A stretch of 64,000 nt of DNA from Eledone cirrhosa. Its lineage: Eukaryota. The notes below the pieces were generated by a model. It ran no database searches and was not told where the DNA came from. It was given only the letters and a program-made list of their open reading frames with translations. A program made the translations under genes and the position numbers. Location of the stretch: positions 80,352,001 through 80,416,000 of the forward strand of contig OZ024746.1 in the NCBI GenBank assembly GCA_964016885.1, read 5' to 3'. This document shows, one piece after another, positions 1 through 64,000 of this stretch (within the stretch, counting starts at the first letter, position 1; each line of letters opens with the position of its first letter).

Positions 1-102
1 AGTTGATGTTGTGTAAATTCCAATGAGAGTGTCTTGTGTCTATGTTAGAAACCGACTCTCTCTCTATTGGTAAAACTTTGTGAAATTATAAAACCAGAAG
101 AA
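1..102 (+). mobile_element. 3' end of the same R4/Dong-like family
   Basis: Matches 40323-40413 and is followed by (CATA)n. Confidence 0.8.
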
Positions 103-551
103 CATACATACATATATGCGAACGTTTGTACATACTGTGAGATGACCACACAGTTTCAATCTATAAAATTCCACTGGGAATCAATGGTAAATATAAGTGG
201 TACAGAAGAAAACACTTGTTTAACGTACCGCATGGTGGAATCGAACCCAGTGCAGCATGGTTGATAGATGAACTTCATAACCATACGCCATTACATACAC
301 TTAATAATCGTTGTCTTCATTATGTATAAGTAAATATGCATTTTATGTGCGCATGCTCGTGTTTGCCAGTGTATCTATTTATACAGGAGTGTATTTTATG
401 TGGGAATGTGTATTGTATGTGTGTGTGTGTTTAACAGGCGGGAGAATAGATCCAAAATGGCGGATTGTGATTGTATTTGTACGTATTTATTTGATGGCAT
501 ATTATAATAAATATATATATATATATATATACGTACATAAACAGACACAGG

Positions 552-583
<32 letters not shown>

Positions 584-631
584 TGCACACACACACACGT
601 ATTTACATATATATATATATATACATATATA

Positions 632-735
<104 letters not shown>

Positions 736-1275
736 AGTGATAGACAGATAGGGAGAGATGTATAAATGTGCATATATATATGTGTGTGCGTGCGTGTGTG
801 TATGTGTGTGGTGCACATATAGAGATGGCGGCGGAGATGCATGAGATAGAGTAAAGCGGTTTATATGACATTTTTCTCCTTCTTTTCACTATTTTTTTTT
901 GTTTTTGGTTTCTTCGTTTTCTTTATAGTGTTTCAGTTTTTCTTTTTTTCTTTTTTTTTTTAGAGTTTATGATATTTTAGTTGTTTCTGTTTTGTTTTGA
1001 TTATTTTTTTCCTAGTCCATCCAGCCTAGATATATACATACACCTTATATATCTTAACAGAAAGCAAATATTGACTCATATCCCATTCTCTCAACTACAC
1101 ACTTAGCTTTTTATCTTGCGATATTTACAAAGAAGAAAGAAACACAGCTGTTGTACGGTAGTTTATTAGCATTTCACATCTAAATATAATGTTTGTAGTC
1201 ACAGAACAAACATGTCTCCTCCTCTATATGATCGTACACAGATGTGTGTCTACGTGTAAGTGTCAATGTGCACCA

Positions 1276-2200
<925 letters not shown>

Positions 2201-2285
2201 TTAAAGCATATGTAACTTGATACCTTCTAAAATATGCAATCATCAAGGGATTTAAAAAATCCAACGACGTGAGAATATGTATTAT

Positions 2286-2498
2286 TGATGGACTGGCAGA
2301 ATCGGTAGAGGGTAGGGCGCCATGCTTTCCAGCATAGTGTTACGTCCCTTTACGGTCTGAGTTCAAATCCCGCCGAGGTTGACTTTGCCTTTCATCCTTA
2401 CAGGGTCGATAAAATAAAGTACCAGTTACGCACTGGGGTCGATTTAATCGACTTTCCCCTTCCCCAAAATTGCTTGCCTTGTGCCTATATAAGAAACC
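2286..2498 (+). mobile_element. tRNA-derived SINE family A (representative copy)
   Basis: A-box-like TGGCAGAATCGGTAG, B-box GAGTTCAAATCCC, conserved body CTTTGCCTTTCATCCTTACGGGGTCGATAAAATAAAGTACCAG. Other copies at about 7022-7182(-), 9646-9810(+), 28760-28940(+), 29606-29784(-), 31357-31510(+), 34670-34856(+), 35040-35517(-, three), 37370-37552(-), 38262-38420(-), 43451-43668(+), 47360-47415(-), 49765-49885(-). Confidence 0.9.
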
Positions 2499-2694
2499 AT
2501 TATTATTAGTAGTAGTAGGGGTGGTGGTGGTAGTAGTAGTAGCAGTAGTAGTAGCAGTAGTAGTAGTAGTAGTACATAATGTTAATACTTGGCAAATATA
2601 TATATGTATATATAATATATATATATATATATACATTTATACACGATACACACACAAACCGCTGGACGCCGCTGTCGGGATTTTACATATCTCT

Positions 2695-2801
<107 letters not shown>

Positions 2802-2803
2802 GT

Positions 2804-2889
<86 letters not shown>

Positions 2890-2991
2890 GTATATATATA
2901 TATGTATATATATATATACATATATATATATTTGCATACGTGTGTGTCTGTATCTTTTTTAATATAGTTATATTTTCATACATACAATCCC

Positions 2992-3091
<100 letters not shown>

Positions 3092-4179
3092 CAGTGTATG
3101 CATGCATTTATATTGATTTTTAGAGTGTGAAACAGGTTGGGGTGACAGTGAAGTGAGCATCTAATACATTTAGTAGCCTCCATTGCGGAAATAGATAAAT
3201 ATATGAATATACTTAAACAATAGCAGCAACCATAGCAACTATAAAGCAACAACAACTGCAGCAACAACAACAGCAGCAATGGTTGCAGCGACAGCAGCAA
3301 ACAATAACTTCAAAAACAACGACTATTCAAAACAATAACAACACCAATCACATCAGTAGCATCAAGCCTTCTTGTTGCGCCTTTTCTCCTTTTATTGTCA
3401 TTATTTATTACTATCATTATTGTTGTCATAAACATTATTGTGACCCATCGCTTTCTTTTGATAAGGAAGAGCGCCGGGGTAGTCTTCCTCCTTTCATCTT
3501 GTGGCTATGGTGAAGGACGTAGTTGTATATTGGGTTCTGTTTGAAAGGTTTGTGGACTGAGCTTGTTTTCACAGGCAAAGCCCTCATTAACGTTTTCTAA
3601 TACCACTTGAAGAGGAATGTGAGGTCAGTGAGTTGGGTCCTGTCCTCCTGTAAAATTTATGAAAGGTATTGTGACTTGTGAGTGTCGTGAAAGTGGCCTT
3701 ACTAAATGAATCTACTCTAACTATTCGGCAGTATGCAAGTCCTGAGAGATAGTAGTTGCTTTGTTATGTAAGGCAGAGAAGGATTACACTTGCAATTATT
3801 TATGGTAAGCAGCAAAGAAAACAAAAACCTAGCGGTAATTGGTAAAGACTCTCAAAGAAGGAGGAGATCATTTCAAGAATTTGAGAATTAATTTGACAAA
3901 ATTAATTTACATGTTTAAGGGGAAATCTGACCTTGATTAGAAAGTAAGGTGGCAGCTACGACATTGTTTCCGTCTCATTTGACAACGTCAGCGATGTATA
4001 GTCAAACTCGAGTTTGCTTAATCAGCCAACAAAGGATTTTACAAATATAAAAATAAGTTCGAAGATGTTTGGCCAGTAGTAATTTGCAAACTTAAAAAAT
4101 AAAATGAGCTTCGGAAAAATAATCCCATGGTAATCTACTATATTTATGATGGCATGACTAATATTAGATATCCCGTAGG

Positions 4180-5220
4180 TTTGTTGTCGATTCTTTCATG
4201 CATGACCATAATCGTCATCTGTCTAAATCTCTGCCTGGGGGGTATAATATCTGGAGAGAGAACATGAGAACGCCTTAATAGTAGATAAAGAGGCCAGATT
4301 CTAAAATGGTTTCAATGTAAGTTACCAGCATAACTCAATGCAATGACAACGAATAGAAATAGATGGAAGGAATATGTCCCTGACGTTTTGTATTCTGCTG
4401 TACTTGGAAATAAGGATCTAAGATCATATTCATTGGAGCTAGGGTGTCATATTGTCGTATTACAGACCATATCACTCCATTTTATTTGCCTTTTGGCAAT
4501 TGACGGAAGCGTTTCGTGGCTCGCAGTCTTCTCAACAAGGTCTTTCCTAACACAATTGTTAGTTTGATGTTCTGTCTATGAAATGAAAAACATCTTTCCA
4601 TAACATTTCATTTCGACGTCCATCGCACATGCCGTTGAAATTATTATTGCTCTTTAAAAAATGTTTGTTGTTATTGTAATCTTTTTATTTTTCAAAACAA
4701 ATTCTAATTTGGATAAAATTGCTGTAACTATTGCAATACGGCATTTTCCTTCTTTATTTGATCTCTATATTCTGATATTGTTCTTTACGAATATTTAAAT
4801 TCATCATCAATTTGTTTGAACGTCTTCCCTCTTATTCTAAAATGGATTGTTTATGCTCATTTTGCTTTTACTAGTTTCTCATTGTTTTGCCTTCTTTTTT
4901 CTACAACTTAATTCCATTCCATATCTTCTTGTAGCTGTATCAAGGCATGTTGTTAGATCTCTAACTTCTTCCTCATTTATTCTATTAAATCAATATCATC
5001 GACAAACGGAGATTACTGACTTTTTACCTTCTACTTTAACATTTCTTTCAAAAGACACAAAGACATCCGTCATTATGTATTCTAGAATCACATTCTGCTT
5101 CTATTATTAATTTCCTGTTGATCAACCACAGCCAGGTTTATTAACACGAAATTGATATTTACCATAGAATAGTTTATTTTCACATCTATCTTTCGTTTAT
5201 TTCTTTAAATTTACCTTCGA
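4180..5220 (-). mobile_element. Degraded RTE-clade LINE fragment
   Basis: Minus-strand translation across frameshifts gives SNLRF.DDIDLIE, EEEVRDLTTCLDTATRRYGMELS and EMKCYGKMFFIS*TEHQTN, typical of RTE ORF. Confidence 0.75.
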
Positions 5221-6110
5221 CAGTTTCTATTGGATTAACCAGGAGGAAAAGGCAACATTCATATTTTCTGCGGGCCATTCAAGACCCGAGAAATCAGAAC
5301 AGCTAACGTTTTTTTTAAACGTTTGCAAATCGACGGTTGCAAGATAAAACATGTGCAGGGCTGGAATTCCAAAGGGCTGACGTCTGTGGAGAAAAAGATT
5401 ACTGCAGTGGTTAATGTAAGGCCGGAAAATTGACAGAATATGAATGATGAAAGAAGGAGAAACGAGTAAGTTGAAAATGCTTGGGTGCAAACGGAATGAG
5501 ACCAACCAGCACCGAGTAGCAGAATCTACTATAGCAGTGGTAGAAAATAAAGGGAAAGGAAACAGCCTATGTGTGTATTCGTAAGCGATTTTATGACAAT
5601 TATTCAAGTGTCCTTTCTTTGCATGCGACGTGTGTAGTAGTACCGTCTTGAGCTTTGTAAAGGGTTGGTTGTATTTGAAGGTTAAATTATTTTCCGACTT
5701 TGAAGGGGGGAAGGCTTTATTATGTTAATATATACTTTCGCTGGGTGGGACACCAGTGATGATAAAACCTAACATTTGCAGTCCCTGTGAGGGTCCCAGT
5801 TGCGTGTTATTCCTGTTTAGGGTGGAGTAGGGTACAATAATATTTTCTTGATATGTGTAGTGATTATATCTTTATGCTATTGAAAGAGACAAATTTGGCA
5901 TGAGTCCGTTAGAAGATATTTTCGAGATTTGGTTTGGGCTATTTAGGCTACACTTGAGTAGGCAACATTAGCGAGTAATAAAAGGTGGTATTATCTGTGT
6001 TGGAGTGCGCGTTGCTGAAGGATAGACCAAATAGGACGTTAATATATAGGAAAAATAGTGTGGAAGACAAAGTCGAAAGTTTGAGCACATTAGGAGTTGA
6101 TAGATTGGGG

Positions 6111-6171
<61 letters not shown>

Positions 6172-6680
6172 CTCTATCACTCCGTGTAGTGTGATCAGCT
6201 GTGCTGTGATCGGATGATACAGCAGGATTCCACTGATCTAAGAGACAAGAAACGAATGGAGTTCAATGATGAACTGTTTTGCCAGGATATTCCGATGCCA
6301 GATACGGTCGAAAGCTTTGTCGATGTTGAGAGTAAAAGCACTGTTTTCACCAAATGTCTCAAGGGTGAAAACCCACTTTCTTTCGAATGACATAAGAGAA
6401 TAAATTTCCATTAGATTTAGCTTTATGAAAGGTTAATGACTTCACAGAAGAAAACAATAGGAAAAGTTGTTAAGTAAAAGGTCCGGGGTGAAGAACCGGT
6501 GAGATGAAGAGGAGCATGTGTATCACGTGTGTTTTGATGGAGAATTACATAGCTTGGTAGAATAGTGGAATAGGATTCGTTGTGTAGTGGTAGAAGTAAC
6601 AAAGGTTGATACATATCATCAATGTTTTAAGTGGTTTTAATGATTTGGTAGGAGTGCATCATACGACAATGATCAAAGCT
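5200..6680 (-). mobile_element. Degraded CR1/Jockey-group LINE fragment
   Basis: LNIDKAFDRIWH at ~6295-6330 and C-terminal ATVDLQTFKKNV at ~5305-5340; interrupted by (GA)n at ~6113-6167. Confidence 0.65.
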
Positions 6681-6833
6681 TAACAAATCTTTGCTTTAAT
6701 ATTGATATTAAATTTGATACTCTTGCTTGATTCAAAACCTTTGTAATCGATGAGTATTCCATTGAATTGCAATGCTAAGCTCAACTCTTTCCAAGTCACC
6801 CCCCACCCCCACCCCAACACACACACTCGCACG

Positions 6834-6880
<47 letters not shown>

Positions 6881-6890
6881 GCACGCACGC

Positions 6891-6965
<75 letters not shown>

Positions 6966-7786
6966 TATTGCAGCACGAAAGGGTTGCTGAAATAGCTATA
7001 ATGGTTTCTTATATAGACACAATGCAAGTAATTTTAGGGGGAAGGGGAAAGTCGATTAAATCGACCCCAGTGCGTGACTGGTACTTTATTTTATCGACCC
7101 CGTAAGGATGAAAGGCAGAGTTAACTTCGGCGGGATTTGAACTCAGATCATAAAGGGCCGTAACTCTATGCTGCAAAGCATGCAATGACAACAGTAATAA
7201 TAATATCAGCAACCACAGTAGTAACAGCAACTATAACAAATGCAACAACAACAACAACAGCAACATCCACAACAACAACGAGAGGATAAGAGCAACGACA
7301 GCTATGTTAATATGTGGCATGAGAAACGAATCCCTCCAGGTGAATATGAGTCTGTTTGTATTTTCCAATTATTCCCGCTGATATCTCCAAGTCAATCTCA
7401 CTAGATTTTCTGATGAGGTATTTTAATTTAACCTTTTACCTCAAAGGCATCCACGAGGCATTCAAGCTTACCATACACAGCTGTTCTATTTTTTGTCTGT
7501 GTTTGTATGTGTTTGTGTATATATGTATGTGTTTGTGTATATAAGTGTCTATACGTGTGTATGTCATGGGCGAGTGGGTGGTTTATTTTTTTTAGGAATA
7601 TTGCATATCTCTACATATCAATGAGCCTCACATGTGATAATACTTGTGCTGTGGTGATGTGCATGCCTTGTCTGAATTGTGTTAACTTCTGATGGTTCGT
7701 ATCCATTGATAATTGCTCATATCTATTTTTGCTCTCGACTTGAAATTACAGTAAGGATTTTATTGTCTAGTTAATTTAAAAGATGC

Positions 7787-7859
<73 letters not shown>

Positions 7860-8584
7860 ATGCACACACGCACACACACACATACACAGACGCACGCATA
7901 GACACATACACAGACCGATTGGCGACTGACGCACGCACAGAGACACATACACTCACAGACATACACACATATATACACACAAACAGACACACATACATGC
8001 GCAGATAGACATACGTACGGGCACAGACATACACACATACACACATATACACACAAACAGAGACGCATACGTGCGCAGATAGACATACGTACGGGCACAG
8101 ACATACACACATACACACATATACACACACACACACACATACACGCACATACATACACACAGACATATACACACACACGCAGACAATCATTCAGACAGTC
8201 AGTCAGACAGCAAACAGAGAGGCACAACACATATACACAAGACTCACACAAACACACACAGACACTCATATAGACAAACAGACACATACAAACACAGACT
8301 CACACAAACACGCAAACACACACAGACACTCACAGAGAGACAAACACAGACTCATACAAACACACTCACACAAACACACAGACACAGAAACACACACAGA
8401 CACGTAAACACACATATGCATATGATTGAATCTCGCATTTGTTTCGACGAAAGAAATGTCCAGTTATGCAACCGACGCAACTACTTGCACGTTATATATT
8501 TAGTGGGTGAGTGCGCTGAAGATACCTCTACAGATACCTGTGTCCTCGGCGTAATTCTCAACAACGGCCAGACTCAGTGTGACT

Positions 8585-9441
8585 ACGTAACAAGACTGGA
8601 CCTTTTATTTACAGTTGCAGCCCAATGTATGTAACATGGCTGACCATCTAAATTATAGCTCTTGTCAAATTTATGTAACATGACTGGTATTTCAAATTAC
8701 AGCTCTGGTCAAATTTGTGTAACATGACTGGTATTTCAAATTACAGCTCTGGTCAAATTTATGTAACATGACTGGTATTTCAAATTACAGCTATGGTCAA
8801 ATTTATGTAACATGGCCGACTATTCAGATTACAGCCATGGTCAAATTTATGTAACAAGACTGGTCTTTCAAATTACATCTATGGTCAAATTTATGTAATA
8901 TGGCCGACTATTCAGATTACAGCCATGGTCAAATTTATGTAACAAGACTGGTCTTTCAAATTACATCTATGGTCAAATTTATGTAACATGGCCGACTATT
9001 CAAATTACATTTATGGTCAACTTTATGTAACATGGCTGGCCATTCAAATTACAGCTATGGTCAAATTTATGTAACAAAGCCGGCCATTCAAATTACAGTT
9101 ATGTAACATGGCCGACTATTCAGATTACAGTTATGGTCAAATTTATGTAACAAAGCCGGCCATTCAAATTACAGTTATGTAACATGGCCGACTATTCAGA
9201 TTACAGTTATGGTCAAATTTATGTAACAAAGCCGGCCATTCAAATTACAGTTATGTAACATGGCCGACTATTCAGATTACAGTTATGGTCAAATTTATGT
9301 AACAAAGCCGGCCATTCAAATTACAGTTATGTAACATGGCCGACTATTCAGATTACAGTTATGGTCAAATTTATGTAACAAAGCCGGCCATTCAAATTAC
9401 AGTTATGTAACATGGCCGACTATTCAGATTACAGCTCTGGT
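8585..9441. repeat. 44-bp minisatellite with 88-bp and 76-bp higher-order repeats
   Basis: Unit ~GGTCAAATTTATGTAACATGGCCGACTATTCAAATTACAGCTAT; CAAAGCCGGCC recurs at 9075, 9151, 9227, 9303 and 9379 (period 76). Confidence 0.95.
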
Positions 9442-10359
9442 CCATTACTGAGAGACAAACTTTTTATTCACTCGATCATACGCCAGCAAATACACACACA
9501 GAGACACAGACACACAGACCTGCGCACTAACACCCCTCCCCACAGACACACACACACGATATAAGTGCCCACGAGCATTAAAAGATTTTCAAGGTCTAAC
9601 TCCCTTTAAAAGACGTTTTCTAGAAGAATCATTGATATTATTATAAGAGGGTCGGGCACCATGCTTCGACGCATAGAGTTATGGCCCTTGCCATTCTGAG
9701 TTCAAATCCCGCCGAGGTTAACTTTGCCTTTCATCCTTACGGGGTCGATAAAATAAAATACCAGTAATGCACTGGGTAATTGCTGGCCTTGTGCCAAAAG
9801 TAGAAACAATTATTACAAAGTATATGGCACAGTGAATGTGAAGACCCAGTCTTCGGCAATGTGTCTGGATGAGTGTATATGCATGTTTGTATGTGTGTTT
9901 GTATATATATATATGTATGTGGTTGTACATATTCATGTATGTGCGTGTGTATACGCGCTCGTGCGTGTGCGTGTGTGTGTATATATATGGGTGTATATAT
10001 GTGTATGTATGTGTATGTCTTTGTGTGTGCGTGTGTGTGTATGTGAGTATGTGTGTGTGTATGTAAGTATGTGTGAATGAGCATGTGTGTGCGTGCGCGT
10101 ATGTGTATGTGTGTCTGTATGTGTACGTCTGTGTGCGCATGGGCGAGCGTGTGTGTATGTGTGTGTGTGTATGTAAGTATATGTGTGAGCGTGTGAGCGT
10201 GTGCGAGTGAATAAAAATGTCTGTCTGTGTGTGTATGTGCGAGTGTGTGTATGTGAGTATGTGTGTGTGTGTGTGTATGTGAGTAGGTGTGTGTGTGTGT
10301 CTGTGTGTGTATGTCTGTCTCTGTCTATATGTGTGCCTGTATATGTATGTATATCTCTC

Positions 10360-10428
<69 letters not shown>

Positions 10429-10752
10429 CTGTGTAGACAAAAAATATATAAAGAAATGTGTATATAATTGAACCTCTATCGTTTCAGCAAATATAACGCA
10501 ATTATACGACTTTTGTAACTACTATCAATTTGAAAACTATTCAAAGAGCGACACTTTCGAGCTGTTAAAATCTTTTATGAATATTCCAATAGTATTATTA
10601 CGATATTCCTTGTCACAGACGATATCCAAGGCTATCTCACTTAATAACTGCTTGAAAAACACCAAGAACTTTTGTGAATAATGCCTCCAAGCCATCTTCA
10701 TAATAAGAAATATTTTTTATGTATATATATTTCTAGCTTTCTCTCAAAACTA

Positions 10753-10792
<40 letters not shown>

Positions 10793-10856
10793 CTTTTTTG
10801 CTTTCTTTCTTTCTTTGCTGACCATCTCCTATCTCTTTTTCTTTCTTGCCCCTCTG

Positions 10857-10952
<96 letters not shown>

Positions 10953-11266
10953 CCTCACTCTCTCTCTCTTTCTTTCTTTCTTTCTTCCCTATCCCTCTCC
11001 TATGTATTTTTATCTCTTTTCCTTTCCTGTCCTTCTCCCCTTCTTTCTCTCTTTCTTTGCTGTCCTCCACCCCCTCTCTCTTTCTCTCTCTCTCTCTCTT
11101 TCTTTCTCTCCCCTTCCCTCTCTCTCCCTATTTACTGGCTTTCTCGAGTTCTTTCCATCGCATTCCCTCACGCCCACTCTCCTTTTTTCTTCTTTTCAGA
11201 ATATATGCGTATATATGTATGTAGACAATCATGTTCTTGTTTTTCCCTTTCTCGAACGCTCATACG

Positions 11267-11365
<99 letters not shown>

Positions 11366-11394
11366 GCGCGCGCACACACACACGCACACACACA

Positions 11395-11577
11395 CATACA
11401 TATATATATGCATATTTAAAGAAACGTTTTTATATATGTTTATATATATTACGTATTACGTATGTATATATGAACAAACGTTTATATATGTGTGTGCGTG
11501 TGCACATACACACATACATATAAATATAAGCATAGACGTAAACATCACGCAACTTAAACACACAACACACAACACAC

Positions 11578-11623
<46 letters not shown>

Positions 11624-11803
11624 CACACATACATATATATATGCATATTTAAAGAAACGTTTTTATATATGTTTATATATATTACGTATTACGTATGTAT
11701 ATATGAACAAACGTTTATATATGTGTGTGCGTGTGCACATACACACATACATATAGATATAAGCATAGACGTAAACATCACGCAACTTAAACACACAACA
11801 CAC

Positions 11804-11810
<7 letters not shown>
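11395..11810. repeat. 233-bp tandem duplication bounded by (CA)n
   Basis: CATATTTAAAGAAACG at 11411 and 11644. Confidence 0.9.
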
Positions 11811-11852
<42 letters not shown>

Positions 11853-12214
11853 ACATACAAAACATAAAATGAAGGAAATCTCGCACATTTTCGTTGACAA
11901 GAAAATGGATTGTTTTATTAAAACCAGCAAGAGTGCTGTAATTGAATTCGAAGAAGAAATAATAGTTCGGATAGCTACTAGAGTGATATCTAGTGACAGG
12001 AAGTGTTGTATGTAAAATTTCCCTTGCAAACTGCCAAAGAAAACTAGAGATAGAGCGAGAATAAAATGCTTCGTGTGATATACGCCTGAGCAGATTGGTC
12101 CGGTCACCGGATATAGCTTCCATCCATCTTGAATATGGTCTATGAGTATTATGTGTGGTGTTTGTATATGTTTGTAGTTGTGTAGGTATGTTGCTATATA
12201 GGTCTGTGTGGGTC

Positions 12215-12318
<104 letters not shown>

Positions 12319-12411
12319 GCGTGTTTTGAAAGTATGCATAAATAATTGTAAAAGTATGTGTATCCATATGTATATTATATATGTATGTATATATATATAT
12401 ATGTATATATA

Positions 12412-12444
<33 letters not shown>

Positions 12445-13029
12445 GTGTACGTATATATACATACATATATATGTGTGTGGGTGTATATATGTGAGCGTAT
12501 ATATACATGTGTGCGTACATAGATATGTATCTTGCAAGTATGTATGCATGCATTTGTCTATGTGTTCGTGTATGTATGTATGTACACAAGTATGTATGTA
12601 TGTATGCATGTGTGTGTATCTATATAAGTGTCTGTATGCAAGTATGCAATTATGCAAGTATATATGTATGTATGTATATATATGTATGTATATATGTATG
12701 TGTGTATGTATGTATGCATGTATGAATGCATGTATGTATGTATGTATGTATGTATGTATGAATGTATGAATGTATGTATGTATGTATGTATGTATGTATG
12801 TATGCAAGTATTATGTGTATGTAGTGTGTATATATGTATGTATGTATGTATGTATGTTATATCAGATTTTTCCTTCTCCTAGAATTCTGCCTTGACAAGG
12901 GCTAAGGGGTCATCTCTCCCGGTAATTTTGGATGGCCATTGACTCTTAAGAGCTCCTTTGCCCTTTGACAGGTGTTTTAAGTCCTGCAGGATGTCCAAAG
13001 TCACTCTCCTCACCAAGAAACTTTGTACC

Positions 13030-13205
13030 ATCGTACCATGGGCCCAGCACTATGTGTCAATAATTGTCACAAGTGTAGTGTCTGTACCAGAGTTTTCAAG
13101 TCGCTGGCTGGACTAAAATGTCACACTCGTTCAGCGCATCAGTAGGGGTTCTCCTACATGGATATGAAGTAGTGGCCGTACTCGAAAACGAGTTGGCAGC
13201 CAACA
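13030..13205 (+). mobile_element. RTE-type 3' end with C2H2 motif and (TATG)n tail
   Basis: HKCSVCTRVFKSLAGLKCHTRSAH; near-identical to 60725-60900. Confidence 0.7.
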
Positions 13206-13600
13206 TGTATGTATGTATTTATATATGTATGTATATATATGTGTGTGTGTATATATATGTACATATGTATGTTGTGCAGAGGTGAAAAGCTTTTGTTTGA
13301 AAGCTAAGGAAAATTGAGAGGAGATTGAATTTTATTAAGCACTCCAAATACAGTGTTTAATATTACAAGTATTAATTCAGCTACTTCTACAGAATCCCCC
13401 CACCCCACCCCACCCCACCCCATCCCTCTCTTTCTCTCTCTCTATCTCTCTCTCTCTCTCTCTCTCGCCCGCGTGCGCTCACTTTCATTCTCTCTCACTA
13501 TCTATCTCTTTCTCCTTTCCCTTGTTTGTCTCTTTCTCTGGATCCCTCCCTCCATTCCCCTCTCTCCATATCATTCTTTCCCCCTCTCCCTTTATATGAC

Positions 13601-13656
<56 letters not shown>

Positions 13657-13916
13657 ACACACACACACACATATATATATAAATGTTTCTCCTTCTTTTG
13701 CAGAAGTAATGAAGATTTTATTTTTGTGGGTAGCTACAGTTACATAAATTCAATGTCATTGTTTTACTTACGAGATATACGACAACAAATTATGATGGCG
13801 CTTGATTTTGTGTGTAGAGTAATGGAGTCACGATCGTAAAATCATGATTTCGATTCCCGGTGCGTTGTGTTCTCCAGCCAGATACTTTAGCTCGCATATA
13901 TATACATATATATAAT

Positions 13917-13995
<79 letters not shown>

Positions 13996-14002
<7 letters not shown>

Positions 14003-14937
14003 CAATTCAATATATTTGGCAGAAAATAAAACGTAGATGCTTCAGATGCGATGTAAGGAGGGGAGAGGGGCAAAATTTACACAGTCGGAAACACAGTGGT
14101 CCAACACCGGTCCAATTTCGCCTTGGTTGACGCTTTGACTACTTCTTCTGGAAGCCGATTCCAGGATATAGAGATGCGTATCGAGAAAGCAGCTTTCCGT
14201 CTATTTAGGCGAAAGCGGCGGTGAAACAGATTTTGTCATGTCCACGTAGACCCCTTTCACGTGCCGGAGTGAATAGGAGATCTTGAGGGAGATCGTAATG
14301 GCCATTGAAGAGATTGTAAGCCAACATGAGATCGCCTCGACGCTCCAAGGAGAAGAGGTTCAGCTTCTGCAGCTGGCTTCCGTAGGGCAGCTCATGAAAA
14401 CCTTGTACCATACGAGTCGCTAGTCGTTGAACTCTCTCCAAGTGATGGATATCCCGGATGAGATATGGGTTTGATGCTTGGATGCCATATTCTAGGTGCG
14501 GTCTCACGAGGGCCACATAGAGAGGCCTGAACATTTCTGGAGTGAGTTTGGCAAAGGAGCGTCGAATAAGAAAAAGAGAGCTCCTTGCCTTGTTTGCGGC
14601 TTGAATGCAATGTTTTGATGGTTTGAAGGACGAGTCGACCAGCAGACCAAGATCTTTAGTCTTCTCAACCTCCTTCAAAGGAGTAGTGCCACCGTTGAAG
14701 GTAAGAGCTGAGTTATAAGGTCATTATCGACATTGAGGTATAAATCCCAGTCAATGGTCCAACTTGAGATTGTCGATCTCACTCCTACGGGCTACCATTT
14801 TCTCATCATCTGCAAATAGGAGCACGTTTCCACCAATCACGTCCGGCATGTCGTTGATGTATAGAAGGAAGAGAATTGGGCCCAACACAGAGCCCTGGGG
14901 AACGCCACTGCCTACATCCACCCCCGATGACAGACTG
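13996..14937 (-). mobile_element. 5'-truncated CR1/L2-group LINE with (TTGAA)n tail, in (TA)n
   Basis: [54 protein letters not shown]; TTCAA repeats at 13996-14010. Confidence 0.9.
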
Positions 14938-15048
14938 CTATATATATATATTTATGCGACCACCCATGTAAACTTTCATATCCGAAGAAGAGTCGGGATC
15001 CGATTGCATAATCAAACCCGAGCTGATCGATATGGAAACAAATTGTAA

Positions 15049-15508
15049 TCTCCTTATAATATATAACCAGCAATTGTCTATCTGTCTGTCCGACAGTGGA
15101 AACACGTGCGCGCGTGCGAATGTTTTTTGCGCACGCGTAGAGAGAGAGTGAGAGTGAAAGAAAGAGACAGACTACGAGAGGGGGATAGCGGGAGGGAGAG
15201 AGGGAGAGAGAGAGAGAGTGAATAGACGCTAAAACACGTGGGCGCGTGCGAATGTTTTTTGCGCACGCGTAGACAGAGAGAGAGAGTGAAAGAAAGAGAC
15301 AGACTACAAGAGGCGGATAGCGGGAGGGAGAGAGGGGGGAATTGAGGAGTGCTACAGAAACATATATACATTTCTGTGTGTGTGTAATATATATATATAT
15401 ACACACACAGAAATATATATATATACACACAGAAATATATATACATTTCTCTGTGTGTAATATATATATATATACACACAGAAATATATATACATTTCTG
15501 TGTGTGTA

Positions 15509-15543
<35 letters not shown>

Positions 15544-15569
15544 GAAATATATATACATTTCTGTGTGTG

Positions 15570-15622
<53 letters not shown>

Positions 15623-17166
15623 GAAATATATGGGCATTTCTCTGTTTGTGTCTGTCTGTCTGTCCTTCCCTAAAACTCAAATGTAGGTGCTACAGAAATA
15701 TTACCTTCCCCTTCCTTTCTCCATTTTGGTACTACCAAGAGAAACACTGTCGCTATAGAAACATTACCTTCCCCTCTCCACTCACTTTGGTCACTGAGGC
15801 CGAGGGAATCGCTGGTTGCTATAGAGACACCTTGCACAAGCCAGAAGTAACCAGTTCGAGGCGGTTCTGACTTGACACCATGCCAAGTCTACTTATAATA
15901 TATAATGGGCATTTCTCTGTTTGTTTGTCTGTCTGTCCGTCGGTAAAAAATGCCAAGGAAACAAATAGACGCGGTTTCAAATCTCTATCCTTTTCAAATT
16001 CATTACATTAATCTTTATTTATACGTTTCGCTTTACGAGTGTTTCGACTTACGAGTGTTTCGGCTTACGAGTGTTTCGGCTTATCATTATATATAAACGT
16101 TTCTATTTCCATCGTTTTATCGTAAACGTTTATATATTTCCATCGTTATATGTATCATAACGTTTATATTTCCGTCACTAATCTCTTTTTCTCCTTTTCG
16201 TTTTAACATATATTTACTTCAAAGATTTCACCGTATAGATAACATATATATTTATACATGCATATAAAAGACACACGGAGAGACGGTGAACATGTGGTGT
16301 CGAAAACATTTCTCATCCAAATCTCAACAATATCAGTATATACACTAGATTTGCTAGCAGAAAACCGCCCACCGGGTGGTTTTCTGCTTGTCTATATATA
16401 TAAAACTGAGGATGTCTGTCTGTGTGTGTGTGAGTTTGAATCCCTAAAACTAGAGAAACACCCAACCGACTGTTTTCAAACTTTACACATGTAATACTTA
16501 TGTTTCAGGGAGTGTTCTGAGCAAAAGAAATTTCAAATTTGCAATGCCCTAGGGACCGCATTAGGCGATTTAGCGATCTCTGTCTATAATTCTTAGTCTT
16601 TCTCTTTTTAGATAGATACATAGATATAACGTCGCGCCCTTATAATATCTGTCTGTATGTCTGACTGTCTGCATTACGTCACTTCCCACAATTCCCTCTC
16701 CGTCCAGAACGCGCCCTTATAATATCTGTCTGTATGTCTGGCTGTCTGCTGCATCCGGTTATTCTGCCACCCTTGCTCAAGACAAATCTCCCACTCATTC
16801 CCCAAACAGTTGGTAAGTGCACACAACTTCTTCCTCACGTTTTAAGCACAGTGTTGCTTACTTACGTACCACCAGACCCTTACTTCTTTGCCAGCCGTGG
16901 TTGTGGCAATACTAAGCTTAGCTTATGCGGTTATATATTTCACAATACCTTATCCTGTGCAACGCCGGATACCACTGCTAGTATGGAATAAAGTTTACAA
17001 AAAGCTACAATTCTTATTGACACTTTATATACACTCTGCACGAATTGTAATATGGAATAAAGTTATATACACTCTGCAAACTACAGCCGCCTTAAACCTG
17101 GAGCACAACCTAACGAGAGACGGACACAGTAACAGCATCGAGTGCTTCGACCAGCGTCGCCGCTAG
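15049..17166 (+). mobile_element. Composite non-autonomous Helitron-like chain
   Basis: A|TC start at 15049 and CTAG|T end at 17166. Repeated internal 5'-type ends (TC..TATAATATATAA or TCTATATATATAAAA plus (CTGT)n) at 15888 and 16391. GC hairpin AGCAGAAAACCGCCC acc GGGTGGTTTTCTGCT ending CTTG just before 16391. Confidence 0.65.
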
Positions 17167-17199
17167 TAACTTCAAGTTACCACACCTAATAACATATAT

Positions 17200-17290
<91 letters not shown>

Positions 17291-17299
17291 TATATGTAT

Positions 17300-17333
<34 letters not shown>

Positions 17334-17372
17334 ATTATATATTATTGTACTACAATAAAACTCACCTCCTAC

Positions 17373-17412
<40 letters not shown>

Positions 17413-17434
17413 ATATATATACATATACATATAC

Positions 17435-17520
<86 letters not shown>

Positions 17521-17549
17521 ATATATATAACATATACATATATATATAC

Positions 17550-17624
<75 letters not shown>

Positions 17625-18178
17625 TATATCACTGCTCCTTCGTTGAGCTGAATTTAACCCCATACAAACGGCTGTTATTTCTAGCAGCACGAGTATGTGG
17701 CTAGCTAGACACTGGGTAACTGCATGAGCTTACCTCGTGCGCTAAACAGTCTTCCTAAATATTTTGAAGTGGAACATATCAATTTTTATAGTGCTTGCTG
17801 AGGAGATCAAAATGCGGTATTTTCTTCCACTTTTTCATTATTCGAAACATATTTGGATTTTAAGGTTTAAACCTGTCTACGGAACAGGTTTGATTTTGAA
17901 ATTTAAATTTGTCCAAGCACTACGGCCATTGCCAATACAATTTGTTTTTGTTGATTTATGATGTATTATCTTAAGTCATGATAGGCAAACTGTAATATTA
18001 TTATTAGTATATTTCTATCTAGCTAACTTGGTCATTTACAATACAAACATAAATATGAGGATATTTGTGTTTATCAAATATATTGATTTGTGTTAACCTA
18101 TATTACACGGCTCAGAAATACTCTTTCTTCGAGCTATTTCATTGTAAATGATCGCCTGAGATTTGAATTCATTATTAT

Positions 18179-18251
<73 letters not shown>

Positions 18252-18754
18252 GTAGTTTAGAAAGCCACAACAATGCAGATGGGAAATCTCGAGGTAAGAA
18301 GTGAGTGAGAAATAGGAGAAAAGTGAAAATGAAAATGAAAATAAAACAAAGGTAGAAGGGTTACCGTCGTGGAGATTTAATCCCAATATTTCGGGCTCAC
18401 GCCCATCAACGGGGGAAAGTTCCAAAAGGGGGGGAACAGGCTAACCCGGAGAAAGTTGTATTGTCGTTAAAACATAGGAAAGCCGTTATGGGGAAAATTC
18501 AAACGAGGGAAAGAATGCACGTGCGCGTGATAGGCTGTGGCAAAAGCTACTGACCAATTGGGTTAAATCAATAGGGTGCGCTAGCGTGTGAAAGCCGTAA
18601 AATATGTGTGTGTAAATATATGTGTGTGTAACTGTGTGTGTATATGTGTATGTGTGTATGTATGTGAGTGTGTGTGTGTGAAAGATAGTGGGCCGTAGAA
18701 GCTGGAAAACAAAGAGTGTGAAAGGTGGTACATACATATATATATATATATATA

Positions 18755-19532
18755 TACAATATTAAATAAATGGAAACTATATTTATAAAACCATATTTAT
18801 TTCATTATATATATTTCAGGGATAACATATTAACAATATGCTATGCCTTCCTCAGACAAAATACAATATAAACAGTTTTATAGATAAATAGATTCGACAT
18901 ACCGTAACAACATCTACTTGCATTTGAGAAGGTTGATTTGGTTGTGACAAAATTGTACACAGAGAGAGAGAAAGAGAGAAAAAGAGAAAAAAGGAAAGAA
19001 AGACAGAAAACGAAGAAAAAGAAAAAAAGAAAAAGAAGAAATGCATGGAACAAAATAGAGAGATGGAAAGATAGATAAAGAGAAGAACTTCATGCAAAGA
19101 AACAGAAAGAGATATATATATAGAGAGAGAGAGGAAATAGATAGATACATATATAGAAAGCTAGGTAGTGGTACGACTGTTGAATAACGTATCAATGATA
19201 CATTTATTTATTTATTTATTTATTTAGCTCTAGTATTAATGTAAGGGAGATATATGGAGGGAAAACCAGCTGTTATATAGGGAGAGAAAAAAAATATAGA
19301 GAGAGAAAAAAAAGAGAGAGAGAAAATTCAAAAATATCCAGACACAGGCGGGGCGTAAAAATCCCTGTTTTAATGTAGAGGTAATAGTATTTACGAAACC
19401 AACCTCTGCATTGTAAATATCAGTATTCCTGAATGAGATATGTATCCACAATGTGTGAAAATTAATGATCTTATGTTTAGTTTTTTTAAAAATTCATATG
19501 TTTATGTGATAATTACAAACATCTATGTGAAT
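18755..19532 (-). repeat. 3' pseudo-LTR of the PLE
   Basis: Near-identical to 22600-23392; by eye only a few substitutions plus a length change in the GA-rich tract. Confidence 0.93.
18798..18863 (-). ncRNA. Minimal hammerhead ribozyme in the 3' pLTR
   Basis: Exact reverse complement of the 23520-23585 motif. Confidence 0.8.
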
Positions 19533-20252
19533 GTACATGATCAATTCTGCAAACCCTAAGTTCACAGAAAGTATTCTCAATGCGGTATAAAAATTTAAGT
19601 ATACATATATGTGTATATAGAGTCAATATTACTATTTCTGTCTCTACTCTACAAGATTATCTATCAAGCAAAGATAGAGCAGATTTCAATATACTAATAA
19701 AAATAAAAATAAAAATATATCGGAAACAAAACTAAACTAAAAATAAAAATAACAATAATAATAATAAGTAATAATAAAATAGAAAACTAAGAAATATTAC
19801 GAAAGAATATTACATATTAAAAATATTACATATTAAAAAATTTACATATTAAAAATATTAAAAATAAAAATTAGGAAATACTACATTAATAAAAATAAAA
19901 TAAACCACAAAGATCAACCCTTCAAAATTAATTGACAATATATTGCCAAGTTCATTATAAACATCAGAGTCGAAAAACAGATAAAGCCAAAAATTATCTA
20001 TCAAATCGCATCTAGCAAAGATCATTTCAAAAAGTATAGGATGCCCAATTTGGTCTACATGTGTTCTTATAATTAATATAGAAGTTTATCTAGTGTAACG
20101 TTTATTCGAAATATTTGGAGCATCAACTTTTAGGATAGCTTAATTTTTCATGAAGAATGTTTAAATAAATAAAATAAAAATAAAAAGAGTAAAAAGAGAA
20201 TCAAAGATTTATCGGCTAGTTTCCCATATAATTATAAATCAAACTAAATATA

Positions 20253-22465
20253 CTACATTTTAAATTTAAATTTATATTTAAACGTTGAGTTTAATCTATG
20301 TTTGCAACAACTGAATAAATTTGTCCGTAGATTAAGGGAATTTTTAGATTTTAGTATAAAGAATATCTCCTCTGCGCAGAGGTCACATGTCTCAGAGGAT
20401 GAATTAAAAGGAATCCCTCTTGAGACTATATTCCAAGCCATCGAATATCTAACGTTATCTAGCTTAAGTTGCCATAGTAGGCCTGATAGTGCCGTTGAAG
20501 ATTTTTTACTTGGATCTGTGAAAGAATTCTTGTGGTTATTATAGCGAAGTTTAAATTCCGTCGATGTGGAACCGACGTAGTTAAAAGAATTAGAGTCAGT
20601 ATTAACATTACAATTGTATACTATATTTTTAACTAAGCAGTTGTTATTTAACGGACATTTAGATCTATCTCTACAGTTACATTTGTTAACTTGTATATTA
20701 TTTATGCAGTTATCACTAGGCTTTAAGTTCCTATTATTTATTCTATTGATATTTTGTGCTAAATTTTTGGTGGATGAGTAGGTTAATTTAATTGTATGTC
20801 TATTGAAAATTGAGTGATATCTATGTGTTCTAGGGAAGCGATTATCAAGAGCTTTAAAAAATAGTTTAGCGATGTGGGTTTTAATGTTTAGTGAGAAAGG
20901 GGGGGGCAAACCAAATTATGTTCCTAGTTCTATTTCTTTTTTGGCTTTGGAATTATTGTAATGCTTTCTATTATAGTTGTTAAGGATGTTGCCGTAATTA
21001 AAAAAGTTGTTACTTTGTTTAGTTTGTCTATCATTATCTATGTACACAATCTTATCGGCGTATCCTGCTCTAGCTAATGCTTCATTGTAGTATTGGGCTT
21101 TTTCGTCGAAAATCTTTCTATTCGACGAGATCCTAGAGATACGTTTTTGGACAGAGTTTACTATAGTGTTTTTGACAGATCTGGGGTGGTTAGAGTTAAA
21201 GTTTACATAGTTTAAGTTTTCATTCAACTTGTGAAAAGGATAGTGAAGACATGTGTTGAGATTTAATGTTATATCTAGGAAATTGACTATTCTATGGTTG
21301 TTTTCAATTTCTATTTTAAGATTAAAGTAATTAAAAATTGTGTAATTTGTTTACATTTTCTATTTAGTTCAGAGTTATTATTATCAATAAGTAAAAGCAT
21401 GTCGTCTCTATATAAACCTCCGGTAGTACCGGGTATTTTCCTATGTAGCGAATTGATTAAAAATAAACCCACAAGGTCAGTTACCTGGGCTGAGTCGGAT
21501 GATCCCATAGTAATGTCAAAATTGCTATCTCTATCTGCTCTGGTCCATAGTTGGTCATTAAATTCTATCAAAGTTTTCCTAGCCGATAATATAATATGCA
21601 TTTCATTGCTAGTTAGGTCAGTATGTTTGAATGCGTAATTTAGTGCCTTATTTAGTAGATTAGGGGTAATAGAAGAATAATAGTTAGCTATATCAAGTTG
21701 AATAAACTTATTATTATTGTTATATTTAATTTGCTTAAACCACTCAACGACTTCTCCAGTTCCCTTCCACAAGCTCAGGTTAGATAAACAATCCAAGTTC
21801 TTAATTTGCTGTATCACCCTGTCAAGAATGTTTTTGCTTAATTTGCCCAGGTCCGATTTTGATGGTGCGATCAATCTAACTGGCAGGTCATTTTCAAAAT
21901 TCCGCTTGTGATCTTTCATATTGATCTTCGGTTTCCTGGGCACGAAAGGTTGTGTTCTGTTCTCAATTTCCAACTCGTGCATTATACAAGATGCTTCAAC
22001 ATTCATTTTCTCAAGCTCGGCCTTATCTGCTACCTTGTACTTTTTCCTCAGCTCTTTCAGTATGAGGCCATTATACATGTCTTTCTGCACTCCATAGAGG
22101 TTGTTGGTCTTGTCAGATTTCACCAAGATCTTCTCAGTTTTCTCTAAGCTCTCAATGTTATCCTTAATGCCTTTCAGATATTCCTGGCCTTTGAAGTTTC
22201 TCTTGAATTTGACCCCTTGTATGATAGAAATTATATCGTTTTCAAAGTCATATAAAAGTTTGTTAGGGGGTGGATTTCTTTTAGAATTGAAAACTTTGTT
22301 TAAGTCCGAGACATTTTCGTTTGTATTAGATTTATCAAAGTGGAATGCTCGCCACCTGATTCTCCTTATAAAAGAATCAGATTTATCTATTAATTGTTTT
22401 ATAAAGTCTTTGTTTCTAGGTAGAGGTATGTCTTTTAAAGAGGAAGTAATCTTAAAGAATTCCAT
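20253..22465 (-). pseudogene. PLE RT-endonuclease ORF, interrupted by about three 1-bp frameshifts
   Basis: ATG at 22465 (MEFFKITSSLKDIPLP). RT motifs FIQLDIANYYSSI, FDITMGSSDSAQV, GLYRDD and, after a frameshift near 21335, VNFLDITLNL. Thumb YVNFNSNHP. Linker KCNCRDRSKCPLNNNC. GIY-YIG-like NIVY...YVGST..FKLRYNNH, CDLC, NLRTNLFSCCKH. Split across track ORFs 21311-22495, 20916-21227 and 20253-20909. Confidence 0.93.
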
Positions 22466-22599
22466 TTTCCAGTTATAATATAAAGCGCTCAACAATATTG
22501 GAGCAAGATATATGGAAAGTTATATTTAAATTGTTGTGTTACAACTAGTAAATATTTATAACTGATATAAAAGCACTCGACAAATATTTGGAGTATATT

Positions 22600-23392
22600 T
22601 ACAATATTAAATAAATGGAAACTATATTTATAAAACCATATTTATTTCATTATATATATTTCAGGGATAACATATTAACAATATGCTATGCCTTCCTCAG
22701 ACAAAATACAATATAAACAGTTTTATAGATAAATAGATTCGACATACCGTAACAACATCTACTTGCATTTGAGAAGGTTGATTTGGTTGTGACAAAATTG
22801 TACACAGAGAGAAAGAAAGAGAGAGAGAAAGAGAGAAAAAGAGAGAAAAAGGAAAGAAAGACAGAAAACGAAGAAAAAGAAAAAAAGAAAAAGAAGAAAT
22901 GCATGGAACAAAATAGAGAGATGGAAAGATAGATAAAGAGAAGAACTTCATGCAAAGAAACAGAAAGAGATATATATATAGAGAGAGAGAGGAAATAGAG
23001 ATAGATACATATATAGAAAGCTAGGTAGTGGTACGACTGTTGAATAACGTATCAATGATACATTTATTTATTTATTTATTTATTTAGCTCTAGTATTAAT
23101 GTAAGGGAGATATATGGAGGGAAAACCAGCTGTTATATAGGGAGAGAAAAAAAATATAGAGAGAGAAAAAAAAGAGAGAGAGAAAATTCAAAAATATCCA
23201 GACACAGGCGAGGCGTAAAAATCTCTGTTTTAATGTAGAGGTGATAGTATTTACGAAACCAACCTCTGCATTGTAAATATCAGTATTCCTGAATGAGATA
23301 TGTATCCACAATGTGTGAAAATTAATGATCTTATGTTTAGTTTTTTAAAAAATTCATATGTTTATGTGATAATTACAAACATCTATGTGAAT
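22600..23392 (-). repeat. 5' pseudo-LTR of the PLE
   Basis: Direct repeat of 18755-19532; identity ends at ATCTATGTGAAT. Confidence 0.93.
22643..22708 (-). ncRNA. Minimal hammerhead ribozyme in the 5' pLTR
   Basis: Exact reverse complement of the 23520-23585 motif, ~180 nt upstream of the ORF ATG. Confidence 0.8.
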
Positions 23393-23712
23393 CTCTCTTT
23401 CTCTCTCTCTTTCTTTCTCTCTGTGTACAATTTTGTCACAACCAAATCAACCTTCTCAAATGCAAGTAGATGTTGTTACGGTATGTCGAATCTATTTATC
23501 TATAAAACTGTTTATATTGTATTTTGTCTGAGGAAGGCATAGCATATTGTTAATATGTTATCCCTGAAATATATATAATGAAATAAATATGGTTTTATAA
23601 ATATAGTTTCCATTTATTTAATATTGTAAATATACTCCAAATATTTGTCGAGTGCTTTTATATCAGTTATAAATATTTACTAGTTGTAACACAACAATTT
23701 AAATATAACTTT

Positions 23713-23720
<8 letters not shown>
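23393..23720 (+). repeat. Inverted partial pLTR of the PLE
   Basis: Reverse complement of ~22508-22835; extends ~90 bp further toward the ORF than the 3' pLTR does. Confidence 0.92.
23520..23585 (+). ncRNA. Minimal type I hammerhead ribozyme in the inverted pLTR
   Basis: TATTTTGT (helix I) - CTGAGGA - AGG.ATAGCATATT gtt AATATGTTAT.CCT (helix II) - GAAA - TATATA-T-A (palindromic mini helix III, AUA cleavage triplet) - ATGAAATA (helix I partner). Confidence 0.8.
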
Positions 23721-23751
<31 letters not shown>

Positions 23752-23754
<3 letters not shown>

Positions 23755-23948
23755 CGAAGGAAATGTGGTAAGGAACCAGGTGGACCATAACGCACCAAAG
23801 TACTCAATACTTGAGGTAGTAGAGTGGGTAATAGGAACGAGTAAGACCCCGACAGCTGAGCTCAAGCCGTTTCGACGGCTAATTCTGGACTGTGTCCAGA
23901 ATTAGCCGTCGAAACGGCTTGAGCTCAGCTGTCGGGGTCTTACTCGTT

Positions 23949-23952
<4 letters not shown>
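23752..23952 (-). mobile_element. Asymmetric hairpin element (family X), copy 1
   Basis: 59-bp perfect arms 23832-23890 and 23894-23952, loop TGT, 80-bp unpaired tail; (TA)n flanks. Confidence 0.85.
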
Positions 23953-24036
<84 letters not shown>

Positions 24037-24702
24037 CATATATGTATATATATATATATATAGGAACGAGTAAGACCCCGACAGCTGAGCTCAAGCCGTT
24101 TCGACGGCTAATTCTGGACACAGTCCAGAATTAGCCGTATATATATATATGTACTTACTAACATAGTAGTGTTTTCGCAATCAGGTGATACCGCACTGTA
24201 CTGGGACGATTTGATTCGAGACACGTATCCGCTCTCTCATTGAAATCAGGAATATTTCCTTGAATCATAATGAACTCTTTAGATATACCGATACACAAAC
24301 AAAACAACATGGATTATCAATAAAATTAATAAACTAATTGTATTAATAGCACGCGCGTTTGGTGTGTGTATGTATGTATGTGAATGTGTTTGTGAATATG
24401 TTTGTGTGATTGTGCATGTGTGCTTGTATGTTATGTCTGTGTGTTAGTATGTGTCTGTATGCATGTGTAAATAGGAAAGTTTTCTTCTCAAATATTTTCT
24501 ATTAAAGACATCTGTTTTTCTTCTCTTTGTGCAGAAAAGGAGATCGATCCAACTAGTTTCAGCTTTTGTGTAACAACACTTGAAACTAATCAAATCAATC
24601 CCACAAACAAAATCTATAGTGCAACAATCTTGTTTACTTTTCACATTGCGGCTACATAGGGTGTTTGATAAACACATACACATGCACACACACACATACA
24701 CA

Positions 24703-24766
<64 letters not shown>

Positions 24767-24817
24767 TATACACGTGCATACGAGTAAGATCTACCTTGTA
24801 TGTATGTATTATGTGAG

Positions 24818-25090
24818 GAAGGCATATCGCTTAGTGGTTAGGATGTTCAGCTCATGAGCATAGCATTGTAAGTTCGATTCCCGGCGCCGCATTGTGCTCT
24901 TGAGCAAGATACTTTATCTTACATTGCTCCAGTTCATTTATCAGGCAGGCAATAAATGAGTTGAACGTGTGACTCAATCGACCAACCTTGTCATTCAATG
25001 TGTCAAACCGAATCTTCCTGAGAACTAACTACGTTAAATGTACGAGTGTCAGTGGAATGCTCAGCCACTTGTACGTTAATTTCACGAGCG
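24818..25090 (+). mobile_element. tRNA-derived CORE-like SINE family B (representative copy)
   Basis: GCTTAGTGGTTAGG A-box, GTTCGATTCCC B-box, CORE-like TTGAGCAAGATACTTTATCTTACATTGCTCC. Other copies at about 8430-8620(-), 13797-13890(+), 33355-33620(-), 42655-42730(+), 47040-47290(-), 47535-47615(+). Confidence 0.82.
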
Positions 25091-25264
25091 AAACACACAC
25101 ACATATATATATTCATTTTATTAAGGCTAAATAGTGAGTCTTGTTACTCTGGAGTTTCACCTGTTTATCAAGGGGTCACCTGATTACCCAAGACTCACTA
25201 TTTAGCCTTAATAAAATGAATATTAAAACCTGAACTCTTTTTTTCTCTCAGCAGTCAACCACAT

Positions 25265-25718
<454 letters not shown>

Positions 25719-25722
<4 letters not shown>

Positions 25723-25943
25723 AACGAGTAGGACCCCGACGGCTGAGCTCAAGCCGTTTCGACGGCTAATTCTGGACTAAAAAAAAAAATTTTTTTTTTT
25801 TTTTTTAGTCCAGAATTAGCCGTCAAAACGGCTTGAGCTCAGCCGTCGGGGTCCTACTCGTTCCTATTACCCACTCTACTACCCTAAGTATTGAGTACTT
25901 GGGTGCGTTATGGTCCACCTGGTTCCTTACCACATTTCCTTCG

Positions 25944-25946
<3 letters not shown>
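25719..25946 (+). mobile_element. Asymmetric hairpin element (family X), copy 2
   Basis: Same arms and tail as copy 1; the apex is an A-run followed by a T-run; (TA)n flanks. Confidence 0.85.
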
Positions 25947-25996
<50 letters not shown>

Positions 25997-27061
25997 CAGA
26001 GAGAGACACAGAGAGAGAGAGACAGGCAGACAGAGACAGAGACAGACAGAGAGAGAGGGGGGGAGAGTGAGAGAGTTGTTAATGTAACCTACCAAGCTGT
26101 CATTCAAGGTACTCTAGGCACTCTGCCTAGCTAAGTATCATTCTGCACACCCCGAAAGACATTTATAATTTCTCTAGTACTGTGAGATTCCTTACCTTTT
26201 CATTACGAAAGACCCATTTTACTTAAATTAATTTTCCCCACATACACCACTACATTTCTTTCTCTCTGTGGCGTTAATATAAATCAACTGTGAAAAATGT
26301 TTAAACTCAGAGAAAAATGGAAACCCAATAGTGTCTCTATATAATGTTTCTAACAATGTCATTGACATTTTGGACTTAGCTCTCAGATTGACAGTTCTAG
26401 CTTAACGTACCCCCCCCCCCCCCGGTGTCAGCGGATCCCAGATTGGGTATAAACTAGACGTATATTCTACATTTTTTGTGGTAGCCACAGAAGAACGAGC
26501 AAGGTGGGTTTGGTGACAGCACAACAGTTGCTGTTGTCCTGCTCCTGTTGGTGAGATTGGGCATCCCAGCCCGACTCTCGAGGCTAATGAGATATTGATG
26601 TGTCAGCTATTTATGTCTGTATGTGTATAAGTTATCAGTATCGGTGATAGGACATTTAACGTTCTAGGCTAGCTCTACAATGACAATGTCCACCCGGTTC
26701 TTCTAGTTATGCATCCCATTCTTCCATATAATATAATTTCAACTTACTGCTGACAAACCTAGTTTTTGACACATGTTGTTCTAACCACACTGATAATATT
26801 AATAAGCCTGTATTTTCTACTACACATTCACTGCTACTACACTAATCATCGCCAAATCATGTTACATGGTACAGGTCATAACACCATACGACTCTTTCCA
26901 CTGCTTTGGGCACTGCTGTACAGAAAAGATGTTTTGTGATATATTTATTAATCACAGAAGAATATTATATATTCAAATTGATTATACAAATATGTATAAT
27001 TAATTTAAATATGGTAGCGACAGCCTTATTTATTACGTTTATCTTGGCTGAGTGAGAAATA

Positions 27062-27219
27062 TACGAGGGTGGGCTGAAAAATTTATGGGCTGACTTCTTA
27101 ACAACTGAATTGTTTCTTTCCAGGGACTATTGAAAAATAAACCTCATTTGGTTCTTTCATGAGAGTATCTTGATCAGGCTATGAACTTTTCTGCCTATGA
27201 ACTTTTCAACTGCCCCTTA
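27062..27219. mobile_element. Degraded mariner-like MITE
   Basis: TACGAGGGTGGGCTGAAAA start and imperfect inverted end AACTTTTCAACTGCCCCTTA. Confidence 0.5.
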
Positions 27220-28204
27220 TCATGTTTTTAGGGTATTGTTTCTAACATGTACTGCCAGTTCTAACGTACTCCCAGGAGTCAGTGGACCTCAAATTGCGAA
27301 CTGCTGGTTAAGGTAGAAGACTAGACGTATATTTAATTGTGGTAGCCACGGCGAGGTTAAGCAAGGAGGGCTTGGTAACAGTTGTTCGGGGGTGAAATGT
27401 AACGGCAGTGACGTTGAAAGCTGGAGTTAGACGCGACAACAAGCTGTGCCACTCTTATATCTTTGTGGTATTTTTGTCTCGTTGCTGGCGGCTTGTAAGT
27501 ACAACCTGCGAATCATAAGCTTCCCGGATCGATCCCACTATGTGACATTTGGGGAAAATGTCATTTATCATACCATCAGGTCGACTTATATTTTGTGAAT
27601 GAAATTGGGTAGACAGAAACTGTTTAGAAGCCCGTCGAAGGGACTAACTATAAACAAAAAATAGCCTTATCATACACTGTGTCATGCTGAATAGTTGTTT
27701 AGAGTTCATTGTGGTTTGTTGTTGAGGAAGACAGTAAGTTTTGCATGGCTAGCTGCAACCAAAACCATCCACAAGAGACATTTTATTCTCACACTTTTAC
27801 TCATATTTTAAAATACACTTCCTAACAGCACCAGCACTGTTTAAATAGAAACATATTTGCAGTTTACTAATTGGTTACGTATCAATGCTTACATACATAC
27901 ATACAGACAGACAGATATATACATAGACACATACATACATACATGCATACATACATACAGACAGACATATACATAGACACATACATACATACATGCATAC
28001 ATACATACAGACAGACATATACATAGACACATACATACATGCATACATGCATACATGCATACATGCATACATACATAAATACATACATACATACATACAT
28101 GCACACATACATACGTACATACATACATGCATACATACATACATACATATATACATACATACACACATACATATATATACATACGTATAAACACATACTT
28201 GTGC

Positions 28205-28284
<80 letters not shown>

Positions 28285-29875
28285 TATATAATATAAATAA
28301 TATATATATATATAGACACATCCCCCACTGCCATTATTTCTGAAACAATATAATTTTCTCTAGAACATGACCACAAGTAAGCTGTCATCTGACGCCATAT
28401 TAATATCATATCAATTACTTGTGATAATTAATGGAACAGAACGCAATTACAACGATCATTAATGGAATAATTATAACATTTTAAGTGGTTTTACTCAATT
28501 TATTCGTTGTCAATAAAATATGCAGATGATCATTATGTACATCTATTCTAATTCTGATAATAGAAACATTGTATTAAATGATTGTTGAATATCTTTGTTT
28601 CCTTTACATGACTCCTTTACGGAGCCAAAGCATTGTAAACTCCTAACCCTACTTTAAGGTTTCCATGTTTCTAGTCTTCTGTAACGACTTCGGATTTCAT
28701 ATTACGTCCTAAGTAACCCATGTAAAAGCCACTGAGGGAGTAAATTATGTTTATAAACGAACGTACTTCCCCGCTAATACGCTGCGAATTGACTGAGTCG
28801 TTAGAACGTCGGATACAATGCTTTGCGTTTTTCGTTCCGGCTTTCTGCTCACTAAGTTCAAATTCCACCAACGTCAATTTTACCTTTCATTCATTCAAGG
28901 TCGATAAACAAAAGTAGCAGTCTTGTACTGGGGTCGATTCTTCCTCTATATTTCTTTCTCACTTCCATTTTCTCATTCTATATCCTTTTTTGGAAGAAAT
29001 CTTCTGTATTCAGACCTGGAGGGGAGATGGTCTCCATCGGGTTTTAAAGTTTCCTAGAAACGCTGTATGTCAATGCGGCGCCCCTATGCCTCCCTCGGGA
29101 GTTATAGGATTAGAGAGGGAGATTATTTATATGATGCATTTTGTTGGTGCCACTCTCGAGTGTGGTCTGACTAGTCAGTTACACTTTAGCGTTTAGTCTA
29201 CCTCAATTGAAAACACTAACGCCAAACCATAACGTAATCCTTTTCTTTTAGACAACCCGTGTCCATGTATACTACAACAGTCCGCCGGCCTGCTAAAGTA
29301 ACGCCTATTGGGTTGTTGTTGTTTTTTCTCGCAATTATCTTCGTATTCAAGTGTTAGATGGAGAAGGGCAAATCCATAGAAGCCAAGGGGCGGAGCCATG
29401 AATTCTTACACCTCTCCGATATATGGCTGCTTAATTTGACTTAATGGTACCGCTTGCACTACATACACACACTTCGGCGACGCAACATTTAGCTAGAATC
29501 ATATAAAAGCAGAATAATATTAAAACTGTATGCAATTTATAGAGTGATGATCGACTAAGTCACAGGTGTGTGACGAATGATATTGATAATTACAACAAAA
29601 TAATTGTTTCGACGTTAGGCACAGGGCCAGCAATTATCAGTGCATTACTTGTACTTTATTTTATCGACCCCGTAGGATGAAAGGCAAAGACAACCTCGGC
29701 GGGATTTGAACTCAGATCGTAAAGGGACGTAACTATGCTGGAAAGCATGGCGTCCGACCCTCTACCGATACTGCCAATCCACCAACAAAATAATAAAGTC
29801 TGTTTCTTATTTTTCTATCTTAGAATCCAAGGACACACATTTAAGAAAGTGGACTTTGATCGATTACATTCGATT

Positions 29876-30362
29876 TTAGCGAACACAAAGTCGACCTACA
29901 ATTAGGAATGAGTAGCAAAGCAGTCAATAAGAGTAGGTCCTCAGAGTAATAACATTACGTTTAGATAGCTTGACAAATTGAAAATTGCGGCAGGCGAAAC
30001 CCAACCATTCAATACCAAAACAACGAAACAACTAATCAGGTTAAACAACAGACCTGGACAGATCGAACGATATTCTGCAATACGTCCGATATGTTTCTTT
30101 AGTATGGGATGCTTAAAGCGTCCGTAAGTGGTAGGCGGTTTTGAGCACTCGACGCTCTTACAGAGCAGAGTATCACATAAGAAACGGAGAATCAGTTTTG
30201 CGACGAATAAAATTTATTAGACATATTACAATCGTTTCTCTGGCGACCAGCTCGAGGCACGATCGATTCAATGATCGAACCTGACTCTGAAATCGTCAGA
30301 GAAACGATTGTAATATGTCTAATAAATTTTATTCGTCGCAAAACTGATTCTCCGTTTCTTAT

Positions 30363-30368
<6 letters not shown>
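29876..30368 (-). mobile_element. Hairpin-terminated repeat next to (TA)n
   Basis: ~75-bp inverted arms 30171-30245 and 30294-30368; the body 29876-30050 resembles 56980-57140. Confidence 0.7.
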
Positions 30369-30411
<43 letters not shown>

Positions 30412-30454
30412 TCTGGGATTTTCTGTTGAAACGGCAAGAGCTCGACTCTCTAAT

Positions 30455-30584
<130 letters not shown>

Positions 30585-32309
30585 GAGAGAGATTTCTCAT
30601 TTGCTATCGAAACAGTAGAAGCTTAACCATAGAGCAGAAAATCTTTATAATAACATCTATACTCTACTAACTAGTAACATCTAATCCATATATATATATA
30701 GAGAGAGAGAGGGGTATTTTACGATGCCACCCTCTTTCGCGTTTCTTGTCGTAGCGTAGACCCATCTGGGATCTTAGTCAGAGGTAAACCTTCCATGAAC
30801 CCCATATACGTATCTCTATGAAATAGAGTCTTAATTCTTTGAACTTTTCTCTGTAGCTCATCTCTTTCATTGAGACGATCCTCTTAGTAGAGATTCGTTG
30901 TATTGCTTCAATAACTGCAGTTAATTTGACACCATGGTGTGACTATATCTATGAGCAGTAGTCCAGGTGCTTGAGGATAAATATTCTCTTTGGGACCAGC
31001 ATAGTTTCCCGGACAATAGTCCAAGGGGGGTTTGAGGATAAATATTCTCTATAGGACCAGCATGGTCTCCCGGACTGTGTTATATATTGTAGCTGACCTT
31101 CACCTTATAAATGCTGCATTCAGTTACTCAGCTAAAACGGAATATTCTTCTACTAATGCAGTGTCTTTTGATTACAAGTTAAACCTATGTCAAACATTGT
31201 CGCGTAAAGAAACAGAAAGGTCCAAACAGTATCGTTGTGTTGTCCCGATGGAAAAGTTAACAAATCTCTGTTGTTTTAACCTTTTGACTTTCAATTGGGT
31301 ATTGGTGCGGAAATGTGACCACAAGGAGAACATTGTGGTCGATTCAATGAACCTAAAGGCAGTGAAATGGCAGAGTCTTTAGTGCGTCGGATTAAATGTC
31401 GCAGTATTTGTTCCAGCTCATTGTACTCTGAGTTCAAATCCCACCAAAATAAACTTTGCATTTGATGTTTTCGAGTTCGATAAATAAAGTAACAATCCAG
31501 TAGTGGGGTCGGTTCTTCTATGTTTATATATCTTCCTCCTTTCTCTTTGTCTCTCCTCTCTCTGGAAGAAATCGTCTATGTTCAGAACTAGAGAGTGGTG
31601 GACTCCACCAAGTTTTAAATGCCCAAGGCATGCCGTGTGTCATGACAACGCCGTTACGACTCCACCAACAGCTACGGACCCTTTCATTTCCATTCTTTCA
31701 AAGAACCAGCCTACAATATGATTGCGATGACCATAGAAAGATAATATCTAGAGGATAATTGAAACACACAGATCCTCTGATACTTTTCAGTATCTGTGTA
31801 TTTGTATCCGTAGAGAAGATTGATATCACTTTGAAATGTTTTATAGTCATGGAACAAAAACTGTCATTCGTGGATTTATATGCATACTACTTCGTGCTTT
31901 GTGGTAACTACTCGCAAAGACGTCAAGATTTATTCCACTCTTATGCTATTGATATGTTCGCCAAGATGAAGATATAAAGCTTAAAGCCATATTCTCACAG
32001 TCAACAACCAGCCAAAGAAAGTTTGTTGTATTTCTAGCCCATTCACATTTAGTCAAAATCACCGTGAAACTGTGTTAAAAAAATTTGAGCACCAAGTTCA
32101 ACGCACAATCCCAGCATAAAAGTTAGCTACAATGATGCTATGTTCTTTCAAGAGATCATCCCTAAGAGTAAAATAGCTCCTATAGTTTGATCTTCGTAAT
32201 TTTAAGCAAAATCAGAGAGATAGATAGACAGATAGATAGATAAATAGACAGATAGATAGATAGATAGATAAATAGACAGATAGATAGATAGATAGGTAGG
32301 TAGGTAGAT

Positions 32310-33262
32310 AGATAAATTTCTTTATTAGCCACAAGGGCACAAAAGAAGGGGACAAATACAAATGGGGAGTTTACATACAGGTATATGAAAATAAAACTAT
32401 TAATAAAATAACAAATAACAATTGAAATCCCCAATAGCGGGGAGGCGTTACACAGGGGTTGTACACACCCCGAAAAAATGTACAACCCTCATCTCCAGGA
32501 GCACCAAGAGTGAGTACTCCCTTCCTCTCTTCCTCTTTTTCCTCAACCTACAGGCTTATATAGAGAGAAGGCCCAACCACTCGGGCCATCTTTGCCACAT
32601 TCACCCACCTTTTATAAAATTTGCTGGGGTACAGCACCTCTCTCTCCATCCTGATTCTTCTTCCAAAATGATATTTGAAAAAACGAATCAGTTGCTCGCC
32701 GGAGAGAAAGGTGTCTGACCTCAGCCCTTTTAACCTCGTCCACCATGTAACCTAACCATAGCCATAACACATAGGAAAACCGCCTCTCACTCGTTTTTGA
32801 AGGAGGGTGGCGGTTTGATCATGACAATGAACTTGGTGGTCAACTGGATTGGCCCCACTCGCGACAATAGTCGTTCTACATAGCCCACAGGTCGGTAACG
32901 CCCGGGCAGTGTACAAATGCGTGCGCGACGGTTTCCTCGTCGCACACGCATCTCGGACAGATCTTTTTCGAAGGGTCCCTGCCCGGGCGCCCGTGTCTGT
33001 AGAGCTTGTCTCGAACTGGTAGAGCTCCTCGGTAGCACTGCCAGGCCAGGGACTTTTGGAAGTTGTCCATTGGTCCTGGGCGGAAGGTCCTACCGAACAG
33101 ACTGGGCAGTTCGTCCTCCTCTACGCCTAGTGTTTCTCCGAGCGCGTCATCGCACTTGCTGCGGACCAACCCTCTATAGAATGTCGAAGTGGAGTCTCCA
33201 CAGATCGCCGGGTCTGTTTGCCAGAGGACTGTGAGCGCCTGAGCACATTCGATATGCCAGTC
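32310..33262 (-). mobile_element. 5'-truncated Tx1/L1-clade LINE in (GATA)n
   Basis: zf-RVT-like AWQCYRGALPVRDKL...CPRCVCDEETVAHAFVHCP; 3' UTR ending GGCTAATAAAGAAAT followed by (TATC)n. A second 3' tip is at ~58045-58090. Confidence 0.85.
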
Positions 33263-35813
33263 TAGATAGACAGATAGAGAAAGTAGGGGAGATATGTATA
33301 CGTGTTTGGGTGGGTGAGTGTGTGTACGTCTATGTACGCGTGTGTTAGACCTCCAGTTGACTGTTGGTTCCAACAATGAGAGTTCCAGTTGATTAGATCA
33401 GCAGAACTTGTCAAATTAACGTGCAAGTGGCTGAGCATTCTTCAGGCCCGTACACACTTAATGTAGTTCTTAGGAAGATTCAGCGTGACAGTGTTTGACA
33501 AAGCTGGCCCTTTCAATAACAAGTACAACTCTAAATAGAGTTTTGCTCAAAAACATACCACGCTGCCGTGAATCGAACTCATAACTTTATGATCGAACCA
33601 CCTATTCACTAAGCCACGTGTCTTTACATATACACAATCATACATTCACATATATGCACACACATTCGTACATACGCACATTCATACACACACATACGTA
33701 CACACACATACATAATGCATACATGCATATATACACATATATACATACTTAGATACATGCATACTTGTGTACATAGTAACATTCACATGTATACACATAC
33801 ATACCTACATATACACATATATACATTCACACACAATCATTCATACATACATGCATTCACGCGTGCATACGTACGTGCATACATACAAACAAACATACGT
33901 ACATACATATATATACATATACACATAGAAACATACATACATAACAAACAAACATACGTACATACAAACAAACATACATACATACATACATACATACATA
34001 CATACATACATACATACATACATACATACATACATACATACATACATACACACAAATGAAGGACCGGTTCTCACGTTTCCATGTTGTGTTTATCGTGAGG
34101 AGCACTTCCTGTATAAGTTTGCCAATGGCAAATAGAGAATGACGTCATGTGTAAGGTTTGGTTGGGGGGGGGGGGTGATTGTTTCATCAATTGTTTAAGA
34201 ATATATATTTTTTTTTTCATTAAAACAAACTTGAAATTTCACATTATCATTCTAGATATAAATATATTAATTATATATAAGGAACGATCATGACTGTGTG
34301 GTTAAGGAGTTCACTTTGCTATCACAGGGTTCGGGATTCAGTCACACAATACGGCATCTTGAGCAAGTGTCTTTTACTATAAACTCTTATGTGCCTAACA
34401 CCCGTGACATGCTTACAAGATCAGAAAACAGTACAGCTCCCATGACTATCGGAAACATTTTTTCACGCTCAGAGTTGCTAAAACATGGAACAAACTACCT
34501 GCATCAGTTGTTAACTGTCGAGACAGTGCATCCTTCAAAACTTCCATGCTTCCCGAATTTAGCCAACACTACACCTGATCCCCTCCCCTCATACACACAC
34601 ACTCATGTCTATGTATGTCTGTGTGCGTATTATGACTCATATACTGTTCACTTTCCTAACTTTTGTTCGCGGTGAATTTCCAGTATCGGTAGAGGGTCGG
34701 ACGCCATGCTTTGACGCATGGAGTTACGGCACTTGCCATTCTGAGTTCAAATCTCGCCGAGGTTAACTTTGCCTTTCATCCTTACGGGGTCGATAAAATA
34801 AAGTACCAGTAATGTACTGGGTAATTGCTGGCCTTGTGCCAATAGTAGAAACAATTATTTTATGTACTATACATGCACCTTTGATGAGTTGTAGTGCACC
34901 TGAGCATTGTACACAAAAATTTCATTATCATGTGAGTGGAATTTAGTTGACGGAAACTCAGAAGCCCGTCGTATATATGTAACTTTGATGTTAAAATGAA
35001 AATCGATAATTGTAATAATTATTTCTAAGCAATTATATCTAACCAGTACTTAACTGGTATTTTATGTTATCGACCTGGGAGGATAAAAGGCAAAGTTAAC
35101 CTCTACCGATATGATAATGGTTTCTGATTTAAACATAAGGCCGACAATTTTGGAGAAGGGGAAAGTCAATTAAATTGACCCCACTGCATTTTATACTTTT
35201 GGTACTTTATTTTATCGATCCCGTAAGGATAAAAGGCAAAGTTAACCTCAGCGGGATTTGAGCTCAGAAAGTAGAAAGCCTCAACTAAATACCGCAGACC
35301 ATTTTGTTCGTCGCTCTGCTGATATCACAATAAAAATAACTTAGGGAAAAGACCATCAATTTGAAGGTAGGATAAAGTCGTACTTCGATTTATTGACCCC
35401 GGAAGGATTAAAGGCAAAGTTAACTTCATCAGGATTTGAACTTACAACTTAAAGAGTCGACACAAATACTGCTCAATATTTGTCCGACATTCTAACGTTT
35501 CTGCGGATCCACCGCCCTAAAAATACACTAATAATACTAACGACGAAAAATAAAATTCGCAAACAAATATTTGTTTCACAAAGAAGATAAAAATCAATTT
35601 CGTTTGTATACATTAGCAAACATATGTTCTAACTTTGATCTTTCGTATACAATTACGTAAAACCATTATGATTGCTATGTATATATCGATTAAAATTTTT
35701 AAATTACCTTGAAAACTAACAGACGGACAATTTAAATGGAATGTTTATATACATATATGAGTGTTTTTCTCTCTCTCTCTTTCTCTCTTTCTCTCTTTCT
35801 CTCTTTCTCTCTT

Positions 35814-35845
<32 letters not shown>

Positions 35846-35871
35846 CCTCCCTCTCTCATTTTCTCTCTCTC

Positions 35872-35909
<38 letters not shown>

Positions 35910-35957
35910 CTATATGTTCACAGAAATTACTTACTACACTAACATATACATTTATAC

Positions 35958-36063
<106 letters not shown>

Positions 36064-36569
36064 ATGTGTGTGTGTGTGTGTGTGTGTGCATCTGTATAAA
36101 TGTATATGTTAGTGTAGTAAGTAATTTCTGTGAACATATAGATGTTTTTATGTTTACTTAACAATTGTATCGAAAAAGATCGATTAAGTGCTCTCCCTTT
36201 GTGACTAAGGGCGCCAGCTGAAACACAACCGCTTATAATTCTGACATACTAACCAGACTGGCTTCTTTACTAGAAAAATATTTACTTATCTCTTCTGCCT
36301 CGTTATCTATATCCCACAGCCTGTCACATAATTGACTGGTCATTCGGTGTATTCAATAACTATATCAACAGCCACCACTATATTTGTCGTCCTAATTATT
36401 TATCGATTATCTCACCTACCGAACATCTTATCACCCTCTTAAAAATAGAGCTACATGCAAACATAGGTAAAGAAGAAACACCCACGCCTGCACACATATA
36501 TATATATACATTTATGTGCATATGTTTAGAAAATGTAAATACATATCTGCCAGTGTAAATATATCTATG

Positions 36570-36622
<53 letters not shown>

Positions 36623-36691
36623 TTTTACGAAGGTTTACTGCATATATTATAAAGAGTCAGCCCGATGGCTGATCTCTTGCCGTTTTAACAG

Positions 36692-36804
<113 letters not shown>

Positions 36805-37915
36805 TAGATATTATATATATATATATACAGGGAACACTCGTAAAACTGTGCTAATAAGTGCAGAAGGAGCCGCTTCCGCCGATTGTCCGCGTTAAGCAAT
36901 GGAGAGTTTAATATTATGTATGTATACGATACTGCGAAATATGATGAACAGTAACAAAATTACATAAAATTACTTCGACATCATATCAGAAACATATGAA
37001 ACAGAATTACATATATATTTTATAAAATTATTTGACACTGCATTATGTAAACATAAAATGTTAATACTATAAATTGTTAATTTAATTTTCTTGCGGTAAA
37101 TGACATATGGTTTTTATGTGGTGGAGATGAAGGTTGGGGGTAAAGATGATAACTTGTCATCGTGAGAATGTAAGAACTATGATATTCCACTGATTCTTGT
37201 CTCCCACTTGTAGAAAAGCCTTGTGGGAATGACAGAGGAGGGTCTGAGTCAAGAACAGAAATGTTATGAATATTACCGTGCTTTAAAGCTGCAGCAAGTT
37301 TAAGACGAAATAGCTTAAAGAGCAAGTCGCTATTTCACATATATTTCTTATTGATGTTGTTTCCAGATAATTGTTTCTACTTTAGGCACAAGGCCAGCAA
37401 TAACCCAGTGCATTACTGGTACTTTATTTTATCGACCCCGTAAGGATGAAAGGCAAAGTCAACCTCGGCGGGATTTGAACTCAGATCGTAAAGGGACGTA
37501 ACTATGCTGGAAAGCATGGCGTCCGACTCTCCACCGATACTGCCAATCCACCGTTGTTGTTTCCAGATAATGTACTCTTAAGGCGCTAAGACGTTGATAA
37601 TATTACTGAACATTGGTTTCTGTTGAACAGTCAATGTACAAAATGACGTTATCTACAGACTCTCGTATTACACTGCGTTTCCATTTCTTATGCAACTGTT
37701 CCTCTTCATTATCCTCAATATGTCTATTGTCACCGAGAACTTCGAACCATTATTCTGTAGTTTAACACTTTGTATACCTTAATGTATATGTAGAGACTCG
37801 TATCCCCTTGTGGAGTTGTAAGGGCGCAATTGTGACATAAGTGTACCTTGGGTATTTTAAAATAGGCAGAGCCCATCCCTCTCCAGTTCTGAACAGAGCG
37901 GACGTTTTATAGAGA

Positions 37916-38009
<94 letters not shown>

Positions 38010-38199
38010 GAGAGAATGAGAGAGAAATTATTTTCCATACCTCTATACTCACTGTACATATCTCCCATGTATCGAGTACTCACACGATTAGTAGTGTCCT
38101 CGGTCTCAGCACAGCAAACTTTATATATATATATAGAGAGAGAGAGAGAGGGAGAGAGTGATAGAGAGAGAGAAAGAGAAGAGGAGAGAGCGAGAGAGG

Positions 38200-38251
<52 letters not shown>

Positions 38252-39132
38252 AAGAGATACACCCCCCAGTACTGAACTGGTACTTTTTATCGACCTCAAA
38301 AGGATTAAAGGCAAAGTTGACTTAGACTTTAGACTGGATTTGAACTCAGCGCACAGAGAACTGAAACGAATGTCGCAAAACATTCTCTCCGACGTTCTAA
38401 TGACTCTACCAATTTTCACCCATCCCTATTTTACAATTGAGAAATAAGGAGCCCTTCAAATTAGGCCATTTTAGTTCTCATGAATGCCCCAATTTCTACA
38501 ATTGTGGAAATATTTGGCTGCAAGAAATAGCAGCCAAATCTCTCTCAAATCATACCCAACTCTCTTCAGAATAATAAGAAAAACAACAGGATATATGAAG
38601 GACATATTGTAGAACGTAATCTGAGATGATTAATGTCAATATTTGAAATAGGATGGTCATGTCTAAGGGTAAACAACAACACAATACACTGAAGCCGTAA
38701 CACATGCGTTTTTAGAATATATATTGTGCAGCTGTGCACTAAATATGACATATGAGCATATTCTTTGTTACCTTTGTGCCTTCTTTCTTTCTCTCTTTCT
38801 TTCTTTCTTTCTTTTTTCGTTTAAATGTTTTTATTCGTGTTTCCTTTTCTATGATTTTGTTTGCCTTATTTTTTTTTAAATTACTGTCTTAAATGTTTTG
38901 CCTTCTTTATTTATTTAGTCCATTCATTCTTTCTTTCTTCCTCCTTTTCTTTATTTATTTCTTTCTATACATACACACGTATATATGTATATACAAATTT
39001 ATATGTATATGTACGCGTGTGCATGTGTGTGCATGTATGTGTGTGTACATATATATATATATATACACATACATGCATACCTACATACTTACATACCTAC
39101 ATACATACAAATATACAAACATACATACATAT

Positions 39133-40413
39133 ATTCCTAAACAATACCGGAATCTTCCACATCAACAGTGACATAGACCGCCTCTACTTGAAACGTAAGC
39201 AAGGAGGCAGGGGGCTAACATCAGTCCAGACGGCATTTGAATGTCGCATCATATCCCTCCGACATTTATGAACCTCCAAACGTAAGAGCCATCTACTGTC
39301 TGCATAAGACAGATAAGATCATGAGAGTTGGAACGGAACTCCTTGAAAGATACTCCCTGCATGATAATAAAAAGCTCATACCCAGGGGAATTACCCAGCA
39401 ATACTGCAGCGAATCCATGGATGAAAAACTGCATGCTTATCAGCAAAAAGTCATACATGGATATGTTGCCAGGAAGCTCCAGAGTGAGAGTAATATAGAT
39501 AAGCAAAGTAGTCTATCTTGGACCAACAACCGCTATATTGGCTCTCACTTTGAAGGATATGTGTTTGCAATCCAAGAACAGGAAATCAACACAAAATAGC
39601 TGATTCACAAAAGAGATAGGGATGCAGGCAAAACACATAGATGTGACAAGTGCAGACTCTGCAGAATTAACATCGAAAATGTCACCCATGTCATAAGCAG
39701 CTGTCCAAAGATGCCATCACGGTACTATCTACTTATGACACATGATGTAGTAGCCAAAACACTGTACAGTGCAATCCGTAGAAAAGATAGTCCGACAATA
39801 AACATTAAAAGTTACAGAAATGTGGAAGACATATACATACATAATATGAAAGAGTACTGGTGGAATGTTCCAGTAAAAACCCCAATAAAATGCAAGCATA
39901 ACAGACCAGATATAATGATATGGGACAGGGAAAAGAAGGCATGCAGAGTAGTGGAAATTAGCTACCCAGCAGATGCCAATATAATATTAAAGATCAGCGA
40001 AAAGGGGAATATCTATGCAGAACTAATGAGAAATCTGCAAATACTACAGCCTGACTATACCTTCAGATTTATACCTGTGATCATTGGGACACTGGGATAT
40101 GTTAGTAACTGCCTCAGAAAGAACACGACTAGTTAAGAAATTACAAGTACAATCCATTAATGGAACAGTAAAAATATGTAAAACATTCCAAAATTCTGCA
40201 TCTAATAACTGCATATACACATGTGCAGATAGAAAGCATATGCACATGCACACATACAACTCAAAACATACACATCCACACATACATTAACATCCATACC
40301 TACACACACACATGCATGTGTTTAAATTCCAATGAGGGAGTCTTGTGTTTGTTAGAAACCGACTCTCTCTCTCTCTATTGGTAAAAATTTATAAAATTAT
40401 AAAACCAGAAGAA
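39133..40413 (+). mobile_element. 5'-truncated R4/Dong-clade (restriction-like endonuclease) LINE in (TACA)n
   Basis: HINSDIDRLYLKRKQGGRGL; CRLC..ENVTHVISSCP zinc knuckle; HDVVAK; HNRPDIMIWD, VVEISYP; stops and frameshifts present. Confidence 0.9.
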
Positions 40414-40500
40414 CATACATACAAACAAACAAAAATACATACATACAAGCATACATACATACATACATACATACATACATACATACATACATACATACAT

Positions 40501-41336
40501 ACAAAAAAAGTTGTGCATGGATACTTGAGACGTAAAACACAGACCATAGAGGGGATAAACCACTCAAAAAGCCTGGCATGGAGTTCCGACAAGTTTTGAG
40601 GGATATCTCTATGCAATTCAGGAACAAGAACTCCCTACCAAATATCTGCTGCACAAAAGAGGAGGGCCATCAACTGACAATAAATGCAGGCTATGTAAAA
40701 CAAAGATCGAAGATGTAAGCCACATTGTTGCCAGCTGCGAAAGAATGTCATCTCGCTACTACCTCCCCATGAGACACGATGGGATAGCTAGAACCATCTG
40801 GAACGCACTTCGGAAAACAAAATTAAAAACAAACGACGAAGAATATATTGAGACAGATGGCACTAAGGAATACTGGTGGAACCTGAAAATAAAAACTGCC
40901 ACCAAATTAAAGCACAACCGGCCTGAAATTGTTGTTTGGGACCACAGATTGAAAACGTGTTCTGTTGTGGAGATCAGCTGCCCACTTGATGTAAACGTTG
41001 TCAGAAAAATACAGGAGAAGGAGGACATCTACGGACCATTGATGAGGAGTTTACAAATCCAGTATCCAAGATACACCTTTAGCTTCATATTCATCATTAT
41101 TGGAGCTACGGGTTATATACCAACCCGCTTGGACCAAAGTATGACCGAACTTGGATTTGCGGACAAAAAGCGCAGCTCCCTAATTCATAGTCTAAAAATG
41201 GCTGCGATAGCTGGCACCTTCAAAATTTGCAAAACATTCTTGCGATTCAAGGGATAACAATTTCTTTTCTTTTACAACCTTGCCACCAGGAAGGTGGCCG
41301 GTCAAAAATATACTCGAAATTAAGAGAAAGAGAGAA
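40501..41336 (+). mobile_element. Second, distinct R4/Dong-clade LINE fragment in (TACA)n
   Basis: CRLCKTKIEDVSHIVASC, RYYLPMRHDGIAR, KHNRPEIVVWD, VVEISCP, KICKTFL; ends AGAGAA then CATACAT. Confidence 0.9.
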
Positions 41337-42086
41337 CATACATGCCTACATACACACATACATATTTCGCTAACACGAATTTGCTTTGTTAATATACATT
41401 GTTTACAATTGAATCGCATACATATTTAATTCGGTATATTTTATTCAATCATTTTAGCATTCACCGGATTTCAACGCAAGAACTTTATATGGATTTTTAC
41501 TTAGCGCCTTTACTCGTGTGTGCATGTTTAATGTTATAATATGTTTTGCTAAACATATTCAGAGAAGGGAGGGAAGCTGAGTGGGTGAGTAAGAGGTTGC
41601 GAGAGAGAGAGAGAGAGAGAGAGAGGTGTAGAAAGATAGATAGAAGGAAGGAGAGAAAGATGTCTTCGTTTTAGCAGTAACCAACAAGAAGTGCAGCGTT
41701 TTTCGCGATTTTTAATAAAAGAAATTATTAACTTCAATTAGTGTATGTAGATTAAACTGGTCATCTGTTGGTACCTCTTATTTTTCTCTTTGGATTTTGT
41801 CAGGTAAATAGAATAAGAATACTAAAAGATGCCCCTCAAAGAGGATTATAACTTGATAACTTCATCTTCTTATCGTGTCCACATTTGGTATAGTATTGAT
41901 AAGATCGACAAAATACTGCTAATCCTATCACCACCACAAGCAACAGTTATAAGCTACAAAACAGTCAAAAGCGACGCTGAAGGCCACAAGCTAATTGATA
42001 ACTAAAACTATATGTGGAAAACGAATTTCCGGGAAGAATTAATTAATACGTTTTGATTTCAATAAAATTGAATGCATGCTTTATTC

Positions 42087-42565
42087 CAGTGGTTTCCAAT
42101 TTTTTTTTTTTTTTCTTGGCCGCATTTTCGGAATGAAAATTTGCTCGCGCCTCACCAAATTTTAGATCATAAAAAGTAGATTTAAAAATAAATTTAAAAA
42201 AACGACTAGTAGTGCATTAAATATAATATATAACATCAATATCTTATAAACACAAATTTAATGAAAGGTACGAGCTTGTTTTTGACGAGTAATCTCTTTT
42301 GTATTCTTAATATTTGATATAATGCAAAAATATCACAATGAAAAAATCGGTCAATAATTATTGTTGACTATTTATACTGGGAGTCATACATGTAATTACA
42401 AGTAATCCATAATAATATTTTAAATTTTGAAATCATATTTATTTTTGGCACATGAATTTTTTGAAACTGTTTCTAAATCTTTGATTGTCTTTCAATCATT
42501 CCACCTCACCTGTAATCCTCTTTCGCTGCACCTATGAGGCACGCCGCATCGTTTGGGAACCACTG
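42087..42565. mobile_element. hAT (Charlie-like) MITE
   Basis: TIRs CAGTGGTTTCCAA / TTGGGAACCACTG and perfect 8-bp TSD CTTTATTC (42079-42086 and 42566-42573). Confidence 0.9.
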
Positions 42566-43011
42566 CTTTATTCAGTAACTTAAATAACAGGCAGGGATGG
42601 TTCCCATAAAAGCACAATTTTTTACATAACTATATTGTTATTATATCGTTACTTGAAGTTGTGATTTCGATTCCTAGACCGGGCGATGTGTTATGTACTT
42701 GAGCAAGACACTTTATTTCACATTGCTCCTTCTGCCTGAATTTGTGACAGACAGATAGTATTAGCAATTTGAAATAGCAATGGAAACTTTGTTTCCTCGG
42801 TCTGATTTGACGAGCTCCACCCCACTTGTTAAGCGAATGAAGTCTGGGATCCTGTCGATCGACTGTCGATATATATACATTTTTTGTCCAGATTCCCTGT
42901 CTAATGAGTCGAAAAGGCTGGATACGTATACAAAAATATCCAGTACACAGATGAATTCTCCCAGTATCAGGTTTTCTGTGTCCCTCGTATGTCTCGCGTG
43001 TAATATTTCGT

Positions 43012-43055
<44 letters not shown>

Positions 43056-43100
43056 ATAGTTGAAAATGAACGACCAAAACACAGGAGGTATATATATATA

Positions 43101-43290
43101 TAGGAAAAGAGTCGTGACCCCGGCGGCTGAGCTCCGGCCGTTTCGACAGCTAGGACCTAGCTGTCGAAACGGCCGGGGCTCAGCTGTCGAGGTCCTAACA
43201 TCTTTTTCTATTACCCACTCTACTACCCTAAGTATCGAGTACTCTGGTGTGTTATGGTCCACCTGGTTCCTTACCACACTTCCTTCGTTA
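43101..43290 (+). mobile_element. Asymmetric hairpin element (family X), copy 3, more diverged
   Basis: TAGGAA...GCCGTTTCGACAGCTAGG a CCTAGCTGTCGAAACGGC... followed by the same tail ending CCTTCGTTA. Confidence 0.82.
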
Positions 43291-43298
43291 TATATATA

Positions 43299-43374
<76 letters not shown>

Positions 43375-44236
43375 AGAGGGAAAGAGAGAGAGAGTGAGAG
43401 AGATGTAATATCCCGACCACGTGCGTTGTTATTTTTATAATCAATATCAAGGGCAGTGGATTAACAGTATCGGTAGGGAGTCGGACACCATGCTTTGCAG
43501 CATAGAGTTACGGTCCTTTACTGTCTGCGTTCAAATCTCGCCGAGGTTAACTTTGCCTTTCATCCTTACGGGGTCGGTAAAATAAAGTACCAGTAATGTA
43601 CTGGGGTCGATTTAATCGACTTTCCCTTTACTCCAAATTACTGGCCTTGTGCCTATATAAGAAACCATTATCACATTCAATATCATCATCATCATTTTCA
43701 ACATCATCATCATCATTATCCTCCTCCTCATCATCATCATCATCATTACTAAATTCAGCAGCAGTATTATTATCGTTGTATTGTCGATATTGTAGTTATT
43801 GTTTTTTCTTGTTTATATTTTTGTTATTCTTGTATGTTTTATTAATGATTCTGTTCTTGTGCTTGATGTCTTTTCTAGATTTATAGAAGCTGCTGTTGCC
43901 GTTGTGGTTGTTGTTACTGTTGTTGTTGTTGTTGTTGTTCTGGTTGTTGTTGTTGCCGTTGTTGTCGTTATAGGTGATGTTACTAACGTCTGCTGGTAAT
44001 GATTATGATGATGAGGCTGATTGTTGTTGTTGTTGTTGTCATTATAGGTGATGTTACTGCTGCTGCGGATAATGATTATGAAGATGAGGCTGATGATGGT
44101 GATGATGGTGATGATGGTGATAATGATGATGGTGGTGATGGTGATGATGGTGGTGATAGTGATAATGATGATGATGATAATGGTGATGATGATGAGCCTG
44201 GTGATGATGGTGAAGATGGTGATAAAGATGATGATA

Positions 44237-44296
<60 letters not shown>

Positions 44297-45429
44297 CTAC
44301 TGTTACGACGACTGTTTTCTTTTCAAAACTGCGCCAAAGGCATATAGTATTAAATCAAATATAAACAAATATAATAAAGAAATATAAAAATAAATTTTTA
44401 AAAATAAAAATAAAAATAATAAAAAATAGAAAATTAAAATTAGAATTAAAATAAAGTAAAATAATCTCTGAAGTTATCGATAATACGAAGAAAAAAAGAT
44501 GTAACAATATACAAATGTAAAAAAATAAATAATAATAATTTAAAACAACATCAAAAACAACAAAAGAAATAGATAGAAATAAATAATGAAAAAAAAACGA
44601 AGCTATGCAAACATCATCTTAACAATGAGAACATCACCTCATTACTAAAGTCGGTTGTTGTTTTTATTTATATATTTATTTATGGTTTTGGTTTTGTTCT
44701 TTTCGTTTTCATCTTCATTGCCGTTGTTGTTGTTGTTGCTGTTGCTGTTGCTGTTTTTCCGCTATCATCCATCCCACGCCACCATCCTTAATTTTTTTTT
44801 TTTTTTTTTCAAAATTGTATTTAGTTTTAATTTGTTCAAAAAAACTGACACATTATTCTTCTCAGGCGCCAAATAGAAATGAAGCTGAAGCATTCATTGG
44901 TAACTCGCTATCTCGTTCTCTGTTCCTCCTCACACAAGAATTCGAGCACAAAATGACGCGATCAAGGAAAATAACACGCTAAACAAAAACAAACAAAAAA
45001 CAACAACAACAAAATAAAATAAAAATTGTTAAATATATAGAAATAATAATAACAATAATAATAATAGTAATAATAGCAACAACAACAATATAAAAATAAT
45101 AATAGTAATAATGAACTAAAAACAAAAAAAAAGAAAGCAAAAGAGGAAAAAAAGAAACGCTGCTACACAAAAATGGATAACAAACAAAATCACTCGGATG
45201 GATTTATTTAATTATTTCTTTTTTTTTTAGAATGTGTTTGTTTTTAATGCGTTTTTTGTTGTTATTGTTGTTGTAGTAATTATATTTACTTCTGGTGGTT
45301 GTTACTGTTTTGTGTGTGTGTATATATATATATATACATACATATATATATATACATACATATACATATATATATATATACACACACACATATATATATA
45401 TATACAGATGTATATGTATATATATATAC

Positions 45430-45463
<34 letters not shown>

Positions 45464-45520
45464 AATATATATATATACATACATATATATATACATACAT
45501 ATATATATACACACAAACAA

Positions 45521-45584
<64 letters not shown>

Positions 45585-46348
45585 GCTGCTGTTGTGTGTA
45601 TGTGTGTCTATATATATATTTTAATTTTTATTTTTTTTATTTAAAATTTATATATTTAATAGTTGCTGTTTTCGTTCAGAGAGAGAGAAAAAAAAAGAGA
45701 GAGGGCGAGAGAGACAGAGAGAGAGAGAGTGGGTGATGATTTTTTATTTATTTATTTATTTATTTATTTATTCATTTATTCATTTATTTATTTAGTTTTT
45801 AATTTATTTCTATTATCAAATTTACTTGACTATTGAGAAACGAACGAAAATATATAGCTTGAAGCGTTCGTTATTTTAGCAGTAAAGTTGTAAAATAATA
45901 CTTGTGTAAAGAATGGCTGATCTTGTCGTCATCGAATACGGCGTTGTTGTCGTCAGCGCTGTCGTCATTGTTGTCCTTCAATTTTTTTCTTTTTTCTTTT
46001 TTGTTGTTGTTTTTTTTTATTTTATTTTATTTTTTTTTTGTAGTTTTCTTTAGTTGTTATAATTGATGTAGTTGTTGTAGTTGTTGTAGTTGTAGTTGCA
46101 GGTGTATTGTAGTTATTGTTGTTATTATTATGGTATTTTGTTATAGCATGTTGTTTGTTGTTAATGTTATTTACGCTTCTTCTTATTCTTCTTCTTCTTC
46201 TTCTTCTTCTTCTTCTTCTTCTTCTTCTTCTTCTTCTTCTTCTTCTTCTTCTTCTTCTTCTTCTTCTCCTATGTCTCCTGTTTGCGCTATTGTCTTTATC
46301 ATTGTCATTACTTTGGCTTTGTTTTACTTATTTTTCGTGATTGCTGAC

Positions 46349-46391
<43 letters not shown>

Positions 46392-46571
46392 ATCATGGTG
46401 ATGATGATGGTAATGTTGATAATGACGATAGGGATGTTTGCAGCGTCTGTTGCTGCTACTGCTGCTGCTGCTGTTGCTGCTGCTGTTGATGATGACAGCG
46501 ATGGGGATGCTACTGCTGAAGCAAGTAATGGTGATGATGATAATAACGGTTCTGATGCCGCGACTTCTGCT

Positions 46572-46622
<51 letters not shown>

Positions 46623-48342
46623 TTTGTGTTGTGGTTATTAATGGTAATAAGATGAGGTGGGGAGGGGAGTGGTGTTTGTGGTAGTATTTTGTCTTTGTTT
46701 TTCGTTCTGCTATTGTTGTCATTATTGTTGTAGTGTTTTCTTAGTTATTATTGTTGCTTTTCTTGCATTGTGCTCCCCCAGCCCCCTTTTTTTTAGGTTT
46801 GTGGGTGGGGGAGTTTATTTTTGTTTTGTGTTGTTTTTGTGGTTTGTTTTTGTTTTTATGGGGTGTTTTGGTTTTTATCTTACTGAAATTAGTGGTGAAG
46901 AAAATTAAAGGATGTGGTAACATACAAAAGGAAATTGTGGACAGGAGGGCTAGAGGAGAAGAATGAAAGGGGCGGTAATCTAGAATGAATATAGGAGTAG
47001 AGTATTGTAGTGTATTGTAAAAGTATTAAAGGGGTGTGTTGGATCTCTGTCGGTTTTGACGACGTGTGGTCCAGTTGATTCGATCAACGGAACAGCCTGC
47101 TTGTGAAATGAACGTAGACGAGACTGAGCATTACACAGACACGTGTACACTTAAAGCAGTTCTCAGGGAGATTCAGTGTGACACAGGACGTGTCAAGACT
47201 GACCTTTAGAATTACAGGTACAGCTCATTTTTGCCAGCTGAGTGGACTGGAACGACGTGATATATTGTGTTTTGCTCAAGCACACACACACCCTCTAAAA
47301 GAATGATAAATAAAATCGACCCGATTGGTATTTGAACAAAAATATTATTAACAATAACTGTTTCTACTTTAGGCACAAGGCCAGCAATTACCCAGTTCAT
47401 TACTGGTACTTTATTATTAACAATAACAATAGCACTTAAGTTTTCTTCCAATAATTTAGTAATGCTAATGATATTCCTAGTAGAAATCCATTGGGTGGTG
47501 GATGGCTCTTGCTTTATCGAATATCTTGTGGCATGAAGGCAAATGGCCTAGTGGTTAGGGTTTTGGACTCCCGATTATAATGTTCAGCAAAACACTTTAT
47601 TTCACGTTGCTCCTTGTAAGTGACCGATAGTGTTAACAATGGAAATACAAATGGAACCATTGTTTCCCTGATCTGATAAGATAAGTGTCTCCCTTTTCTT
47701 CTTGTTTTTATGAATATATCAGGAAATATGAAGTAGTGTACTATAACCGGAAAATAAGTCCCACAGAAACGCGCGCATATGGAATGGACCTCCGTCGGTT
47801 TCGAAAATAAGTGTCCAGTTGTTTAATCAATGGAATAATCTGTTCTTGAGCAAGACGCTTCATTTTACGTTGCTTTTTCGAGATAGGATTGAGATCACTT
47901 ATTAAAATAGCCGAGAAACATCCTACGAGATTCGACCTCGTTGGAAGCCTACTAAACTTACATAGGTACGAGGCGCAAGTTTTTTTTTTTTGGAGGGGGG
48001 GGGGGGGGGGGGAGTTTCAGTACCATGTTGATATCACAACTAGCTTCCAGATATAATGACTGCACTGATACAAAATATATGGAAGTCTAACGATTAAAGA
48101 GACGCTGAATATTACTAAGTAAGTTCTAGAGCAGATTGCTTCGATACCTTATCACAAACCATCATAGGGGTTCAGTTCATCACTAAAAGCTAACAAAACA
48201 CTCCATAACTATACAGTACATATGCTCTTTGGATCTGTACTTCGTTCTTTATTTGAGTTAGTCATCACGGTGTTATGTTAACAAGTCTATTTATCGATAG
48301 GCGGTTCAGAGTCAAAAAAGTTTAAAATGTATGCATTATTAT

Positions 48343-48733
48343 TGGTGGATTGGCAGTATCGGTAGAGGGTCGGACGTCATGCTTTGACGCATAGAGTTAC
48401 GGCCCTTTCCATTCTGAGTTCAAATCCCGCCGAGTTTAACTTTGCTTTTCATCCTTACGGGGGTCGATAAAATAAAGTACCAGTAATACACTGGATAATT
48501 GCTGGCCTTGTGCCAAAAGTAGAAACAATTATTATTATAATTGAAAGGCGGTAGATTGGCAGTATCGGTATAAGGTCGGACGCCGTGGTTTGCAGCATGG
48601 AATTACGGCCCTTTACGGTCTGAGTTCAAATCCCGCCGAGGTTAACTTTGCCTTTCATCCTTACGGGGTCGATAAAATAAAGTACCAGTAATACACTGGA
48701 ATAATTGCTGGTCTTGTGCCAAAAGTAGAAATA
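48343..48733 (+). mobile_element. Two head-to-tail SINE family A copies
   Basis: 48343-48530 and 48545-48733, separated by an (ATT)n tail. Confidence 0.9.
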
Positions 48734-49018
48734 ATTATAATTGAAGCATTGAGTTCAACACAATATGCCTCGTTTCGCATATTGACGCGTGCACACATAC
48801 ACACACACGTGTGTGTATGTGTATACATATGTTCTTATCAAAAAACACTCGATTATTGGCTCGTACGAGTCTTCCCAGCTGCCTGTTCGGGTCATTTTGC
48901 AGTCTGAACAAAATATTATGCACTTCAACCCAACCCTCGAGCACGAAATTACATTCTCCAGTGGATGGATTATGAGGAAGATATATGTTTATATATACTA
49001 TATATATATGTGTGTGTA

Positions 49019-49131
<113 letters not shown>

Positions 49132-50086
49132 GTGTGTGTATTGTGTGTACATATATTCATACGTATTCATACACACATGTATGTAATATATACACATCTA
49201 AGAATTAGTAGAAAAACTCACAACAAATCCACAGCACCGATAAGTCCGGATAATTACACCGACATAGTTAAGGAGAACAACCGTTATCTGGATGAAAAAA
49301 CTCCACGTTTCTTCACATTTTTAAAAGATACACTATACAAATGCAAGAAATGTTTCTATCAGTATCTCAATGAACAGATTAACTTTTTTATGGTTTAAAA
49401 CTATCATACGCAGGTATAATAGCTGTCGACTACGTCAACTGTTAGGAAACTAGAATCAAATAAACGAATAATCCACAACGGCAAAAGATTAGAACGCTTA
49501 TTTTAAATCTTAACCACATGAATTCGCATTAGCAAGACATTCTTGAATAATATCAAACAACACCGTGAAAACACCACATTAAAAAATTAGTATTTTTAAT
49601 CTAACGTGTTCTTAGCTCACGAAGGATCGTTAGGGTGCCGTCCGGAAACATGACGTGTGTTAGGCATTTTAAACCTGGGGGATTATATCCCTCTCCTGGT
49701 AAGACCATAACATTTCTTCTAGAGATAGAAAGAGCGGAGAAAGAGGTGTGTGGGAAGAATCGAATCCAGTACGTTTTTATCGACCTCAAAAGGATAAAAA
49801 GCAAAGCTGACCTCAGCATACAGAGCCGGAACAAAAACTGAGACAATTTTAAACCAACTCTCTAATGACTGTCAGTTTTCCGCTTTCTCATTACTCTAAT
49901 GATGCAAAGTTTAGCAATGAGCTGCTCACTGATAAAGATACTATAAACATTTGAATTACCAAACCTATTTTTAGATATTTAATAGTCATTACCGGAAGTT
50001 AAGAGTCATTAATAAGCGTATATATATATAGGTGTGTGTGTGAACACAGCGACTCTACAACTCTCTGGGGAGGTACAGAACTATGT

Positions 50087-50127
<41 letters not shown>

Positions 50128-50128
50128 G

Positions 50129-50159
<31 letters not shown>

Positions 50160-50286
50160 CACACACATATATAAACCCGTAGTAAACAGCTGACGAAGGA
50201 AAACTGTCCATCTCTTGTTTTTGTCGCCTTCTAACACTCGTTATCAGTAACCACACAGCCTCACCCTCCACTATCCATATTTTTGT

Positions 50287-50369
<83 letters not shown>

Positions 50370-50459
50370 GTAATTCCGTCGGAAAAGTCCAGGAAAAAAG
50401 AGTGCTCTATGTAGGTAACAGAGCTTAATAGTTATGTAATAAACAACATAAGGCAATTA

Positions 50460-50520
50460 TTTCATTTACCAGTGGTTTCTTGAAAGCAAACAAATTTTGC
50501 TTTCAATCATCAGAATGAAA
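50460..50520 (-). ncRNA. Canonical type I hammerhead ribozyme (second, inverted copy)
   Basis: Reverse complement of 51622-51682 except helix III loop ACT instead of TCT. Confidence 0.9.
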
Positions 50521-51621
50521 AAATCCTGGTGTATTTATTGGCATTGGATTTTAAAAACAAAAATATAATCTATATGAAAGTGAGGCTGGAAAAGGAAGAA
50601 GGAAAGGAAAAATAAACACACATGCAAACACACACGCACACACACACACAATTATATACATACACATATATATATATATACATACACACATACATACACA
50701 CACACATATACACACACACACACATACACATATATATGTGTATATATATACATACACATACATATACACATACATACATACACACATAATTATCAACATA
50801 TCCATACATACAAATACACAAACGTGCATACACACACACACACATATATATACATGCATATATATATATATACATAAACATATATATACATACATACATA
50901 CATACATACACACACATACATATATATACACATATATATATACCTATATATATACACATACATATACATACATATATACATACACATACATACACACATA
51001 TATACACGCATACATACACGCATACATACGCATGCACAAATATAGAAATATGTACACACACCTCTATTATATTTTTTCTTATATTTATTTGTGTGTGAGT
51101 ATGTAGAGGTGTGTAAATATTTCTATATTTGTGCATGCGTATGTATGCGTGTATATATGTGTGTATGTATGTGTATGTATATATGTATGTATATGTATGT
51201 GTATATATATATGTATATATATATGTGTATATATATGTATGTGTGTGTATGTATGTATGTATATATATGTTTATGTATATATATATATATGCATGTATAT
51301 ATATGTGTGTGTGTGTGTATGCACGTTTGTGTATTTGTATGTATGTGTATGTATGGATATGTTGATAATTATGTGTGTATGTATGTATGTGTGTATGTAT
51401 GTGTATGTATATATATACACATATATATGTGTGTGTGTGTATGTGTGTGTGTATGTATGTGTGTATGTTTATATATATGTGTATGTATATAATTGTGTGC
51501 GTGTGTGTGTGTGTTTGCATGTGTGTTTATTTTTCCTTTCCTTCTTCCTTTTCCAGCCTCACTTTCATATAGATTATATTTTTGTTTTTAAAATCCAATG
51601 CCAATAAATACACCAGGATTT

Positions 51622-51682
51622 TTTCATTCTGATGATTGAAAGCAAAATTTGTTTGCTTTCAAGAAACCTCTGGTAAATGAAA
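51622..51682 (+). ncRNA. Canonical type I hammerhead ribozyme
   Basis: TTTCATT - CTGATGA - TTGAAAGCAAA atttg TTTGCTTTCAA (11-bp helix II) - GAAA - CC tct GG - TA (GUA triplet, cleavage predicted after 51675) - AATGAAA (7-bp helix I). All core nucleotides present. Confidence 0.9.
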
Positions 51683-51730
51683 TAATTGCCTTATGTTGTT
51701 TATTACATAACTATATATATATATATATAT

Positions 51731-52040
51731 TATACTTTGGGACAGTCATGCTGCCAATTATAACACACGCACCTGTCGGTTTTCACTTCGATTTACTACA
51801 ATTTTGCAGTTGTTTGGTTTAATAACCAGATGGTTGTTTATTTATTGTCAAAGCTCTTTTGTCACACTTTTTGTGGCTCCCTCAGTGACTAATTTGTTAT
51901 TTGGTATCCCTCCTTTGTTCTGTCCTACACCATATTGTTTTAGTGAGGTGTGTACTTGACCTGTGTGTGTGAGTTCGTCTGCGTATGTTGCGACCGATAT
52001 GATATGAACTGTATATTTGAATCGAAAACCATCGAACGTA
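51731..52040 (-). mobile_element. pLTR-like repeat (family Y), degenerate HHR
   Basis: Aligns by eye with 25376-25632 (ATGGTTGTTTA..TATTGTCAAAGCTCTTT.GTCACAC, CTCAGTGACTA). Confidence 0.6.
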
Positions 52041-52506
52041 TCTATCTATCTATCTATATATCTATCTATATATCTATCTATATATCTATCTATATATCTA
52101 TCTATATATATAAATATATGGAAGATATTGGCTGTTTAAAATGCCCAGCACAGGGCATCTACGATGTCTCAGGAGCTAAGGGCAATTTCGTTTTCATTCT
52201 TTTTCTTATTTCTTAAATAAATGAATTATTAGTTATTTTATCGAAAAAACCCACAAACGTAGCAGAAAGTGAGAAAAGAGACTCTCACTTTGGAGAGATA
52301 ATGAAAGGGAGACAAATGAGACAATACACTACTAGAATGAAAGAGATGTCAATGAACTACAGTTATGTCTTAAACATTCGAAGTAGGCAAAAACTTTGGT
52401 ATTTAAACAAAGTTATGTCTGAAAAATTAGAAAGACATAAAAACAAATTTAGAAACACATAAAAACAGAATATATGTGTGTGTGTGTATGTGTGTATATA
52501 TATATA

Positions 52507-52561
<55 letters not shown>

Positions 52562-52915
52562 AATGTATATATATGTGTATGTATGTATATGTATATAGGT
52601 CATTGCAAACAAAGACCATAGATAAAAATGCTGCTAAAAGCAAGACTGAATCCAAAAAAACAAGTTTTGGAATTGTGTAACATGGTTGTACTGATTCATC
52701 TCTATATGACCCCCCTCAACACCTCTCTCTCTCTCTCTCTCTGTATATATATATATATATACAAACATACACACACACACGTATATACCTATATATATAT
52801 AAACATACACACACGCACATATATATGTATATATATATATATATATACAAATGGAATTACAGTATAGTCGAAGCTCGAGCCGCAGCTAAGCCAACAAATG
52901 CAATCAGAATATATA

Positions 52916-52971
<56 letters not shown>

Positions 52972-53154
52972 CACTTCATTTTTATGCTTCTCTCCGTGTC
53001 TCGTTTTTTCTTTTATGTCACATTATCTAGTTCTTTCCACACTCTCTTTTACACCCCCCACTCTCCCTCTCTCCCTCTCTTTCACTCTCACTCTCTCTCG
53101 CTCACTCTCTATTTCTCTTTCACTCTTTCACTCTCTTTCAATTTCTCACTCACA

Positions 53155-53217
<63 letters not shown>

Positions 53218-53916
53218 TCTCTCTCTCTCTCTCTTGCACCTTCTCTCTCTTGCACTTTTTCTCTCACTGTCACGCTCTCACTCTCTCCCTCCCTCTATCT
53301 CTCTCTCTCTCACTCACTCACTCACTCACTCACTCACTCACTCTTTCGTTCATTTTCTTTCTCTTTAATTTGTATTTATATCTGTCTAGTAACCTCACAT
53401 CATTTCATTACTGAACCATCATCACCAACTCCACCCCCGCCAATACAACCATTACCACTACCACCACCACTACCACCACCACCACCACTACCACCTCCAT
53501 TACCACCACCACCACAACAACAACAACCATCACCACAACCACCACCACTACCACCACTACCATCACCACTAGCACCACCACAACAACAACCATCACCACA
53601 ACCACCACCACTACCACCACTATCATCACCACTAGCACCACCACAACAACAACCATCACCACAACCACCACCACTACCACCACCACCACCACCATCACCT
53701 CAACAACAACAACACCAACCATCATCACCACCACCACAAGCACCACAATCACTACCTTCTCTTTAATAAATCACACAATGATTGTAGCAGCTATAATACC
53801 AGTGGAAGCTACCTACAATCGACTTAGTTAAATGTCTGTCACAAAGGTAAGTTAATAACAACTAATTCTGAAGAAATCCCCCTTCTCCCCCTTCTCACCT
53901 GTCTTATTATTTCTAT

Positions 53917-53963
<47 letters not shown>

Positions 53964-54073
53964 TTTTGCTTATAGGAACATATTTGTGTGTGTATGTTTA
54001 TGTGTGATTGTTCTAGTTGACGAAACCGTCTATATGTGTATGTTTGTATATTTGTAAGATTGTGTGTGTGTGT

Positions 54074-54146
<73 letters not shown>

Positions 54147-54151
54147 TGTGT

Positions 54152-54266
<115 letters not shown>

Positions 54267-54359
54267 CAAGTGTGAGTGTGTGAGTCTGTATAAGAGATTC
54301 AATATCAATTGAGAATCTAAATATACAACCGTTCGGTCGTTTTCTATTCATATAGACAG

Positions 54360-54618
54360 TTCATATGATATCGGTCGCAACGTGCGCAGACGAACTTTCA
54401 CACATATGTCAAGTACACAGCTCACAAAAACAAGATGGTGTAGGACAGAACGAAATAGTCACTGAATGGTCACAGTATGTGTGACGAAAGAGTATTGACA
54501 ATCAACAACTAAACAACCATCCAGTTATTAAACTAACCGACTTTGAGTTTATAATAGATTAGACTGAAAACTAACAGGTGCGTGTGTTTTGATTAGCAGC
54601 ATGACTCTCCCAAAGTAT
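54360..54618 (+). mobile_element. pLTR-like repeat (family Y) with degenerate HHR
   Basis: GTCA-CTGAATG-GTCACA gtatg TGTGAC-GAAA-GAGT-AT-TGAC at ~54458-54499; homologous to 25376-25632(-) and 51731-52040(-). Confidence 0.6.
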
Positions 54619-54676
54619 ACACACACACACACACATATATATATGTATATATATATACATATATATATACATATAT

Positions 54677-54705
<29 letters not shown>

Positions 54706-54711
<6 letters not shown>

Positions 54712-56081
54712 GTTATATTTGGGGAGGGTCATATTTGCGTAATATTGCCAGAATTAATAACAGAACACACTCACTGTTTGGTTGGTTTTCGCTTCTCGCT
54801 GTCTTTTATATATATATATATCTGCGATCTAACTTACTCGGTCCTCAATGTTGCCATTGACTGACCGGCGGTCAAAAATAATACAGATACAATATAGACA
54901 CAAACACATATATATAGTTTACATAATTTACATAAATCTTTCGTTGCACATCTGCAACATCGTCAGTGGTGTTATATTCATTGTTCCTCCTGTTGTGTTG
55001 TATGTCTACGCCATTTTTTTTGTTCAGTCTGTCTATATATTTATTTATTTATTTGCTTGTTTGTTTATCTTATTTTATTTTGTCTTCTTTGCGCATGCGT
55101 TTGCGTGTGTGTATAGTGTTATGTGTGATGTGTGACTAGTGTGTATAGTGTTGTGTCTGCTGGGTGACTAGTGTGTGTTTATGTGCTTGTGTATGTATTT
55201 ATTTATCTTATTTTATTTAATTTTATTTACTTATTTATACTTCTCTTAGGTCAGTGACCTAAGAGAAGTATAAATAAGTATATATATAGGTCAGTGACCT
55301 AAGAGAAGTATAAATAAGTAAATAAAATTAAATAAAATAAGATAAATAAATACATACATGTATTTATATACATATTAATATGTATTTATTTATCTTATTT
55401 TATTTAATTTTATTTACTTATTTATACTTCTCTTAGGTCAGTGACCTAAGAGAAGTATAAATAAGTATATATATAGGTCAGTGACCTAAGAGAAGTATAA
55501 ATAAGTAAATAAAATTAAATAAAATAAGATAAATAAATACATACACAAGCACATAAACACACACTAGTCACCCAGCAGACACAACACTATACACACTAGT
55601 CACACATCACACATAACACTATACACACACGCAAACGCATGCGCAAAGAAGACAAAATAAAATAAGATAAACAAACAAGCAAATAAATAAATAAATATAT
55701 AGACAGACTGAACAAAAAAAATGGCGTAGACATACAACACAACAGGAGGAACAATGAATATAACACCACTGACGATGTTGCAGATGTGCAACGAAAGATT
55801 TATGTAAATTATGTAAACTATATATATGTGTTTGTGTCTATATTGTATCTGTATTATTTTTGACCGCCGGTCAGTCAATGGCAACATTGAGGACCGAGTA
55901 AGTTAGATCGCAGATATATATATATAAAAGACAGCGAGAAGCGAAAACCAACCAAACAGTGAGTGTGTTCTGTTATTAATTCTGGCAATATTACGCAAAT
56001 ATGACCCTCCCCAAATATAACAATATCTGTTTCGACACACGATTTCATATAAAAAAACCTCGCAAAACTAATTCATCGCCG

Positions 56082-56082
<1 letters not shown>
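54706..56082. mobile_element. 1.3 kb palindromic (fold-back) element in (TA)n with nested hairpin core
   Basis: Identical ORF translations 54848-55135(+) and 55600-55887(-) show the inverted arms. Right arm extends to 56082. HHR-like CTGACGA-T-GTTGCA gatg TGCAAC-GAAA-GATT-TA at 55769-55802 and its mirror near 54933-54966. Confidence 0.85.
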
Positions 56083-56176
<94 letters not shown>

Positions 56177-56181
56177 TATAA

Positions 56182-56444
<263 letters not shown>

Positions 56445-56849
56445 TAAAATATGTCTTTAGAATCACTAGATATAATATATACCATTTCCTCTCCCAATTA
56501 GCATAATTAACCATATAAAAAATCAATTAGACAAAGCTATTAGACAAAGGCTTCTATGAAGAAATCTCCGACAAATAACCGAAAGCAGCCCCTTCGCGGC
56601 GGCAACGATAGATTATTTATCTAACATTTCGACAGCATGTAAAAATCGACCAGATATACAGTCAACCAAACACAATTAGGTGTAAAAATTGAACTTAGAA
56701 GAATTGTGTACATACCAAATTACCTCTACCATGGTTTCATCCGTATTTTAAGACATCCGATAACGGAATGTCTAGAGTTTCGGATTCACCAGGAGCGAAC
56801 TCAAAATTAGACATTTAATTTTCCAAAGTGATCGCGCCAAAAATACATT

Positions 56850-56930
<81 letters not shown>

Positions 56931-57154
56931 ATATAATTGGAAATCAGTAAAATCGAATCTCTGGCGTTTGCAAGTGAATTCGGCCTACTTATATGAAATG
57001 ATGAGTTAGCAAAGCACTCGATAAGATAGGACCTTAGAGTAATAACATACGTTTAAATAGCTTGACAAATCGAACATTGTGGTAGGCTAATCTAACACAC
57101 AATATATACCAGAGCAACGATAGAACTAATCAGGTTGAATATATATATATATAC

Positions 57155-57252
<98 letters not shown>

Positions 57253-57981
57253 TCATCATTATCATGATCAACATCATCATTAATTTCATCATGAGTAGAG
57301 AGCTGAAACCACTTCATCAGTCTCACTGTCATACAAATAGCGAGTCAGACATTCAATCAGACAGCCAGTCAGCCAGAGGTTCGGCCATCTTTGCAATAAT
57401 AACCAACTAAAACGTTACACGAACAAGTTTAAACATCGCAGCTTTTTAATACACAATTTAAAAGCAGAAGGCTCAATAAAAACCTCTTTTGAAAAAACAC
57501 CACTGAAGTTTATGGAGATATATTCCGTTTTATTTCATGTTATTTCATTAATATATGTCTGCGTGTGTGTGTGTATATATGTCTGCGCGTGTGTGTGTAT
57601 ATATATATATATATACACACGCAGACATATATTAATGAAATAACATGCAATAAAACGGAATATATAGATATAGATATAGATATAGATATAGATATATATA
57701 CAAACACATATATATGAACATATTTGTGTGTGGTGGGGGGGGGGGGGGGGGGGGGGCGTGTGTCTGTCGTTCTCTTCTCAGAGTTTTTTGTGGTTCTATG
57801 GTTTTCTATCATTGTTAAAAATGGAAATTATGAAATCACTTGAAACATTCAATGAGTAACACAAACTTATATCATCTATCTAATTTTTCTATTGATATTT
57901 TGAAATTTCTAAATTCCTCGTTTCATTCCCATTCTTCCTCACTTTTTTCACCTCTCTTTATCTCTTCTCTCCCTCTCTAGG

Positions 57982-58038
<57 letters not shown>

Positions 58039-58106
58039 ATATATATGTATTTGTCCCCTTCTTTTGTGCCCCTGTGGCTAATAAAGAAATATATCTATCT
58101 ATCTAT

Positions 58107-58146
<40 letters not shown>

Positions 58147-58982
58147 TTATTAAAATAACAGTTTAAAGTTTAAGCAAAGATTCTTTGCTTAAACTTTAAT
58201 CTGTTATTTTAATAAATATTTGCTCTACGGTTCTTATATATTTGATATATATTTATCCTTATCGAGCCCTCTTTGGATTTTAGTCTTCAAATTTATTATT
58301 ATTACTATATATATATATATATATATATATATCAACATTGTGTATACGTAGCTGATCTCTCGAACTTTTAAGAAACAGTTAATATAAAGAGTGGTGTGCT
58401 TGTGCGCGGAGATGCTATAAGAAGACCCTTAAAGACGGGAAAAGAAGTTACTATCGGGCGCTACGAGGAATCAAACCTCACATCTGCCAGACGCTTTGGG
58501 CCATTAAGTTAAGGGACCGTGACATCTCTCACCGTAGTAAATTAGATAGATGAACCACAACTTTCTAAATGTCAACAAACATCGTGAATACGTAGCCGAT
58601 CTTTCGTACTTTTTCGAAGTGTTGAGAGGTTAAACTTAATGCAGAGAATGGTGTACCAATGCCCGAAGATGCTATAAAATAGCTTATAAAATTGGGTGAA
58701 CACGCTTAAAGACAGAAATGGTTCAAAGCACCGAGGCCGTCTTTAAGGGGCTTCGCCTTATTTTGTCGGGTATTTTATAGCATCACCGCGCATGCGCACA
58801 CCACTCTTTACATTAAATATATAAATATATATATATATAGAGAAAATTTATTCTTAAAGCTTGCTGGATTTGATTATGTATATGGTTAATTATGCTGATT
58901 AGAGGAAGAAATAGTATATATTTTAATATCTGATTGATTCTATAGACACGTTTTATGATGATATATATATATATATATATAT

Positions 58983-59039
<57 letters not shown>

Positions 59040-59449
59040 GATATATATATATAGAGATATATATCAATAAAAGTCCGAGGCAATATTTATTTGGTTATAT
59101 ATATTTATATATATATATATATTAATAAAGTGAGGACAAGACAACGGACGAAAATAAGGCAAAATGACAAACAATTTTTTAAGGGGAACCTTAAGAAATT
59201 ATTTAAAATAAATAGAAATAAAACGGAAGGCACAGAACTTCAGGTTCATCGGTCGTTGAGATGGACTTTGGCAGTTTCGACCCCTACACGCGATATTGCT
59301 GCTCCACCCGGGGTCACAGCGTCTGACAAGCCAAAACACTGTCCAGTGGGGTAAGAGACGAGAGACAAAACATTAATTTATAGCAATCAAGTACACATAT
59401 ATATCTTTCACATACCTTCAGACACACTCTCTCTTTCTCTTTCTCTTTC

Positions 59450-59481
<32 letters not shown>

Positions 59482-59768
59482 CCTCTCACGCCCCCTCTCT
59501 ATCTATCTATCTATTTATCTATCTATCTCAGGAATCCTCTGACAATCACATTGTTTCCATCGATCATTCGATAATTCACATTTATATGATTATTTAGCAG
59601 TTATCTGAGTGTATAGAGTAGGCAATGGGCAACCTTTATTGAGCAGTAGGCCACATCCTATGTGGCTCATCATGAAGCAGGCCACACTACTAAACAATTC
59701 AAGGCAATTTTGAAATTAGGCGTGCTATTCAGAAAGCCAAATGGGCTGCGGTTTGTTTCTATGTAATA

Positions 59769-59805
<37 letters not shown>

Positions 59806-59860
59806 ATACGGGTGTCTGCCACAGCTGTTTCTATGTAAAAATTGGTAAAAATTGTGTATG

Positions 59861-59948
<88 letters not shown>

Positions 59949-59994
59949 GGCAATTTTGATATATATATATATATATATATATTCAAGGCAATTT

Positions 59995-60031
<37 letters not shown>

Positions 60032-60063
60032 CATAGAAACAGCTGTGGCAGACACCCGTATGT

Positions 60064-60151
<88 letters not shown>

Positions 60152-60155
<4 letters not shown>

Positions 60156-60900
60156 CGGAAGAACTCATAAGAGTCAACGGCCATCCAAAAGTGTGTAAAT
60201 ATGTATATACACATGTACATATGTATGTACATGTGTATATACATGGGTGCATGTGTATGTATATGCGCGGGGACATAGAAATAGTCAGGCTGGACACCCG
60301 ATCGTGCGGTTAAACCACTGGAAGTGAAGGACCCCTAGCCTTTGTCAGGACATTCTTCTAGGAGAAGACAACTCAGGAAACTGGGATAACTCCGATATAA
60401 AACCTGCGGCTCAGTAGTTACTGATGATGTTGATCTTTTCTTCTTTTCAGGTTATAGCTACTGTCGCTCAGAGTGTGGGATTGGCTCAGTGCACAGTCCT
60501 TCTTCACTTTAAAAAATATCTCCACACAGGCATTGCACGATAGAATTAATTAATAATTATTAATAATGGTATATCGTGCAATGGCCATACTCGATAACGA
60601 GGCGGCAGCCATCATGTATGTATGTATGTATGTATGTATGTATGTATGTATGTATGTATGTATGTATGTATGTATGTATGTATGTATGCTTTATATCTGG
60701 AGATCTCTCTGCACTTGTCGTCACATGGTACCATGGGCCCAGCACTATGTGTCTATAATTGTCACAAGTGTAGTGTTTGTACCAGAGTTTTCAAGTCGCT
60801 GGCTGGACTAAAAAGTCAGACTCGTTCAGCGCATCGGTAGGGGTTCTCCTACATGGATATAAAGTAGTGGCCGTACTCGAAAACGAGTTGGCAGCCACCA
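60152..60900 (+). mobile_element. RTE-related pieces: putative 5' UTR-like segment plus two 3' ends with (TATG)n tails
   Basis: 60725-60900 matches 13030-13205; 60570-60615 is another 3' tip; parts of 60160-60370 match the reverse complement of 12880-12955. Confidence 0.55.
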
Positions 60901-61287
60901 TGTATGTATGTATGTATGTATGTGTGTATATATGTATGTGTGTATGTATGTACATACAAGTGTCTGACGTGTTTGAGGTGTGACGATAAATTATACTTCT
61001 CACTGAATACATCACTGAATACATTTCTTGTATTAGGTGAAAATTATGAAATGATTGCAAAGTAATCTGTATGGTATAGCTTTTAAATATTTACAGATTG
61101 ATTTACAGACAACTTATATAAAAAGAAATTTATATAGAGAGAAATATACATATATCTATCTATATCTATCTATCTATCTATTTATCTATCTATCTCTCTA
61201 TCTATCTAGCTAGCTATCTATCTAGCTATCTATATATATATATAGAGAGAGAGAGATAGAGGGGGTAGATACAGGTTTTATATATAT

Positions 61288-61359
<72 letters not shown>

Positions 61360-61590
61360 GAGACATGTATTCGGAAATAAAATATATATATATAGATATA
61401 TATAGAAGGATATATACAGATATATATATATACAGTGGCATATATACAGACATCCCACTTGTACATCAAAGAGAAAAGTTATAGCCCTCAGATATCTCGG
61501 TGGTATAATTTATCAAATGTCTTTTATATAGGTGTTTTGTTTAGTTCTTTGTGAGTTCATAAATACCTATATAAGTTTATTTATGTATAT

Positions 61591-61715
<125 letters not shown>

Positions 61716-61857
61716 TGTGTGTGGAGATGCGTGCGTGAGTCTGTGTGCGTATGTTTGTCTCTTCTGTCTCGTTCTCTTTCTCTCTCTTTCTTTCTTTCTC
61801 TCTATCTCTTTCTCTCTCTCTCGTTCTCCTTCTCTCTCTCACTCTCTCTCTCTCTCT

Positions 61858-61892
<35 letters not shown>

Positions 61893-61895
<3 letters not shown>

Positions 61896-62100
61896 CTAAG
61901 GAATTGTGGTAAGGAACCAGATGGACCATAACGCACCAGAGTACTCAATACTTAGGGTAGTAGAGTGGGAAATAGGAAAAAGTATGACCCCGACGGCAGA
62001 GCTCAAGCCGTTTCAACGGCTATTTCTGGACTAAAAAAAAAGTCCAGAAATAGCCGTCGAAACGGCTTGAGCTCTGCCGTCGGAGTCATACTTTTTCCTA
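61893..62100 (-). mobile_element. Asymmetric hairpin element (family X), copy 4
   Basis: Same tail and hairpin; A-rich apex; (TA)n flanks. Confidence 0.85.
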
Positions 62101-62107
62101 TATATAC

Positions 62108-62209
<102 letters not shown>

Positions 62210-62688
62210 TGCTTATATCGCCATGCCCCTAGTAGCTGCTACTGTTGGTGTCCGGTTGACTAATTAGTAGTCAGCTTAATTCTAACACGTCGAATACCAG
62301 TATCAACTTGAAGTTTTAATAGTGAGGTCAATATTTTGGGGATTTCTGTTATGGACTCGCTTGGGGGATTTCTCTCATGGACTCGCTTAGTCCAGGATTT
62401 GACGGCTACTGGTTAATAATTAATCGATGGTTATCAGATTTCCTCCATAGCCCGAACAGGTTCCGTTACAGCCATTCAAAGAATAGATGTACTCTACCAG
62501 CTTTCTGTGTTAAACGATGAAGATACTGATTCTATGTTAAGCTTTTGAATCATTGATTTTTCTTCGCTTTCCTGTAAGGGCCCCTACTTGGGAATATTGC
62601 CTTACAACAATTTAAGTTATATGTTTGCTCTGGAATGTTTCATTGTGCTTGTTGTACGCATCGGGATTTTACACGACCCACCTCTCGC

Positions 62689-62727
<39 letters not shown>

Positions 62728-62814
62728 GTAAAAGGTAAACAGAAATAACAACACAATCGGTACAGTATATGGAATGGATGTATTAGGTTAAGGCATGATA
62801 TAGCAGGAAGAGGA

Positions 62815-62854
62815 TCTTAACGTTTCGGACGCTAGTCCTTGATTGATCAGAAGA
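62815..62854 (-). ncRNA. Disrupted minimal hammerhead motif in a pLTR remnant
   Basis: TCTT-CTGATCA-atca-AGGAC tagc GTCC-GAAA-CG-TT-AAGA; core carries a G-to-C change and a 4-bp duplication. Confidence 0.45.
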
Positions 62855-62967
62855 AAGAATGAGAAATAAGATAGATTGAGGGGACGGGTGGGTTGGAATT
62901 GGAAAAAAATGTCTTTAGATAAAAATAACAGGTCCATTCATGTTGACATCTCTTATCTCTCTCTCTG

Positions 62968-63049
<82 letters not shown>

Positions 63050-63164
63050 ATATATATATATATGATAAAATGGGGAGAAAAATACTGCTGGTAGCACATG
63101 GATAACATGTAATAAAATAAGTCCCTCATCAGTGATTTGCCGACGATCATAGATATTTCATTGC

Positions 63165-63234
<70 letters not shown>

Positions 63235-63237
<3 letters not shown>

Positions 63238-63735
63238 GTAGAACACTGGGATGTTATAACCGTAGTAGTAGAGCACTCTGTCTATGGGATGAGTTCGGTA
63301 GAAGTTAGTTCCACAACTGTTAATAAACGATTTTGAAGGACACGAAATATTAAAGGGATGTGAGAATCGAAACTGAGTCGTATTAATCCATGGCTGGGCC
63401 CTAGGCTTTCGTGTATTTCGAAGCCCCTCTATCACTCTAATTTTTCACTCCGCTGGAGCATAAAAAAACTGTGAGAGTCTGTAAGTTCGTAGATGACAGG
63501 TGTGGAGAGGTGGAGGTTTTCAGTAGAAACAAAGATGTCTGAGAAGGAAGACAATGGGAGTATTAGAGATGTTCCAGTGCGGAGTGGAAATTGTTGATGA
63601 AGGATATAAGGAGTATGAATTGCTCTGATGAGGGTGAAGTGTCACTGATTACGTCATCAATGTAGTGGCCGTATAGCTGAGAAGTCGGCTCACTGAACTG
63701 GATGGAAATTTTAGTTTCAATGTGAACAACGAACA
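63235..63735 (-). mobile_element. Degraded PLE RT fragment of a different clade (YIDD type)
   Basis: LYGHYIDDVI...FINNFHSAL and a downstream SCPSKSFINS thumb-like segment; abuts (TA)n. Confidence 0.65.
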
Positions 63736-63959
63736 ATTTTTTTGTTTTTTTGTAAATCAAAAGATTTTATTGATTCAAAATTTTCTTCATAGTTGTATAT
63801 ATTTACAAACAGGAAGAGAGGAAAAAGAAGAATAAAGAGGATAAAAAAAATAAGGACCTGGTGAGATACTCTCCTGAATTTGCAGAGAAAACGACAATCC
63901 GGGGACCGCGGACACCAGAGATCACGACGGCAGGCAGCAACAAATTAACAATATATATC

Positions 63960-64000
<41 letters not shown>

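Follow-up and report, generated by a model that had tools for sequence, protein, structure and literature searches.

A frameshifted Hydra-clade Penelope-like element, likely inserted recently into a (TA)n target, and its fold-back neighbours in Eledone cirrhosa

Anatomy of the locus and its closest described relatives

Penelope-like elements (PLEs) of the Hydra clade, which include Hydra-1_Obim of Octopus bimaculoides, Hydra-1_Ajap and Penelope-n_HM, form a little-studied group characterized by a single uninterrupted ORF with a C-terminal GIY-YIG endonuclease without CCHH, DKT in place of DKG, RW(K/R) and YRDD motifs, a CxCX5C linker, CxxC and CxH motifs, a hammerhead near the 3' end and a (TA)n target, whereas the N-terminal GxKF/Y is not conserved (Craig et al. 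2021, PMC8557442). We found no study of a Hydra-clade enzyme in the literature. In the Poseidon element of Anolis carolinensis (PAc), two internal reverse transcriptase (RT) start sites bound a 'tail', both target strands are cleaved and extended, and ribozyme cleavage is unneeded (Frangieh et al. 2024, PMC11167929). Further comparisons are offered by the minimal and dimeric hammerheads of PLEs (Cervera and de la Pena 2014, PMC4209133) and by non-LTR retrozymes (Li et al., bioRxiv 10.64898/2026.07.22.740005), in which type I hammerheads lie in pLTRs with a short palindromic helix III and a long helix II, and opposite-strand pairs a few hundred bp apart arise from truncated PLEs.

We analyzed a 64-kb stretch of DNA (hereafter the window) and identified a minus-strand PLE of 4.96 kb flanked by two alternating TA tracts, one of 21 nt at its 3' end (18736-18756, a target remnant) and one of 38 nt at the opposite end (23716-23753), the latter common to a neighboring fold-back. 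The element comprises a 5' (upstream) pLTR of 789 bp (22603-23391), a 95-bp tail separating two inferred reverse-transcription start sites (22508-22602), the coding region, the unique portion of a long AT-rich 3' UTR (19533-20252), and a 3' (downstream) pLTR of 776 bp (18757-19532), whose terminus lies 48 nt beyond the predicted ribozyme cut. An inverted, 5'-truncated copy of 329 bp (23392-23720, plus strand) is joined to the 5' pLTR. Partial-tandem pLTRs, an inverted truncated copy and a tail are thus all present, as in the PLE layout of Craig et al. (PMC8557442), who noted an inverted 5'-truncated copy in Penelope-13_HM. The direct pLTRs are 97.5% alike, with 4 substitutions and, within AG-rich tracts, 3 gap events; identity between the inverted copy and 22508-22836 is 100%. 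The original prediction described a young element with three hammerhead-bearing pLTRs; three identical hammerhead motifs were indeed recovered, but the third belongs to the inverted truncated copy, and youth is plausible given 0 differences in 329 bp, although pLTR divergence is a weak clock for PLEs. Recent insertion is likely. No second PLE ORF was found within the 64-kb window.

The locus resembles PAc in its pLTR-ORF-pLTR organization, in having two 3' ends that bound a tail, in a hammerhead upstream of the RT starts, and in AT-rich targets. It differs in clade and in the placement of these ends: both precede the ATG, with 95 bp between them, and abut (TA)n, whereas PAc has a tail of 30-40 bp and RT starts inside the ORF. 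The unit is also long for the Hydra clade, at 3,846 bp against a length of 'generally <3 kb' that is descriptive and not strict, because 1,398 nt separate the stop codon from the ribozyme core (a 1.4-kb 3' UTR), compared with mostly 70-290 nt in relatives.

Protein domains and clade placement

From the ATG at 22465, ORF piece 1 (21338-22465, minus strand) encodes an N-terminal domain and the RT core up to YRDD, with the RWK motif present as RWR at 22357 (likewise in Hydra-1_Crog), SDKT at 22117-22106, DIANYYSSI at 21694-21668, TMGSSDSAQ at 21511-21485 and YRDD at 21412-21401. Right after YRDD, a one-base frameshift occurs in a homopolymer run (21333-21337), and ORF piece 2 (20946-21332) continues with RT motifs D/E (NFLD, 21284) and the thumb (SNHP, 21194). 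A short segment (20899-20945), bounded by two compensating one-base frameshifts in homopolymer runs, holds an RNIIWF motif in a third frame, and ORF piece 4 (20253-20897) carries the thumb end, the CxCX5C linker CNCRDRSKC (20681-20655) and the GIY-YIG endonuclease (NIVY at 20627, YVG at 20579, then R, H, E and N). The endonuclease is therefore C-terminal to the RT; it has no CCHH, and CxxC (20387) and CxH (20306) lie around the conserved E and N. No IFD is present, the motif A-B spacing (63 aa) being that of a Neptune-type protein, and a GVKF string was seen on inspection of alignment A1, but elsewhere than at the N-terminal GxKF/Y site. Every sequence feature listed in the original prediction (RT motifs, DKT, linker, GIY-YIG variant, near-identical pLTRs, hammerheads and (TA)n) was found in the element or its flanks, the protein motifs lying on the minus strand.

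Sequence searches returned little. Pfam gave nothing for the three ORF pieces or their profile and, for eight homologues, at best a sub-threshold GIY-YIG match in one; searches against PDB sequences were blank for the window pieces and profile. Predicted structures were more informative. The RT model (pLDDT 91) had telomerase RT as its best fold match (E 5e-7), and the endonuclease model best matched I-TevI (Z 8.7, rmsd 2.2 over 88 residues), with nothing at E<=0.001 in a Foldseek search. On these models, the window protein is a predicted telomerase-like RT with a GIY-YIG endonuclease.

The Hydra traits of Craig et al. (PMC8557442) matched the window protein block by block when set against the text of their Fig. 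S7. Among the proteins collected, DK[TS] occurred in 82 of 88 Hydra-like versus 1 of 70 Neptune-like proteins and CxCX5C in 55 of 88 versus none of 70, while cysteines between GIY and YIG were seen in 0/88 and 50/70, respectively. A tree separated the window protein and 26 Hydra-like rows from 18 Neptune-like rows (support 100/100), 'Hydra-like' being a label based on motifs in a tree without named Hydra, Poseidon, Nematis, Naiad or Chlamys references; none of six motifs from the proteins of five named families occurred among the 209 proteins collected. Together, the published motif set, the motif counts and the tree support the Hydra-clade assignment, as had been predicted in preference to Penelope/Poseidon or Neptune. 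Membership in Penelope/Poseidon, Neptune, Nematis or Naiad instead would be compatible with the general PLE layout common to all of these and with a tree of motif-labeled rows, but it is extremely improbable. In the protein, DKT takes the place of DKG, CCHH is lacking, and the C-terminal endonuclease finishes with the CxxC/CxH found only in Hydra; pairwise BLASTP of its RT piece against a Neptune-type protein showed no similarity (E 0.17), and the Neptune CX2-5CxxC linker is missing as well. The DKG and CCHH of Penelope/Poseidon and Nematis are likewise absent, as judged by motifs, the tree covering Hydra-like and Neptune-like rows, as is the Naiad/Chlamys combination of an N-terminal endonuclease, an IFD and no canonical hammerhead.

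Within the Hydra-like group, P0001-P0004 form a subclade with the window protein (support 98/99). Identity over the RT piece was 40-43% for P0001, P0002 and P0004 and for P0003, P0139 and P0144 of Argonauta hians, and all six are too distant for the same family; the nearest named relatives, which are cephalopod proteins, reach 40-42%. Hydra-1_Obim differs in protein, hammerhead and 5' sequence on inspection of the supplement text, which sets the window PLE apart as a new family within the known Hydra clade. A profile search returned 5,244 clusters at E<=1e-30, fragments included, which suggests that the 27 families originally listed are a small part of the clade.

Hammerhead motif, (TA)n target and insertion

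The three hammerhead motifs have cores (CTGAGGA) starting at 22700 (motif 22643-22708, minus strand) in the 5' pLTR, at 18855 (18798-18863, minus strand) in the 3' pLTR and at 23528 (plus strand) in the inverted copy, placing a hammerhead near the 3' end as in the Hydra clade. Each combines a helix I of 8 bp, a helix II of 13 bp with one mismatch, GAAA and a palindromic (AT)4 helix III, with the cut of the upstream motif predicted between 22651 and 22650. The motif had been described as minimal, which holds for helix III alone. The assignment is based on the conserved core and hand-checked helices I-III; in Rfam searches, no family reached the gathering score anywhere in the window, two sub-regions gave no hammerhead at E<=5 (the miRNA matches there are generic hairpins), and the fold of lowest predicted energy differs from that of a hammerhead (z -0.79). 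Helix III is unusual. It reads (AU)4, like the target microsatellite, whereas all Hydra hammerheads listed and 69 of 69 motifs of relatives have AC..GT, and helix II closes with A-U and not the G-C usual in PLE hammerheads (PMC4209133). Closing helix III in the monomer is predicted to cost 2.9 kcal/mol, and the AUAUAUAU duplex reaches -3.2, compared with -8.2 to -12.3 for three AC..GU helices; helix III is therefore predicted to be weak even in a dimer, the form in which the original prediction expected minimal PLE hammerheads typically to work.

Other copies of the element also end on (TA)n. In runs X1, X4 and X14, reads and contigs cross from element sequence to (TA)n at position 22594 (5,297 reads), and run X4 shows such an exit at 22508 too. 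Along with the flanks of the window copy, these results support the predicted (TA)n preference and place the ends of other copies at the same pair of sites. Downstream of helix III, no perfect alternating T/A run of 6 or more exists apart from the one at the 22508 end; the 22603 end is an unexceptional TA match, a score of at least 7 of 9 being found at 24 of 176 positions. Also unusual is that, in all four runs, the 200-bp ribozyme-plus-tail segment was 8-24 times deeper than the ORF.

We consider it likely, at a probability of roughly three in four, that the window holds a Hydra-clade PLE copy inserted recently by target-primed reverse transcription from both (TA)n strands and, as assembled, broken by three frameshifts, so that no working enzyme is expected from it. 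If the anole Poseidon enzyme studied in vitro is taken as a guide, an intact member of the family would be transcribed as a more-than-unit RNA, and its GIY-YIG domain would nick both strands of the self-complementary target. Reverse transcription would then begin inside the RNA at two sites downstream of an uncut ribozyme, possibly aided by short UA pairing with the primer, and the ends of the two resulting cDNAs (4.6 kb and 329 nt) would be joined head to head to give the inverted repeat. The ribozyme, predicted to be weak, is probably dispensable for the insertion step, because both cDNAs read through its cut site. Against this scheme, its model is an enzyme of another clade, whose priming reportedly needs no target homology. 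Priming at the ribozyme cut site was rejected as the main route, as no such end appeared among the 24 of 714 loose-end rows listed. The differences between the pLTRs were too few to decide between a circular-monomer and a tandem template.

Coding state, fold-back neighbors and alternative readings

The original prediction called the element near-intact and a candidate driver of the local hairpin elements. There are indeed no nonsense substitutions, but three one-base frameshifts lie in homopolymer runs (near 21333-37, 20936-45 and 20899-906), and the as-assembled reading frame ends at 21311, giving a product of 384 aa cut after YRDD. Frameshifted ahead of the thumb and endonuclease, the copy as assembled would be unable to drive anything and is an ordinary, likely dead repeat. 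Relatives use a single frame (P0001-P0004 are uninterrupted at 759-806 aa), which ruled out programmed frameshifting. Among coding differences from other copies, 29 of 39 are synonymous versus 20% expected, so the family has been under purifying selection. A rather unlikely alternative is that the three breaks are long-read assembly errors and the locus an intact, potentially active source copy. Every break is a homopolymer indel, the first is absent from other copies in 76-100% of depth (runs X1, X4 and X5), and the inverted copy matches its partner perfectly. However, the pLTRs, with 11 homopolymer runs each, differ in AG-tract gaps and one T/A boundary shift but in no simple one-base indel of a homopolymer run, and in some runs just a fraction of the depth lacks the second and third breaks (6-100% and 0-79%, respectively), which may thus be common to real copies.

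The neighboring fold-back F1, a separate family without similarity to the PLE, adjoins the element at 23749-23953. It has further copies at 25718-25946, 43102-43290 and 61893-62101, and a lone additional arm lies at 24060-24138. One short and one tailed arm make up each of the four long-armed F1 copies, as they do E3 and the element at 30.2 kb. Arms within the F1 copies differ at 0, 1, 2 and 10 of 47 nt. Three copies thereby have arms closer to each other than to those at any other site (2-14), whereas the arms of the copy at 43.1 kb are almost as far from each other (10) as from arms elsewhere (12-14). Several local fold-backs with the PLE tail anatomy look like twin-primed insertions of other families, likely by the same chemistry acting on those families' RNAs and piling them into the same microsatellites. 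Enzymes of a similar kind, as had been proposed, would fit this anatomy, and it is the window copy or its family as driver that lacks support. That the window PLE family mobilizes F1, E3 and others in trans strikes us as quite unlikely, despite the shared (TA)n target and tail anatomy, the position of F1 on the very same TA tract, and the Hydra-like layout of the E3 hammerhead. Non-autonomous PLE relatives are reported from other animals, and absent shared sequence is compatible with mobilization through RNA structure, but the reported partners carry pLTR sequence of their PLEs, none of eight local fold-back or tail stretches aligned significantly with the PLE ribozyme-tail (61-235 of 300 shuffles scored as well), and (TA)n is also targeted by Naiad and other Hydra families. 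None of six short motifs taken from the local elements was recovered at a 3' end in the supplement of Craig et al., where two chance matches fell inside coding sequence. The fold-backs are inverted two-arm units without similarity to the PLE pLTR, in contrast to the head-to-tail arrays of non-LTR retrozymes. Still less probable is that they are DNA-level, MITE-like fold-backs or assembly artefacts and not retrotransposition products. A near-fixed palindrome center in three of the four long-armed F1 copies and the lack of a complete hammerhead core in F1 point that way; unequal arms with fixed, distinct ends on (TA)n, oligo-A/T at two F1 centers, copy-specific variants common to both arms, and recurrence of the PLE's own 22508 end in an independent run argue against it, as does the oppositely oriented hammerhead pair of E3, a pattern tied to truncated PLEs by Cervera and de la Pena (PMC4209133).

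We tentatively put forward a broader and, on balance, doubtful scenario, in which helix III of this Hydra lineage has become a copy of the target repeat, (UA)4, and a very large pool of non-autonomous ribozyme-plus-tail elements of about 200 nt is fed by the lineage or by its sister families. F1-type fold-backs of fixed architecture would then be a short PLE-mobilized class, rebuilt at each insertion from single-arm RNA by twin priming on palindromic (TA)n. How PLEs come to have tandem and inverted ends is a question that Craig et al. (PMC8557442) name as open. The locus is a clean natural product that combines two defined RT start sites with a single target repeat and an inverted junction, and it gives a basis for the design of in vitro assays.

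Anatomy and clade of the element

Sequence comparison within the window placed the Penelope-like element (PLE), which reads on the minus strand, at 18757-23720. Along its reading direction, an inverted copy of 329 bp (23392-23720, identical to 22508-22836) is followed by a 789-bp terminal repeat (pLTR), a 95-bp extension or tail (22508-22602), a coding region that runs from an ATG at 22465 to 20253, a long 3' UTR and a 776-bp pLTR. Tracts of alternating TA, 21 nt and 38 nt in length, lie on the two sides. The direct pLTR pair is 97.5% alike (four substitutions and three gap events, the gaps in AG-rich tracts), in line with the near-identity claimed by the original prediction, and the reverse transcriptase (RT), linker and GIY-YIG motifs it had listed were all found. 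Its description of the element as near-intact held in part: the coding region has no nonsense substitution, but contains three one-base indels, all in homopolymer runs, and translation as assembled ends at 384 aa, shortly beyond YRDD, without reaching the thumb or the endonuclease (EN). A separate element of about 490 bp (18243-18736) lies between two TA tracts and adjoins the PLE 3' end; its decayed hammerhead-like stretch is a hairpin followed by GAAATAT.

Searches with the RT piece returned 61 longer relatives (best identity 43%) and, at E<=1e-40, 36 relatives of similar length, among which matches the only named proteins with an organism were three from Argonauta hians (40-42% identity). 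Together with genome composition, these nearest named proteins hint weakly at a cephalopod host. Pfam and PDB sequence searches with the element protein gave no match. The best fold match of the RT-piece model (pLDDT 91) was telomerase RT, while that of the C-terminal-piece model (pLDDT 84) was I-TevI (Z 8.7, only modestly over the fold-search tool's stated background; rmsd 2.2, 88 residues), followed by three further GIY-YIG-type nucleases.

The accessible text of Craig et al. 2021 (PMC8557442) defines the Hydra clade by a C-terminal EN, no IFD, RWK, DKT and no CCHH, together with CxCX5C, CxxC and CxH, a hammerhead and (TA)n targets, and the window protein has these defining traits. It also corresponds block by block to the Hydra rows of Fig. 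S7 in that source, including the C-terminal segment, which is absent from the Penelope/Poseidon, Nematis and Neptune rows seen there. We then compared 88 Hydra-like proteins, selected by YRDD (which was therefore left out of the counts), with 70 proteins labelled Neptune-like from published motif definitions; as seeds for this outgroup, two Neptune-type ORFs beside Hydra-like elements in contigs L001 and L017 were at hand, and protein P0210 served as query. DK[TS] was present in 82/88 Hydra-like versus 1/70 Neptune-like proteins, CxCX5C in 55/88 versus 0/70, and cysteines inside GIY-YIG in 0/88 versus 50/70. For a tree, 30 Hydra-like and 20 Neptune-like proteins were picked from these sets and six sequences lacking an excisable core were left out, giving 45 rows. 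This tree, which includes neither a named reference nor any Poseidon, Nematis or Naiad sequence, split the window protein and 26 Hydra-like rows from 18 Neptune-like rows (support 100/100), and grouped the window protein with four relatives, P0001-P0004 (98/99). The predicted Hydra membership is thus backed by the motif set, the motif counts and a tree without named references. The two Neptune-type ORFs (L001 182-2680; L017 27-2384) are intact and lie directly upstream of Hydra-type elements on the same contigs, which suggests that target tracts are common to both clades.

Hammerheads and insertion into TA repeats

As anticipated for all three pLTR copies, we found three identical hammerhead motifs, each built from a CTGAGGA core, helices I and II of 8 and 13 bp, GAAA and a palindromic ATATATAT helix III; an Rfam search did not detect the motif. 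A pattern search of related loci yielded 69 hammerheads in 56/78 loci, all with an AC..GT helix III, as likewise seen in the accessible Hydra rows of File S2 (Craig et al. 2021, PMC8557442), whereas helix III of the window element is AU only and resembles the target repeat. By computation, 2.9 kcal/mol is needed to close helix III in the monomer, and the intermolecular duplex reaches -3.2, compared with -8.2 to -12.3 for three usual helices; weak ribozyme activity is therefore predicted. In the available text of Cervera and de la Pena 2014 (PMC4209133), a single minimal hammerhead shows no cleavage and dimers show low cleavage.

Both 3' ends of the element lie downstream of the predicted ribozyme cut, by 48 and 143 nt, and therefore both cDNAs were templated by RNA spanning that site. 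According to the accessible part of Frangieh et al. 2024 (PMC11167929), a Poseidon enzyme of the PAc type (from Anolis carolinensis) nicks and extends both strands, two internal start sites bound the tail, ribozyme cleavage is dispensable, and homology is reported to be unnecessary for PAc priming. By analogy, the element's enzyme would nick and extend both strands from two internal starts without requiring cleavage; self-complementary (TA)n would look alike as a target on either strand, and a head-to-head junction would link the two cDNAs. Downstream of helix III, no perfect alternating run of at least 6 nt occurs other than the 22508 end, but the 22603 end is unexceptional (24/176 positions reach at least 7/9), so that support for primer pairing at these ends is modest.

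Related copies in sequencing runs

Among 16 runs listed, 12 contained part of the stretch and none contained half of its words; four (X1, X4, X5 and X14) were aligned to 19900-22810. In X1, X4 and X5, ORF depth declines from the 3' toward the 5' part, a pattern that 5'-truncated copies would produce. The 40 listed of 416 difference rows included 39 coding differences, 29 of them synonymous against 20% expected (p 3e-13), which argues for past selection on protein function in this lineage. The first frameshift was absent from 79% (X1), 76% (X4) and 100% (X5) of depth, with only 2 reads in X14; those near 20899 and 20944 were absent from 6%, 100%, 100% and 48%, and from 32%, 79%, 41% and 0%, of depth in X1, X4, X5 and X14, respectively. 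The three frameshifts may therefore be genuine or may stem from assembly errors.

Copies in X1, X4 and X14 leave the element into (TA)n, which agrees with the proposed target preference: exits occur at 22594 (5,297 reads in X14, 24 contigs in X1 and 3 in X4) and at 22508 (one contig in X4), the window element's own two ends, 22594 being stated with TA ambiguity. In 4/4 runs, depth in two bins covering the ribozyme and tail (22546-22741) was 8-24 times that of the deepest ORF bin, a measure that the tool cautions is not copy number, and reads there run on into differing helix II sequences. The pattern suggests numerous relatives, short or divergent, with a common ribozyme and tail; they could be sister families in truncated form or non-autonomous elements. 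Near 22600-22654, a few reads in this set show back-jumps of about 55 nt or strand changes.

Neighbouring repeats and the standing of the family

The original prediction had proposed this element as a candidate driver of the local fold-back elements. Three of these, F1 (about 210 bp; four long-armed copies and an extra arm at 23749-23953, 24060-24138, 25718-25946, 43102-43290 and 61893-62101), E3 (50366-51714) and the element at 30171-30368, combine a short arm with a tail-lengthened arm, the lengthening being about 80 bp in F1 and 62 bp in E3. The arms of F1 and E3 both end on (TA)n, with 2-3 letters in common. F1 has two arms with fixed, different (TA)n ends, a nearly fixed centre and a hammerhead-like motif of which just the 3' half is present. 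Within copies, its arms differ at 0, 1, 2 and 10 of 47 nt, and between sites at 2-14; two centres carry oligo-A/T, which fits de novo formation from single-arm RNA. E3, with microsatellite-rich arms, a tail of about 62 bp and a complete hammerhead pair of its own (cores 50513, minus, and 51629, plus; AC..GT helix III), appears to be a twin 3'-end insertion from a different PLE family; oppositely oriented hammerhead pairs have already been tied to truncated PLEs in the accessible literature.

Self-BLAST and a word-7 search (the latter among the matches listed) found only low-complexity matches between local hairpins and the element, and 0/8 local stretches outscored shuffles against its ribozyme-tail. 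Non-autonomous partners carry pLTR sequence of their PLEs in the accessible text of Li et al. (bioRxiv 10.64898/2026.07.22.740005). PLE-type enzymes thus likely made the local hairpins, but nothing links these to the present family; the proposed driver role is not supported, and the copy as assembled could not act.

Other repeats were also observed. A nested inverted repeat (54635-56131) has 456-bp arms, 100% complementary, and a hammerhead-like core pair (54966, minus; 55769, plus), and its 3' end resembles an older family (25377-25617, 51704-52038, 54330-54647). Short palindromes lie beside (TA)n tracts at 30171-30368 (unequal arms, hammerhead-like 3' half), 25109-25223, 58144-58218 and 58636-58816. 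A dispersed repeat of about 200 bp (2280-2503, 6998-7182, 9646-9815, 29597-29790, 34661-34861, 37367-37553, 43429-43671, 48337-48742), with about ten copies at 85-94% identity and strings resembling A and B boxes, is likely a tRNA-derived SINE; ARAGORN found no tRNA. Open frames noted by inspection (14208-14720, 32879-33397, 39219-40133, 40559-41254) look like non-LTR retrotransposon fragments with C-terminal RT, zinc-knuckle and restriction-like endonuclease parts, and a tandem array of 88- and 76-bp units occupies 8584-9442.

The published octopus family Hydra-1_Obim, compared by inspection with the sequence accessible, differs from the window element in hammerhead and protein. Neither the family nor F1 was described in the literature searched (the clade, octopus PLE hammerheads and palindromic non-autonomous PLEs; Repbase, Dfam and most subscription papers lay outside its scope), and we class the element as a new family within a known clade. 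A profile of alignment A1 matched 5,244 of 1.84 billion protein clusters at E<=1e-30 and 22,908 at E<=1e-10, counts inflated by fragments and, at the weaker E, by other clades; the size of the Hydra clade may far exceed the 27 families in its first listing. This apparent clade size, the AU-only helix III, the long UTR and tail, and the deep ribozyme-tail population are the points worth pursuing.

What the first reader, a model, noticed from the sequence alone, without database searches (positions are those of the whole stretch)
50367..51713. Non-coding 1.35 kb fold-back element carrying two intact canonical hammerhead ribozymes
Seen: inverted arms of ~620 bp flanked by (TA)n, with no ORF. Each arm has a complete type I HHR (7-bp helix I, CUGAUGA, 11-bp helix II, GAAA, 3-bp helix III, GUA triplet). 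The only difference inside the two ribozymes is in the helix III loop. Each arm also carries ~450 bp of mixed TA/CA microsatellite. Established: PLE pseudo-LTRs carry type I HHRs, and retrozymes are non-autonomous HHR retroelements. Inference: this is a non-autonomous ribozyme retroelement (or the pLTR-only product of an unseen PLE family, unrelated in sequence to the PLE at 18.7-23.7 kb) that also disperses microsatellites. Read-through transcription would give a long dsRNA, a likely ADAR or siRNA substrate.
Basis: partly seen in the sequence, partly recalled or inferred. Interest (0 to 1): 0.82.

Follow-up and report, generated by a model that had tools for sequence, protein, structure and literature searches.

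The report
Truncated Penelope fold-back with twin hammerheads
This 1.35-kb hairpin-shaped insert is two back-to-back copies of one highly repeated sequence end, each with an intact hammerhead ribozyme motif; it is most likely the ordinary shortened leftover of a Penelope-like jumping gene rather than a new ribozyme element.

Summary
In detail: two inverted arms (639 and 611 nt), each with an intact type I hammerhead, differing only at 51669, in (TA)n. One inverted copy, a one-sided tail, a hammerhead near the end and a (TA)n target are the published signature of Penelope-like element (PLE) insertions. The same build occurs 3 kb away (54707-56082) and on a Hydra-type PLE at 18749-23720. The family is abundant: 3,972 contigs of run X1 lie on 271 nt. 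Other copies stop at the same two end points, beside microsatellite. The helix III (4 pairs, 1-nt centre, palindromic) matches published Hydra-clade hammerheads, closest Hydra-1_oBim. It is not a retrozyme: the ribozymes are on opposite strands, so no transcript has two in sense, and a read-through RNA is predicted to lose the fold. The autonomous parent was not found (no genome held), so a non-autonomous PLE derivative stays open (about 17%). Cleavage and expression are untested. Ordinary; probably an uncatalogued family of a known kind.

The parts
50310..50366 (.). (TA)n at the left end, likely target site (preceded by (TC)n)
   Evidence: sequence
50367..50427 (-). 61-nt one-sided extension (PLE tail), absent from the right arm
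   Evidence: alignment; other copies end at 50365 and at 50428 next to microsatellite, table 7
50428..51066 (-). left arm, 639 nt (5'-truncated element end, sense on minus strand)
50460..50520 (-). type I hammerhead, core CUGAUGA 50513-50507, predicted cut after 50467; palindromic helix III as in the family majority
50613..51066 (-). mixed TA/CA microsatellite of the left arm, 454 nt
51067..51103 (+). 37-nt unpaired spacer, T-rich on +, probably the further 5' sequence of the right arm
   Evidence: assignment inferred from strand composition
51104..51714 (+). right arm, 611 nt, ending 39 nt after the predicted cut site
51104..51529 (+). mixed TA/TG microsatellite of the right arm, 426 nt
51622..51682 (+). 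type I hammerhead, core 51629-51635, predicted cut after 51675; private change at 51669 weakens the helix III palindrome
51712..51730 (.). (TA)n at the right end (first three letters shared with the arm end)
   Evidence: sequence

Best explanation
The insert is two head-to-head copies of the 3' end of one abundant repeat, and it is most likely a 5'-truncated insertion of an endonuclease-bearing Penelope-like retroelement, probably of the Hydra clade. Shown: the geometry, the two hammerheads, the one-sided tail, the abundance and the two recurring end points. Inferred: the PLE protein nicked a (TA)n site and primed reverse transcription from two start points in the element RNA, 39 and 100 nt past the hammerhead cut site. 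Both cDNAs stopped after 650-700 nt, inside the microsatellite-rich 3' UTR, and were joined at their truncated ends, so no ORF was copied. The ribozymes are passengers of the terminal repeat, where they would work as dimers in tandem same-strand RNA of the parent. At this locus each transcript would carry one sense and one preceding antisense copy, so the insert is likely dead.
For: (1) Published PLE anatomy: an inverted 5'-truncated copy adjoining the 5' end, and a tail on one end only (PMC8557442 passages; PMC3846280 passages). The tail equals the stretch between two RT start sites, and both target strands are extended in vitro (PMC11167929). Opposite-strand hammerhead pairs about 100-700 bp apart were already noted and linked to truncated PLEs (PMC4209133). 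(2) Internal control: the PLE at 18749-23720 has hammerheads at 18855(-), 22700(-) and 23528(+), a 329-nt inverted pLTR, unequal ends (57 vs 143 nt past the cut) and TA flanks. Its protein has RWR, DKT, CxCX5C, CxxC and CxH, the Hydra marks of PMC8557442 section 11. Its stop codon lies 1,504 nt from the 3' end, so copies under 1.5 kb would be ORF-less. (3) A second ORF-less fold-back with two hammerhead cores and a one-sided extension lies at 54707-56082. (4): 3,972 contigs in X1, 43 in X4, 18 in X6, 6 in X7. Loose ends run into TA-rich sequence at 50428 (32 contigs in X1, 1 in X7) and into (GT)n or (TA)n at 50365 (1 in X4, 1 in X7). (5) Helix III here is ACCA-C-UGGU; Hydra-1_oBim has ACCA-A-UGGU. 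By my count 16 of 25 Hydra families in File S2 have this 4-1-4 form, and Penelope-13_HM has hammerheads on both strands through an inverted copy. (6) Both arms carry G at 50541, where 92.5% of X1 depth has A, pointing to one donor.
Against: No coding sequence of this family was seen: there is no genome; tblastn with 10 homologues hit only the 20.3-22.5 kb element; and none of the shown loose ends at the tail end runs into non-repetitive sequence (162 loose ends not shown). The tail (61 nt) is longer than the 30-40 nt usually reported, although the neighbouring PLE's two ends differ by 86 nt. No TSD can be read inside (TA)n. The clade rests on the ribozyme's form and the target, not on a protein.
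Confidence: 0.75

Rival explanations
1. A non-autonomous PLE derivative with its own master copies (hammerhead end plus microsatellite body, about 0.7 kb), moved in trans by a PLE protein, which lays it down as fold-backs.
For: Very high multiplicity in X1 (3,972 contigs; crude bounds about 2,400 to 129,000 ends, though the tool warns depth is no copy number) with no ORF link seen. The two arms truncate within 37 nt of each other. Non-autonomous PLE families exist (MRC1), and pLTR-derived retrozymes are proposed.
Against: Summed depth in X1 falls from 1.35 M beside the cut site to about 0.1-0.2 M 100 nt upstream, as variable 5' truncation would give (subfamily divergence could also do this). 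A neighbouring autonomous PLE shows the same geometry and a 1.5-kb 3' UTR.
Confidence: 0.17
2. A single insertion was later folded back at the DNA level (replication template switch), or the assembly made a false inversion.
For: Both arms share a rare allele. The centre was not spanned by any read or contig that I laid (one search covered 50355-50625 only).
Against: The arms stop at different element positions that recur in other contigs and runs. The flanks are not inverted. The arms differ by 7 mismatches and 7 gap runs and have a 37-nt spacer. The same build recurs in unrelated families in this window.
Confidence: 0.05
3. A retrozyme: a self-cleaving unit released by two hammerheads, circularised and reinserted.
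For: Intact type I hammerheads with a conserved core. One X1 contig shows a joint going back 111 nt (depth 3.6), which could be a short tandem.
Against: The hammerheads are on opposite strands, so no monomer can be cut out. In full-length read-through RNA helices I, II and III have pairing probability 0.000 on both strands. Arms of 611-700 nt exceed the 150-450 nt repeats described, though consensus lengths up to 972 bp are reported. The tandem-type joint is 1 of 3,972 contigs.
Confidence: 0.03

Closest known systems
Hydra-clade PLEs, closest Hydra-1_Obim of Octopus bimaculoides and Penelope-13_HM (Craig et al. 2021, PMC8557442; section 11, passages and Files S1/S2 read)
   Same: Type I hammerhead near the 3' end with a palindromic 4-1-4 helix III (ACCA-n-UGGU in Hydra-1_oBim), (TA)n target, fixed 3' termini, inverted truncated copy giving hammerheads on both strands (Penelope-13_HM).
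   Different: Helix I and II sequences differ from Hydra-1_oBim; helix II is 11 bp (longest stem II among the Hydra rows is 7). Three short motifs of this family gave 0 hits in the supplement (line and column breaks can hide hits). No protein is known for this family.
Inverted-pLTR insertions of Adineta vaga and Drosophila virilis Penelope (PMC3846280 passages) and Anolis PAc (PMC11167929 passages and part of main text)
   Same: Head-to-head inverted terminal repeats, tail on one arm only, two reverse-transcription start sites, AT-rich targets.
   Different: No ORF between the arms, tail 61 nt, no readable TSD, no palindrome at the junction (37-nt spacer instead), long microsatellite in the arms.
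PLE minimal/type I hammerheads (Cervera and De la Pena 2014, PMC4209133, parts 1-2 of 4 read)
   Same: Long helix II, short palindromic helix III suited to dimer action, pairs on opposite strands at truncated insertions.
   Different: Lacks the conserved G10.1-C11.1 pair and the extra base after A9; the pair is 1,116 nt apart, beyond the 100-700 bp quoted.
Metazoan non-LTR retrozymes (PMC7229834 passages; bioRxiv 10.64898/2026.07.22.740005 parts 1-3 of 5)
   Same: Non-coding, type I hammerhead, thought to depend on PLEs.
   Different: Retrozymes are head-to-tail same-strand repeats that give circular RNA; this is a single head-to-head pair with a PLE tail.

Membership tests
EN+ Penelope-like element insertion | type I hammerhead in the terminal repeat near the 3' end | tested here: met
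   ends 39 and 100 nt past the cut
EN+ Penelope-like element insertion | 5'-truncated copy with adjoining inverted copy | tested here: met
EN+ Penelope-like element insertion | tail on one end only; two recurring 3' termini among copies | tested here: met
   61-nt tail; loose ends at 50428 and 50365; longer than the usual 30-40 nt
EN+ Penelope-like element insertion | RT plus GIY-YIG ORF in full-length members of the family | not testable with these tools
   no genome held; none in this copy or elsewhere in the window; pattern scans blank
EN+ Penelope-like element insertion | target-site duplication | tested here: inconclusive
   both ends lie in (TA)n
Hydra clade | (TA)n target and hammerhead with palindromic helix III | tested here: met
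   against File S1/S2; suggestive, not exclusive to Hydra
Hydra clade | RWK, DKT, CxCX5C protein motifs, no CCHH | not testable with these tools
   no protein for this family; met only by the unrelated neighbour at 20253-22462
Non-LTR retrozyme | head-to-tail repeats with two or more same-strand hammerheads | tested here: not met
   opposite strands; one tandem-type joint among 3,972 X1 contigs
Non-LTR retrozyme | monomer-length linear and circular RNA | not testable with these tools
   no RNA run was available to lay
Canonical type I hammerhead | conserved core and three helices | tested here: met
   none of 10 common variant positions in the motif falls in the 12 core or 7 helix III positions
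Canonical type I hammerhead | G10.1-C11.1 pair at the base of helix II | tested here: not met
   U-A here; the unrelated neighbouring PLE has A-U at the same place
Canonical type I hammerhead | self-cleavage; loop 1-loop 2 tertiary contacts | not testable with these tools
   needs a bench assay
MITE / fold-back DNA transposon | terminal inverted repeats that begin at both element ends | tested here: not met
   left end has 61 unmatched nt; no transposase link tested

The most novel reading that the evidence does not exclude
A recently exploded, non-autonomous, SINE-like parasite of Hydra-clade PLEs: a 0.7-kb hammerhead-plus-microsatellite unit present in thousands of copies in one species and laid down mostly as fold-backs, seeding compound microsatellites and perfect several-hundred-bp dsRNA substrates for ADAR or RNAi across a mollusc (probably octopus) genome.
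Probability: 0.12. Interest if true: 0.5.

Novelty: new member of a known kind. Interest (0 to 1): 0.2.

Why it matters
As a single locus it matters little. It documents a probably uncatalogued, very abundant hammerhead-bearing PLE family and shows that two-ribozyme fold-backs are routine PLE debris in this genome, which a ribozyme or MITE scan could misfile. If most of the thousands of copies are fold-backs, PLE insertion would be a notable source of long dsRNA and compound microsatellites; that can be counted directly in an assembly. The two fixed end points also give a ready test of the two-start-site model outside Anolis.

Tried and rejected
Rfam: 0 matches at gathering score in 64 kb; 6 chance-level matches and no hammerhead at E<=10 in 51530-51730. 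I take this as a coverage gap, since Rfam also missed the hammerheads of the neighbouring PLE. Own genome: not held. Pattern scans for other copies: 0 in metagenome contigs, genome contigs and viral contigs; these collections are mostly prokaryotic or viral, so this says nothing about the host genome. Sequencing runs: no RNA holder listed. Earlier findings: nothing by sequence, place or the first word set. Pfam found no family on the two ORF pieces of the neighbouring PLE, and PDB gave no significant hit; its identity rests on 10 homologues at 34-43% identity, an Atlas GIY-YIG cluster at 0.96 (23% of members carry the family) and motifs. A 316-codon open frame over the microsatellite was rejected as low-complexity. 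The idea that copies are cut off at the ribozyme cleavage site was rejected: the depth decline centres near loop II (about 50490), not 50467. Literature searches showed no paper on this family; PMC13282606 (passages) lists 31 recently active Penelope-like families in Octopus vulgaris with no mention of ribozymes. Its supplements and Repbase/Dfam were not seen, so the family may already be catalogued there.

Full report
Observation. The element is real. The arms are 50428-51066 (639 nt) and 51104-51714 (611 nt), with 594 matches, 7 mismatches and 7 gap runs, around a 37-nt spacer. Their non-repetitive 185 nt differ at one base, 51669/50473. Each holds a type I hammerhead with helices of 7, 11 and 3 bp and a GUA triplet; predicted cuts are after 51675 (+) and 50467 (-). 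Strict and looser descriptors each gave 2 hits in the window and 0 in 100 shuffles. The isolated motif folds as a hammerhead, with a weak helix III. Rfam does not recognise it. Two corrections: the base pair under helix II is U-A, not the conserved G10.1-C11.1, and the left arm alone has a 61-nt extension, 50367-50427.

The window supplies its own control. The element at 18749-23720 has hammerheads at 18855(-), 22700(-) and 23528(+), a 329-nt inverted copy of its terminal repeat that is 100% identical to the adjoining direct copy, ends 57 and 143 nt past the cut site, and TA at both ends. Its frameshifted ORF matches 10 of 4,327 candidate proteins of 700-800 aa at 34-43% identity. It carries RWR, DKT, CxCX5C, CxxC and CxH, the Hydra-clade marks in PMC8557442 section 11. 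Its stop codon is 1,504 nt from its 3' end, and that stretch is T-rich on the sense strand (46% T) with simple repeats, like the arms here (46-48% T). A copy truncated below 1.5 kb would therefore be an ORF-less hammerhead fragment. A relaxed scan found a second ORF-less fold-back at 54707-56082, with hammerhead cores at 54966(-) and 55769(+), a one-sided extension and TA flanks, and a third at 30171-30368 with one core. These families do not match the finding in sequence.

Other copies. No genome is held. Seven of 11 listed runs hold the unique part or a piece of it, in four coded organisms and three studies; I laid 4 of the 11 on 50355-50625. X1 gave 3,972 contigs, X4 43, X6 18 and X7 6. The tool warns that summed depth is no copy number; crude bounds for X1 are about 2,400 to 129,000 ends, and the contig count alone shows a large family. 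Whether the few contigs in X4 and X6 are native to those organisms or carry-over cannot be told. Loose ends run into TA-rich sequence at 50428 (32 X1 contigs, 1 in X7) and into (GT)n or (TA)n at 50365 (1 in X4, 1 in X7). These are the two end points of this insert. Depth over the tail is 0.41 of the peak in X1. No shown loose end at the tail continues into unique sequence, but 162 loose ends were not shown. Ten variant positions of 3% or more fall in the 61-nt ribozyme. None is in the 12 core or 7 helix III positions (P 0.09 for the core alone, 0.016 for both; three table rows were not shown). The two commonest stem variants keep pairing as G-U (50462, 47%; 50482, 59%); N7 varies (35%); four are in loop II. 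Three helix II variants break a pair (3%, 13%, 15%). One X7 contig keeps helix I, helix III and a CUGACGA core with a different helix II. This fits a ribozyme kept by selection in the parent elements but does not show activity. Both arms carry an allele that under a tenth of X1 depth has (50541), so they came from one donor. The 51669 change is not among the listed variants and looks private.

Literature. PLE insertions are usually 5'-truncated, often have an inverted truncated copy at the 5' end and a 30-40 bp tail at one end, and several clades target (TA)n (PMC8557442 passages). Adineta copies show the same and head-to-head junctions (PMC3846280 passages). In vitro the Anolis PLE protein cuts and extends both strands of AT-rich DNA and starts at two internal RNA sites whose spacing equals the tail; its hammerhead needs protein and is not required for insertion (PMC11167929). 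Opposite-strand hammerhead pairs near each other were reported and linked to truncated PLEs; such motifs cleave poorly and as dimers (PMC4209133). File S2 of PMC8557442 shows helix III as a 4-1-4 palindrome in 16 of 25 Hydra families (my count). Hydra-1_oBim has ACCA-A-UGGU against ACCA-C-UGGU here, and Penelope-13_HM has hammerheads on both strands through an inverted copy. Helices I and II differ from Hydra-1_oBim, so this is another family.

Mechanism. Shown: anatomy, abundance, two end points, one donor. Inferred: a PLE protein nicked (TA)n and primed two cDNAs from the two start sites, 39 and 100 nt past the cut; both stopped in the microsatellite-rich 3' UTR and were joined head to head. 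Self-priming fold-back of one cDNA (proposed in PMC3846280) is not excluded, though there is no junction palindrome. The family helix III can pair with a second copy of itself (-9.6 kcal/mol, against -6.5 for the right-arm variant), the dimer mode. Here each strand has one sense ribozyme preceded by its antisense copy, and in the full read-through RNA all three helices have pairing probability 0.000. Even a single whole arm is predicted to lose helix I (probability 0.000 and 0.005). The insert is therefore unlikely to self-cleave or to act as a retrozyme.

Host. The genome is probably a mollusc, likely an octopus. This rests on my recollection of the SINE near 48344-48742 and the microsatellite density (no call), on Atlas clusters whose commonest phylum is Mollusca from one or two records each, and on the Hydra-1_oBim likeness.

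Earlier scan notes describe the same pattern in other genomes; they are unchecked AI notes and not independent support.

Verdict. A real, tidy, fairly young example of a known insertion pattern, from a probably uncatalogued family. PLE-truncation 0.75, non-autonomous derivative 0.17, DNA-level fold-back or artefact 0.05, retrozyme 0.03. Interest 0.2.

Noticed in passing
window 23754-23953, 24063-24138, 25718-25944, 43100-43288, 61895-62101: A family of small palindromes in (TA)n, four of five with a one-sided tail of about 80 nt. Each arm looks like the 3' half of a hammerhead (GAAA, a palindromic helix III-like hairpin, GUC; one arm has AAAA) with no CUGANGA, and the palindrome centre sits where helix II/loop II would be. 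This suggests fold-back at the ribozyme's helix II. No full-length parent was seen.
   Followed up: partly
window 54707-56082: Second ORF-less fold-back of another family: hammerhead cores at 54966(-) and 55769(+) with an extra base after A9 and G-C at the helix II base, one-sided extension of about 57 nt, (TA)n on both sides, and nested inner inversions at 55190-55543.
   Followed up: partly
window 30171-30368: Short fold-back with one complete hammerhead core at 30299(-); the inversion joint sits directly 5' of the core with a 4-nt overlap.
   Followed up: partly
window 18749-23720 (-): Near full-length Hydra-type PLE with a frameshift near 21335, two direct terminal repeats (97.5% alike) and a 329-nt inverted copy; its protein has Hydra motifs and an Asn-rich stretch before the endonuclease.
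   Followed up: yes
window 51730-52038, 25377-25617, 54330-54619: An older repeat family ends in the same (TA)n as the right arm; the 25377-25617 copy has a hammerhead core at 25540(-), and its last 25 nt resemble the short end of the 54707-56082 element. (TA)n sites appear to be hit repeatedly.
   Followed up: partly
X1, window 50455-50524: Summed depth drops about fourfold between the helix III side and the CUGAUGA side of the ribozyme. Loop II variability, subfamilies, or many copies ending or folding back at helix II could explain it; no such joint was listed.
   Followed up: no
window 8584-9442: Minisatellite array with 44, 88 and 76-nt periods.
   Followed up: no
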